From Chiloscyllium plagiosum (lineage: Eukaryota): DNA of 64,000 nt. Below are positions 1 to 64,000 of the stretch, piece after piece (position 1 is the stretch's first letter; the number at the start of each line of letters is the position of its first letter). The DNA lies in assembly GCF_004010195.1 (NCBI RefSeq), contig NC_057719.1:39546252-39610251 (forward strand), written 5' to 3'. The notes under the pieces are model-generated. The model was not told where the DNA came from. It saw nothing but the letters and a program-made list of their open reading frames with translations, and did no database searches. The position numbers and the translations under genes were made by a program.

Positions 1-1060
1 ATGAATTACTTCACACTTTTCCAGGTTGAACTCCAATAGCCACTTCTCAGCCCCGCTCTGTATCCTGTCAATGTCCTGTTGCAATCTACCACAGCCCTCC
101 ACACTATTCACAACTCCATCAATCTTGGTGTCATTGGCAAACTGACTAACTCACCCTTACACTTTTCTCATCCAAGTCATTTATAAAAATCATAAAGAGC
201 AGAGGTCCCAGAACAGAACCCTGTGAAACACCGAACTCCGGGCTGAATACTTTCCATCTACTATCACCATCTGTCTTCTATGTGCCAGTCAATTCTGTAT
301 CCAGACAGCCAAACATCCTTGTATCCCATGGCTCCTTACCTTCTGAATGAGCCTACCATGGGGACCCTTATCAAATGCCTTGCTAAAATCCATGTGCACC
401 ACATCCACTATTCTACCTTCAATGTGTCTTGTCACATCCTCAAATAATTCAATAAGGCTTGTGAGACATGATCTGCCCCTCACAAAGCCATGCTGACTAT
501 CTCTAATTAAACTATGCTTTTCTGAATAATCATAAATCCTGTCTCTCAGAATCCTTTCCAATAATTTGCCCATCACCACCATAAGACTGACTGTGTAATT
601 CCCCAGGTTATCCTTATTTCCCTTTCTTAACGTTTGCCACCCTCCAATCAACTGGTACTGTTCCAGTGGACAGTATCATCACCAAAGATGCAACAATATA
701 ACCTTGGGTACATCCTTTCTAGCCTAGGGAACTTATCTATCCTCATGTTTTTCAAAATTTCCAGCACATCTTCCTCCTTAGCATCAATCTGTTCGAGCAT
801 ATCAGCCTGTTTCACTGTGTCCTCACAAACAACAAGATCCCTCTCACTAGTGAATACTAAAGCAAAATATTCATTAAGGGATTTCCCTTACCTCCTCTGA
901 CTCCAGGCACAACTTCCCTTTACTATCCCTGGTCATCCTAACGTCATGCTGGCCATTCTCTTGTTCCTCACATAAGTGTAACACGTCTTGGGGTTTTCCT
1001 TAATCCTACCCGCCAAGGCTTTTTCATGCCCTATTCCACTTCTCCTAAGTCCTTTCTGTA
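1..1060 (-). mobile_element. CR1-clade LINE ORF2 fragment (degraded RT)
   Basis: Minus-strand ORF with [17 protein letters not shown] and DFSKAFDK motifs. Confidence 0.85.
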
Positions 1061-1562
1061 ATGATTTTTTTGTCACCCTGTTCCCATTTCCCAGTAATCT
1101 TGGATGCCTCATGTATGCACCGTCTCCTCCTAAATAAGCCAATGCTATCTCCTTGAACACTCATTTTTGCAGCGGGTTCCAAATTCTCAAGCTCTGTGTA
1201 ATTTTTCTATTATATCTATTTTGTCTCTTGTTCTGAAAAAATGTTAAAGACCTCTATCAGGTTTTCTCTTAGTCTTCTGCCTTTCAAGGAAATGAGTCTC
1301 GGTTGCTCAAAGTTTCCTTAAATCACAATTCTGCTTGCTTCACTGGATTATTTCTTCAATTTCTCCAGTATTTCAATTTCCTTTATGTATTGTTTAGCAA
1401 ATTATTGACAAATATCTTTGTTTCTCTCTGCATTTAATTTTATAATTTCAAATGGAGTAACCATACTCCTCCAAACCAAATGCAACAACTCATACTTGGC
1501 TTTATTAAATTTATGTTGAAATATATCCATTCATGTTGCAATCCTCAATATGCATTACGATA

Positions 1563-1760
1563 ACAAACACAGAGAATGCTAGAGAAACTCACCAGGTCGG
1601 GCAGCATCTGTGGAGAAAGTGGGACTCCTCTTCATTGCTGAAGATATTACCTGACTTGAAGCCTTAACTCTGTTTCTCTCTCTACAGATGTTGCTAGACC
1701 TGCTGAGTTTCTTCAGCACTCTGTTTTTTCAGGTTTCCAGCAGATGCAATATTTTGCCCT
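1563..1760. mobile_element. Degenerate palindromic Penelope-terminus-like insertion
   Basis: Arms CAGGTCGGGCAGCATCTGTGGAGA and TCTCTACAGATGTTGCTAGACCTG are inverted; related to the copies at 4475 and 52770. Confidence 0.6.
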
Positions 1761-2595
1761 TATGCAATACTAGATTTTGATGCAGTTTTCCATATTATTA
1801 GCTACATCCCCCAAATTAGTATCATTGCAAATGTTGGCACCATATCTACAAGGTCATGCTGCCTATGTTTGGGATACAGGATTAAAGGGATACATGGATA
1901 GAATGAGAAGAAATAATTAAAGAACTCTCATGTGAACTATAGGCAGAGATTTAGATCAGATAGTTTAATGAAATAGCGATCTGATTCTGTGCAACAATTT
2001 TAGATAAATATGCTGGTGTTTTCTTAGGGAACAGCTAAGATCAGCAAGCTGAAAAAATATAGCAGGCTGAACTATTATATCAAGAGCTGTTAGCACAAGC
2101 CTTTTTTATTGAGAACCTGTGTGGTGTTTATGCAGATAATGAGCAATTTGACTGAGATTTTGGCCAGGAGACAGTAAAAGTTTCAGGGGCCAGCAGCATG
2201 GAGAAAAGATTGGCATCCATAACCTTGATGTTCGTTCTTCAGAGAGTCCTTTAGAAATTATACTCAGCATGAATTTTAGAAAACAAATCTCACTGGCGTG
2301 ATTAAGCAGCCAGTTGAAACTCACTATTTATGCTCACAGATGCAGAGCCAACTTCTGTTCCAATATATTATTAATGTACAGCTAATGCATATGAAAGCAC
2401 AATGTAACATGAATCTTTGCCTTTATACACAATGAGGAGAAATGATTGAAAGGCAACTGTCGGTTGCACATATATTAAGATGAGCCGCAGCAACAATGGG
2501 TCACCTTTAGTTCTACATTTCTTCACACAGATGATTAAGTGAGATTGTTTTCAATGTCATTAAATTGAATTTATTCTGTAATCTTTTGTTGCCAG

Positions 2596-2695
2596 CAAAT
2601 CATGAAGGATCGGTGGATTAACGCGGGTCATGATGATGATGAGCTTAGACCTTTTGTAGAGCCAGATCTGGATATCTCAGATTCTAAAAGAATAG
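2596..2695 (+). CDS. MARK3: MARK3 exon, 100 nt (end of kinase domain and linker)
   Basis: gccag|CAAATC...AATAG|gtaag; translates [33 protein letters not shown]; phase 0 to 1. Confidence 0.95.
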
Positions 2696-5600
2696 GTAAG
2701 TGTGAAACAACCAATCTGTTGAGTTTGTTATTTATCTTATTTTGGCACTGAAGAAATATTCAAAGTTCAGATTTCATTAAACTTAATTGTCTGTTATTAA
2801 ATACAGTTAAATGATTTCAGGATGATCTACAGTTAAATCAGAGGTGTTGAGGATAGTGATCATGCAAATTTTGCCTGATATTGCTGTTTATCTTGGCCTT
2901 GCATACTCCTCATTTAAATTTGCAAGCACAACACTGAGTTTCTGGGGCTTGCAATCTTAATTCACTTCCACATTCCTATTCTGACTATTCTGTCCTCAGT
3001 TCTTCTGCACTGTTCATATGATAATCAGCAAAGTTTAAGAATGAGCACTTTATCTTTTAGTTAGACAGTTTACAACATGATGGACACAGTTTAATTTTAA
3101 TAACTTAAAACTTATCCATTGATCCCAATTCCTTGGACTGGTTGTCCAGTTGCTACTTCCTTTTGCCTTGCTTCATAATCTCTTTTGTCATTGAAGTCAA
3201 ACCTGTATTCCAATTTACTACACCTTTTTCCCCTTTGTTCTTGCCTCTACCCTTCCTCATTCATTTCCCTGGCACTGCACAGGGTAATAATTTTTTAAAT
3301 CTGTGACTTCTCCCAGTACTGATAAAAAGGTCATTCACTGGAAAAGCCTGTTTCTGTTTCCACAGATGCTCTGTGATAGTGAGTATTTCCATCATTTTCT
3401 GTTTTTATTTCAGATTGCCAGCACTCGTGATGTTTGTTTTTTATTTAAGTGGATACTGCAGTTTGTTCTTGTCGCAACCTTTGCATAATCTGATAAGAAA
3501 TTACTTAAGCAAATTCTTTCTCACCAGATAATTATCTAGTTTTCCTTTGAAGGCTTGAATTGAATCTGCCACCACATAGTGCATTCCAGATTCTAGTTAC
3601 TTGTTAAGTAAGAAGTGTCATGTGCCACATGTGTTTCTTTTGCCATATGCCAGTCATCTTAAATCTGTGTCTTCTGGTTCTCAAACCTCCCACTAATGGG
3701 AAATAATTACTTCCTGTCCACATCCCTCATAATTTTGAACACCTCTATCAAACCTCTTAATCTTCTCTCAGGAAAACAACCCAGCTTCTCCAGTCTATCC
3801 ATATGACCGAATTTTTTAATTTCTAGGACCATTCTCGTAAATATTTTCTGCACCTTTTCCTTCATGTCCTTTGTAAAGTGTAGTGTCCAGAAGTGGGCAC
3901 AGTACACTAAAGCAAAATCTCAAGCAAAGCAACTGTTTAATGCCAAGTTTAGCATTTTTTTAAAGTTAAATACTCTTATCTTCTTATGCAATTCTATATC
4001 CTTCAGAATTGCAGATTAATTTTATGTTGCCTTTTCTCCGACTTCCTACAGAAATTAATCATTTAGTTTTTCTCTTCTTTAGATTTTTAATCTACCACTT
4101 GTCCACCTATCCAGCAACCTATCTATGGCCTCTCAATCCTCCTCACAGCATGAGGTTTTATCATCGACAAATTTTGAAATTGTGCCTTGTATTCTGTGTA
4201 TGTTATTAATGTGTTATCCAGAAAAGCTGTATCTTCTTCCAATCTAAAAAAAATTGTTTACCACCACTGTTTCCTGTTGCACAGCCAAATTTGTATTCAT
4301 GTTGCTTTCAGACTGTTTTATTCCATGTACTCTAACTTTTCTGACTTGATATGTGGCACTTTATCAAATGCCTTTAGAAAGTCCGTATACAAATTAACGG
4401 CATTAGTTTCATCATCCTTTATTACCTCATCAAAAGTCTCAAGTAAATTAGTTAAGCACAATTTGCTGTTAATAAACACAAACAAAAACAAATTGCTGGA
4501 CAAGCTCAGCAGGTCTGGCAGCATTAATGAAGAGAAATTAGAGCTAACACTTCGATCCGGTGAGACTTCCTCAGAACTGAGGAAAGGTTTTAAGGAAGGG
4601 ATCACCAGACGCGAAGCATTAATTTCTCTTCACAGATGCTGCCAGACCTGCTGAGCTTTTCCAGCAATTTCTGTTTTTGTTACTGATTTACAGCATCTGA
4701 AGTTCTTTCGGTTTTTGTTTGTCTTTAGAAATCTAGGCTGGCTTTTCATAATCAACCTCATTTGTCCAAATGTCTGTTAATTTTGTCCCAGACTTATATT
4801 TCCCACCAAGATATTAAATTAACTAATCTGTCGTTGTTAACCTTAGCCTTTGCACCTTTTTTTGATCAATGGTATAACGTTTGGAATTCGTCAATACTCT
4901 AGCACCACACATATTTCTAAGATGAATTGCAGAATTACCGTATATACTCTAGTAATAGTCGATCTCATGTAAATGTCGACCCCCTATTTTTGGCCAAATA
5001 ACCTGGAATTTTCCATATATCTTGTGTAAAGGTTGCCCCTAGTTCTTCACAGATAACAGATCAATATATATGAATTAGTGTGCTGGCTGTCATGTCCCAT
5101 TCCAGCTTTCCAGTCTGCCAGTCTTCCAGTCCACTGGCTGTTGTGTTCTGCTTCGGGATTTCAGAATTACCATAATTCTTTTTTTTCTTTTATTCGTTTA
5201 GAGATCGTTTGGGCTTCTGCTAATGATACAGTATGAATTTTGACAGGCATGAATTTCAGCCCTTCAAAAGTAGTATCCATCTAATAGTCAACCCCATAAA
5301 TTTAACCTTAAAAAGTAGTCAAGGAAATGCGGCTATCACTCGAGTATACACGCTGTCATCAGAGCTTTCACAATGGTCATTATTGTTTCCCTCAGTTTCC
5401 TTGGAGCCAATAACTCTTCCAATAGCTTGTTTGTATTAATTTTTATTCCATGCAGTGTCTCAAATGCTTTTAGTAAAATTTGGGGAGCACCTTTTTCTCT
5501 ACCTGACCCATCTTGTCCAATGTTACCATTAAGCACTTCCTAAGTGAGGTGTAGCATTGTTTAGATACAAAGTAAGACTTCTGCTTTTCTCCCTCACAAA

Positions 5601-8600
5601 ACATACCTTCAACTCAACTTCAGAGATACTTTTACTTATACAGGTCTGAATTTTGTGTTTTTACTAACAGTTAATTTTGATCACAGTTGTTGAAGTGCGC
5701 CATATTGAGCAACAATGTGAATACCCTTAACGTGCTGTTACATTTTTAGGCTTACATGCTTATCTAGTTTCAGACATCTATCTTCATGATAGATGGGTGC
5801 TGTACTAAAGCATAATAGCACATACTTGCATTGAAGAAATGTTTTGGTCTTGCATAGAAACTAAAACAGGTTTAGTAAGAGAAGGAAAGTGCAAACATTT
5901 TAAGATTTGTCAGTTGAGAGGAATGCAAGCAAACTTACAAAGGGAACATGTAGTTTGAGGATAAGATTAAATTTGAAAGAATGGAATGGAAATACCATTC
6001 TTTATCAGAAGGTATTTGGCACTAATGGTATTTGAAAACTATCTGATCTCAACTTTACAGATCTAATGGTTGGAATGGGTTATAGCCGTGAGGAAATTCA
6101 GGAATCTCTTGCCAAAATGAAATATGATGAAATAACTGCAACGTATTTGCTGTTGGGTCGAAAGTCCAATGAGGTAAGGATAAAGAAGAAGAACAAGGTT
6201 TCATTTATATAGGCTCTTTGCCTCAAATGCCTCTCAAACAACAATAAGTTTCCAGATAAAATCTATTTTACTAGCATTTGTCAGTGAGGGATAAATATTG
6301 TTTAGAATGCCAGCATGTTGATATCTGCTACTCTGGAATAATAGATGGAACTTTGAACTCCCAGATGAGAGACCTAACCTGTTCTAATTTTTCATCTGAA
6401 AGGTAGTAAATGCATGTCTTCCTCAATACTGCATTGAATTATTAGCCTGATCTATTTATTCGAATCTCTGGAATGGGGCTTGAACCCCAACCTTCTGACT
6501 CGAACGCAAGAATGCTAACACTTTTACCAACCCAACACCTTTACAATCAATCGTGGCCAAATAATATTGATTTTCCTCCTTTTTCTATTTACTTTGCCCT
6601 GTAAATTTCTCCCATATTTCATGCTATTCAGAGTCACAACTGCACTGCATAGAAAGCAGACAGGTGAGCTAACAACGATGGTGTGGTATACAGGATAGAC
6701 CCACTTGCCCAAACTAATTTCCATTTTACGTTGAGAATGCAACAGTTTTAAGTAACTGTTGGTTTAGCAAAACTGAAATCAGAAACTAAGAAGAGTGAAC
6801 GATTTGAATTCAGCACCTTTTTTTTTATATTTGTGGCTCATTGTCTCCCTGCCACATTTGCTATAGTGGTTCAAGAAGGTGACTCAAGAGACAATTAAAA
6901 ATAGAGAATAAATGCTGGCCTTGTCAGGATCAATTAGATTAGATTAGATCCTCTACAGTGTGAAAACAGGCCCTTCAGCCCAACAAGTCCACACCAACCC
7001 TCCGAAGAGTAAGCCAGCCAGACCCATTTCCCTCTGACTGATGCACCTAACACTATGGACAATTTAGCATAGTCAATTCACCTGACCAGCACATCTTTGG
7101 ACTGTGGGAGGAAACCGGAGCGCACGGAGGAAACCCACGCAGACACAGGGAGAATGTGCAAACTCCACACAGACAGTCGCCCAACGTTGGAATCAAACCT
7201 GGGACTCTGGTTCTGTGAGACAACAGTGCTAACCACTGAGCCACCGTGCCGCCCTGAAACATCTCCGAAGCAAAAACTAGCAATCTTGTTGAGAAAGATA
7301 TGACCTGTCCGGTTTAGAATTTAAATAAAGCCTGATGGTAACTGTTAATCAACATTAATGGGTACGTTATAGGAATGCCCAACCATCAGCAGTCTGCTCT
7401 CATGCAGTCTAAATACTCATTTTCCCCTTGAATTGGCATTCTTGTGAAATGTCCTGATGAGTGCAAGACAAAACAGCTTCAACAAATTGACTGTTTTAAA
7501 GCAATTCTCAAGTTCTATACTTCCAAAGGGCATAATTATTAAATCAACTTTCTAAAAATGAAGTTGCAATAATTCAATTGAGACTATGGTATAAAATGCT
7601 AGTGTTGTTATGGTTGTATATTTTAAATTGGGTCTCCTTTTCCTACTAATAATGTGGTTTTACCTATTCTATTTCCATAGCTATATTAACATGCTAAGAC
7701 CTCATCTCAGGTGCTTCCATTCCAGGCTGAAATACCCAAGCCTCTCCTCATAATTTCAACCCTTTGATGGTAACCACATGGCTCTTCTTTGAGTAAATTT
7801 GGAAATGACCCTGTGTCATTAAGTTGCTGAAGATGTACTCAGTTTAATCTTGACTATATTTGTCTTGTATCCTCCTGTCCATCTAAATATTATTGATGGC
7901 TGCTCTGATTCAGTGCACACATTCATGAAGTAAACAGGCAGTTTATTTTTCCTAAAATGTTCAATAGTCTTTACATGTCTATTTTCAATTTGATCTGCCA
8001 GTTTTTGTGCTAATTCTACAACATAGTTCATAAGTTACACAATAAGTTATCTCATGAATTCACTCCTCATGCTAACTTGATATCATCAGTAAATTTGACC
8101 TCTTTACGTTAAATTCTTGAATTCAAGGCATTCATGTAAATTACAATATTAGTGAAAGCATCAAGTCCTAAGCCACCTTGCCAATTCTGACATGACCTGT
8201 CTAACAAGCACCAGTTACTTCCTACTTGTCAGCCAACGATTAAACTTGTAAACAGTATACATTTGGTGTTTACCCTGATTCTCTACAACTTTAATTGTCT
8301 TTTGTATGGAACTTTTTAAAAATTCATTCATGGGATTTGGACATCGCTATCTGGTCCAACATTTATTCTCCTTAATTGCCCAAGGGCATGTGGTGAACTG
8401 CTGCGGTTTATGTGATGTAGGTACATCATAGTGCTGTTAATGCCAGATGATCCAACTGATTTAATTCTTTTTATGAGGCTTTAACACCGCTAGATACAGT
8501 GGCTTCCTAGGCCATTTCAGAGATATTTAAAATTGCTGTGGATCTCGAGTTATAGGTAGGCCATACCAGGCGAGAATGGCAAATTCCACCCCCTACCCAC

Positions 8601-11600
8601 CCCAAAAGGACATTAGTAAACCTGATGCATTTTTATGATGATCAAGTATGATTTCATGGTCACAGTTAGACTAGCTTTTCAATATAATTTTTATCAATTG
8701 AATTCAAATTGAACCAAAGGACAGCACAGCGGCTCAGTAATTATCACTGCTGCCTCACAGTGCCAGGGACCCTGTTTTGATTCCAGCCTTGGAAGACCGT
8801 GCAAACTCTACAGAGGTATTCTCCCTGCTTGGGTTTCCCCCGGGGGCTCTGGTTTTCTCGCACAAGATATGTAGCTTTGGTGGATTGGCCGTGAGAAATG
8901 CAGGATCAAAGGGATAGGTAGAGGGCTGGGTCTGGGTGGGATGCTCTTCAGAGGTTGGTATCAACCTGTTGGACCGAATAACCTGCTTTCACACTGTAGG
9001 GATTCTATGATCATCTGTAGTGGAATTTGAACCCATCTCCATACAACATTAGCCTGAGTTATTGGATTACTGGTCCATTACAATACCACCATGTCACCAC
9101 CTCTCTTGTCAGATGCCTTTAAGTTATTAACCAAGGTTTCCTGCAGTCCAAACTTGTTCAAAGTATTGTCTCTAATCAAAGTTAGCTCAAAGTAATTTGA
9201 ATAGAATGGCTAAAATTAAAATATTCCATTTTCTACTGCTAGTTCAAAATAAATTCTGAAATAAACACTTAATGTAAGTACTTAATTTTCATGTTAGTGC
9301 CTATCTCTTGTACTGCTTTCGTGCTTCAGCTTTTATAACAACTCTAACCAGAAGCTATTTATAATACATTCTGGCTTAGACACGGGTATGTGCATGTATT
9401 GTAGAGATTGAATTCAGTTTCTTTGCCATATTTGAATTGCTAGTGTAATAGGCATTTTTGAAAATCGTGTGTGATCTTAACGTGAGAATGAATTGAAAGA
9501 TCTCAATTTGTCCAGTGGAATTACTGTTGTGAACATTATTGCAGTTACTTTTTCTTCTTTTTAAAGTAAAGGGAGATTTGGAGATCTGCTATGAGGATGA
9601 GATTTGATTTTTCAGCCCTCATTAAAGAAGTAGAGGTGCCAGTGTTGGACTGGGGTGGACAAAGTTAGACATTGCACCACACTAGGTTATAGTCCAACAG
9701 GTTTATTTGAAAGTACAAGCTTTTGGACCACTGCAACTTTTTCAGGTAGGTAGTGGAGCAGGATCAAACGACACAGAATTTATCATAAAAGATCAAAATG
9801 TCATACAACTGATGTGATGTATTGAACAAACCTAGACTGCTGTTAAGTCTTTAATCACCTAGAATGGGAATGCGGGTTTCGAATGATTAGTATGTAAATC
9901 CCAGAATTTCTTTCAAGTCTCAGCCTCTGATAATTTAAGGTTTTATTAGTAAATAAAAGAAACAGCTCAGACAATGATTAAAGGTATGAGGGTTAGAGTC
10001 TACCTGTATCCCAACCTTGAGTCAGACTGGTTCTACTTCCAAAGTAGGAATTTATAAAATGTCACATGGCCTACAGATTGTGTGCTTTTTGAACAAAAAA
10101 ACAAAGAAAATTTACAGTCCAGGAACAGGCCATTCGGCCCTCCAAGCCTGAGTTGATCCAAATCTACTGTCTAAAACTGTCGCCCAATTCCTCAGCATCT
10201 GTATTCCTCTGCTCCCCACCTACTCGTGCATCTGTCCAGATGCATCTTAAATGAATCTACCGTGCCTGCCTCTACCATCTCTGCTGGCAATGCGTTCCAG
10301 ACACCCACCACCCTCTGTGTAAAGTACTTGCTGCGTGTATCTCCCTTAAACGTTTCACCTTTCACCTTGAAAGTGTGACCTTTTGTTACTGAATCCTTCA
10401 CCCTGGGAAAAAGCTTATCTCTATCTACCCTGTCTATACCCTTCGTTTTGTAAATCTCAATCAAGTCCCCGTCAATCTCCTTTTTTCTAATGAAAACAAA
10501 CCTAACCTACTCAACCTCTCTTCATAACTAGCGCCTTCCATACCAGGCAACATCCTTGTAAACCTCCTCTGCACCTTCTCCAAGGCATCCACATCCTTTT
10601 GGTAATGTGGCAACCAGAACTGTACACAGTATTTCGAGTGCGGCCAAACCAATGTCCTGTACAATTTTAACATGACCTGCCAGCTCTTATATTCAATACC
10701 CCATCCAATGAAGGCAAGCATATCATATGCCTTCTTGACCACTCCACCTGTGCAGCAACCTTCAGGGTACAATGGAGCTGCACTCCCAGATCCCTCTGCT
10801 CATCAACCTTTCCCAAGGCTCTTCCGTTCATTGTATAATTCACTCTAGAATTAGACTTGCCTAAATGCATCACCTCACATTTGCCTGGATTGAACGCCAT
10901 CTGCCATATTTCCACCCAGCTCTCCAGTTTATCTATATTCTCCTGTATTCTTTGACAGTCCCTTATGCTTTCTGCTACTCCACCAATCTTCGTGTCATCT
11001 GCGAACTTGCTGATCATACCAACAGTACCCTCTTCCAGATCATTTATGTATATCACAAACAACACCGATCCCTGTGGAACACCACTGGTCACCTTCCTCC
11101 ATTTTGAGAAACAAAATAGAATGTATCTGCAAATACACATTCACCGTGTGTGTGTAAGAGACTGTGCATGCTTGATTGAATATGTGCACAAGTGTGACAG
11201 AGTATATGCCTCTGAGCGTGAGAGAGAACGTGTGTATGAGACAGGGTGTGTGAGAGTGTATAGTGTGATGGGGTCACCTATAGTGTGACATGAACCCGAG
11301 ATTCCGGTTGAAGCCGTCCTCATGGGTACCAAACTTGGCTATCAATCTCTGCTCGGCAACTTTGCATTGTTGCGCATCTGGAAATCCATCTTGGAGGAGA
11401 GTCACCCAAAGATCCTTGATCGGTCAAGGAGAACTTTGGGATACACAAAAATGCAGAGGCTGATAACCAAGTTCAATACCCATGAGAATGGCCTGAACCA
11501 GAATCTTGGGTACATGTCACACGACAGGTGATCCCACCACGCCATACAGTCTCAAAGACAAGCACACTCATACACTATCCTCTCTCATAATCTCTCTCTC

Positions 11601-14600
11601 ACACTCTCTAACAATCACTCTTTCTCTCTCTGTCACACTCACGTACGCACCCTCTCATAGGCATATACTCTGTCACACTCGTTCAAACACTATCAAGTGT
11701 GTACATGCACACTCACACACTTTCTCTCTCTCCCATGCACGCACATACGTGCACAATGCACACGCTTTCCCTCTTCTCCCCCCCCCTCACTCTCACATGC
11801 ATGTGTACACACCTATAAGTCTGTGGGGTGAATTTGCACTTGCAGATACATTCTATTTTGTTCAAAAAGCACACTATCTCTAGGCAGTCAGTCCATGTGA
11901 CATTTTATAAATTCCTACTTTGGAAATAGAACCAGTTTGACTCAAGGTTGGGATACAGATAGACTCTGATCTCACACCTTTTAATGTATTGTCTGAGCTG
12001 AGATGTCATCTTTATTTAAATACTGATAAAACCTTAAGTTGTCTTGGGGCTGTGACTTGAAAGAAATTCTGGGATTTACATATTAATCAATTGAAACTTG
12101 TATCTCCATTCTAAGTGATTAAAGACTTAACAGCAATCTAGGTTTGTTCAATACATCGCGTCAGTTGTATGACACTTTGATCTTTTATTATAAATTCTGT
12201 GTTCTGTGTCCTATGATCCTGCCCCACTAGCAACATGACGGAGCAGTGCTCTAAAAGCTTGTACTTTGAAATAAACCTATTGGACTATAATCTGGTGTGG
12301 TGCGATGTTTAAATTTTAACCTCATTATTGAAGTTTCATGTTGAAATGATATTCCTCAGACCATGATTGTAATCTTGGTTTCATGTTAAAATAGGCATGC
12401 AGATTTTTTTTAACTTAGTACGTAGGCCTCAATATCCACATCTTAAATATCCCATTAGTACATTTGTAGTCGCTGTAGATTGTGGATGGGAATATGGTTG
12501 AAATACACCAAACCGGAACTTAGTTTTGTCATAGTAATACTTTTAGGGCACTTTTGCTTGCTTCTGAACTAAATTTGCTTCATTACCCTCTCAGTTGGAA
12601 GTCAGTGATTCAAGCTCCAGCAGTAACCTTTCCTTAGCTAAGATCAGGCCAAGCAGTGACCTCAATAATAGTACCGGACAATCTCCTTCCCACCACAAGG
12701 TCCAAAGAAGTATATCAGCCAATCAAAAGCAACGACGGTACAGTGATCATGGTAAGTGTGCAGAATCATCTTTGTATGGGTGCTTGATTGTTCTATATAT
12801 TAAACTAAATATTGTATTTTATTCTTACCTTACTGTATTAGCAGAAAATGTATAGCACCTATGAAAACTAGTGTATTTTAAAAATTATCATAAGAGCTAA
12901 TGGTGAAGGTGCTCATTTCATTGCCAAAAATCCACAACAGTATATTACCAAACCTGATAAATAGTATGTATCTGACATTGCATATCCAAATAAATTATTT
13001 TAATAAATATCTGAGCAAGACTAATTACAGATTGTGAAAGACTTAATCAGAATTATTGTTTTTGAAGCTGGACCTTCTATTCCACCTGTGGTATCCTATC
13101 CAAAGAGAAGTCAAACTAGCACTGCAGATAGTGACTTAAAGGAGGAAGTTCAGTCAAGGAAGTCCAGCACCACTGCTGTAGGAGGAAGAGGAATTACTCC
13201 TTCTAGCCCGAAGTTGGGAAGTGCTAACAACCCAAACAAAGCAGAGATTCCTGATCGCAAAAAGAGTTCTGTTGTAACTAGTGTAAGTATATTGATACCA
13301 ATTATACTGTAAAATTATATTTATCACTAGTTCTGATGTAATGTGCAAAGAAGGGAGAATTAAAGACCTCCTCAGGATGTCTTGAACTTTCCACAACCAA
13401 TTATAGATATCTGTGGAATACAGTTACTGGGACAATGAAATATCTAACCATATACAGTAATCTATTTGGAGATATTATTTGAGAAATAAACTTTGACTAG
13501 AGCAAAAGGAACAATCCTATTCTGTTTCAAATTGTGCTATAGCATATTTATATTCAATAAGATGGAAAAATGGGTGACAATGTACTCAAGTCTTTATACT
13601 TTTTGAATCCACAGTCTTCTGACTCTCAGGCTACGGTACTAGAACTGAATCTAAGCTGAAAACAGTATTGCAAATTATATGATTACAAACATTTTTAATG
13701 AAACACCCTGTGGCAATAGAGCATTGAGCAGTGAATGCAAGGGGTCACAGATCAAAATTCCAAATAATACCCAATACTTTTAAGTAAGCTTTGCCAGTTT
13801 ATAGGCCAGATTGCTAGATCAAGTGGAATGCATCAGAATCTGCTGGGAGAAGTCCACCTCATTCTTGCTCATTATTGAATGTATCTGGTTGCTACCTTAG
13901 AGGTCAGCACTTCAGAGCGCACATAATCATAGCAGAAGCATAAAAGGAAAGAATTGATTATTAAATCAGCAGAGAAGCATTTTGAAAAAAATCAATGCTT
14001 ATTTGTCTGTTATCAGAATAACATGGTGTCTGGAGGAATGACCCGACGAAATACATACGTCTGCAGTGAAAGAACAAACGTAGATAGGCATTCAGTATTA
14101 CAAAATGGAAAGGAAAACAGGTAATTAGATAGTCAACAATGTTTGATAATCGTTCAGAATTGATTTTATTTTAGAAGAATTTATCTGTACCAATAATATC
14201 CGTATTGTAATGATGGAAGGTTTTTTAAAAAAAACTTTCTGATATGTCTTTAAAAACCTCTTCAAATAGATTTTTAAATGTGCTGGAATAGCGTTGTTGC
14301 CTAAAAATTACAATGGACATAGTAGTGAAATAACAGTAAAGTACTTTACTGCTTTGCAGTTTTCAAGCTGCTGTTTTTCTGCCTTTTCTGTTGTTTTAAT
14401 TTAAAAAGTAAAAACACAGCTAGCTTCTTTAACAGCATGGTGTTTGCTTTCTTTTAATTTGCACTTGTTCAACATTGTGCTCCATATTGTACTTCTGTCT
14501 GCTTCTGCCTCTATCTCAACCACACTTCATCACAGCCTGACAGAAATGTCTGCTTGTGCGACTAGTTCTGCGTCTGCATATGTATCTCCTCCTGCATCTA

Positions 14601-17600
14601 CATCCGCTTCTACTACATCTTCCACTTCTGCCCGATTGCGACATCAGAAGTCAATGTCCATGTCAGGCTCAGGGTATGCTACCAAGATGATGCCTACAAT
14701 AGACAATGAAGCAGATTACTTCCGGCCTAAGTAAGCAAAGGAGGATAATTCTCTAAATCAATGTGCTGATATTTTCTTTCTTGTTCTATTTTTATTTAAC
14801 TTCTCTATGTATGTTCTGAAATCTGTAAACAATTGCACAGATTTAGTTGCAACCTGGTTTAGTGCCTATATTTACTCAATCTTGAAATATCTACTTAACA
14901 TTGGTTTGCACTTAAGTTGCAAATTGTTTCAAGCTTCACTGAATAATTTGAACTAATTCATCAGCTTCAGAAGCAAATAAGAAATCTGAATTAACTTTGT
15001 TATTAAGGTTGCAAAGCAGAAATTATATTTTTTAATCCATTTACTCGATGTGGGCTTTGCAGGCTAGACCAGCATTTATTGCCCATTATTAATTATCTTT
15101 AAGAAGGTGATTACTATTCATTAGGACCACAGTTTTTAAATATCATAGGATAATGCTTAAGATGGTGATAGTTAAAATGGGGATTGAGGCCAAACAGCCT
15201 CTTTCTGCATCATAAAAATTCTGAGTGACTGGTTCTCTCTTAGCTCTTAATCTGAGGGAGCTATCCCAGTGTTTTCAGTTATGAGCAGTTCACAAAAGTT
15301 ATAATGTTATGTTGTCTTTTTCTAGATTTATTTAATTTCATATACCATTCTGGCCATCTGAAGTGAATTTGGGTGATTGTGAAATAGGTTTCCAATCTAA
15401 TACGTTTCACACATCTGTTATTCTAGTCAAATTCAGTAAATAGAAACGCATTCAGTAATTTATATTGTTCGTGCATACTTTCCAGGGATACATATCTTTA
15501 TGCAATTGTGAATTTGATTTTGCAGTTTGATATTTACACAAAATAATTTGGTCAATACATTTCGGCTTGCACTCATCAGGATGGTTCGCAAGAAGTACCA
15601 AAGGGGAAACAGTGTTTATGCTGTGGGAGTGGAGAGTGCTGATTGGTTAGTAAGTGGACGCTGATTAGTAGACGTATTACCATCGAGAAGGCACCAGTGG
15701 ATGACTCCGTGTTAACTGTCAAACCTTAAGTTTTCAAACAGGCTAGTTTACTCTGACTGGCCAAATCATTACACTAATAAACAAACCAGAGAATGATTGT
15801 CACTTCTTTTCTTGAGTTGAAACAGATGCGGTGTGTGTGCAAGTTCTTTCTGTCAAAGTCACAGACTTAGTCATAGAGTCATACCGCATAGAAACAGACC
15901 CTTCGGTCCAACCAGTCCATGCCGACCATAATCCCAAACTAAACTAGTCCCGCCTACCTGTGCTTGGTCCAGATCCCTCCAAACATTTCTTATTCATATA
16001 CTTATCTAAATGTCTTTTAAACATTTTATCTGTACCTTCATAGTCCACTTCCTCTGGAAGTTCATTCCACACACAAACCACACAGTTTTAAAAAAAAAAG
16101 CTTGTGACTTTTCCAAATCTTTCTCCTCTCATCTTAAAAATTTGTTCCCAGTCTTGAAACGCTCCCACCCTAGGGAAAAGACACCTGTCATTCACCTTAT
16201 TTATGCCCTCATTATTTTATAAATCTCTATAAGCTCACCTCTCAACCTCCTATGTTCCAGTCAAAAAGGTCTGAGCCTATCCAGCTTTTCTTTATAACTC
16301 AAACCTTCCATCCCCAGCAACATCGTGGTAAATCTCTTTTCAATCCTCTGCAGTTTAAATAATATCCTTCCTATAATAGGGAGACCAGAACTGGACACAC
16401 TCTACAAAGAGTTATCTGTCATCATACATATTTTCCAGTACACACTCTGTGAACCTGAGTGACAATCAAGAATTTGTTGTCAGCATAGTCCCTTTCCCAC
16501 ACAATAATTTTTAGTTTGCTTTCAAGTAAGGCTGTCTGGTCAGGTTGAGCGACAGGACCAGTGGGTATAAATTTGGACCCATCATTGCTGGACTTCCGTA
16601 AGAGCAATGAGCTGCAGGATGATACGTTAGATGCAATAGGGTTCACCCTCATGGCTCAATGCAACCGTATGAGTATGGGCTGCCCAAGATTATTAAGGTG
16701 ATGTACCTTTATACCCTATATTATTTATGACTGGTTCTGCACAGCATGAACTGGCCCAATGGTTAGGTTATTTGCTACAACCAGATTTGATCAAGTTTTC
16801 CACATGCCTGGTTAAGAATTCTTTCACATTTTCAAAGATCATGCTGGACTTGCATTCTGATAGCAAAGCAAGAGGGTCTGTGGGTATTCGATATGGTTAG
16901 CCTTGTCACCAACATATTCAAGGATGCCATATGTATTTGCATTGCAGAAACATATAGATCCGTCACCATTGTGTGAATCAGTAAACATTGAATTTATGAA
17001 TTCAACCTGCCTTGTTGGGTTCCGTTTTAGCAACGCTACATGTGCCTAAATAGATAATTTTCCATGAGATGCCTGGTAGGCCCAGATCTCATAAGTGTTT
17101 TTATTGGATTCCGTGAGAAATATATCTTTGATGGAATGATAGCTAACCCACGACCACTTTCGTATTTCCAATTTGTAGGTGTTATGTTTGCTATGTTTGA
17201 AACTGTAGCTGCAAGTAAGAACTTCCTTACGTGTCTTAATGGTTCCATCTTGCATTCCAACTTACATTTGAAATGGAGCAGACACATTTGCTCCCTTTTC
17301 TTGATGCTCTAGTTGAGAAATCAGCCATGGGGTTCTCTACTACTGTTTCCTGCAAACCTATCTTCACTGGTCAGTATATGCATTCGGCTTCCTACAATTC
17401 CAGGGCAACCTCATAACTAGGGCCCAAGCCATTTATTCAATTATGCAAGTTTGATGCTGAAATAGTGCATCAAAGTCATCCTGTGCAGATCATTCTCACT
17501 AAATAACACAAATTCCTGAGGACAATTAATTTGGTTCCTGAAAAGTGTCCTGTCTATCTCAGAAGTTTGAGCAGTCGATGGAGCTAGCTTTTCATGATGC

Positions 17601-20600
17601 GACTATGAGTAGCAACACAAGTGGTATTCACCCCCAACAGGATGCTGCCATAAAGACATTCTGCCTTCTACAAAGGAATAGTATGGTATATGAATTTTGA
17701 TGCTATTGTGGTGCAGGGTAGTTAGGTCATATGTCCCAAAAATTGGTGGTTGGTCATATCAAACACTATCCCTTCAGCTATTTGCAAGAAATAAAGTACC
17801 CAACCAGCCTGAGCTTATAAAACTCATAATGCAGTGTCCAACATTAGATGTAATTCTGCGATTCAACAACATTTGCTAAATAAGCCTCAGTGTGAGAAGA
17901 ATTAGATGGACAACTGATTTAGGGTTGTTAGTCAGGCATACAGTATTGCACACTTGTGTGCTCAGGAAACAACATTTGCAGGGCCCTGTTCTTTTCAGGC
18001 AGAAAGAAAATGTTCTTATCTTGCACTTGTTTCAATTCAATAAAGTAGATCCCAACCAATCTCTGGTTGATTTCTCATGTATGTCAATTGAAAGCTTTAT
18101 TTCATTAGAAAGAACTTATGAGACCAGGTGGTCTTTTGAGACTATTTTTAATGCCCAATATGTATGCAATAATATTAGAGCTTCAGTATTTATAAAAGAT
18201 ACTTTATTACTTTTCCAGTAATTGTTATATTCTTCTAATGCCTTGACCAATTAGCGTCAATCTTTCTGATTTAAAAATAAAACAAGGTTTGGCTGTTAAA
18301 TGTCAGTGGTCACTAACTAGTGCATTCTCCATGGCAACACCTCTACCAATTGGAGTCTACTTACCAGCCAAACAGTGCTACTTTATTCTATTCTATCAGT
18401 GTTGCTTTCCCTTTACTTTGGTGTTTCTTGTACCTTTTCCTGATGAGTGCAAGACAAAATGCTTTTTTTTTTAAACACTAAAGTCCTGTTCTACTGAACA
18501 ACTATTATTGTTACTTGGTATTTTTCTCACCCAAGTCAAATTTTCAACAATAGACAGTTTTCTTTATTAAGTTGTTTCGGTGAGTAGTTTTTCTGATGTT
18601 AGTTGATAATATTTTATTTCTCTAGAAAGAAATTTTGAGAACTGGTAGTCTACTCAGGAATATTTTTAATGTCCAATATGTTTTGCTACTACTTAATTAC
18701 ATACAAGTAACAGGTTTTTTTTAAAAACTGTATGCATTCTTGTAGCACTGCTCCAGGTCAGAGGACACCTGTGACCTCCACCCATAGTATCAGCAGCACA
18801 ACCACTCCTGACCGCCTGCGTTTCCCCAGAGGAACTGCCAGTCGCAGCACTTTCCATGGTGGCCAGCTTAGAGAACGACGAAATGCAACGTATAATGGAC
18901 CACCTGCATCTCCAACACTGTCTCACGATGCCACTCCCCTATCCCAAGCACGAAGCCGAGGTTCTACAAACCTCTTTAGTAAACTAACCTCAAAGCTCAC
19001 AAGAAGGTGAGTGTAATTGTAGGCTTTTGAATAAAGTTGCAAGGTGGTAACTTACATAAAACATATAGAGGTATATTTGACAATGATAGAGCTTGTAAAA
19101 ATATTTAACAGGCATCCATTCCAGTGATTGTATACTTGACAAATTTAGGTTGACGTTTTAATCATAACTTGAGCCTGAGCATACTACTGAATAGTAGTGA
19201 AAAATAATTATTACTGGTGTCACTCAAATATTGTCCCGTTAGGTTTATATTCTGGTTGGTTGAATTTGCTCATTTTCCAGAATTACCTATTGCACAATAT
19301 TGTTAGCATTAAACCTAAAACTTGCGATTTAATTTTTTTTAATGTCCTCAGTATTTCACACATTATCAGTGAATTGTGTTTCAAGTGTGGTCACCACTCT
19401 CATGTAGTTAATAGTGCAATCAGTTTGTGCAAAGAAATATTCTACATGCAACAATGAAAAAAAACATAGGAAGTAAGGCAGGAGTAAGATATTTAGTCCC
19501 TTGAACCTGGTCCATTAACATGATAGTTGATCTGATGTGACCTTAATTACTTTCCTCCCTGTCCCAATGTGACTGCAGATTCTGAGCAATCCTGTCTATC
19601 CATATGATCCAGCTCAGCCATATCAGCAGTAAGTTTTTGCAAATTAAATAGCTTTGGCTCAGTTATGAGCTAGACGCTGAGTTGCAGACACTGCTGCGTC
19701 AGAGACAAAGAAAGTTACATAGATACTTTGTTCCGGACTCCAACCACAAACCTTAAGATAGCATTTTCTTATTGGTCAAGAACAGGTGGGTGGACAGTTG
19801 TGAGTGAGGCAAGTATGAGGGTCGATAGGCAGCAGTGGATGAGCTTCAGCCTTTGCAATCTTTTTTGGTTGTAAGGACTTCAAGCCTAATATGTGGATGA
19901 AAGCAAGCTCTGCAACACAGATGATCAGACTGACTAAGACACCACAGTGCAGTATGCCATTCAAACAGGGCAAATTAATAGGGATGAAATGCTAGGAGGG
20001 AGCAGTGTAGTCAAGGGGATGAAACATTTCTGGAGTCATAAAGATTGAGGCTTCCTGCCTGAACTGCCCTCTCAGGCATAAGGACATATGCATCTATGAA
20101 CAAGAGTCCAAATGTCTGTGTTGCCAGCCTGATGCCAGGGCTTGGCACGTCTGCTGGCAGCTGAAGGGGCAGGATCCAGTTAGATACAAAAGACATAGAC
20201 CTAGGAGGAAGGTGTGCTGAATGAATATTAACAGCTAGTTGCTAAATTAAAAAACATTGTCTCAATGGTAATATCTCAGGATTACTACCACAGCCACTAA
20301 CAAATTGGTATAGGATAAATAACGTTAGAGGGTGAAATGGATGGCTGCAAGGTTGGTATGGGAGAAATTAGAGAATGAGGGCAAGCTAGTTAAAAAAATA
20401 TAAAAATAGACATTAAGAGTTTCTGCAAGTACTTAAAAGGGAAATATTAAATAAAGTGAACATAAAAAAAGTGGTTGCTGAGATTGTAGATACATTGGTT
20501 TTATTTTCCAGAATGCCTGGATTCTGGAAAGATCCCATTAAATTAGGAAGTAGTGAATGTGATTCAAGAAAGGAGGGGTATAGAAAGCTGGAAATTACAA

Positions 20601-23600
20601 GCTGGTTAGCTTCACATTTGACATAAGGATATCCATTGTTAAAGAGGCTAGAGCATGGCACTTAAATCTGAATGCAATCTAGCAGGATTGCAATCTATCA
20701 TCATGTGAAAGATCAATCATGTTTAATTTACTAGAGCTGTGAGTAACTTGGATAAAATATTGGTTAGCTAACAGGAAATGAGAAGTAGGAAAAAATGGGT
20801 CATTTTCAGGTGTGATGAGTAGACTGCCACAGGGATCTGTGCTAGTGCCTCAACTAACTATAATTCATTTCAGTAGTGAAAGGATCCAATGTACAATTGC
20901 TAAATTCGTGATGATTCAAAAGTGGATACTAAAGTATGTTGTGAAAAGGACATAGAAGGACTTTGTGATACAGTATATTTAGATTAAGTGGGCAAAAATT
21001 GGCAGATGTAATAAAATGTCTACTTTCACAAGAATAATTAAAATATATTATTTCAGTAACACTATATTGCAGAACTAGGGCATTTGGGTTGAACTGGGTG
21101 TCTGGTGCATGAATCACAGAAATTTTAGAATGCAGGTATAGCAAGTGATAAAGGCAAATGACAAGTTGTTATTTAATGTGAAGGGGTGAAGTATAAAAAT
21201 AGAGTTTTGGTTATGGTCAGAAAGGCTAGAGTCCCCCTCCCCACCCCTCTCTGCCTTCCACAAGGACTGTTCCCTTCAACAGTCCTAGGTTTGTGCCACT
21301 CTTCCCATCAACCTCCAAATCCCTAGGTACCTTCCTCTACAACTGGAAAAAATGCAAAACCTGCCAACACACCATCCCCGTCGCCTCCATCCAGGGCCCC
21401 AAACAGTCTTTACAGGTGAGACAGAGATTCACCTGCCTCTCCTCCAACCTAGTTTACTGTATCAGGTGCTCCCGATGTAGTCTGCTCCACATCGGGGAGA
21501 CCGACCATAAACTTAGTTAGTGCTTCACCGAGCATCGCAGCCAGGTCCACAGGGGCAGACTAGACCTCCCAGTCACCACCCATTTCAATTCCCCTTCCCA
21601 CTCCCTTTCCGACATGACCATCCTTGGCCTCCTCCATTGCAAACTGCAGATTGGAGGAACAAGACCTCATCTTCCGTCTGGGCAGCCTACAGCCCAGAGG
21701 ACTCAACATTGAGTTCTCCAATTTCAAATAACCTCCTGTCCGGATGTAGGTTTGCTCGCTGAGCTGGAAGGTTCGTTTTCAAAACTCGCTAACCTCCCTT
21801 CTCTCCCCCCAACTCCCTTCCCTGCCCCTCCCTCTCCCTTCCACTCCTCCCAGCCACCCTACTGGATTCATTCCTCCCATTGACCAACCAGATCGTACCT
21901 TCACCTATCCCCACTCACCACCCTGTCCTGCCACCCCTTTTATCTGCACCTCCCCTTACACCCACCCCCGAGTCCTGAAGAAGGGTTACACCCGAAACGT
22001 TGACTTCACCTCCTGATACTGTCTGACTTGCTGTGTTCTTGATGGACCGAATGGCCTACTCCTGCTCTGATATATTATGATCCCAGAAAAGTTACTAAGT
22101 TGATTTCAGGTATGGAAGAATTTTTACTGGAGGCAAGGTTGAGTAGGCTGGTCTTGTGCCCATTGCAGTTTAGAAGAATGAGAGGAGATCTTATTGAAAT
22201 ATATACCGCTATGAGGGGACTTGACAGGATCACTGCAGAGATGTTGTTTCCCCTTATGGATCATATAGCAAAATTCGGATTAGTCATTATCTCATTGAAT
22301 TGCAAGGCAGTATTGATGGGTAGAATGGCCTACTTCTGCTCCGACATTGTATGGTTTTATACATCCTTTTTTTAAATACTGGAACAAACTGGTGGGTGGC
22401 ATCATGACTCAGTGTTTAGCACAGTTGCTTCACAGTGCCGGGGCCCAGGTTCGATTCCACCCTTGGGCGACTGTCTGTGTTGAGTTTGCATGTTCACCTC
22501 TAGTCTGATGGGTTTCCGCTGAGTGCTCTGGTTTTTTCCCACAGTCCAAAGATGTGCAAGTTAGGTGAATTGGCCAGGCTAAATTACCCATAGTGCTCAG
22601 AGATGTGCAGGTTAGGTGTGTTAGTCATGGAATAGGGTATGGGCAATGGGTCTGGGTGGGATGCTCTTTGGAGAGTCAAAGAACACAGAAAATTTGCAGC
22701 CCAGGAACAGGTAATTCGGCCTTCCAAGCCTGAGCCGATCCAAATCTACTGTCTAAACCTGTCGCCCAACTCCTAAGCGTCTGTATCCCTCTGCTTCCCA
22801 CCTACCCATGTATCGGTCCAGATGCATCTTAACTGAATCTACCGTGCCCATCTCTACCACCTCTGCTGGAAATTCATTCCAGACACCCATCACTCTCTGT
22901 GTAAAGTACTTGTCATGTGTATTCCCCCTTAAACTTTTCACCTTTCACCTGAAAGCGTGACCTCGCGTGTCCTTAAGTCGGTGTGGACTCATTGGGCTGA
23001 ATGGCCTGTTTCCACACTGTAGGGATTCTATATTTTAAAAAAAGTACATAATATTTCAGATGTTGCCTCAACAACACTTATCTAACTATAAACTCCAATC
23101 CATTTTCAATAAAGATCGAAATTCCATTTGCCGCCTTAATTAGCTGCTGGACCTATGTGCGAGCATTTTGTGTTTCATGCACAGAAATACCCAGATGTCT
23201 CTGAACTGCACATTTTGAGTCTCCATTTAAATAATAATCTGCTTTTCTTTCTCTCTCTCTCTCTCTCTCTCTCGCTCCACTAAAGTAACAGTTTGCCATC
23301 AAAACGTGTAACCTCACTTTCCTACACTAAACTCCATCTGCCAGGTTTTTGCCCGCTCACTGAACCAATCTCTGCATTGTTGCAGATTCCTTAAGACCAC
23401 CTCATAACATGTCTCCCACATACTTTTGTATTCTTAGCAAATTTGGATACATTATGCTCTAACCATTCCTCCAAGTCATTAATATAGATAGTAAATAGTT
23501 GAGGCCCTAGGACATCATCCTGTGGTACTTGTTACTTCTTTCCAATCTGAAAAACACCCATTAATCCCAACTCTGTCTTCTGCATGTTAAGCAGTCCTCA

Positions 23601-26600
23601 ATCCATGCTAACACATTACCCCTAATATCATGGGCAATAGCCTTCCATGGGTGTCTTATTGAATGCTTACGAAAAATCCAAATAAACCAAATCTGATTCA
23701 TCTTTATGAACTCTGCTTTTATATCCTCAAAGAACTCTAACAAATTTGTCAAACATGTTTTCCCTTTCACAAAACCACATTGACTGTGTTTAGCTTTTCT
23801 AAATGTCCTACTATTTCTTCTTTAACAATAGACTCCAGTATTTCCAAAGCACAGATGTAGACCCTTGACTGTCTTGAAATCAAAATTCTGCTTAACTCAC
23901 CTTGATTCAATAACCCTGTTTCCACTACTGGAGGACTGAATTCCAAACACTAGCTGTATCCACCAATGCATTCAGACCTAACCTGCTCAACCTTGTCTCT
24001 TAAAACAATCTTTTCATCTCCAGAATTAGCAACATACATTAGCTGTCAGTGATCTTACCAGTGCCTTCTACACTTATAGCAAGACTCGCCAAGACTTTCC
24101 AATACTTCATCCCCTTTTACAATAAATACCAACAATCTATTTGATTTCTTAAATGCTTAGGGTCATACAGTACGGAAACAGACCCTTCGGTCTAACCGTG
24201 CTTGCCGACCATAATCCCAACTAAACTAAAACTACCTGCTTGGGCAAGGGTCCATTTCCCTCCAAACATTTCTTATTCGTATACTTATCCAAACATCCTT
24301 TAAACATTGTGACTGTATCTGCATCCACCACTTCTTTGGAAGTTAATTCCACTGACTGTGTAAAGAAAAATCAGCTCTCGTCTTTTTAACATCTTTCTCC
24401 TCTCACATTAAAAAATGACCCCTGGTCTTGAACTCCCACACCCTAGGGAAAAGAGACCGCCATTCACCTTATCTATATCCTTCGTTATTTTATAAACGTC
24501 TATAAGGTCATCCCTCAACCTCCTACGTTCCAATGGAAAAGGCCCCAGCTTATCCTACTTGCTGCATCCGTATTCTGACCTTTGTAATTCTGACCGCACC
24601 ATCTGCAGTCTCCCCCCATTTAAGTAATATTCTACTCTTCTACGCTTCCTGCTAACATGGGAAACATCACACTTTCCCCATTATCTGCTAAATGTTTGCC
24701 TGCCTACTTAACTATTGTATCCTCTTGCAGACTGTTTGTGTACTTCTCATAATTTGCTTTCTGCCCTGTCTTCATATCATCAGGAAATTTATGGAGACGA
24801 TGCCATGGTGGTAATTTCACTGGATTAGTAATTCAGAGGCACAGGCTAATGCTATGACTAAGTCTGGAATATAAAGCTAGACTCTGAAATGATGACCATA
24901 TCATAAAAACTCATCTGGTTCACTCTTATCCTTTCCGGAAAGAAATTGATTGTCCTTACCTAATCTGGCCTAATGTGACTTCAGATACTTCAATTTGGTT
25001 GATTTTTGCATGTCTTTCAAATGCCTATAGCAAGTTACTCATCCCATGAGCGAATAAAGAAATGGCTACAATAGTCAGTTTCATAATCGTCATTGTAAAT
25101 AATTGAAAGCCCAGCGCAGGTTTGTTTAGCGCAGTTGGCTGGACAGCTAGTTTGCGGTAGAGAGTTATGCCAATAGCATGGGTTCAATTCCCAGTATGGC
25201 TGACATTGTCATGAAGGACTGTCCTCCTCAACCTCTCTCCTCACCTGAGGCACAGTTACTCTGAGGTTAAACCACCACCCAGTTGTCTCTGTCTCTAATA
25301 AGAGAGCAGCTGTATGATCTGATAAGTCAATGGCAATTTTACCTTTTATCCTTCCACTAGTTACAGATGGCTCATTTATCCCCACTCTCTGTTCCTGTTC
25401 ATTAGCCAGTCATTTATCCATGCTATATATCACCCTCAACACCATTAGCTTCTCAAATACCTTTTTGAAATGTGAATGCACTAAATTTGCTGGGTCTCCT
25501 TTATTCGCCCTGTTTGTTACACTCAAAGTACTCTAATAAACCTTTCACAAAATCATGTTGATTCTGCCTAACTATATTTTGATTTTCTATATATCCTATG
25601 CTACCTCTTTAATAATGGATTCTATCATTGTCGCGACAGATGATGAACCAACTAGTTTCTTGCTTTCTATTTTACTCTTTTCAGAAATAGAATAGTTTCC
25701 TTTTGTGATTTCCAACGTGCTGGGACCTTTGAAGAATGTAGGGAATTTTGGAAGGTTACAACTAATACTTCCGTTATCTATTTAACCAATTACTTTAATA
25801 TTCTAGGATAAAGGCTCCCAGCTCCAAAGGACTTGTTAGCCATAAGTCCCATTATTATTAGTATTACTTTATCTCTAGTATATCGTTAGTTCCAAGTTCC
25901 TCCCTCAATTTTGCTTCTTGATTTAATCAATTCTTTGACCATTTTATGACTCTCACTGTAAAGATACATATAAACTACTTGTTCAAGATGTATGCTATTT
26001 CCTTTGTTTCCCATTATTAATTCTCCAGCCTTTCCCCATGGAACAAATGCTCTTGTTTGCTAATAGTTGTTATTTTCCTTTTTGAATGGTTGTATAAGTT
26101 TACTGACCATGGTTTTTATTTATTGCTAGTTTTCTCTTATACTCCAACTTCTTCCTCTATTAATTTTTGATCATCTTTTGATGTTTATAAAATATTTACA
26201 AATCATCTGCCCCACCACTAATCATTGCAGAACTGTACACCACTTTCAATTTTATATCTCCCATAACTTCCTTAGTTAGCCATAGATTTTGAAGCCTTCC
26301 AGTATGCTTTTCTTCCTCAATAGCATATATCTTTACTGAGATTTCAATGTCTGCCACTGTCTTGGATTTTTTTTAACCTATTTACCCATTCTGCTTCAGA
26401 CCTTGTAATTGCCTTTATTTACGTTTAATTATGAACAAACATTTCTCTCACACAAACAATGTAAAATTCTATCATGTTATATTTACTCCAGCCTAAACGA
26501 TACTTTGCTTTAAGGTCCTTCATTCACGTTGATTCTTTATACATCATTAGATCCAAAATAGTCTGGTACTGGTCGGTTCCAGACCATATTGTAGGAAAAA

Positions 26601-29600
26601 ACGGTCCTGAAGACACACTATGAGCCTATCCTCTAGTCCAAACAATGTGAAGGCTTAAAGTCACCCACTTTAGGGCACTTTTCATCCAAGCCCCAGTTGT
26701 TTCTTGATGTTAATCTTGTCCTATTGTGTTGCTAATACTAGTGGGCATAAAACAACTCTCACCAATGACTTATTTCCTTTGTTGTTTTGTATCTCCACCC
26801 AAACTGATATTACGCCTTGACGTTCTGAACCAAGATTATTCTTAATAATGTCTCATCCTCTTTTAACAGAACTACCCCACCTCCTTTTCCATTCTTCCTT
26901 CCCTGCAGACAGTGGTGTAGTCATAGGTCAAGTAATCCAGAATGTCATAGGACTAGTAATGCAGAATTCCTGGTTAAAGTTTTGAATATCACAATGACAA
27001 GTGGTGAAATTTGAATTTAATAAAACAATCTGAAATAAAATGCTACTCATGTAGCACTGTCAGTTGCAATTTAAAAAACCCATCTAGTTCAACTTAGATT
27101 GTCTAGGGAAGAAAATACACCATCCATATCTGGCCTGCTCTACAATTTTATTCAATTGTGGGACATTGGTGTGAGAGCAGCCTCCTTGAACTACGTGACT
27201 CCAGCCCAGCACAATGTGGTTCACTCTTTACTGCCCTCTGAGTAATTAAGGATGATCAATAAATACTGGCCTAGCCAGAGATGCAAAATGATTTTTTTAA
27301 AATGTCAAATACGCTTTAATATTCAACTCCAGTCTTGTCAACCACGTCTTTGTAATGAGTTTTTAATATCATGCTCATTTATTTCTATTTGTGTTAAGAA
27401 TTCATTCATCCAATTATGAATGCTATGAGCAAGTAAGATACACAGCTTCAACTGCTTCTGCTTCCTCCTCTGCTGTGCACACTTATGTTTCTGTGCTCTC
27501 AACTTTCCTGTCAGACTCTACTTATCCTGCACTATTCCCTTGTATTTTCCCTTTAGCCTTTCAAATCTCCCCTTCACATGACACTTTGTCGCCATACTTT
27601 AATTGAACGCATTCTCACCTGAGATAATTATTCTATTTTTGATGTTGGTGATTGAAGAATAACTGTATGCTAAAATTTCAGAGAAGCTACCCTACATTAT
27701 AGGTTTTGGTTCAAAGTTTCCTCATAAGATGGGAATTTGTGACATTACAGCTTTCTTTCAGTACTGCACTGAAGTGTCAATTTAGGCATTGTGTATTCAA
27801 ATTCCTTGACCTGGACCTTTTAACCCCACAACCATCTGAGTCAGAAGCAGGAGTAGCACCACTGGATTAAGCTAATACTGTGTCAAGTTGCTGGTTAGGT
27901 GCAGTTAGTTTCATAATGATTTTTATTATTTCAGAACAAACTAGTTGTGTATGTCTGTAATTATTTTTGCACCTCAAGATGTGCATTATGGCCACTATTA
28001 TAATGTTTTGTTGCATTGCTGTAAACTTTAAAAACCATAATAACTTGATTGGGTGATTTGACAAATATTTTTCAAGCTCTATTGTACTATGGTTTATAGG
28101 TACTCTAGTCTTTGAATATGTTTGTATGTGCTCAGGCCTAAGTACAAAATAAGCTGCTTTTGAATTCCAATTTTTTTAACTCCTATTAATCATTTTTTGT
28201 ACCTTTGAATTAATCATGAGCAAATACAATCTCAGTTTCCATTATTATGCAATAAAGCTTTCTTGACAGGAAACCAGTGTAAGCAGGCATACGTTTAAGT
28301 TAGAAAAACAAGATAAATACCCCCTGAATCATAGTGAAGTATTCTTAACTGTCCAACGAAAATAAGATTCAGAAGTAGATATTCTGCCTGGTGATATAAC
28401 TCAACATAGAATAAATAAAACAAAATGATTTGGAGAAAATCAAAGCTATACTGGAGGTTACTTTGAATATTCTCTTTGTTGGGATGAGTTACTTTGTATT
28501 ACATTTTTAGCTATCTTCCAAGGTGACATTTATAAAATAGAAGTTGCAAGAAACTATTTATGACTGATGCATGTAATCTTGGAGGACTTCCAGCAGAAAA
28601 TTTGCACAATATGAAAATAGGTCTACTCTGTTGGGTTTTAATTAATGTGTCCATATGATTGTGGGTATATTTGAACTGTTGCATCTTTCACCTGTCACAG
28701 TTATCGAGTCATATTACATGCCACAAATTTGATCTGAGTTATTTATGGTCAAGAAATATATCTTAACAAATAGAATTGAACTGGTCCTGACTGGTCTGTT
28801 GGGTCAGTCAGAAATTTCTTTGTGACTGGACTCAGAATTTCAGCTGTAGCGAGGCCTCGTGCGCATTGTCATTTTGCTATGTCCTCTCCTCATACATCTT
28901 TCTTATCAGTACTGTGTGACAGCCATCAAACATGCAATTTTTTTGTATAACATATATGGGCTTTATTTACATTTTTTGCTTCTCATTTTTTTTTTAATTT
29001 AGAAACATGTCTTTCAGGTTTTCCAAAAGGTAGGATTTAAAATATAATTGGTTTGATCTGCAATATTACCAGAAACCTGGTTTCACAACCTTGATAACTC
29101 AATGACTTCCTGCTTATATAAAAAGGTTACCCATGGCTTACCTGGGAGATTGTATACTATTAAACCATTAATGATGATGGGAAGTGTTCTAATCTGGTTG
29201 TTTTAAACATATATACAGCTGTGCATGCTAACTACTTACTGTCATGTCAGATTCATTGCGATTAACCAAATTTTGATGGGATCATTTCATTATCTTACTA
29301 ATACACCAAGCATGATTGGGGTGTATGTTAAAGTTTCCTTAGTTGGAAAAAAAGCATGCTATAAAGCAACTATAAACTTTGAAAATAGCATTTGTTATGT
29401 AAAATGTGTTGGGCTGGGGAAGCAAATTCCCTGATTGCAGTTCTCTTGCTAGAAGTATGATTTAGGATTCAAATAGTGCGGAACAATTTGGATTTCTGTG
29501 GCAAGTGGCATAATGCTTTCTTCCAAATATCTTTTTCAGAATAGAGCTGATTTGCCATATCTTATGGAAAAGATTTTTATATTAGATGAAGGAACTTTTC

Positions 29601-32600
29601 CCTTTTATGAAGACTTTTCTTTGGGTAGGAGGACTCCATGTAACTCATTCCCTTTCTACAGTGAGGGTGGTGTACAGTCTCAGTGTGTCTCTGTGAAATC
29701 TTTTATTATGTCCAGTCATTTTTTTTCTTCCTAAGATTGAAATTTTAAACAGGTTTTAGTAAAATTAGAAGATGCAACCTAAGCCTGTAGCATTCCAGCT
29801 CAGGGCTAACATCATGCTCTATTAAAACATACATATGCTTTATGAAACTGTCATTACTACAGAAACTTCAAATTTTCTGTATTTTATATGGACAAGAAGC
29901 ACTCTTTTAAAAAAAAACAATAGTTATTAATACATATCCTTTTTACTTAAGAAGCACTTTTGGCTGCCTTTTCCAGGTGTCATTGTCCTGATTGTGTCAT
30001 AGAGTCATGGAACCCTTGGGTCAGAAGGATGATATGCTTTAACGATGGGCTATATTTAATGGATTAATTTAAGTGATTAAAGGACTTTGCAAAAGGTATC
30101 ATTTCTGCATTGCAACTGGTTTTAGAATATGTAGCATCAAGCAATTGAATTGATACTTTGTAAAAGATCTGCATTTTTATGAGGAATACCACAGTCTTTA
30201 TGGTCTTCATTGGGTTAAGTATTATGTAGCACATTAGTCTCTTGATACTATGAGAATTATATAATGTAAAAAAACTGTAATGCATCACTAAATAAAAACC
30301 ATTGTGAAGTAGGTGATGCTTCACAATTGTATTGGAATTCTTTGAGGGGTTAACTAAGTTGATACACAAGGTAATTTTATTGGATATAAATTGCTTGGAC
30401 TTTCAGATATGTGATTCGTAAATGTGAAATTTACGTGAAAGATAAGACATAATTGTCTAGTTAGCCTGAAACATGGATTAAAAACAGAAAGTATGAAGTA
30501 GTAAAGAATAGCAAAAGGCTCTTGGTTAGATCCCATATGCTTGATTTTCATTTTCCTGTGGGTATATTTTGGAGTAGTTCATTCAGGTGGTGTTTCAGTC
30601 ATCCCACACCTCTGGAATGACCTGCTATTTTCAAAGAAAAGCGGGCATAAGGAGGCAACTGTTCACCTGCGGCAATCGGAGTCCAGAGGATTAGGCCATG
30701 ATGAATCTTGCAAGTCAAGTGCAACCAGTGTAGGGATTACCAGTAAGTCAGTTGGGGAGCTGAATAGATAACAATTGGGGCTAGGTCATCCACAGACGGG
30801 GCTGTCCTCCCAGGTAAAGTGGGGATTGGGCATGGTTGATCCTTGGGTTTGGCTAGTGAAAATCAAGGGAAGTTATCAATGGGCAGTGCATGCTATATTG
30901 GGAATTCAAGGGTATGGATTAGAGCTAGTAGACTAGCATACAGAGGACCAATTAATATTCAATGGGCAACTCCAGATATAAGGATGGAAACCAGTGTAGT
31001 ATGCTAGCTAACAGGCGAGTGTGGGAATGGGCATGTTTGAAAGTTACCAGCATCCTGGCTTCGATAGGGGCCAGTGGATAACAATGTTGTGAATGTCTTG
31101 GGAGTACGCCTAGGGCTTAGGGAGAGGAGGGGATGGAAATAGAGTAATATTAATTGTTTTAAAAAGGCCATAATGTTGGAGTTGACAAGGATTGCTATCC
31201 AGATTGGAATATGAACGTTAGGGGCAGGAAGCATCTAGAATATCAGTCAGATCATACAACTCATTCTCAGGAGCCCAAACTCTTCCATCATTATTTCACT
31301 GTTGAGATTTGATTAATGATAAAAAAAAATGACTGCTAATACACCCAGACTAGGTTTGTTTCGTGGAGCAGGCATTAAGTGTAGGTAGGGCCCTTAATCA
31401 AGACCAATAGACTTGATCTTAAATGCACCTGTCATTAAATTAATCTGCACATGGAACTCATTCATTGACCAACAATCTATATTGCATGTCCTGGTCACAA
31501 GCAATCCTGACTATGTCATTGATCATTACAAATTAATTGTAGTAAACTCTGTGACAAAAGGTGATCACAGCTGATCTTTAAAGTGCCACCTGCAGTTGAC
31601 CATTCCCAAAAGTCTCTTGGTCTGTGCAAGGGCATAGAGATGTTCAGCTCTCAAATTAAACTGTAAATATGTGAGTACATGGACTTATGTATAAAATAAG
31701 GTCTAATATGTCAGACATCCATGTAGAGGCATCTCATGACCCTCCTTATCAGAGGCTTTCATGTCTTATTCTTCTGCAACTGCTGACAAGTCACACCATG
31801 GAGAAGCTGTTTTGCTTCTGATACTTGTTCCACCCCCACCCACCCCAAAGGTTCATTGTACCCATCAGAAATAGATCCAGCAGCCTCAGCTGTTATCATT
31901 GCTGTTGTAGTAATACAGAGATGATGTACAGAAATTGAGGAGAAACAAAGGCATCAGCAAGCTCAGCACTAGCCTCAGGTGGTGCTAAACAACCTCTGCA
32001 TGAGATTCATGGTTGAAGGTTCTCTGACAATGCAGAGGGGGTTAGGAAGCCCAAAATCTGTTACCTTCACTGCTGTTTCTTCTACATGAGCAAGTAATGG
32101 GGCTGCCACTGCATGACAGTGTCCCAGGACAGTGTAACAAGTCTTATAATATGAAATTGGGGGAGTGGTGACTGAAGGTTATCAAGATAACAACTGCTCC
32201 TCTTCTTTTTGTGACTGGCTGCTTCCAAAGATCCACTGGAAATATGTGTGTAATCTCCAAGTCCTCAACCCACAAAAGTGTTTTAGATTAGATTAGATTA
32301 CTTACAGTATGGAAACAGGCCCTTCAGCCCAACAAGTCCACACTGACCCGCCGAAGCGCAACCCACCCAGACCCATTCCTCTACATTTTACCCCTTCACC
32401 TAACACTACGGGCAATTTAGCATGTCCAATTCACCTAATCTGCACATTATTGGACTGTTGGAGGAAACCGGAGCACCCGGAGAAAACCCATGCAGACACT
32501 GTGCAAACTCCACACAGCCAGTCGCCTGAGGCGGGAATTGAACCCAAGTCTCTGGCGCTGTGAGAACATAGAACAATACAGCACAGAACAGGCCCTTCGG

Positions 32601-35600
32601 CCCACAATGTTGTGCCGAACATTTGTCCTAGCTTAAGCACCTATCCATGTACCTATCCAATTGCCGCTTAAAGGTCACCAATGATTCTGACTCTGCCACT
32701 CCCAAAGGCAGCGCATTCCATGCCCCCACCACACTCTGGGTAAAGAACCACCCCTGACATCTCCCCTATACCTTCCACCCTTCACCTTAAATATATGTCC
32801 CCTTGTAACACTCTGTTGTACCCGGGGAAAAAGTCTCTGACTGTCTACTCTATCTATTCCCCTGATCATCTTATAAACCTCTATCAAGTCACCCCTCATC
32901 CTTCACCGTTCCAACGAGAAAAGGCCNNNNNNNNNNNNNNNNNNNNNNNNNNNNNNNNNNNNNNNNNNNNNNNNNNNNNNNNNNNNNNNNNNNNNNNNNN
33001 NNNNNNNNNNNNNNNNNNNNNNNNNNNNNNNNNNNNNNNNNNNNNNNNNNNNNNNNNNNNNNNNNNNNNNNNNNNNNNNNNNNNNNNNNNNNNNNNNNNN
33101 NNNNNNNNNNNNNNNNNNNNNNNNNNNNNNNNNNNNNNNNNNNNNNNNNNNNNNNNNNNNNNNNNNNNNNNNNNNNNNNNNNNNNNNNNNNNNNNNNNNN
33201 NNNNNNNNNNNNNNNNNNNNNNNNNNNNNNNNNNNNNNNNNNNNNNNNNNNNNNNNNNNNNNNNNNNNNNNNNNNNNNNNNNNNNNNNNNNNNNNNNNNN
33301 NNNNNNNNNNNNNNNNNNNNNNNNNNNNNNNNNNNNNNNNNNNNNNNNNNNNNNNNNNNNNNNNNNNNNNNNNNNNNNNNNNNNNNNNNNNNCTATCCCA
33401 TGCGTCCTGACTTTCCGCATAAGCCTACCATGGGGAATCTTATCAAATGCCTTACTAAATTCCATGTACACTACATCCACTGCTCTACCCTCTTCCACAT
33501 GCTTGGTCACCTCCTCGATGAATTCAATAAGACTTGTAAGGCAAGACCTCCCCTTCACAAATCCGTGCTGGCTGTCCCTAATCAGGCAGTGTCTTTCCAG
33601 ATACTCATAAATCCTATCTCTCAGTACCCTTTCCATTACTTTGCCTACCACCGAAGTAAGACTAACTGGCCTGTAATTCCCATGGTTATCCCTATTCCCT
33701 TTTTTGAACAGGGGCACAACATTCGCCACTCTCCAGTCTCCTGGTACCACCCCCGTTGACAGTGAAGACGAAATGATCACTGCCAACGGCTCTGCAATTT
33801 CCTCTCTTGCTTCCCACATAATCCTAGGATATATCCCGTCAGGCCCGGGGGACTTGTCTATCCTCAAGTTTTCAAAATGCCCAACACATCTTCCTTCCTA
33901 ACAAGTATTTCGTCTAGCTTACCAGTCTGTTTCATACTCTCCTCTTCAACAATACGGTCTCTCTCATTTGTAAATACTGAAGAAAAGTACTCATTCAAGA
34001 CCTCTCCTATCTCTTCCGACTCAATACACAGTCTCCCACTACTGTCCTTGATCGGACCTACCCTCGTTCTCGTGAGGCAACAGTACTAACCACTGTGCCA
34101 CCGTGCTGCCCATAAGGCTGTTACTGAGGCATTTTGTGCAAGATCACACCTCTTCATCTTATTTTCCTGTAGTGAGGTCAGTGGTACAGCCCAAGAGGTA
34201 GGCCTTGTCAATATAACTGACTTTTCCCAAACTCAGTGCTATAGACTGTATATACATCATGTTGAGAGTGTCATGTCATAGTGCATCTGAATTCATTAAG
34301 AGGTCAATGTCCAAGTTATCTTTGATCATAGCTATCACATCTTAAAGCTCTTTGACAGGTACTCTAGAATCTGCCATGATACCCATGTCTTTGTTAGCTG
34401 TCTGATTCCTGCTTATTTCAAAGGGCGGAATACTATAAAAGGATGGCTGCTCGAAGGACAGGCCTATCCTTTTTGCTGATGACTTCATTGCACACACCCC
34501 TGACTGATGGCATGTAGATTTATTGCAGCCAATTTGTTTCTCGCCATGTCCATTTTGGAACAGATGATAGGCCTTCTCAAGATGAGATTCAGGTTCTTCT
34601 GAGGACACAGGTGGCACTTGTAACATTTCACTGTAAATAAATATAACATCTGTAAATATATATTTGCTCTATAGATCATCACCTGTCTGATCAGTTGTCA
34701 TTTTAGCTCTTGGATCAAGAATCAAGTGACAAGGTGCTCTTCGTTAGTTCCCTTCAATACTAGAACCCTAAGGGAATGCTATTTTTTCCCTGTCTCCCAT
34801 CAGAACGTAATGTGTTGTCATAGTCAGAGATCTAAAACACAGAAAAAGGTCTTTTGACCCATCAAGTCTGCGGTAGTCAAAACAACCACGTAATTGTTCT
34901 AATCCTGTTTTCCAGCTCTTGGTCCATAGTCTTGCATGCCTTACATCACAAGTGTACATCTAAAATGCTTCTAAAATATTATGAGAGTTCTGTCTCTACA
35001 CTCTTACAGATAATGTGTTCCAGATTCCCAACAAGACTGACCCTGGAGGATCCCATCCATTCTTGCTCCAACCTGTCAACAATTTATAAAATATCCAGAT
35101 TCAGTGATTTACAGACCAGTCAGAGCTACATTTCAGAACATGTCTGCTTTCATTGGAAAAAATATCCATAATATTTTAATGCTCAAAATTTTAAAAAAAA
35201 ATTATTCAATCGGTACAAACTATTTCATTATCACTGATCAAAATTTCGTAGAACTGACAAAATAAGGGAACTAGCATTTTTCATATTTAAACTTTGGGAG
35301 TTAGCTTTTCTCAAGGTGACCAAAATCTTAAGAGCATTATAGCCAATGACTAAACTCTTGTTCATCAGCATTAAGAATTTCTTTCTATTCCTGTCTCTTG
35401 CATCTAAGTCACTATAGAATTTCATAAATAACCTTCAAATTTTCAGTATTTTTGTAAATTGTACTTTCTAAAACACAATGTAATTTTTTGCATACTTCAG
35501 TAAAATGTGCATTTCCACAATTAATTTCATTTTCTTGATACATTAAAATTTAGAAGTCCAAACATGAGGCAAAACAATACATTGAAGAATATTTTTTACA

Positions 35601-38600
35601 TTATGAACATACAAACAAGGAACAAGAGTAGGCCATTATCAGCAAGTGAACAACAGAGCTAAGCAATCCCACATCCAATAGATCAAATCTAAGCTCTACA
35701 GTCTTTCAACACATTGTCGTGAGTGCTGGTGGACAGTTAAACTCACTGGAGGAAGAAGTTCTACAAATATCATGACCCTCCAATTATGGAATTTCACAAC
35801 TCATTGATGCAAAAGATGGGGCTGAAGTATTTACAGAATTGTCAAATGGATAATCCACTTTAGTCCCCTGAAAAGTCCCCAGCATTATAGATACCAGTCT
35901 TTAGCCATTTTGATGACCCTATGATTTACTCCAAGTGATATTAAGACATGGTTAGAGGCAATGGATTGCACAAAGGCTATGGGCCCTGACAACATTCCAG
36001 CAAAAGTACTGAAGACTTGTGCTTTAGAACTTGCCACACCCCTGGCCAAGTTGTTCCAATGCATTTACAACACTGGGATCACCTGACAATATGAAGAATT
36101 GCCCGAGTGTGTCCTGTATACAAAAAAACAGGACAAATCCAACCTGGCCAATTGCTATCACCATTTTACTCCTGATCATCAATAAAGTGGTGGAAGGTGT
36201 CATTAACTGTGCTGTCAAGCAGCACCTGACCAGTAATAACCTGCTTGGTGACTTCCCGTTTGGGACCCTCCAGGGTCACTCAACTCTTGACCTCATTACA
36301 GATTTGGACAAACATAAACAAAAGAGCTGAATTCTCGAGGTGAGGTGAGAGTGACACCACTTGAAATCCATGTCACATTCAATTGTGTGCCATCAAGGAG
36401 CCCTAGCAAAACTGGAATTAATGGGTAATAGGGCAAAGTCTCTGCTGGTTGATATCATACCTGGCACACAGTTTCAAGTTGTGGTTCGTTGTTGGAGGAT
36501 AGTCATTTCAGCTACAGGACATAGTTGCAGGAGTTCCTTCGGGTAATGTCCTAGGTTCAACCATCTTCAGCTGTTTCATCAATGACCTTCCCTCCATCAT
36601 AAAGTCACAAATGGGGATGTTCGCTGATGATTGCTCAATGTTCAGCACCATTTGCCACTCTTCAAATACTGAAGAAGTCCATATGCAAATGCAACAAGAT
36701 CTGGGCAACATCCAAGCTGGGCTGTCAAGTGGAAAGTAACATTTGCGCCACACAAATGCCAGGCAATGACTGTCTCCAATAAGAGACAATCTGACCACAC
36801 CCCTTGACATTCAATAGCATTACCATCATTGAAACCCCCACAATCAAAATCGTTGGAGTTACCATTGATCAGAAATTCACTGTACCGCCACATAAAAATA
36901 GTTATTACACGAGCAGGTCAGAGGCTAGGAATATAATGGTGAGTAACTCCTCTCTTGACTCCCCAAAGCCTGCCCACCATCTCAGGAAGGCATTGGCCTC
37001 ATGAAGCGATTGCTAGATTCTTAATCCAGTGACCCAGGTAATGTTCCCAAAATCCGGGTTCGAATGCCTCTGTGGTAAAAAGTGGGATTTGAATTCAATT
37101 TTTTAAAAATCTAGAATTAAGAGTCTAATGATGGCCTTGAAACAATTGTCAATTGCTGGAAAAACTCATCTACTTCACTAACATGTTTTAGGGAAGTAAA
37201 TTACCACCGTTACCTGGTCTAGTTTATATGTGACTTCAGAACCATGGCAATGTGATTGACTCTTAGCTGCCCTCTGGGCGATTAGAGATGGACAATGAAT
37301 GCTGGCTGAGCCAGTGATGCCCTCATCCTGTAAATGTTTTTTTTTAAAATCTACAAGGCAAAAGTGTGATGAAATACTCCACACTTGCTTGATGGTGCAA
37401 CACTCAAGAAGCTTAACACAATCCAGAACAAAGCATCCCACTTGATAGGCAGTGCATCTACCACCAATGCTCAGGAGTAGCAGCAGTGTATACTATCTAT
37501 AAGATGCACTGCAGAAATTCACCAAAGATCCTTAGACAGTACCTTCCAAACACGCAACCACTTCCAGCTAGAATAAGAAGGGCAGCAGATACATGGAAAC
37601 ACCACCACTGGAAGTTCCCTTCCACGTTACTCACCGTTCTAACTTGGAAATCATTGTCATTCCTTTGCTATCACTGGTTCAAAATCCTGGAATTCCCTCC
37701 AGAAGGGTATTGGCAACTCACCACCACCACCTTGAGGGCAACTAGGAATGGGCAATAAACACTGGTCAGATAGCAAAGTCCACATCCCATGAGTGAATAA
37801 AAGTGCAGTTGGCCTTTTGAGCCTGCTCTACTATTCGTTAAAATCCTTGCTGATCTGATTTTAACCTTAACACTTGCATACATCCAATACATTTTCAACC
37901 CTTTGGTGTTCAAAAATCTGTCTACCTCTAGCTTAAAAACATGTAAAGATTAAGCATCAGCTTTCTTTAAAGGAAGGGAATTCTAAAGGCACTCAACCCT
38001 CAGAAAATGTGTTTCCTTGTCCCTCCCCCTTTTAAACTGTCATCCCCTAGTTGTAGATTCTCCCACAAGAGGAAGCATTCTTTCAACAGCAACCTGATCA
38101 AGTCCCCTCAAAATCTTTTATGTTTCAATTAAGTCACCTCTGACTCTTCAAAGCTGCCGAGGATATAGTCCTAGCCTGTCTAATCTTTTATCATAGGTCA
38201 ATTCACTCATTCCAGGTATTGGTCTTGTAAACATTCATAACTGCTATAATATCCTTCCATATGTATAGTGACCAGCATTGTACACAGCCATCCAGATGAG
38301 GTTTCACCAAGTCTTGTGTATCTGAAGCATAACCTCCCTACTCTTGCATGTAATTTCCTTCTCAATAAACCATGACATTCTCTTGGCTTACCTGAATACT
38401 TGCTAAACTGGCATACTAACTTCCTGTGATTCTTGCACAAGGACACCTAGATCTATCTGCATCTCAGAGTACTGCAACCTTTTACCAATTAGATAACTTG
38501 CTTCTTCTTTATTCTTTCTGCCAAAATGGACAATTTCACACACTCCTACATTGCAGTCCATTTCTCTCATCTTTGCACACTCACTTAACACATTCATATT

Positions 38601-41600
38601 CCTTTATAAACTCCTTATGTCCTCTACACAACTCGCTTTCCTACCTATCCTTGTGTCGTCAGCAAGTTTAGCTGCCGTTATTTGAATCCCTTATTATACT
38701 ATATTTTCACTTTACACATTTAGGCTAAACTAATCAGTTGAAAGTCTGTCTCTCCACTAAAAGCTCTCCCCCTTAACTTCCCAAGGGAAATAAGTTTAGC
38801 GATTCCAACCAGTTTGTTATACTCCATTACCCCACACTACTCATAATTTGACTCCTGACTCAGAATAGCTGGTATTTAAAGTAAAAAGAATGAAACTGAT
38901 ATAGTAGAAGGTTATATTTTGAAAATGGGGATATAGTCCATGGTTAGAGTATTTTGAAGAGAGGAGACAATGCTATATCTGGTCATGTTGCTCTGCGGAG
39001 TGCTGGAAAGTACACAGTACACAAATAGGAAATATCTGCCTTTTCTAGGATATTTATCTTCCACTTTGAGCACATGATTCTTTTCTCATTACTTCCCTCT
39101 CCACACTCCCAAAAAAATCAGATTTGATAAATTGTTACAATCTGTAGTTTGTTTAAAAAAAAAAATTCTCCTGTCCATCCCTTTCTGCTTTGAAAAAACA
39201 ATCCTGGTTTGTAAATTATATGTCATCCTATCAAATGTTAAATATTTTAATAGATTTTTTGCCATCATAGACTCAGTACCTTGAAATAGCTTATACAATA
39301 TGCTAAAAATTATATGCAACCAATTTTTAATGTTTCTAAAATATGTCTATTCTTTTTTTAATGACTTCGAACCAGCAATACATCTGCAAATTTGGGTAAT
39401 CTCTTTCAAAATATTGCAGTTGTGTCCATCATTTAGTTTTCAATGACAAATATTTCTTACCTGACAGTAAATTATTTCGTTCACTGATTAGAATTGAAAG
39501 CCTACATCATTATGCCAAGAACCGTCAGCCCTCCATACCCTCCAACAACAAAAAGTAGTTAGATGCTATTACTGTTTTAAAGAAGTACTAAAGTGGAAAG
39601 GATTGATGCTGATAAAACTCATTAATGTAATTCATATAAATACATGCATTCCAACATAGCCCACTGTTTTGAGGAGCAATCCAGACAATGTGTTCCAATT
39701 CATCAGGGCAGTTGAGAATGTGGATTCATATTTTTTTTAAAAATCATGGAAATGGCTCGTATTAATGAAAATGATCAAATTTTCACATTGTATCACAAAA
39801 TCCACTGTTTCATTAGTGTCCAATAAGAATGTGTACCATCCTTATCCATTCTGACCTATATTTAAATCCAATTCCTGCAAACATGGCTGCATTCTTAAGT
39901 ATTCTAGTGTAAAACTCAATTACGTCAAACCACTAAAGAGTTCAATTACTTTCTTCTCAAGGCAAGTAAAGATGGGCAGTAAATGCTGACCTAGTTGGCA
40001 GTGCCCACATATCAAGTATTTGTTTCTTTTAAAATCAACCAAACACAGTGTCTTCCACAAGGAAGGAAAAGGAATGTATTTATATAATACTTCACATGTC
40101 CTCAGGAGACTCCAAACTATTTCACAGTCTTATTATTTTAAATTTAGGCAATTTTCTCACAAACAACACTGAAATCATCGACTAGTTAATCTGTCTTTTG
40201 GTGGTATCCGTTGCCTTTCAACCATTTAAAATGAAAATGAGGCAGAGAGGTAGTAGAAGTTCTGAGTGAAATACAAATGAGTTGGAAAGTAATAACAGTA
40301 TGCAAAATTCTGAACTTTTCTATAAGAATGAAGATAAAATTGTATCATCATTTGCACTTGATGGCAGAATCATTAGAAATGTTACATGTCTGCATCAGGT
40401 TTCCAAAATGATATAATGACTTTGTGTTTTGCCACCTGCTCCCTGTAATCTTGTATGTTTGTATTTAAATAATCAACTATTGCCACCTTTAATGCCTCAA
40501 TTGAATCTGCCTCCACTACACTTCCAGGCATTACATTCCAGATTCAAGCCAGTGTGAAAAAGTTCCTTCTCATATTAGTGACTTCTTTTGCAAATCATCA
40601 TAGCACTGCTGTATTACTCTTGACTTGCTTATGAGCAGGAACAGTTTCTGCCTGTCTGCACTGTCCAGACCTGTCATGATTTTGAAAACTTCAACCTAAT
40701 CTCCTCTTAGCCGCCTCCTCTCTAAGGAAACAGTGTCAACTTTTCCAATCTATCTTCATGACAGAAGTTTCTCATCCTTGGAACCATTTTTGTAAACCCC
40801 TCACACACTTTCCAAACTTCACATCCTTTCTAAATTTGGCACCCAGAACTGGGTATTTAATTTGTGGTATAACTACCTTTATATAGGTTCAGCATCCCAT
40901 TTATGCTATGCCGCTGTAAATATATCCTTGAATATTTTGTGCTTTATTAACCACCGCCTCCATCTGTTTTTCCATCTTTAATGATTTATGCACATATTGG
41001 CTCACCATGTTCTTTATACCATGTATATCATATATAGATAAATATGTGTACAATGCATTTCATGCAACTGCAGAATTTATCCTAAGATTCACTGTCTCAA
41101 TTATTTAGTTATGAGTAGTTTGATGCTACTGAGGTAGAGTGCAGTTATGTAGTTGTGTTCATCTTTGGTCAGTGATGAGAAAGTTGAGTTAATTGTTATT
41201 CTAATTTTGTTCTAAGTTGCTACAGTTGTAGGTAACAAAGTGGGAGCATCAGCACTTAATGTGCTAACATATGTCAGACTATATGTAGATTGATCTATAT
41301 GTGCAGTTTAATTCTCCAACATTTTTCCTCTTCTCAGGGTCACTATTGACCCATCAAAACGGCAGACTTCGAACAAATCAGTGCCCGCAAATACTCCTCC
41401 ACAAGGATCAAAGACTGTTAGTAAGTCTTCAGCCTCTAAATCTTTCCTCCTCTTGACATTTATTTCTGAAATACTTTCTTTGCGCACTTATAAAACTCTT
41501 TACGTTTAGAATTCCTTTTTTCTTCCAGATCTCAGATCCAAAGGACTTTTCCACTGTCTATTAAAATACTTACAGTAGTAAGTCAAAGATCAGTACTTTA

Positions 41601-44600
41601 GACACTGTAATTTATATTGAAATGTTTTAGACAGTACTAAGAAATTTCTGCTTTAGAATATTGTAACAGTTAGACTTAACACATAATCACAACATTTGCA
41701 TTTGAAAGCCTTGATGTGTTTTAAAGAGCTGGAATTCTTCCTTGCTGACATATCACTTTAGGATGAATTGAATGTTTCTCTGTTGAGAAACCATTTAACT
41801 TGCAATATATTGCTTGTTGGCACATTTTAAAAACTATTAGTCCTGAATGTGGACTAAAGGAAAATGTCTGTGTTCGGCTGTTAAGTGAAATGTAAGTTCA
41901 ATGCAATTGAGTAATAACTTCATGGTAGATAGGATAGTGAAAAAGGTATTTGGTGTGCTTGCCTCTATTGGTCAGTGCATTAAGCATAGGAGTTGGGTGG
42001 TCATGTTGCAGCTGTAGAGGATATTGGTTAGGCCACTTTTGGAATACTGCATGCAATTCTGGTCTCCCTGCTTTGGGTAGGATGTTGTGAAACTTGAAAA
42101 GGCTCAGAAAAGGTTTACAAGGATATTGTCAGGGTTGGGGGTTTTGAGCTACCAGGAGAGGCTGAATTGTCTGGGATTATTTTCCCTGGAGGCTGAGGGG
42201 TGACCTTATAGAGGTTTATTAAATCATGAAGGGCTCTGGTAGGGCAAACAAATAAGATCTTTTCCCTGGGGTGGGGGAATCCAAAACTAGAGGGCATATA
42301 GTTAAGGTGAGAGGGGAAAAATATAAAAGGGACCTAAGGGGCATTTTTTTTCACGCAGAGGGTGGTACGTGTATGGAATGAGCTGCCAGAATTGGTGGAG
42401 ATGTGCAATTACAATATTTAAAAGATATCAGGATGGGTATATGAATAGGAAGTGTTTAGAGGGATATAGGCCAAATGCTGGCAAATGGGACTAGATTTAT
42501 TTAGGATATCTGGTCCGAAGGGTTTGTTTCCATGCTGTACATCTCCTATGACTCTATAATTATTCAGGAAATCTTTCTGAAATCTGTGTTTATTTAAGGA
42601 GTATACTTTTAGTTTCTTTATAAAAATGCACTTCTACCATGCACGCACTGAAAGAGAATCTGACCCATGTAATCTGTTTTGGAAGGAAAAAAATACTGTA
42701 ACCTATCAACTGACTTGAAAATTGTTAGCACAAAATTAAGCAACAACTTTGCGTGTAAAACAGGTAGCTGTGTGCATCTAGAAACTGTACAGGAACTTCA
42801 GTCTTTATGACTCATCTCAGTTTTTGTTTTCTGTTAAGATTTAGATTTCCTATTTTCCCAGTGTAAAACTGGTGACTACTCCATTGTGTTTTTCAGTGAC
42901 TTGCATATGTGAAATAATAAATGACTGTGAGGTACACAGAAATCTTATCATTGAATGGACTATTTCAGATCTGCTGAGTATGTGGGATGTCCTGAAAATT
43001 TTTTTTGTTTCTCAAATTAATTTTGGCATTCAAATCTAATATTAAGCTGCAGTGCAGATTTATTGAGTCTATAGGAATATCAGCAATCCTTACATTTTTA
43101 TCTATGAGCCTGTGCATTGACTACAGTGTATCCTTTCTTAAAAATAATAACATGCACTTCCCTCAAAACATCATTGACAAATAGTATTCATTTAAGCCTG
43201 TTGAAAATGTATTTAGGTTAAAACTGCAAGTCAAATTACACTTCAGAAATTCCACACTATAACATTAATCCACATTGCTTTAAAATCAAATGATCCTTTT
43301 CTTTTTCCAACCTAGAATGTGACAAATTAAAATTTGGATTACAGGGGCTGCTTGTTAGCAAGTTTCATCTCGACCTCCGTAGCAAAGTTTTGTCTGTTGC
43401 TTTACTGATAGAAAAGGTGCTGCTGATGATGTTACAAAGAGTAAGGCTTGTAATGTCTTTTCATAAAAAGCTGGGGGAGTTCCTCATTCTTTGTGTAAAT
43501 TTACTCACTAAATCTCAGTGGCAAAGGCTTTGAAATAATTTTATCTTACTATGTTGATTTCACAGATAAAATAAGCATTTTGTCATTTTAAATGGAATCT
43601 CAGTGTATGCAGGAATCTAATTAGCCTAGTCATTGATTTGATTGTATAGTACTCTGAGAGAAAGTGAGGGCTGCAGATGCTGGAGATCAGAGCTGAAAAT
43701 GTGTTGCTGGAAAAGCGCAGCAGGTCAGGCTCTCCTTGGATGCTGCCTGACCTGCTGCGCTTTTCCAGCAACACATTTTCAGCTATAGTACTCTGAGACC
43801 ACAAGATATCTGAGAGATTTTATAGTATTATTTAATTCTAATTAAATTTGAGCTAGTTTTCCAAGAAGTGTTCTGTTTACATTACTATCTTATTAAGTTC
43901 TGAGATGACTGTATTCAATCAATTAAAAGTAGCCGTGCATAATTCGATAAAATTATTAGACTTCTAAACTTTGAGTTTTATTGTGTTTGGCTTTGGCAGC
44001 TGGTTGTATTTAATGTTAAGAATGATAGTGATATTAGATATAGGAAACAGGGCTTTCATTTCAACATTGTGCTTGGATGGAGAGGATTTGGGATAATATG
44101 TTGTTGCACAGATTATGTCATTGAATCTGATGACTTCTAAGTTAATTACCATACAGATCAGGCAACAGGTTTTTTTACAGCAACTTTTTCATTGCTATGG
44201 CAAATCAAGTTTTAACATGTTAGTTGTACATTAGCAAATGTAATGAATCTGCCGTGATTGTCTTAATTCCTGACGTGTTGTTATGGTTTACAGAAAGGAT
44301 TATCTGAGTAACATTGGGCAAATTATATTTCTTTCTCAATTCCTGTGTTAAAACCACTGAAATCCAAATATCCAAGATTTAATAGTTTATTTTGGAACCA
44401 ACATGTTTTGATTCATTTTTATCCCATGCTTATTTTTCAAGAGGAGAGTTTGGAAATGAAGCACCATATGAGTGATGCATTACCTTGAAATCTATGGATT
44501 TTTAGAGAAAATTAGTTCCAGAACGATTAGTGTTTTGCATGTGTTTTAAGCTTTAATTAGAACAACTGAGTTTGTTTTGTGTCTTTGATCTTTTATCTTC

Positions 44601-47600
44601 TCTTGCACTTTACCGGTGCTCACCTTAAGTAAGCTTCTCACTATTGTGTAGTTTTGAATTGTACAGGTTATTTGTTTGCATGATGTGTGTATGATTGGAA
44701 GCTATACAAATATATTATTCTTGGTGTACCAACTTCTAAATTATGTGCTAAGTCAAAGCAATGCTTCTATATACATAAGTGGACAAGAAGTCAGTTAAAA
44801 TAGGTTAATTTTTCAACAGGTGGAAGAAGTAAAACATTTGTTTGGCCAAACCAGAATTCTTGTAATCTCTTTGACCCAACTGTTTTCCATTATAAAAAGC
44901 AAGTGATCCTTGACTGTGTTCCCTGCCCAGCATTGACTCTCAACTTCCCAGTGACAAAAGTTCAGATCTCAAATATGATTTTGTATATGCAGCATTGCTT
45001 CTGGTCATCTCTGTAACTTTGTTTCTGCACTCTAGCTGCAAAATTCATCATTCCCTGACCCATCATCGACAACTTTTTGTCCCACTTTCTGGGATTCCCT
45101 CCAGTTCTGCATTAAGACCACAGCCCTCACACTTCCCGCCTCTCTCCTGTTTGGTGCCCCCTTTGCTCACTGATCATCTTGCTCACCATCTCCCTGCTCA
45201 TTGCTTTTTTCCCTAACATTTCTATTTGCAGCTCCTCTCACTGTCTCACTCAAGATCTCAGACGTAAAACAGGTGCAGGCGTGGGAGATGGTGGGCGAAA
45301 GAGAACCAGGGATGGGGTTGATTGGGGAGGTGGGGGTCAGCAAGCAGGAGGATCAGGAAGACATGGCCAGCAGGATTTAATTTTTATACAAAGAGTTAGC
45401 ATGTTGTGTCTATTTTTTAAAATTTATATTATTTTCAATATTATTTCATTTGCAAGAATGGAAATGTATGAATACATATTCGTTCAACTGAAAAGCGATA
45501 TTATATCTTAATGCTTTTTCTTCTGACAGGAAAGATCTTCTAAAACTTAACTACAGATTTTTACTTTGGTTCTGCTCGGAAAATCTGATTTGCTTTATGC
45601 GTTTCATTTAGCATTGCACTTTGCAGAAATGCAGCAAGGACTTTAAGCAAGGAATTACTGTCCAAATATTTTAGGCTTACACTCCCATCAATTTTGTTTA
45701 CCTTATTCCATCTTCCCTACAAAACACAAACATGATGACTTCTTCTTCAAACCACACCAGTTGAGGTTTGTAGAAAACAGTTCAGAAGGTTTCTCTTGTT
45801 GTAAGTGGCCTCTGCTCATGATAAAAGTGCAATTAGATAAAATCTTCTGCCATTGTAAGGAAATGCATGTTTCTGTCTGCATCAACATAAGTGATGAATT
45901 GGTTAGTCCTTGTGTGCAGTAGGTTATATAACACAAGCTTAAGAATTTTCTTCTTTCTTTAATTCCTTGTGCTTTCGGATTGCTTTCATTGAGGGTCCCA
46001 ACTGAACCTGAGAGAAACGGGAGATTTGAGGGCTCAAGGTGAGAATGCTTGTATGTTTAGTAGGTTTATGTCAATGCGACCAAATATTGCGCTATCAAAA
46101 ATGTTTTGTAGTCTCATTCCTGGAAAACATAATTTCAGGGAGTGTCGATACTTTTGATAAAGTTGTTGAAATATTGTTTGATATTTGATATATAGTAATA
46201 TGCGATATTGTAAGAATAATAACAGAGATTTTGAAATTGCAATATAGTTCTCTCAGTAGGTTTTAAATATTTTATTGTTAACATTGGTTAATTTATTTAA
46301 TACTTTTGGCCCAAAATTTGGGTCCCTTTTAGCACTTGAGCCCAAGATTCAAATTCGCTTTAGGTTGATTGTTTCGGGTGAAAGTTGTTTTTCATCCATT
46401 TGCTATCAGGAACGTATACCAAATTAGCCAATTTCAAAAGGGAGAGGCACGCTGAGCCAATCTATTCAAAGAGAAATGGTAATGTTTCAATCATGCTAAT
46501 GAGGATGAAGTATAAAAACTTGTATTTAAGCTATGGAAGGGTAGCAGAACTGTACAGCTGACTAATGCTATATTAGGCAATCTATGCGCCAACAATATAG
46601 GTGTCCAAATACTGTTTTCCATTTTGAAAACCTTTATCCTGATGCTGATTAGTTTACAATGATCTTATGTATAAGCTTTTTATTGATCAAGAAAGAACAA
46701 GCACTCCCACAACATACATTGTAAAATTCTTTTACAGAAAGTAGGTTAAATTTTCTGTGAAAAATAATCAAAAGGTGAGATAACTGCATGATGGATGCAG
46801 TCAACGCAATAATCAGAAAGACGTAAATTTAATTTTTGAAAATACTGTTATGGTACATGGCATAGGATTTGCCTGCTGAGAACATCAAGCTATCTGTTAT
46901 AATATTAGAATAGGTCCTTCCATCATACGATGTAACTGTTTATTAAATAGAATCGCAACAGTGCAGAAAGAGGCCATTCAGCCCATTGGGACCACGCCAA
47001 CACTCTGAAGAGCATCCCACCCAGACCCCCACCATATCCTGTAACCCCACATCTGCCTATGGCTAATCAACCGAGCCTATACATCCCTGAATACTAGAGA
47101 CAATTTCACCATGGCCAATTCACCTAACTTCCACTGTGGGAGAAAACCAGACCCCCCGGAGGAAACCCATACCAAAAAGGGGAGAATGTGCAAGCTCCAC
47201 ATAGACTGGAATCGAGGCTGGAATTTAACCTTGGTCCCTGGCGTTGTGAGACAGGAGTGCTTATCCCTAGATAGTTGAGGATGAAATTGGAGATTGATCA
47301 TTAGCTGCTTGACAGTTTGACCTGAACACAGTCATATATCCAGAATTTTACACATACCTAATTAGATTGCATAAAAGAAGCAAGCAATTGTAATGCATCC
47401 CCCAATTAGCTGTATACTGCCCACTGTGGACTCGATACTGAATCATGCTGCTCACTACTGCTTGGGAGCAGTTTATGGTACTTGTTGGTTGCCTACCAAG
47501 GGCTCAAACCACGATTTTCAGTTATCTGATCACCAACCAGCAATCCTCCTTGGAGGATAGTGAGAAATTTGGAGCAAGGACTTGTCTGCCAATGGGAGAT

Positions 47601-49671
47601 TGGAGCCAAGTGAATCTTCTCTGTACATACCTAATGCTCAATACCTGAGTCAAGCTGGTCAAGCCTTGCTCCATTGCAGTATTAGCAAGTGACTAGCAAA
47701 CTTAGATTTTCAACAACATGTTGAAAAGTGGATTTGCCACCAGCATGTAGGGCACTTCACCTCAGTTCCACTTAATTCTACAAACTGAAACCCTAAGTAA
47801 GGCTTGAGTAAACTGGATGAACAGTGGAAGGCAAGAAGGGTGTTCTGCAAGAAGGGTGCACAATTTTCGCTTGTTAAATTCTTGCACACTTGACTAACAC
47901 TATCTTTATCTGAGCTGAAAATGTGTTGCTGGAAAAGAGCAGCAAGTCAGGCAGCATCCAGGGAGCAGGAGAATCGACGTTTCGGGCATGAGCCCTTCTT
48001 CAGGAATCAGCCCTGAAGAAGGGCTCATGCCCGAAACGTCGATTCTCCTGCTCCTTGGATGCTGCCTGACCTGCTGCGCTTTTCCAACAACACATTTTCA
48101 GCTCTGATCTCCAGCATCTGCAGTCCTCACTTTCTCCTCCTAACACTATCTTTATACCATTCTTTTGATGTTTGGTAAGAAAGGGTGAATCCCTGAAATG
48201 AAAATTGACATCTCTATAACTTTCTCAACAATTTGGTTTGGAGAGGTTCTAAGATTATTATGGGTTTCTGTACATTTTAGATGGTAATGATAAAAAAATT
48301 ATTTTGGAACTTGTATCTTATTATTAAAAGCCCTTATTTTACTGCTATTTGAAACTTGCTAATATAATTTTTGCTCCATCTAACTTTCTAGTTTTTTTTT
48401 AATATGTTTTAACTGTGACTCGGAACACAATTCCACCTTATGGGCACAGCTGATTAGTCATTTTTTGCTTTTAAAATCTTTACACAAAAGACTAAAATGT
48501 TACTTGTTTAGAAAGATTATTGATTGACAGTTGGATATTACAAATCAATTGATGCAGAACTGCATTCCATTTTTTTATACATGAATCTGAGATTTTGCAT
48601 TAAATTTTACATTAGCAAATTAAACATTGGTGATATACTGCATATATAAAACCAAGATGGGCATCTGCAGATTGAAGTGTGCAGTTTGTTACACGTTTCT
48701 ACATTGCAATCCTGCAGAGATAGCTCCACGTCAAAGTGTTTCTTTTGAATTCATTTCCTCATGTTTTAATGTTAGGATATGCAAGCAGCATTCACTTTTG
48801 TCCCAGAAAAATCACACCATGCTAAGTTTGATAACATTCCCATGGCTGCAGCAGTTTTTATAAAATTGGCATTGCGCCATATTGGCGTTTGACATTCTTG
48901 CACAGAGCTCAAGTAGTGTCAGATGATCGTTGAGTTGGACTCCCGTTACTTAGCTTTTGCATGCTCAGATCACTGACTTTAGGTTATGTCACCACTTTCA
49001 ATATTTATCCAAAATCTTTTTGCAGTAAAAATGCAGCAATCCAAAAGTAACATTGCAGATTATGCTAAATTAATAAAGCATAATTCAAATTTCAGTTACA
49101 TGTTAAATAAAGTATCTGTTCATGTTTTAAGAGATCAGGTAAATTATTTTTCAGAAATATCACACTGCAGAGATTGAGAAACTAACTAACAACACAGGTT
49201 CGACTTCATGCATGCTTTTTGACAGACTGCATGTATTTATAAAATAGAGAACAAAAATAGAAGCAGCAGTGTGTAGTTCCATGTTCTGTTATTTGGCTGC
49301 TGAATTTTCTTTTTGTTTCCTGCAGTCGCAATGTATCTGGGGATCAAAAAGACGAAATCAAAGAAGCAAAGCCCCGTTCACTCCGATTTACCTGGAGTAT
49401 GAAAACGACCAGCTCCATGGATCCCAATGACATGATGAGAGAGATCCGAAAGGTTCTTGATGCAAACAATTGTGATTATGAACAGCGTGAGCGTTTCTTG
49501 CTCTTTTGTGTCCATGGCGATGGTCATGCAGAAAACCTTGTACAATGGGAGATGGAGGTCTGCAAACTGCCAAGACTGTCACTTAATGGAGTTCGTTTTA
49601 AGCGAATATCAGGAACATCCATAGCTTTTAAAAATATTGCTTCCAAAATTGCCAATGAATTAAGGCTGTAA
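2596..49671 (+). CDS. MARK3: MAP/microtubule affinity-regulating kinase 3, 3' portion (spliced; upstream exons lie outside the window)
   Basis: AG/GT-bounded exons join in consistent phase and give the kinase tail, UBA, spacer and KA1 domain. Peptides such as [16 protein letters not shown] and [15 protein letters not shown] match recalled MARK3 better than MARK1/2/4. Confidence 0.95.
2900..3445 (+). mobile_element. Old Penelope-like element 3' end
   Basis: Decayed endonuclease C-terminus-like coding ([13 protein letters not shown]...EHFIF) followed by the CACAGATGCT...TTTCAGATT terminal motif. Confidence 0.5.
4475..4720. mobile_element. Palindromic Penelope-terminus-like insertion within CR1
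   Basis: AATTGCTGGACAAGCTCAGCAGGTCTGGCAGCAT is inverted against ATGCTGCCAGACCTGCTGAGCTTTTCCAGCAATT, with an extra tail on the right. Confidence 0.7.
4938..5353. mobile_element. Non-autonomous Tc1/mariner (Tc2/pogo-like) DNA transposon
   Basis: Terminal inverted repeats ta|CCGTATATACTCTAGTAATAGTCG and CGGCTATCACTCGAGTATACACGC|tg; TA on the left flank. Confidence 0.7.
6061..6173 (+). CDS. MARK3: MARK3 exon, 113 nt (UBA domain)
   Basis: ttacag|AT...GAG|gtaag; (D)[37 protein letters not shown]; phase 1 to 0. Confidence 0.95.
6250..6525 (-). mobile_element. Deu-domain SINE relic (SacSINE1/AmnSINE1-like); similar relic near 27620-27880
   Basis: Reverse complement reads GAGTCAGAAGGTTGGGGTTCAAGCCCCA...TGCAGTATTGAGG...TTTCAGATGA. 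Confidence 0.55.
6933..7254 (-). mobile_element. tRNA-derived V-SINE (HE1-like)
   Basis: Reverse complement starts GGGCGGCACGGTGGCTCAGTGGTTAGCAC, has the V core GGGTTTCCTCCG...TCCCACAGTCCAAAGA and ends in (TCTAA)n. Confidence 0.88.
8718..9010 (+). mobile_element. HE1-like SINE, diverged
   Basis: GCACAGCGGCTCAGT head and ACACTGTAGGGATTCTATG tail. Confidence 0.75.
9625..12319. mobile_element. Inverted pair of Penelope-like 3' ends, left arm interrupted by CR1
   Basis: About 9668-11400 is the reverse complement of about 11450-12310. Both arms encode an endonuclease C-terminus ([25 protein letters not shown] and [23 protein letters not shown]). Candidate TSD CCTCATTA at 9617 and 12320. Confidence 0.8.
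10099..11109 (-). mobile_element. 5'-truncated CR1 LINE
   Basis: [16 protein letters not shown] and [11 protein letters not shown] motifs; AACAAAA duplicated at 10092-10098 and 11110-11116. Confidence 0.92.
12595..12751 (+). CDS. MARK3: MARK3 exon, 157 nt (spacer)
   Basis: ctctcag|TTGGAA...CATG|gtaag; [52 protein letters not shown]; phase 0 to 1. Confidence 0.95.
13068..13282 (+). CDS. MARK3: MARK3 exon, 215 nt (spacer)
   Basis: ttgaag|CTGGA...ACTAGT|gtaagt; (A)[26 protein letters not shown]...[16 protein letters not shown]; phase 1 to 0. Confidence 0.93.
14017..14120 (+). CDS. MARK3: MARK3 exon, 104 nt (MTRRNTY motif)
   Basis: tatcag|AATAAC...AACAG|gtaatt; [34 protein letters not shown]; phase 0 to 2. 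Confidence 0.95.
14536..14730 (+). CDS. MARK3: MARK3 probable cassette exon, 195 nt (RHQKSMS motif)
   Basis: cacag|CCTGACA...CCTAA|gtaagc; phase 2-2; (S)[13 protein letters not shown]...[33 protein letters not shown], resembling the SLTEM...RHQKSMS exon of MARK family members. Confidence 0.88.
15560..18460 (+). mobile_element. Degraded Penelope-like element (RT and GIY-YIG) with an inverted terminal copy
   Basis: About 16880-17800 reads [31 protein letters not shown] and MVYEF*CYC. The stretch from 15560 is an inverted copy of the terminal region ending at about 18460. CTGATGAGTGCAAG occurs at both ends. Confidence 0.7.
15856..16400 (-). mobile_element. CR1 3' end nested in the Penelope-like inverted arm
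   Basis: GTCATAGAGTCATA tail and the GAAACAGACCCTTCGGTCCAAC 3' UTR motif seen in other CR1 copies here. Confidence 0.8.
18746..19006 (+). CDS. MARK3: MARK3 exon, 261 nt (RSTFH motif)
   Basis: ttgtag|CACTG...AGAAG|gtgagt; [17 protein letters not shown]...[20 protein letters not shown]...[12 protein letters not shown]; phase 2-2. RSTFH is the known aPKC phosphorylation motif of PAR-1 kinases. Confidence 0.96.
20380..21200 (+). mobile_element. Highly degraded CR1 fragment
   Basis: Remnants of PQGSVL (CTGCCACAGGGATCTGTGCTA) and KFADD (AAATTCGTGATGAT). Confidence 0.5.
21230..22040 (+). mobile_element. Penelope-like 3' end: GIY-YIG endonuclease fragment and terminal repeat
   Basis: CKTCQH...[25 protein letters not shown], then a pyrimidine-rich UTR and a hammerhead-like core. 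Confidence 0.85.
21975..22001 (+). ncRNA. Minimal hammerhead ribozyme-like core
   Basis: CTGAAGA-A-GGGT-TAC-ACCC-GAAAC-GTT. Confidence 0.6.
22394..23030 (+). mobile_element. HE1-like SINE split by an antisense CR1 3' end (22678-22975)
   Basis: SINE head/core and tail flank a [11 protein letters not shown] fragment; AGTC duplicated at 22674 and 22976. Confidence 0.8.
23040..24560 (-). mobile_element. CR1 fragments (old RT piece and a younger 3' end at about 24165-24560)
   Basis: [37 protein letters not shown] tail. Confidence 0.7.
25120..25345 (+). mobile_element. tRNA-derived SINE, a further family
   Basis: A-box-like TAGCGCAGTTGG and B-box GGTTCAATTCC followed by non-tRNA body. Confidence 0.55.
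29003..29029 (+). CDS. MARK3: MARK3 27-nt microexon
   Basis: ttttaatttag|AAACATGTCTTTCAGGTTTTCCAAAAG|gtagga; (R)NMSFRFSK(R) versus recalled human RNMSFRFIKR; phase 2-2. Confidence 0.9.
32565..34071 (-). mobile_element. Young CR1 LINE, 5'-truncated, spanning a gap
   Basis: [14 protein letters not shown]...[13 protein letters not shown]...[13 protein letters not shown]. Confidence 0.92.
32927..33392. other. Assembly gap
   Basis: Run of N. Confidence 1.
34200..34690 (+). mobile_element. PIF/Harbinger transposase relic
   Basis: Frameshifted motifs in the expected order: [16 protein letters not shown](E)...[15 protein letters not shown]. Confidence 0.55.
35630..37805 (+). mobile_element. CR1/L2-group LINE of a second family with an embedded SINE (about 36990-37340)
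   Basis: [44 protein letters not shown]; tail GGGCAATAAAC...CACATCCCATGAGTGAATAAAA. Confidence 0.8.
37810..38670 (-). mobile_element. CR1 fragment
   Basis: Minus-strand [10 protein letters not shown]...DLGVLV. Confidence 0.75.
41338..41420 (+). CDS. MARK3: MARK3 frameshifting cassette exon, 83 nt, MARK4S-exon-like
   Basis: tttttcctcttctcag|GGTCACT...ACTGTTA|gtaagt; (R)[27 protein letters not shown]; phase 2 to 1; similar to recalled MARK4S RVTLDPSKRQNSNRCVSGASLPQGSKI. Confidence 0.85.
41925..42555 (+). mobile_element. CR1 3' end
   Basis: [15 protein letters not shown] and [26 protein letters not shown] tail. Confidence 0.85.
43660..43783. mobile_element. Short palindromic Penelope-terminus insertion, centre deleted
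   Basis: Inverted arms; TATAGTACTCTGAGA duplicated at 43645-43659 and 43784-43798. Confidence 0.85.
45994..46038 (+). CDS. MARK3: MARK3 45-nt exon, open in two frames
   Basis: ttcattgag|GGTCCC...TCAAG|gtgaga; main frame (R)[14 protein letters not shown]; alternative frame (R)[14 protein letters not shown]. Confidence 0.9.
46948..47265 (-). mobile_element. HE1-like SINE, diverged
   Basis: GGAGGAAACCC...GGGAGAATGTGCAAGCTCCACA core. Confidence 0.7.
47910..48139. mobile_element. Palindromic Penelope-terminus insertion with hammerhead cores on both strands
   Basis: About 95-bp near-perfect inverted arms around an AATCAGC spacer; CTAACACTATCTTTAT duplicated at 47894-47909 and 48140-48155. Confidence 0.88.
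48013..48040 (+). ncRNA. Minimal hammerhead ribozyme-like core (mirror copy on the minus strand at about 47976-48003)
   Basis: CTGAAGA-A-GGGC-TCAT-GCCC-GAAAC-GTC. Confidence 0.65.
49326..49671 (+). CDS. MARK3: MARK3 last coding exon (KA1 domain)
   Basis: tcctgcag|TCGCAAT; (S)[33 protein letters not shown]...[20 protein letters not shown] with TAA ending at 49671. Confidence 0.97.
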
Positions 49672-51133
49672 AATATGGCTAAGCTATAGTTTCAGGCGAC
49701 ATTTCATGAGTGTTTTTTTCTGAACACTGGTGGAAATTTATTGAAGAAAATGTATAGGATAATGCTTACGCAATAACTACTGCAATTTCAGATCATGGTA
49801 TTGGAAAACAGTGGAAATTCACAAGCTGCTGAGGGGATGGGGAAGTTGATCAAAGAATAGATTTTCTTTTTATAAAAGTGCACTACAGCAGTCAGTATCC
49901 TAATAACTGAACAGCTTGCCCCTTCATCTCAGTTACTTCACGTTTGTAATTGGCTTAGAGTCAGTTGCTTGTAAAACAAACTGGAAATGATTCATCCTGT
50001 GTAGGTATGATCCGTGTATGTATTAAAAAAATGTTCCAACAAAATCCTTCTCTTTAAAATGTTGTTGAATTGAGAGACCTGTTTTCAAACCTGTATATCT
50101 TCCACTGTTAGTACTGATTCAGGTGCTTAGCTTTTCAAAGACAACGAATTGTAAGAAACAAATAAACTCATTTTCCATCAGTTGTGTTTAATGGCCTTCT
50201 GACAATGGAGGTGTGTACCTATGAGCTAGTTGTTTCTGTAAAATATATTATAAAGCAAGAAATTCTGCTAATGGAAGAAACCTATCAGCTGTATTTAGGC
50301 CTGTGATGATATAAATTACCTGTGTTAAGCCAGGGGTGCTGTGATTTGGAAATGATTTAAGTACTGTAGATCACAGATGCTAAACCACACTTAGGATCTC
50401 TTTATTGTAGAAAATATCACCATCTAAGACTGTTCCTTAATCAATTAGGACATAAAATTATATGTTTATTGTTTGAGTTTCTTTACAGTAAAGCTTAGAT
50501 TGGAAACAGTTTTGTTCGGCCGTACTTTATTTAGCTGTAATTATTGTTAATAAGAATACAGTCTGTCCTCCACACATACTAGCTAAGTAAAAATGTCTTG
50601 AGTCTGTAATTTAACATTTGGCAGTATGGGACAATATTCATTTAAGTATGCGGTTTTTGTTTTTTTTCCAAACTATCAGCACTGTCCTTTGGAATGTAAA
50701 TAATGTAACTTAGTTTGCGGACAGTATCATACTGTTATACAGTTTTTTTTTCATTTTTTTAATGTTCTGTAATGAGCCAGGAGTTACAAATCAATGTAAG
50801 TTGTCAACATTTCAGGTTCACAACTCTTCATTAAAGGAAAAGAAACTAAAATGTATTTCTGAAATGTCACATATCAGTTTACTCACTGACAAATATGCAC
50901 ATAAATATATACACATATATACAATGTCTATCAGCCTATTAGCTATAAATATTTTATTCCTTGTATTTTTCCATTTTACACCAATGATTCCGTCCAAGTA
51001 TGTTGCTGTTTAGTCCACTAGCAACTAAGAATAGTATACACATGGATTGACATAAATCAAAACTAGTGAAATGGAAGGTCAAACCTTTTTGCTAAGTTTT
51101 TCCACTCATGTAATTCAAATACCAGAAAATAAA
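49672..51133 (+). other. MARK3: MARK3 3' UTR (end uncertain)
   Basis: AT-rich sequence with no recognisable repeats after the stop; candidate AATAAA at 50161-50166 and 51128-51133. Confidence 0.6.
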
Positions 51134-51744
51134 TTCTTCTCCATGTATAATGCACAAAGCACTGTATTTTTACAAATATTGTAGTCAAGTCACCTCACAT
51201 TCTTTAATATAATTCTAAACTACTGCTCAGTCTTTTGCTCAAATCTGACAATAGTGGCTTGTTTACTGTGGAGTTCTTCTTTGGAATGACACAATTTTTA
51301 ATATCTTTATTTGTTCACAGCTGAAAACTTACATCTAGGAGCCATTAGTCCTTCAATTCTGTGATCATTTGGATCAATACATTTTACATTATCTTTTACA
51401 TTTGCATTGTAGTGTTGAAACAAAATCCTTCAGAATGTATAAACTTTCTTATTTATCAAGGATCACATCCATATCTCCCATATCATCCTACAGGAAATTA
51501 TTTTTTCACCTGTAACAAGTACAGAATGTTATCTCTAAGGGTTAAAGAAGAAACATTTGAAGTAAGAACAATTGATGCAAGCTGAAGATGATTCATAGCC
51601 AGAAAATCCTTGCCAGCTAAGAGTCTTGTTTAAAGCATTTCTAGGGACCAACCTGAATTTTATCAATGTATTTTCAGAGACAGTCTCCTCATGAAACTAA
51701 GTGTGGCAGCCACTAAGTTTGTAAAGTGACAGAGATCTCTAGCA

Positions 51745-52434
51745 TGTTACGACACAGGGTGAACCCCTCTACTAACTTAAACCTGACACACAGAAAATCT
51801 TCACCCCGTGCTGTAATTGTGAAAATTCGAGAGGCCAGCACTATCCCAAAGGTCACTATTTAAAGTAAATATTAACAACTTTTTGTTTTAAAGTCTAACA
51901 GAGAATAATTAACTAATAATTTACAACTCCTTTCTCTAACCTATCTATTACTTTCCCTTCTTTAATACTGGTCTGATAAAAACCCCGATTAAGGTTTACC
52001 AGAAAATTCAAATTTCAAAACCAGATAGCTGTTAAATCTTTTTATATCTTCTTCTGTCTTCTACTTAGGGTTTCTGTTTCACTGGTTGTTGATCGCCAAA
52101 AGTACCTTTAAGAGAGCTATTCTGTGGACAGTCTGTATATGTTGGTGGCTTGACAGTTCTCCCCCAACTGTTCAATTTTTCCCAGTCTTATACTCCAAAG
52201 CATTGGATCATTTCATTGGTTTTAATATTGTCAAAACACCAAATTGAAACTTGATTGGGGTTTAGTATCGGGGCATAATTTAAACTGGCTGAATTTGAAT
52301 TTGTTTTTGTCTCATTGCAACCCTGATTACTACTAGCTGTTGGACCAAATGTTACATTGTAAATTCTCCAGCACTCTGCTTACTAAGTGCTTCAACTCTC
52401 TTAAAGGTACAGTACCCCTTACACCTTCATAACA
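51745..52434. mobile_element. Solo LTR, 690 bp
   Basis: Starts TGTTA and ends TAACA; AGCA duplicated at 51741-51744 and 52435-52438. Confidence 0.75.
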
Positions 52435-52769
52435 AGCATGTAACTCATAACCAGAAGGAGCTATCATAGTACAGTTGGAACCCCTAAGCAATAGTCTTCC
52501 AAGAACCAAACACTTAAACTGATGAAGGTTATCAAATGCTGCTGGAAATGCATTGTAAATATCATCCTGCAGAGTATAATTTCCCTTACAGACCAAAGTG
52601 GCACAAAGAGTTTGTGAAACCAAAACACATCTCCAGCATAAATAAAACCATACACCTTCACCTCGGTATTGAATAATCCTAGTGGCTTGCAGAAAAGTTT
52701 AACCTTTATTTAGCTCTGAAAATCTAAACTGTTCACGAAGAATCTGGAATGGTAAAAAAAGCCAGAAGA

Positions 52770-53000
52770 AGACCGGATGCTGTAATCCGAAACATTACAG
52801 GAATTGCAGAAAAAGCTCAATCAATAGGTGTTGCAGCATCTGTAGAGAGATATCAGAGTTAATGTTTCAGATCAAGTGAACCTTCCTCAGAAGTGGGGAA
52901 CAGTTCTAAGGGTCACTTGACCTGAAACAGTAACTAACTCTGATTTCCCTACACTGGTGCTGCCACACCTGAGCTTTTACCAGCAATTTGTGTTTTTGAC
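52770..53000. mobile_element. Degenerate palindromic Penelope-terminus-like insertion
   Basis: GTTTCAGATCAAGTGAACC is inverted against GGTCACTTGACCTGAAAC; same family as the copy at 4475. Confidence 0.6.
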
Positions 53001-54079
53001 ATAAGAATTTGGACAAGGATTTCATTTTATTGAAAACCTGGTGGAGTAGTACAATTTTCTAATCTACGTGGTATGGAATAGGTTGTCTGAGGGAGAATTC
53101 CTCTCTTTCCACCTCCCTCCCCCCAAAATTGTTTCTTATCAAATATGTTTCCAGCTTTCCATCCTGTTAAGTACTTTGAGTAAATGCAGAACTCCTCCAA
53201 AAATGTGAACTCTGCCCAAGTTATGAACAAATTTCTTCACGCTAACTGAATTATTTTAAAAGTAGCCACTTTTTGCAACAATAATTTTAAAAGTCCTTCA
53301 AGCAATGACGTTTGACTATAGATAATTATAGCTGGTAAATGTGATGGCTTTGCACAGAATCTGAAAGCTAAAACTTTAAATGGAACCCCCTTAAATAGTT
53401 CTGAAAAGGGTAAATCTTTCCCTTCCTAGTTATCCATTTGTTGTTCATCTATTGAAAGTGACAGATTACCAATATAATATAAGCTAACTTTGTGGAACCT
53501 CCAGATTGCAGGTCAAATCTGGCTCAGTCTATGGTTTTAAAATCTCAGAATCAGAATTGTTATGGCAGGAAGAGGCCATTTGATCTATGGCACTCACACC
53601 ATTCTTCAAACGCGCATTGTTCCCTTGGGAAGTTTTACTGCTTTCTCTCCTTGCACATTCTTTCTATCCAAATAATCATCCAATGTCCTCTTGAATGCTG
53701 CAATTGAATCTGCCTCCACCACAATTCTAGGCAATGCATTCCATACCCTAAATAATTACTGAGTGTACAAGTTTTTTCTCATATCATCCTTGCTTCTTTT
53801 GCACATCTCTTTACATCTATACCATCTTGTTTCTTTTACGAGCAGGAAGCTTTCTCCTCTTTACTGTATCCAGCCAGCTCATGATTTTGAAAGCCTCAAT
53901 TAGATCTCCTTTCAGCCGCCTTCCTTCCAAGGGGGCCGGACTGAACCTTTACAATTTTTCCTCAACTGAGATTTCCCATTCCAGGAACCATTCTTTTCTT
54001 CGCTTCTGCACTCTCTAGTACATTTGCATCTTATCTAAAATGTAGCACTCGTGCTTTAATAATATTCATGGCATGCTAT

Positions 54080-56165
54080 TCTGTCACTCCCTTAAATTCT
54101 ATTATATTTAAAATAGTGATGGAAAAGGATAGACCAGATCTAAAAGTTAAAGTTCTAAATTGGAGAAAGATCAATTTTGATGGTATTAGGCAAGAGCTTT
54201 CAAAAACTGCTTGGTGCCAGATGTTCGCAGGTAAAGGGACGCCTGGAAAATGGGAAGCCTTCAGAAATGAGGTATCGAGAATCCAGAGAAAGTATATTCC
54301 TGTTAGGGTGGAAGGAAAGGCTGGTAAATATAGGGAATGCTGGATGACTGAAGAAATTGAAGGTTTGGTTAAGAAAAAGAAGGAAGCATATGTAAGGTAT
54401 AGACAGGATAGATCGAGTGAATCCTTAGAAGAGTATAAAGACAGTAGGAGTATACTTAAGAGGGAAATCAGGAGGGCAAAAAGGGGACATGAGATAGCTT
54501 TGGAAAATAGAATTAAGGAGAATCCAAAGGGTTTTTACAAATACGTTAAGGACAAAAGGGTAACTAGGGAGAAAGTAAGGCCCCTCAAAGATCAGCAAGG
54601 CAGCCTTTGTGTGGAGCTGCAGAAAATGGGGAGATACCAAACGAGTATTTTGCATCAATATTTACTGTGGAAAAGGATATAAAAGATATAGACTGTAGGG
54701 AAATAGATGGTGACACCTTGAAAAATGTCCATATTACAGAGGAGGAAGTACTGGATGTCATGAAATGCCTAAAGGTGGATAAATCCTCAGGACCTGATCA
54801 AGTGTACCCTAGAACTCTGTGGGAAGCTAGAGAAGTGATTGCTGGGCCACTTGCTGAGATATTTGTATCATCGATAGTCACAGGTGAGGTGATGGAAGAC
54901 TGGAGGTTGGCTAATGTAGTGCCACTGTTTAAGAAAGGTGGTAAGGACAAGCCAGCGAACTATAGACCGGTGAGCCTGATGTCAGTGGTGGGCACGTTGT
55001 TGGAGGGAATCCTGAGGGACAGGATGTACATGTATTTGGAAAGGCAAGGACTGATTAGGGATAGTCGACATGGCTTTGTGCATGGGAAATCATGTCTCAC
55101 AAACTTGGTTGAGTTTTTTGAAGAAGTAACAGAGAGGTTTGATGAGGGCAGAGCAGTNNNNNNNNNNNNNNNNNNNNNNNNNNNNNNNNNNNNNNNNNNN
55201 NNNNNNNNNNNNNNNNNNNNNNNNNNNNNNNNNNNNNNNNNNNNNNTACAGTTAGTAAGTTTGCAGATGACACCAAATTGGAGGTGTAGTGGACAGTGAA
55301 GAGGGTTACCTCAGATTACAACAGGATCTGGACCAGATGGGCCAATGGGCTGAGAAGTGGCAGATGGAGTTTAATTCAGATAAATGCGAGGTGCTGCATT
55401 TTAGGAAAGCAAATCTTAGCAGGATGTATATACTTAATGGTAAGGTCCTATGGTGTGTTGCTGTATAAAAAGACCTTGGAGTGCAGGTTCATAGCTCCTT
55501 GAAAGTGGAGTCGCAAGTAGATAGGATAGTGAAGAAGGCATTTGGTATGCTTTCCTTTATTGGTCAGAGTATTGAGTACAGGAGTTGGGAGGTAATGTTG
55601 CAGCTGTACAGGACATTGGTTAGGCCACTGTTGGAATATTGCATGCAATTCTGGTCTCCTTCCTATCGGAAAGATGTTGTGAAACTTGAAAGGGTTCAGA
55701 AAAGATTTACAAGGATGTTGCCAGGGTTGGAGGATTTGAGCTATAGGGAGAGGCTGGACCTTTTTCCCTGGAGCGTCAGAGGCTGAGGGGTTATAAACCT
55801 TATAGAGGTTTACAAAATTATGAGGGGCATGGATAGGATAAATAGGCAAAGACTTTTCCCTGGGGTCGAGGAGTCCAGAACTAGAGGGCATAGATTTTGG
55901 GTGAGTGGGGAAAGATATAACCAATACCTAAGGGTATCTTTTTCACACAAAGGGTGATACATGTATGGAATGAACTGCCAGAGGAAGTGGTGGAGGCTGG
56001 TACATTGCAACATTTAAGAGGCATTTGGATGGTTATATGCATAGGAAGGGTTTGGAGGGATATGGGCCGTGTGCTGGCACGTGGGACTAGATTGCGTTGG
56101 TATATCTGGTTGGCATGGACGGATTGGACCGAAGGGTCTGTTTCCATGCTGGATATCTCTATGAC
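54080..56165 (+). mobile_element. CR1 LINE ORF2 (frameshifted, with gap) and 3' end
   Basis: ORFs 54068-54682, 54607-55299 and 55481-55786 carry KSSGPDQVYPR, NYRPVSL, GKSCLTNLVEFFEEV and LVRPLLEYC. Confidence 0.93.
55158..55246. other. Assembly gap
   Basis: Run of N. Confidence 1.
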
Positions 56166-56492
56166 TGTAAGTAAATGAGATTCGTTAACTGAAATATTTC
56201 CAGCACAGACACTTTCCCAAAAAGTATTCTGTTGAACCAATTGTGAATAAAATGCATTATAAATGTCATTAAAATGCTTGTCCAGTATCCACTGTTAATA
56301 ATTTTGTGAACATTGTGTCACCTTTGCCAATTTAGCTCGGCTGTTATCAATTAATAAGGTTGGATGGATTTTTCATTATACTACTTAGTTGAGTGGAACT
56401 GCTGCAGTCCCATGTGCTGCAAGTAGACGCTGGATGAACCAGGAAATCAACTGATTACTGAACACCAGGCATGTAAGGTTCAAGTCAGATGA

Positions 56493-57168
56493 GGAGAAAG
56501 TGAGGTCTGCAGATGCTGGAGATCAGAGCTGGAAATGTGTTGCTGGAAAAGCGCAGCAGGTCAGGCAGCATCCAGGGAANNNNNNNNNNNNNNNNNNNNN
56601 NNNNNNNNNNNNNNNNNNNNNNNNNNNNNNNNNNNNNNNNNNNNNNNNNNNNNNNNNNNNNNNNNNNNNNNNNNNNNNNNNNNNNNNNNNNNNNNNNNNN
56701 NNNNNNNNNNNNNNNNNNNNNNNNNNNNNNNNNNNNNNNNNNNNNNNNNNNNNNNNNNNNNNNNNNNNNNNNNNNNNNNNNNNNNNNNNNNNNNNNNNNN
56801 NNNNNNNNNNNNNNNNNNNNNNNNNNNNNNNNNNNNNNNNNNNNNNNNNNNNNNNNNNNNNNNNNNNNNNNNNNNNNNNNNNNNNNNNNNNNNNNNNNNN
56901 NNNNNNNNNNNNNNNNNNNNNNNNNNNNNNNNNNNNNNNNNNNNNNNNNNNNNNNNNNNNNNNNNNNNNNNNNNNNNNNNNNNNNNNNNNNNNNNNNNNN
57001 NNNNNNNNNNNNNNNNNNNNNNNNNNNNNNNNNNNNNNNNNNNNNNNNNNNNNNNNNNNNNNNNNNNNNNNNNNNNNNNNNNNNNNNNNNNNNNNNNNNN
57101 NACGTCGATTCTCCTGTTCCCTGGATGCTGCCTGACCTGCTGCGCTTTTCCAGCAACACATTTCCAGC
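56493..57168. mobile_element. Palindromic Penelope-terminus insertion spanning an assembly gap
   Basis: Same arms as 47910; TCAAGTCAGATGA duplicated at 56480-56492 and 57169-57181. Confidence 0.8.
56580..57101. other. Assembly gap
   Basis: Run of N. Confidence 1.
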
Positions 57169-58425
57169 TCAAGTCAGATGACCCGGACCTACAAAGAAAA
57201 TCCAGATATGACCTCCACAAGTTATTAGAAATGCCAAGAGACACAACTGGACCAAGTTAGGTGTCTAAACCAACCATACGGACAGCAGCCACATGTGCCA
57301 AAGCTGAAACAACATAATGGAATACAAAATGACGCAGAGTAAAATAGCGGGCAAAGACAAATCCCTCCCTGATGCTCAATCCTTTCTATGCTCAGTTTAA
57401 TCAGAACGTAAGTAAGATGGCGTCATCTGCTCTGCCAGCCCCGGACATACCTGTGCCCTCTGTCTCCATGCAGATGTCAGATCAATCTTCCTGAGAGTCA
57501 ACCCAAGAAAAGCAACGGGGCAGGACAGAGTCCCCAGCCATGTACTTAGATCCAGATCAGACCAGCAGGCAGAGGTATTTACTGACATCTTCAGCTGAAT
57601 TCCCACCTGCTTTAAGAAGACCACCATCATCCCAGTACCTAAGAAAGCACGTGCAGCATGCCTTAATGACTACCGTCCAGTGGCTCTGACCTCCATAATC
57701 ATGAAGTGCTTTGAGAAGCTGGTCATGGTCCATAACAACTCTCGCCTCAGCCTGCCTCGATCCCCCACAATTTGCCTACCAATGTAACAGGTCCACAGCA
57801 GATGCCATTTCTTCTATCCCTGGAACATCTGGATTGTATTAGACTCCTGCTCATCGACCACAGTTCCACCTTCAACACTATTATCCCCTCCAGACTGATC
57901 TTAAAACTCTTAGGTCTAAGTTTCGCCCTCTGAAACTGGATCCTCAGTTTCCTCACCCAAAGACCACAAGATAGACAACAGCACCTCCTCCATGACAAAC
58001 ATCAATACTGCAGACCCCCAAGAATGCGTTTTCAGCCCCCTACTATACTCCCTATACAACCACAACTGTGTAGTCACATTCCGAATGAATGCCATCTACA
58101 AGTTTGCTGATGACACCAACTTGATAGGACAGATATCAAACAAAGATGAGTCAGAGTACAGAAAGGGGAGAGGGCTAGGTGACATGGTGCAATAATAACA
58201 ACCTCCCAGTGTCAGCAAAACTAATCTGACCATTGACTTCAGAAAGAAAAGAGGAAGATACGCCCCCATCTACATAATGAAGCCGAAGTTGAGGAGGTTG
58301 ATAGTGTTGAGTTCCTAGGAGTAATGATAACCAACGGTCTGTCCTGGACTTCCCATGTAGATGCAATGGTCGAGAAGGCACAACAATACCTCTTCTTCCT
58401 CAGGTGGCTTAGGAAATTTGGCATG

Positions 58426-58924
58426 ATTAGATTAGATTCCCTACAGTGTGGAAACATGCCCTTCAACCCAACAAGTCCACACCGACCCTCCAAAGAGTGA
58501 CCCACCCAGACCCATTACCCTACCCTATATCTATCCCTGACTAATGCACTTAACACTACAGGGCACATCTTTGGACTGTGGGAGGAAACCGGAGCACCTG
58601 GTGGAAACCCACGCAGACACGGGGAGAACGTGCAAACTCCACGCAGTCAGTCGCCTGAGGCGGGAATTGAACCCGGGTTTCTGGCGCTGTGAGGCAGCAG
58701 TGCTAACCACTGAGGCAGCAGTGCTAACCACTGTGCCACCGTGCCGCCCACGGATTTAGCATGGCCAATTCACCTAACCTGCACATCTTTGGACTGGGAG
58801 GCACCCGGAGGAAACCCACGCAGACACGGGGAGAATGTGCAAACTCCACACAGTTGCCCAAGGTGGGAATTGAACCCGAGTCCATGGTGCTGTGAGGCAG
58901 CAGTGCTAATCACTGAGCCACCGT
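58426..58924 (-). mobile_element. Dimeric HE1-like SINE inserted in the Rex1-like element
   Basis: Two head/core units and one tail; GCATG at 58421 and 58925; 21-bp tandem duplication at 58690-58731. Confidence 0.82.
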
Positions 58925-61900
58925 GCATGTCCATAAGGACCCCCACCAACCCCTACAGATGCACCATAGAAAACATACTATTTGGTTGAATAAGAGCCTG
59001 GGATGGCAACTGCTCTGCCCAGGGCCATAAGAAGCTACAGAAGGTTGTGTACACAGCCCAGACCATCATGGAAGCTAGCCTTTCACCCATGGACTCCATT
59101 TCATCCTGTTGTTGCTGCAGAAAGGCTGCCAGCTTCTTCAGTAATGCTCTCCTACAACCTCTTCTGTTAGGCAGAAGATACAGAAACTTGAACACAGACA
59201 CTAACAGGTTCACGAACAGCTTCTTCCCTGCTGTTATTAGACTGAATGGACTCCCTAACCTCAAACAATGTTGATCTTGCTTCGTGCACATCTGTGGGGT
59301 GTAATCTATATGCTTCATTCTGTCCAAGTTTTTTTTCATCCTATGATCTGTCTGTCTTTGCTTACTATGATCTGCCTTGCGCACAAACAAAGCTTTTCAT
59401 TGTACTTAGATACACATGACAATAAATGAAATCATCATCCTCATCGTCATCGTTAGGGAGGGATTTGCAGGATTATAACCCAATGACAGGGAAGTAATTT
59501 CCAAGTCAGGATGGCGAGTGAATTGAGGGGAACTTTCAAGAGGCACCATTGTTCCCACTATATCTTAACCATTTCAAAGTGGTAGTTGGCTCACTTTTAC
59601 TAATTTCGATGAGCTTTTGTTTTGGGGTCTCCCTGCTTTTGGTCTATAAAATGCATGACTTATTCAACTTCTTCCGCGGAGCTTTGAATACTATCACTCT
59701 CCTTCCTGATCTCAGTCTGTCTCATGAAGCGTACAATCTTTTTAAGGCCTCCCTCTTAAGATTGCAATTGATGAGACAAGTCCTCACCTATCACCAATGA
59801 CTATATGATCCCATGGCAGTTCATTCTTTAAACTGCTGTATGCATTATTTACTGCCAATCTGCAAAGGTCCTTGCTAAAAGGGATCGATGGACTCTCCCT
59901 TTATGTCTGTTTGTTAAATTTAGCCCATTGGATGATCAAGTTTTTTATGGATATTAAAATGTGTTGAAGACTTGCAATTCTTCCTCCTAAGCAGATAAAG
60001 TCATCCATTCCTTGTCTCGTCAGTACATCTTGATGATTCTGATTGCATGGAGCAAAGTTACTGACCTGATCTTCTGATCCATTCTATTTAAACGCTGAGG
60101 TTTTTCTGATACCAAGCAAAACACTACCTCAGATAGGAAGTTAGTAGGAGTAGGTCATTCAACCTGTTGAGCCTGACCCACTAATCAATGCAGTTATGGC
60201 TGACTGAACACTTCAATGCCATTTAATCACCCCATCCCCAAATCTCTGAACTTCACTGGTAATCAAAAATTTATGAATTTTTGCATTAGGTATAACTTAA
60301 GTACTGACCTTCCACAGCCATCGGGTGCAGAGAATTCTAACAATTCACAACCCTCTGACCAAAAAAAACTGCTAATTTTATTTGTAGGATGTGGGCATCG
60401 CAGACCAGGCCAACATTTATTGCCTCACTAATTGGACAAAGTCAATCATGTTGCTATGGGGTCTGGAGACTCATGTGGCCAGACCAGGTAGGAACAGCAC
60501 ATTTTCTTCCTCAAAGGTCATGAATGAACTAGATGTGTTTTTACAGCAATCGACAGTGGTTACATGATCACCATTAAGGTCAGCTCTTTATTCCAGGTTT
60601 TATTGAATTCAAATTCCACTATCTACCATAGTAGGAGTTGAATGCCTGTGTCCGTGCCAGAGGTTCTGCATTGTTGCCCAGTGATACTACCACAAGCAGA
60701 GAGCAACAGAGACACACCATTAAGAGCCACCATGTCAGTGATGCTCTGTCAGAAATACAATGTCGTACTATCCCTAATTTGTTGTGTAAGCCATGACTGA
60801 GGCACCTTTCTAGTGTTATTTTTGCATCAGACAGAATGAATAATTGTAATTTATGCACATATTCTTTAAATATTAGCCTATCCACTGCCAACCTTTTTAG
60901 TAATGTTCCCCAATCAATCGTTGTCAACTCACACTCATATCCTAATTGCTCCCTTTATTAATATTCAGGATCTTAGTTTTGGATTCAATTTATTCATTCT
61001 GTCTTGATAAACATGTCGATCATTTTTGGATGCTCTTCCCCAGTGGATCCTGCACAACAAGATCATTCATTAATCCCTTCTCATTGCATAATATCCTGTA
61101 TAAGAAAGCCTGCTCTGTAGTTGATTCCTCCAACATATTGGTCTAGAAAACAAACGTAAATGTTCTAGGAAATTTTCCTCTATTATTGCTAGTTGATTTT
61201 ATTCAATTGTATATAAATTAAAGTTACCAGTGATCACAGTTCTGGCACATCTTTAATCTTTCATTTGTGTTATTAATTCATTTCACCTTTTTAGAATGTT
61301 CTGTGTATTGTGACAATGCCTTTAGACGACTTTTTAATTCTGTTAGGCAGCTTTATTTTGCACTATGACTCCATTTGTTTTTCACCCTTGTTGTTTCTGC
61401 CACTTTTGCTTCTTAGTTTTCTGACGTTCATTTCTACCTTTGAACCCCCCTTTTCTGCCTCCATGCTCAGGATCCCAGATAGGATCTTCTATTTGGTCAC
61501 TCATCAAGAAAAGAAGGATGAGTCAATGAGTAAAGAGATAGGGGACCCATGGGAAGAAGCTCAGAAGGATCAGACTTTGTAAATGTCAAACAGTTCTGAA
61601 GTTCTTTCAGCTTGTCTGAATGATAGAGGAATCTAATCAAAAGAGGAGAGCAAAAAGGAATGTAATGAGGGTAGGGGACAGTAGGAAAATAATCCAATGG
61701 TAATGTACCATATTGGTACCAACAACATAGGCAGGATGAGGAAAGAGGTTTTACAAGGTGGAATGTGGATTCAAGATACCAAATTAGGAAGTAGAACCTA
61801 ACAAACTGTGGATAATTACGTGAACCATGTACAAATTTATGAGCGTTTTTAAAATCTTTGTTCTAAGGATTCTTATTATTGGACTAAAACTGAAAGCTGT

Positions 61901-61994
61901 TGAAGTTTCTACTGTTCTAAACACTAATTTCAATGTAAAGTTCCATTTTTCTTTACCATTATGGCATCTTCATAGAAAAGTAATATGAAGATAT

Positions 61995-62505
61995 ATATCA
62001 CAGAAACAGACCCTTCAGTCCAACTCACCCATGACGGCCAGATATCTTAAATTATATCCAGTCCCATTTACCAGTATTTGTCCCATATCCCTCCAAACAC
62101 TTGCTATTCACATACATATCCAGATGCCTTTTAAATGTTGTAATCATGTCAGCCTTCACCACCTCCCCTGGCAGCTCATTCCATACATACACCACCCTCT
62201 GTGTGAAGAAGTTGCCTCTTGGGTGCCTTTTAAATTTCTCCCTTCACCTTAAAACTATGCCTTCTAGTTTTGGACTCCCCTACCCTGTGAAAAAGACCTT
62301 GCCTTTTTCCCCATCCAGGTCCCTCATGGTTTTATAAACGTCTCTAAGGTCACCTTCATCCTCTGACACTCCAGGGAAAATAGTCCTAGTCTATTCAATC
62401 TCTCCCTATAACTCAAACCCTCCAACCCTAGCAATTTCCTCATAAGTCTTTTCTTAACCTTTTCAAGTTTCACAACGTCCTTCCTATAGCAAGGAGACTA
62501 GAATT
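61995..62505 (-). mobile_element. CR1 3' end
   Basis: CAGAAACAGACCCTTCAGTCCAAC tail; reverse complement encodes FFTQRVVYVWNELP. Confidence 0.8.
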
Positions 62506-62817
62506 GCCAAATAAAACTTTGATTTTGTCATTCAAACTGTCAAAATTAAAAAAAGTTTTACTAAGTTTATTTAGTACTTTCATAATTCAAATTACAATCA
62601 TAACTCTTAATCCTGATTTTTTAAATTCGTTTTTTAAGCCTGTACCTGAGGAAGTACCTTAACTTTCCATTAACTTTGCAGTTGAATAAACAATTCAAAA
62701 ATGTATTAACTCGTTGTTAGAAGTCTGCTCTGTTGTTCAAACTAGTTTTTCAGGTGGAGACAAAACTTCTCGTCCCTTCCTTTCAGGGATCAAATTTATT
62801 TTGGTTATCTGGTAATG

Positions 62818-62948
62818 AGTTGAAAAGTGTGGCGCTGGAATAAGCACAGCAGATCAGGTAGCATCCGAGAAGCAGGAGAGTCAATGTTTCGGGCATAAGC
62901 CCTTCATCGGGAATGTTCTCTAGCATCTGCAGTCCTCACTTTCTCCTA
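62818..62948. mobile_element. Truncated Penelope-terminus insertion
   Basis: One arm plus the inverted tail; GTTATCTGGTAATG duplicated at 62804-62817 and 62949-62962. Confidence 0.8.
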
Positions 62949-63790
62949 GTTATCTGGTAATGCGCCTCCTTTGGTTGGTAGTCAATTTAGATTTCTCCAT
63001 TTATTGCCAGTGCAATGTTTCAGTTCTTGCTGTTTTTTTTAAAGGCACATTTCCATAATTATTTACTGTAAAAGGCTCTTTGAAACTTATGGTAGTCTGG
63101 TTGTTTCTGTGGAGTAGTTTTCTCTTCAGAGCTGTTCCCTTCATGGCAGCTATTAAACCGTGTAGCCTTTCTGGCTGCTAGCTGGTCTTAAAGTTGGCCT
63201 GACAATTTGTTGAATTTTATTTCAATTCTTCTCTTCAATAGGGGATCTTGGGTCCATTTCTTGATGATCACTTCTGGGTCAACTTTTCTTGGCAGTGAAT
63301 CTCATTGCTGTCACCATCCTTTATTCATGTGAATTAATGCTTCACAATGAGATTGGATCCAAAACAGGCTAGTAAAAGAGAAGGCAAAGACAAGAACAGT
63401 CTGCAGGTTTGGACTTTAGAGTAACACTATTTATTACATTTTAATATCAAATAAAGAGATAAATGGTTGTCATAGATATCCCATGAATTAGGAAAGTACT
63501 AATCTGCCGCCTTCGTGTGTGCATGTCCATGTGCTTTCAAAACTCTATCTCTTATTAGAATGTAGTGAAGAGTGGTAGTATTCAAAGAGAGAATTATATT
63601 CTTATCTAACTTTGTGTTATTTATACTCAGTGATATGCAACTCTGTGACTTCATTGCTTTGTTGCTTCAGGATCCTGAAGCCCTTACATAACAGTAAACA
63701 CACAGTAGGTTGAAGTATAAAGGAAGAAATGTGATTGCAGCTTGTTCGGAAGATACAATGATAACCACCAGCAATTTTAGCATATTTACA

Positions 63791-64000
63791 TTAGATGATT
63801 GATTAGATTACTTACAGTGTGGAAACAGGCCCTTTGGCCCAACAAGTCCACACCGACCCGCCGAAGAGCAACCCACCCAGACCCATTCCCCTACATTTAT
63901 CCCTTCACCTTACACTATGGGCAATTTAGCATGGCCAATTCACCTAGCCTGCACATTTTTGGACTATGGGAGGAAACCGGAGCACCCGGAGGAAACCCAC
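63791..64000 (-). mobile_element. HE1-like SINE, cut by the window end
   Basis: GATTAGATTACTTACAGTGTGGAAACAGGCCC tail and core, near-identical to the copy at 32284. Confidence 0.85.

Follow-up and report, generated by a model that had tools for sequence, protein, structure and literature searches.

The shark Chiloscyllium plagiosum very probably carries an ancient alternative-splicing switch at the C terminus of its MARK3 gene, inherited along with that of MARK4 from a common ancestor (we set the probability at about 0.88). On its plus strand, the DNA analyzed here (the window, 64,000 nucleotides of contig C10 in a 3.56-Gb genome) carries the 3′ portion, about half, of a gene for a MARK kinase. 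Pfam confirmed the MARK/PAR-1 architecture of kinase, UBA and KA1 domains (P0004, P0002). The features of the region, in window coordinates, are the following.

18746..19006, plus strand: constitutive exon, the last before the cassette block; phase 2 at its end; residues 530-617 of P0006 match at 100%.
29003..29029, plus strand: frame-neutral 27-nt microexon, present in P0008, P0009 and P0012.
41338..41420, plus strand: cassette exon of 83 nt that shifts the frame and corresponds to the short-isoform exon of MARK4; 61 of 83 nt identical to the exon assigned to MARK4 at G000:C91520.
41421..41424, plus strand: four extra nucleotides that reach a second donor (GT at 41425), giving an 87-nt in-frame form with KA1; P0004, P0005, P0009, P0010, P0011 and P0289.
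41529..41577, plus strand: 49-nt downstream exon candidate, a third, stop-containing end; when translated it gives the end of isoform X7 of Hemiscyllium (P0016), in one species only.
45994..46038, plus strand: 45-nt exon, read in two frames; MARK3 and MARK4 share 12/14 short-frame and 8/14 long-frame residues.
49326..49402, plus strand: first part of the last exon, coding in two frames; the short frame ends here with TGA at 49400-49402.
49326..49671, plus strand: last coding exon in the long frame, with the KA1 domain (Pfam, E 3e-21); stop TAA at 49669-49671.

The first-pass annotation had described an 83-nt exon with a strong acceptor and a GTAAGT donor that is entered in phase 2 and left in phase 1, and both the splice anatomy and the translations agree with it. 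The acceptor is a pyrimidine tract plus CAG ending at 41337, and the donor GTAAGT follows 41420. The length, 83 nt, is 3n+2, so that entry in phase 2 (after 19006 or 29029) leads to exit in phase 1. The three cassettes allow eight combinations, each of which was translated: the four with the 83-nt exon end at the stop at 49400-49402, and the four that lack it run on to 49669-49671, after KA1. The tail of the short form comprises 68 residues and is basic (13 K/R, 4 D/E). It had been predicted letter for letter and equals the C terminus of RefSeq XP_043553435.1 (P0006, C. plagiosum isoform X14). Loss of KA1 from the exon-included form likewise stands, as the domain is recognized by Pfam in P0004 and the long last exon, but P0006 and P0016 give no KA1 match. 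As the TGA does lie in the last coding exon, junction-dependent NMD would be expected only with an intron in the 3′ UTR. Between species the length of the cassette exon varies in the alignment by one codon at two different places, leaving the downstream frame unchanged. What did not stand is the description of a two-way long/short switch: exon, frames and stops are as claimed, but the second donor yields a third state, in frame and with KA1. As a separate matter, the 49-nt exon candidate sits 108 nt past the cassette exon, and P0016 ends in a stop at its 3′ edge.

The KA1-less MARK3 isoform is already in RefSeq, as P0006. P0006 maps to the window in nine blocks, five of them at 100%, including all four around the switch; the other four match at 75-97%, probably because those blocks overrun exon ends. 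RefSeq MARK3a short isoforms such as XP_043553435.1, XP_014348402.1 (Latimeria X7) and XP_032882983.1 (Amblyraja X10) are the same isoform, with switch-flanking exons that match the window at 100%, but they are automatic models without functional comment. All the database isoforms are predicted models (XP_ accessions), which we take to rest on RNA-seq.

With the exon peptide and its flanks as query, 10 of 12 candidates matched; every match is a MARK3 model of a shark or skate, and five of them lack KA1. The 68-residue tail gave 141 matches among 149 candidates; by manual count, the 120 listed comprise 83 named MARK3 or MARK3a, 30 named MARK4 and seven otherwise named. MARK3 short forms occur in sharks, a skate, Callorhinchus, Latimeria (88% identical), Acipenser, Amia, eels and many teleosts, and MARK4 short forms in sharks, a ray, Protopterus, Amia and teleosts. 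No tetrapod or cyclostome stands among the 120 tail matches listed. For tetrapods this blank does not show loss from MARK3, because human MARK4S (PMC9355243) is also absent from those 120. A further query for tetrapod MARK3, the last 40 residues of the coelacanth form, returned eight matches among 11 candidates, all fish, and is uninformative for tetrapods, since the word filter missed most teleosts. Tail HMMs run over 150 cluster representatives gave one clear and one partial match, both teleost, and no invertebrate or cyclostome tail, which is weak evidence because isoforms are merged in the clusters. Thus, neither the 120 tail matches listed nor the 150 representatives contain a short tail from outside the gnathostomes. 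The best ESM Atlas score, 0.80, is at chance level. Five MARK/PAR-1 representatives (P0139, P0147, P0148, P0157 and P0183) end a few residues past the same constitutive exon, without KA1; these may be alternative ends or truncated gene models, and some are probably from invertebrates.

The locus is MARK3, because of its position in the tree and its eIF5-family and creatine kinase neighbors; this is the orthology that the first-pass annotation had assumed. The genome contains four KA1 last exons, on C10 (the MARK3 locus), C9, C45 and C41. The exons on C41 are 85-93% identical to Stegostoma MARK4 in most blocks, which places a separate MARK4 locus there. C9 and C45 would be MARK1 and MARK2, respectively, as assigned by similarity rather than by tree. 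In a tree built from 29 proteins truncated ahead of the tail, with no MARK1 row among them, the 10 MARK4 rows form a clade at 100/100 that excludes P0006, and MARK3 plus MARK4 exclude MARK2 at 96/96; the 13 MARK3 rows themselves group weakly, at 65/71. The human gene order is EIF5-MARK3-CKB. On C10, an eIF5/eIF2B-family match lies upstream, at 39.394 Mb, and creatine kinase matches lie downstream on the minus strand, at 39.652-39.659 Mb; the synteny match is thus at the level of the creatine kinase family. A creatine kinase gene is found near the last exon at three of the four MARK loci (C9:39669683-39671784, C10:39652328-39658971 and C41:6351756-6355108), and no creatine kinase match was seen near the C45 locus. 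This arrangement beside three MARK loci fits paralogy by whole-genome duplication.

These data bear on the idea that the exon came late into shark MARK3, by gene conversion or transfer from MARK4, or that the locus is itself a MARK4 duplicate. The tails of shark MARK3 and MARK4 are 72-78% identical, and the weak MARK3 grouping in the full-length tree could be read the same way. However, the MARK4 clade leaves P0006 out at full support, the flanking eIF5-family and creatine kinase genes are in place on C10, and MARK4 has its own locus on C41. Moreover, when 23 tails are placed in a tree, those of MARK3 and MARK4 separate at 100/97 across sharks and bony fish, and tails that sort by paralog imply that each was inherited with its gene. 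Late entry is thereby largely refuted, and we give it next to no weight. Inheritance of the switch from the MARK3/MARK4 ancestor, as the first-pass annotation had proposed, is what the shared exon, phase and donor and the tail tree support.

The sole other match to the cassette exon in the genome is on the unplaced contig C91520 (83 nt, 61 identical, with the same acceptor phase and donor). Judged by its sequence, this contig appears to belong to the MARK4 locus of C41, where the assembly is broken. The 45-nt exon and last exon of MARK4 are on C41, and in the short frame they yield the MARK4 tail. The MARK4 locus itself looks misassembled (G000:C41:6351756-6425351 plus C91520): its last exon and 45-nt exon have minus-strand orientation and lie upstream of the kinase exons, which are on the plus strand; its cassette exon is on the unplaced 10-kb contig. 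The homology that had been suspected with the MARK4 short-isoform exon holds against shark, ray, lungfish, bowfin and teleost MARK4, human MARK4S being outside this comparison. In human MARK4, the short form MARK4S includes exon 16 and the long form MARK4L skips it (PMC9355243). The two switches correspond in having a homologous cassette exon at the same position and in the same phase, whose inclusion moves translation into another frame, so that KA1 is lost and a homologous tail takes its place. They differ in that the shark switch sits in MARK3, with a tail four residues longer in the last exon.

By HMM and DNA alignment, no homolog of the cassette exon was found in the 11.5-kb MARK1 interval, which has no N, nor in the 35-kb MARK2 interval, where 2,190 N keep the absence from being firm. 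The same DNA alignment recovered the 45-nt exons of MARK1 and MARK2 above shuffled controls. An HMM of the exon peptide scored 62 bits at the cassette exon, 53 bits at the MARK4 locus and at most 9.3 bits elsewhere in six regions; since the profile includes shark sequences, the two high scores are partly by construction, and the blank at MARK1 and MARK2 is the informative part. The MARK1 short frame is closed in the shark by a stop at codon 2 of the 45-nt exon. That of MARK2 (G000:C45, near 350499 and 356905) is open but unconserved through the 45-nt and last exons. MARK2 also has the 27-nt microexon, for which no match was seen in MARK1 on C9.

Is the short frame merely open, or is it maintained? 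In the 45-nt exon, the short frame gives 12/14 residues identical between MARK3 and MARK4, against 8/14 for the long frame, and over the first nine codons of the last exon seven and five residues, respectively, are identical. The corresponding 45-nt exon values against MARK3 are 3/14 (short) and 4/14 (long) for MARK1, and 5/14 and 6/14 for MARK2. Long-frame third positions differ between MARK3 and MARK4 in four of 26 codons of the dual region versus 54 of 87 in the KA1-only part (Fisher p 3e-5), in a test on one pair of paralog sequences; a 12-nt deletion in MARK4 may have thrown the final few of these 26 codons out of register, which can only add differences. Because conservation between these paralogs is higher in the short frame than in the long frame, we read the short frame as being under selection, with a constraint stronger than that on the long frame, from this one MARK3/MARK4 sequence pair. 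The position of the stop was rejected as a sign of selection in MARK3, since it is imposed by the long frame: an identical TGA overlies conserved Met-Lys codons in MARK1 and MARK2. Shark MARK4 keeps the stop position as TAA over Ile-Lys.

That the stop is largely fixed by the long frame would also suit unproductive splicing, in which the exon mainly lowers the amount of full-length MARK3 and the tail is idle, open as a by-product of the long frame. The MARK2 short frame, open over the same exons and not conserved, and the one model (P0016) that uses a further stop-containing exon point the same way. The cassette exon, however, codes in a single frame, and even so its peptide has been conserved, both from chimaera to teleosts and in MARK4; the short frame downstream is the better conserved of the two between paralogs; and the stop is in the last coding exon. 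Unproductive splicing is accordingly improbable as the main role, though it is the strongest of the competing accounts, and a conserved coding switch remains the preferred reading.

The third splice state arises from the GT at 41425, four nucleotides past the first donor, which extends the exon to 87 nt, keeps the frame and KA1, and adds a 29-residue insert. In six models, each from a different shark species, two extra residues follow the exon, after which translation continues in the long frame and KA1 is retained. No in-frame 87-nt model was seen outside sharks, with a query that contained the extra residues and so favored such models. The first 10 intron bases (window 41421-41430; L009 8641-8650) are identical in shark MARK3 and MARK4, four beyond what the consensus needs. 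The first donor fits the consensus in full; the second is weak. The donor consensus itself is described as having a GT four bases farther on built into it (PMC1779574). As with the donors four bases apart treated there (GT at +1 and +5), use of the second donor changes the frame, but in MARK3 the shift restores the frame rather than breaking it.

The in-frame form could conceivably be the main job of the exon, as an insert of 29 residues before KA1, with the frameshifted form secondary. The second donor is, after all, used by six shark models, and the four extra bases together with the donor are identical in shark MARK3 and MARK4. Against this, the first donor is the strong one, the GT four bases on comes with the donor consensus (PMC1779574), and the short-frame constraint farther downstream cannot come from an in-frame form. 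Moreover, 122 of 136 tallied proteins are short-frame without KA1 as opposed to six in frame, a ratio that is not a frequency, since the searches were aimed at the short tail. We consider a primary role for the 87-nt form very unlikely, and keep the frameshifted form as the main product of the exon.

The second donor may be tolerated noise. The odds that the 87-nt form is a real minor isoform are about even, and those that its use is regulated are below even. A fuller proposal, for which we would offer only about one chance in four, is that a three-state switch has operated since the MARK3/MARK4 duplication: skipping would give KA1, the first donor a dedicated targeting tail with a short helix and a basic patch, and the second donor KA1 plus the 29-residue insert, with donor choice regulated. 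It would be specific to MARK3 and MARK4, not MARK1, and tetrapod MARK3 may have lost or silenced it while MARK4 kept it.

The mechanism that we favor for the switch would run as follows. When the exon is skipped, a long kinase ending in KA1 is made. Inclusion through the first donor (83 nt) switches the 45-nt exon to the second frame, together with 77 nt at the start of the last exon; the stop of this frame lies in that exon, some 270 nt short of the long-frame stop. The short product keeps kinase, UBA and spacer and exchanges KA1 for the 68-residue basic tail, whose core is conserved, and the second donor (87 nt) would give a minor long form with the 29-residue insert. Inclusion would be regulated and is probably neural for the most part, by analogy with human MARK4. 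The KA1 domain mediates membrane binding, CLASP1/2 binding and kinase autoinhibition (PMC6890249). The short kinase might thus escape autoinhibition and the KA1-dependent binding of CLASP and phospholipid, and be placed by its own tail. In this way the switch may toggle membrane binding and autoinhibition in MARK3, as the first-pass annotation had it. However, MARK2 without the last 45 residues of KA1 stayed membrane-bound, and truncations left substrate phosphorylation unchanged (PMC6890249); in Drosophila Par-1, deletion of KA1 was without effect on axis formation (PMC8791603). From these results, loss of KA1 may change less than expected. An AlphaFold model of the short form was unusable (mean pLDDT 37, with even the kinase domain failing), and its low-confidence helix at 656-663 was set aside.

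A search of read runs with the last exon and 3′ UTR listed none on record as RNA. Read data were inspected over 41200-49500 in four of the 24 runs listed. Among the joints listed, with a further 224 beyond the listing, there was none at the cassette exon, the joint and loose-end tables being swamped by repeats. Run X11 covered the introns evenly, in a DNA-like manner. Two hints, not counted as evidence, are a contig of X1 that starts exactly at 45994, and mean depths of 0.31 and 0.12 in two exon bins of X19, equivalent to some 85 and 33 letters and compatible with a single spliced read. The case for transcription is carried by the predicted database models and by conservation. For human MARK4, the dual-coding region is reported to be selected in both frames and brain-specific (10.64898/2026.05.28.727796), and brain-specific frame use has been described separately (10.64898/2026.02.24.707805).

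The pre-duplication ancestry of the region has been largely anticipated by a preprint of May 2026 (Tress et al. 2026, bioRxiv 10.64898/2026.05.28.727796), which reports a dual-coding region in MARK1, MARK3 and MARK4 that is preserved across chordates and predates the duplication, as one of at least 13 families that gained such regions before duplicating. The main text of that preprint names neither the exon nor the second donor. It also differs from our data in that shark MARK1 is without the exon and has its short frame closed; either the MARK1 region of the preprint is another event, or it was lost in this shark lineage. No paper on a MARK3 short isoform or on the second donor was found in the literature searched, the coverage of which leaves out most subscription journals. 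What is added here is the second donor, with an in-frame, KA1-keeping form in six shark species, and the paralog contrast given by the closed short frame of shark MARK1. MARK4S is usually treated as a peculiarity of MARK4, and a matching MARK3 form is present in sharks, coelacanth and ray-finned fish. The tail would then be a functional module about as old as jawed vertebrates, not a truncation, and the role of a KA1-less MARK becomes testable in fish.

Some minor features of the window may be recorded. It includes three N runs, 1,077 bases in total. An AATAAA at 50161-50166, about 490 nt past the long-frame stop, is a possible polyadenylation signal. Degenerate LINE-like reverse-transcriptase frames lie in the introns and downstream, at 289-675, 10192-11140, 32896-33897 and 53945-55786; presumably these fragments are CR1-like.

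Follow-up and report, generated by a model that had tools for sequence, protein, structure and literature searches.

A probable MARK4S-type splice switch in the bamboo-shark MARK3 gene, with evidence for selection on both frames of a dual-coded 3' end

The window analysed here, a stretch of 64,000 nt from the bamboo shark Chiloscyllium plagiosum, contains the 3' half of the MARK3 gene, as established by tblastn with MARK3 proteins and by mapping of exons across it (Table 1). The peptide of the last exon (49327-49668) is 100% identical to MARK3a from many sharks and rays, and the upstream exon matches MARK3 models of C. plagiosum; both exons are closer to named MARK3 than to other MARKs, which identifies the gene as the MARK3 orthologue. 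Three other MARK last exons are present in the genome, with identities of 90, 83 and 59%, and we read these as MARK1, MARK2 and MARK4. The MARK1 and MARK2 labels are our assumption, while the label MARK4 is based on the middle exons of that gene, most of which matched a named shark MARK4 at 85-93%.

Table 1. Exons and coding segments of MARK3 in the window
Feature	Position	Strand	Basis
Upstream MARK3 exon, ending in a KLTSKLTRR motif	18746..19006	+	tblastn with MARK3 proteins
27-nt microexon, frame-preserving	29003..29029	+	tails identical to P0028, P0350 and P0129
83-nt cassette exon, frame-shifting, counterpart of MARK4 exon 16	41338..41420	+	tblastn; homologous peptide
45-nt dual-coded exon: linker in main frame, tail residues 1-15 in second frame	45994..46038	+	
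Dual-coded start of last exon: 25 short-tail residues, TGA 49400-49402	49326..49402	+	
Last exon in main frame, with KA1 and stop TAA 49669-49671	49326..49671	+	

The donor of the upstream exon is the source for every downstream splice choice. The 27-nt microexon is optional in long and short isoform models alike. The 83-nt exon to which a preliminary description of this DNA had alluded was located before the penultimate exon; it is flanked by an AG acceptor and a GTAAGT donor, its length is not divisible by three, and a second GT lies four bases downstream of its donor (41421-41426), use of which would give an in-frame exon of 87 nt. Models of MARK3 and MARK4 from sharks, bony fish, coelacanth, lungfish and lizard contain a homologous cassette peptide. 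The 45-nt exon has a GT donor and an unusual GAG acceptor (TGAG, 45990-45994), which the shark genes MARK3, MARK4 and MARK1 share with bird-like MARK3 (L008, L019, L013/L014). TGCATG, which we take to be an RBFOX-type motif, occurs downstream of the microexon (29222) and upstream of the 45-nt exon (45864), and a search of the window found none near the cassette. In the last exon, KA1 (Pfam PF02149) spans about 49537-49668.

Inclusion of the cassette shifts the reading frame of the 45-nt exon and of the first 77 nt of the last exon, which adds up to 122 nt of dual-coded sequence (about 120 nt had been claimed previously) and a tail of 40 residues lacking KA1. Translation of the upstream exon spliced to the cassette, the 45-nt exon and the last exon gave a tail identical to that of P0122 (RefSeq XP_043553435.1, C. 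plagiosum MARK3a isoform X14) and of P0349. A Pfam scan found kinase and UBA domains and no KA1 in P0122, and KA1 in the long model P0028. The last 129 residues are exchanged on cassette inclusion for 67 (27 from the cassette and 40 from the second frame; 12 basic, 4 acidic), so that KA1 is predicted to be replaced by the 40-residue tail, and the stop of the short isoform falls within the last exon. Transcript support for cassette inclusion is indirect and comes through RefSeq models, which for the short isoforms are XP_ predictions; among the sequence records listed none is marked as RNA. Exon-exon joints over 40900-50100 were absent among the joints listed, which covered 4 of the 24 listed runs and in which repeat-derived contigs filled the tables. 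One raw run gave a mean depth of 0.28 in the bin of the cassette and 0.1 in that of the 45-nt exon, about one read's worth, which we did not count.

Exploring the second frame, we found that both frames are free of stops in the 45-nt exon and in 49326-49402 and that the second-frame TGA overlaps the main-frame ATG (49399-49401), just as the preliminary description had claimed. Neither observation carries weight as a clue. When the main-frame peptide was fixed and synonymous codons were drawn at random, the second frame remained free of stops in 43% of 50,000 draws, while 100% of them had the stop at the Met site, because ATG followed by A always makes TGA in that phase; openness and overlap are therefore no more than chance provides, and what exceeds chance is sequence conservation. 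The second-frame stop of shark MARK4 occupies the equivalent position and there overlaps an Ile codon; of the Ile codons, ATA alone would give such a stop, which is a single, weak point in favour. The 43% chance of an open frame and the forced stop are what one would expect if the conservation of the second frame were a by-product of main-frame and exon-edge splicing conservation and the truncated product were non-functional.

To characterize constraint on the dual-coded region, we compared shark MARK3 with the shark MARK4 loci L004 and L008. Main-frame third positions differed at 6/37 codons of the dual part vs 56/90 of the single-coded remainder (Fisher p=1.9e-6), and synonymous wobble differences were found in 1/18 codons vs 27/47. 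The third-position result was stable over the eight best placements of a 12-base gap, the two next-best placement classes giving 6/37 and 7/37. Changes were concentrated at third positions of the second frame (12/36), which is not predicted by plain splicing-enhancer constraint. The second frame was identical at 28/35 residues (pN/pS 0.11/0.48) and the main frame at 21/36 (pN/pS 0.20/0.22), bearing out the earlier claim that the second frame matches MARK4S at least as well as the main frame matches MARK4L. In simulations in which the main-frame peptide was kept and MARK4 wobble bases were redrawn at the background rate, an identity of 28/35 was reached in 0/20,000 (mean 14.0). The preliminary description had proposed that selection acts on the second frame and had named synonymous-site constraint and frame-specific substitution as ways of checking it; both point in the direction it expected, and we hold it very likely that dual-coding is under selection. 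That the second frame is the better conserved of the two between MARK3 and MARK4, and changes in a coding pattern, argues against a by-product of splicing, as does the conservation of the cassette peptide itself in both paralogues.

Comparison with the last exon of a teleost MARK3 (L021) gave a weaker result than the comparison with MARK4: third positions differed at 9/26 codons over the whole dual part vs 51/90 (p=0.07), and the share of simulation runs keeping the main-frame peptide that reached the second-frame identity of this exon was 0.0026. With a split of the last exon into 9 and 17 codons that was chosen after the data were seen, the proximal 9 codons differed at 0/9 vs 51/90 (p=0.001), while the distal 17 differed at 9/17 vs 51/90 (p=0.8) and revealed no excess constraint. 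Given this contrast between proximal and distal codons, strong constraint applies to a core of ~19 residues and not to all 122 nt. The proposal of selection on the second frame thus stands for the tail core, the last 17 codons showing no excess among MARK3 orthologues. Within the core, tail positions 11-22 were invariant in 32/32 distinct fish MARK3 tails, to which 134 MARK3 short forms reduce. In this phase every tail codon has a main-frame wobble site as its middle base, and a fixed tail therefore means that these sites are frozen in the main frame; six core positions depend on main-frame third positions with three synonymous alternatives and are nevertheless invariant. This invariance is partly circular, since the tail pattern itself fixed positions 7-8 and 12-15 and the collection search favoured shared words. 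The invariant core is likely a short putative binding motif. It is not strongly amphipathic (moment 0.03-0.30 across core windows). The constrained core also adjoins the exon junction, as the by-product explanation would have it, and copies of the gene in which the second frame is broken bear on this point.

Out of 80 metagenome loci, the five that look vertebrate (L019-L023) were used and the 75 that look invertebrate were left out. L019 and L023 are 99% identical to songbird MARK3, and in their second frame TAG takes the place of the codon for the core tyrosine. For L019, with about 1,150 bases of sequence upstream of the 45-nt exon, third-position change was not depleted (14/41 vs 26/90, p=0.55). 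The transcript contig of L023 departs from the main frame close to where KA1 ends, probably through an assembly error, and its first 68 downstream codons were used. The 45-nt exon of the bird-like locus is still identical at 11/14 residues in the second frame, showing that such identity can persist without an intact frame, in keeping with a by-product. However, codons at the exon edge changed at 3/9 in the bird-like loci and at 0/9 in the teleost; the edge is thus not frozen in the bird-like loci, and we consider it highly improbable that main-frame and splicing conservation alone account for the second frame. Among the proteins collected, the main-frame linker types of tetrapods (two amphibian, one songbird) were unable in 3/3 cases to encode one invariant core residue, and those of sharks and coelacanth were able to encode all of them. 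In a compact MARK3-like gene of fish (L020) the second frame is degenerate with an early stop, and its intron of ~230 nt gave no match to the cassette; in shark MARK1, the 45-nt exon has a stop at second-frame codon 3. Gene copies without a known cassette accordingly carry stops in the dual region. Stops in species that retain the cassette would have spoken against selection, and no annotated cassette-bearing fish MARK3 tail ends early in the dual region. Together, the data indicate that the second-frame tail was likely lost from MARK3 of birds and amphibians.

To determine how widely the short tail is distributed, we searched with the last 40 residues of P0122, which returned 149 proteins among 151 candidates. 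All of the 120 matches listed were from chimaera, sharks, skate, coelacanth, sturgeon, gar, bowfin and teleosts, nearly all named MARK3 and a few 'hypothetical', and none of these 120 of 149 was from a tetrapod. A search with the cassette peptide (120 of 171 matches listed) added MARK4 short forms of sharks, ray, teleosts, lungfish and lizard, the lizard MARK4 model P0235 having the same tail motif. In the MARK3 short models of Gambusia and Xiphophorus (P0241-P0247) the peptide of the 45-nt exon occurs twice in tandem, reflecting either a duplicated exon or an annotation artefact.

The second GT downstream of the cassette raises the alternative that splicing from the +4 donor predominates and yields an in-frame insert of 87 nt that keeps KA1, in which case the short tail would be a minor product in sharks. 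This donor is indeed used by five listed shark RefSeq/UniRef models (P0020, P0021, P0026, P0036 and P0050). Against its predominance, the first donor GTAAGT is consensus-like, short-tail models are annotated for these shark genera as well as throughout bony fish, and the second frame is under a constraint that an in-frame insert would not need; we therefore regard this alternative as improbable. In several fish MARK4 models (P0133, P0134, P0178, P0200-P0204) the cassette is spliced to an acceptor within the 45-nt exon, so that the main frame is restored; shark MARK3 lacks the AG used by them. Of the paralogues, shark MARK4 (G000:C41:6381250-6425351) is split between strands, the middle exons lying on + and the last two on -; the locus is interrupted by gaps, and the strand switch is likely an assembly inversion. 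A search of about 89 kb of C41, in which these gaps and the apparent inversion lie, did not recover the upstream exon or the cassette of MARK4. In shark MARK1 and MARK2, the interval bounded by the corresponding exons gave no match to the cassette, the MARK2 stretch containing about 2,200 N.

Overall, a MARK4S-type splice switch in shark MARK3 with selection on both frames explains the data best, and we hold this with considerable confidence. When the cassette is skipped, the usual kinase with KA1 would be made, and when it is included, the frame shift would let the 122 downstream bases encode the basic 40-residue tail in place of KA1. A stop codon in the last exon spares a transcript from nonsense-mediated decay, so by this general rule decay of the short form is not expected and its transcript would escape. 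Frame-shifting cassettes are nonetheless often decay switches, and the frameshift could be a regulatory off switch, acting through decay or an inactive product, in which the sequence of the tail is irrelevant. An AlphaFold model built from an alignment of 32 sequences had no confident fold in the tail, as an off switch would allow; however, with a mean pLDDT of 35.8 the kinase domain failed as well, so that nothing in the model was usable, and a helix at 656-663 (pLDDT ~50) was set aside. The location of the stop in the last exon and the conservation of the tail core at the amino-acid level both oppose an off switch, and so does the human MARK4 counterpart, described at the peptide level as a brain-specific isoform (Tress et al., bioRxiv 10.64898/2026.05.28.727796), and we find an off switch hardly credible.

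For a functional short form, a reading that we favour only slightly, the known roles of KA1 are instructive. KA1 is reported to bind membranes and CLASP1 and to inhibit the kinase (PMC6890249, PMC6451319), and auto-inhibition of MARK1 by KA1 is cited in PMC6890249 / PMC6451319. By analogy with these papers on MARK1, MARK2 and PAR-1, the short form would likely escape auto-inhibition by KA1 and lose the membrane and CLASP binding that depends on this domain, and thus be relocated and partly de-repressed. The effect on activity may be modest, since MARK2 is described as not requiring KA1 for its activity in cells, and a protein with a short deletion at the C-terminus as still located at the membrane (PMC6890249 or PMC6451319). 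Enrichment of the short form in nervous tissue is likely by analogy with human MARK4, for which brain-specific use is reported by Tress et al. and by Goubert et al. (PMC13160074; frame use).

The feature is the known MARK4S switch in the sister gene MARK3, and much of it is already on record: the MARK4S switch in the literature, dual coding in the family in a 2026 preprint and the isoform itself in RefSeq, where XP_043553435.1, whose tail is identical to the window exons joined via the cassette, is an automatic prediction without functional or evolutionary comment. Human MARK4S is reported to differ from MARK4L by exon 16 and a shifted stop, giving 688 vs 752 aa (PMC9355243), and the shark models have 684 vs 746-755 aa. 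Like shark MARK3, human MARK4 makes a short isoform with another C-terminus by including, ahead of its last two exons, an optional exon that shifts the frame, and the tails are homologous, as the identity to the shark MARK4 second frame given above attests. Unlike MARK4, the gene here is MARK3 and its main frame is highly conserved; its shark tail is four residues longer than that of shark MARK4, and the tail appears broken in bird and amphibian MARK3, in contrast to MARK4S. Tress et al. report dual-coding regions of the MARK1/MARK3/MARK4 family as preserved across chordates, with dN/dS below 1 in both frames of MARK4, and list human MARK3 and MARK1 as keeping a dual-coding region. This listing may conflict with loss from tetrapod MARK3, the tetrapods tested here being birds and amphibians. 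The main text of Tress et al. does not specify the dual-coding region of MARK1/MARK3; the tail frame being broken in bird-like MARK3 and in shark MARK1, the authors may refer to a different region, or mammals may depart from this pattern.

Both preprints are human-centred, and their main text describes neither a fish MARK3 isoform nor a loss in birds; our literature searches found nothing relevant on a fish MARK3 short isoform, nor a frame test for fish MARK3 or a report of bird or amphibian loss. What is added here is such a frame test, together with the apparent loss of the tail from bird and amphibian MARK3; these make a clean vertebrate case of two-frame selection with natural loss controls and single out a 12-residue core as the segment of interest. 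The switch is likely older than the MARK3/MARK4 duplication, which would date the MARK4S tail to before that event. More tentatively, the tail may carry an unrecognised binding motif that became fixed before the MARK3/MARK4 split, fish making both KA1-less forms and tetrapods having given up that of MARK3 and kept MARK4S, and the 'alternative' frame of MARK4 may be the dominant one, its main frame having drifted while the second stayed frozen. If the motif is older than the split, fish mark3a would be a direct genetic model for the role of the human MARK4S tail.

The window holds further sequence features. High-copy repeats in the introns, at about 42190-42545, 43660-43780 and 47935-48140, matched contigs and reads by the thousand. 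Three open stretches, of 157-197 codons, at 10670-11140 (-), 33394-33897 (-) and 54568-55158 (+) resemble LINE retroelements and are putative fragments of these. Runs of N marking assembly gaps lie at 32927-33392, 55158-55246 and 56580-57101, the first of them within the intron that separates the 27-nt and 83-nt exons.
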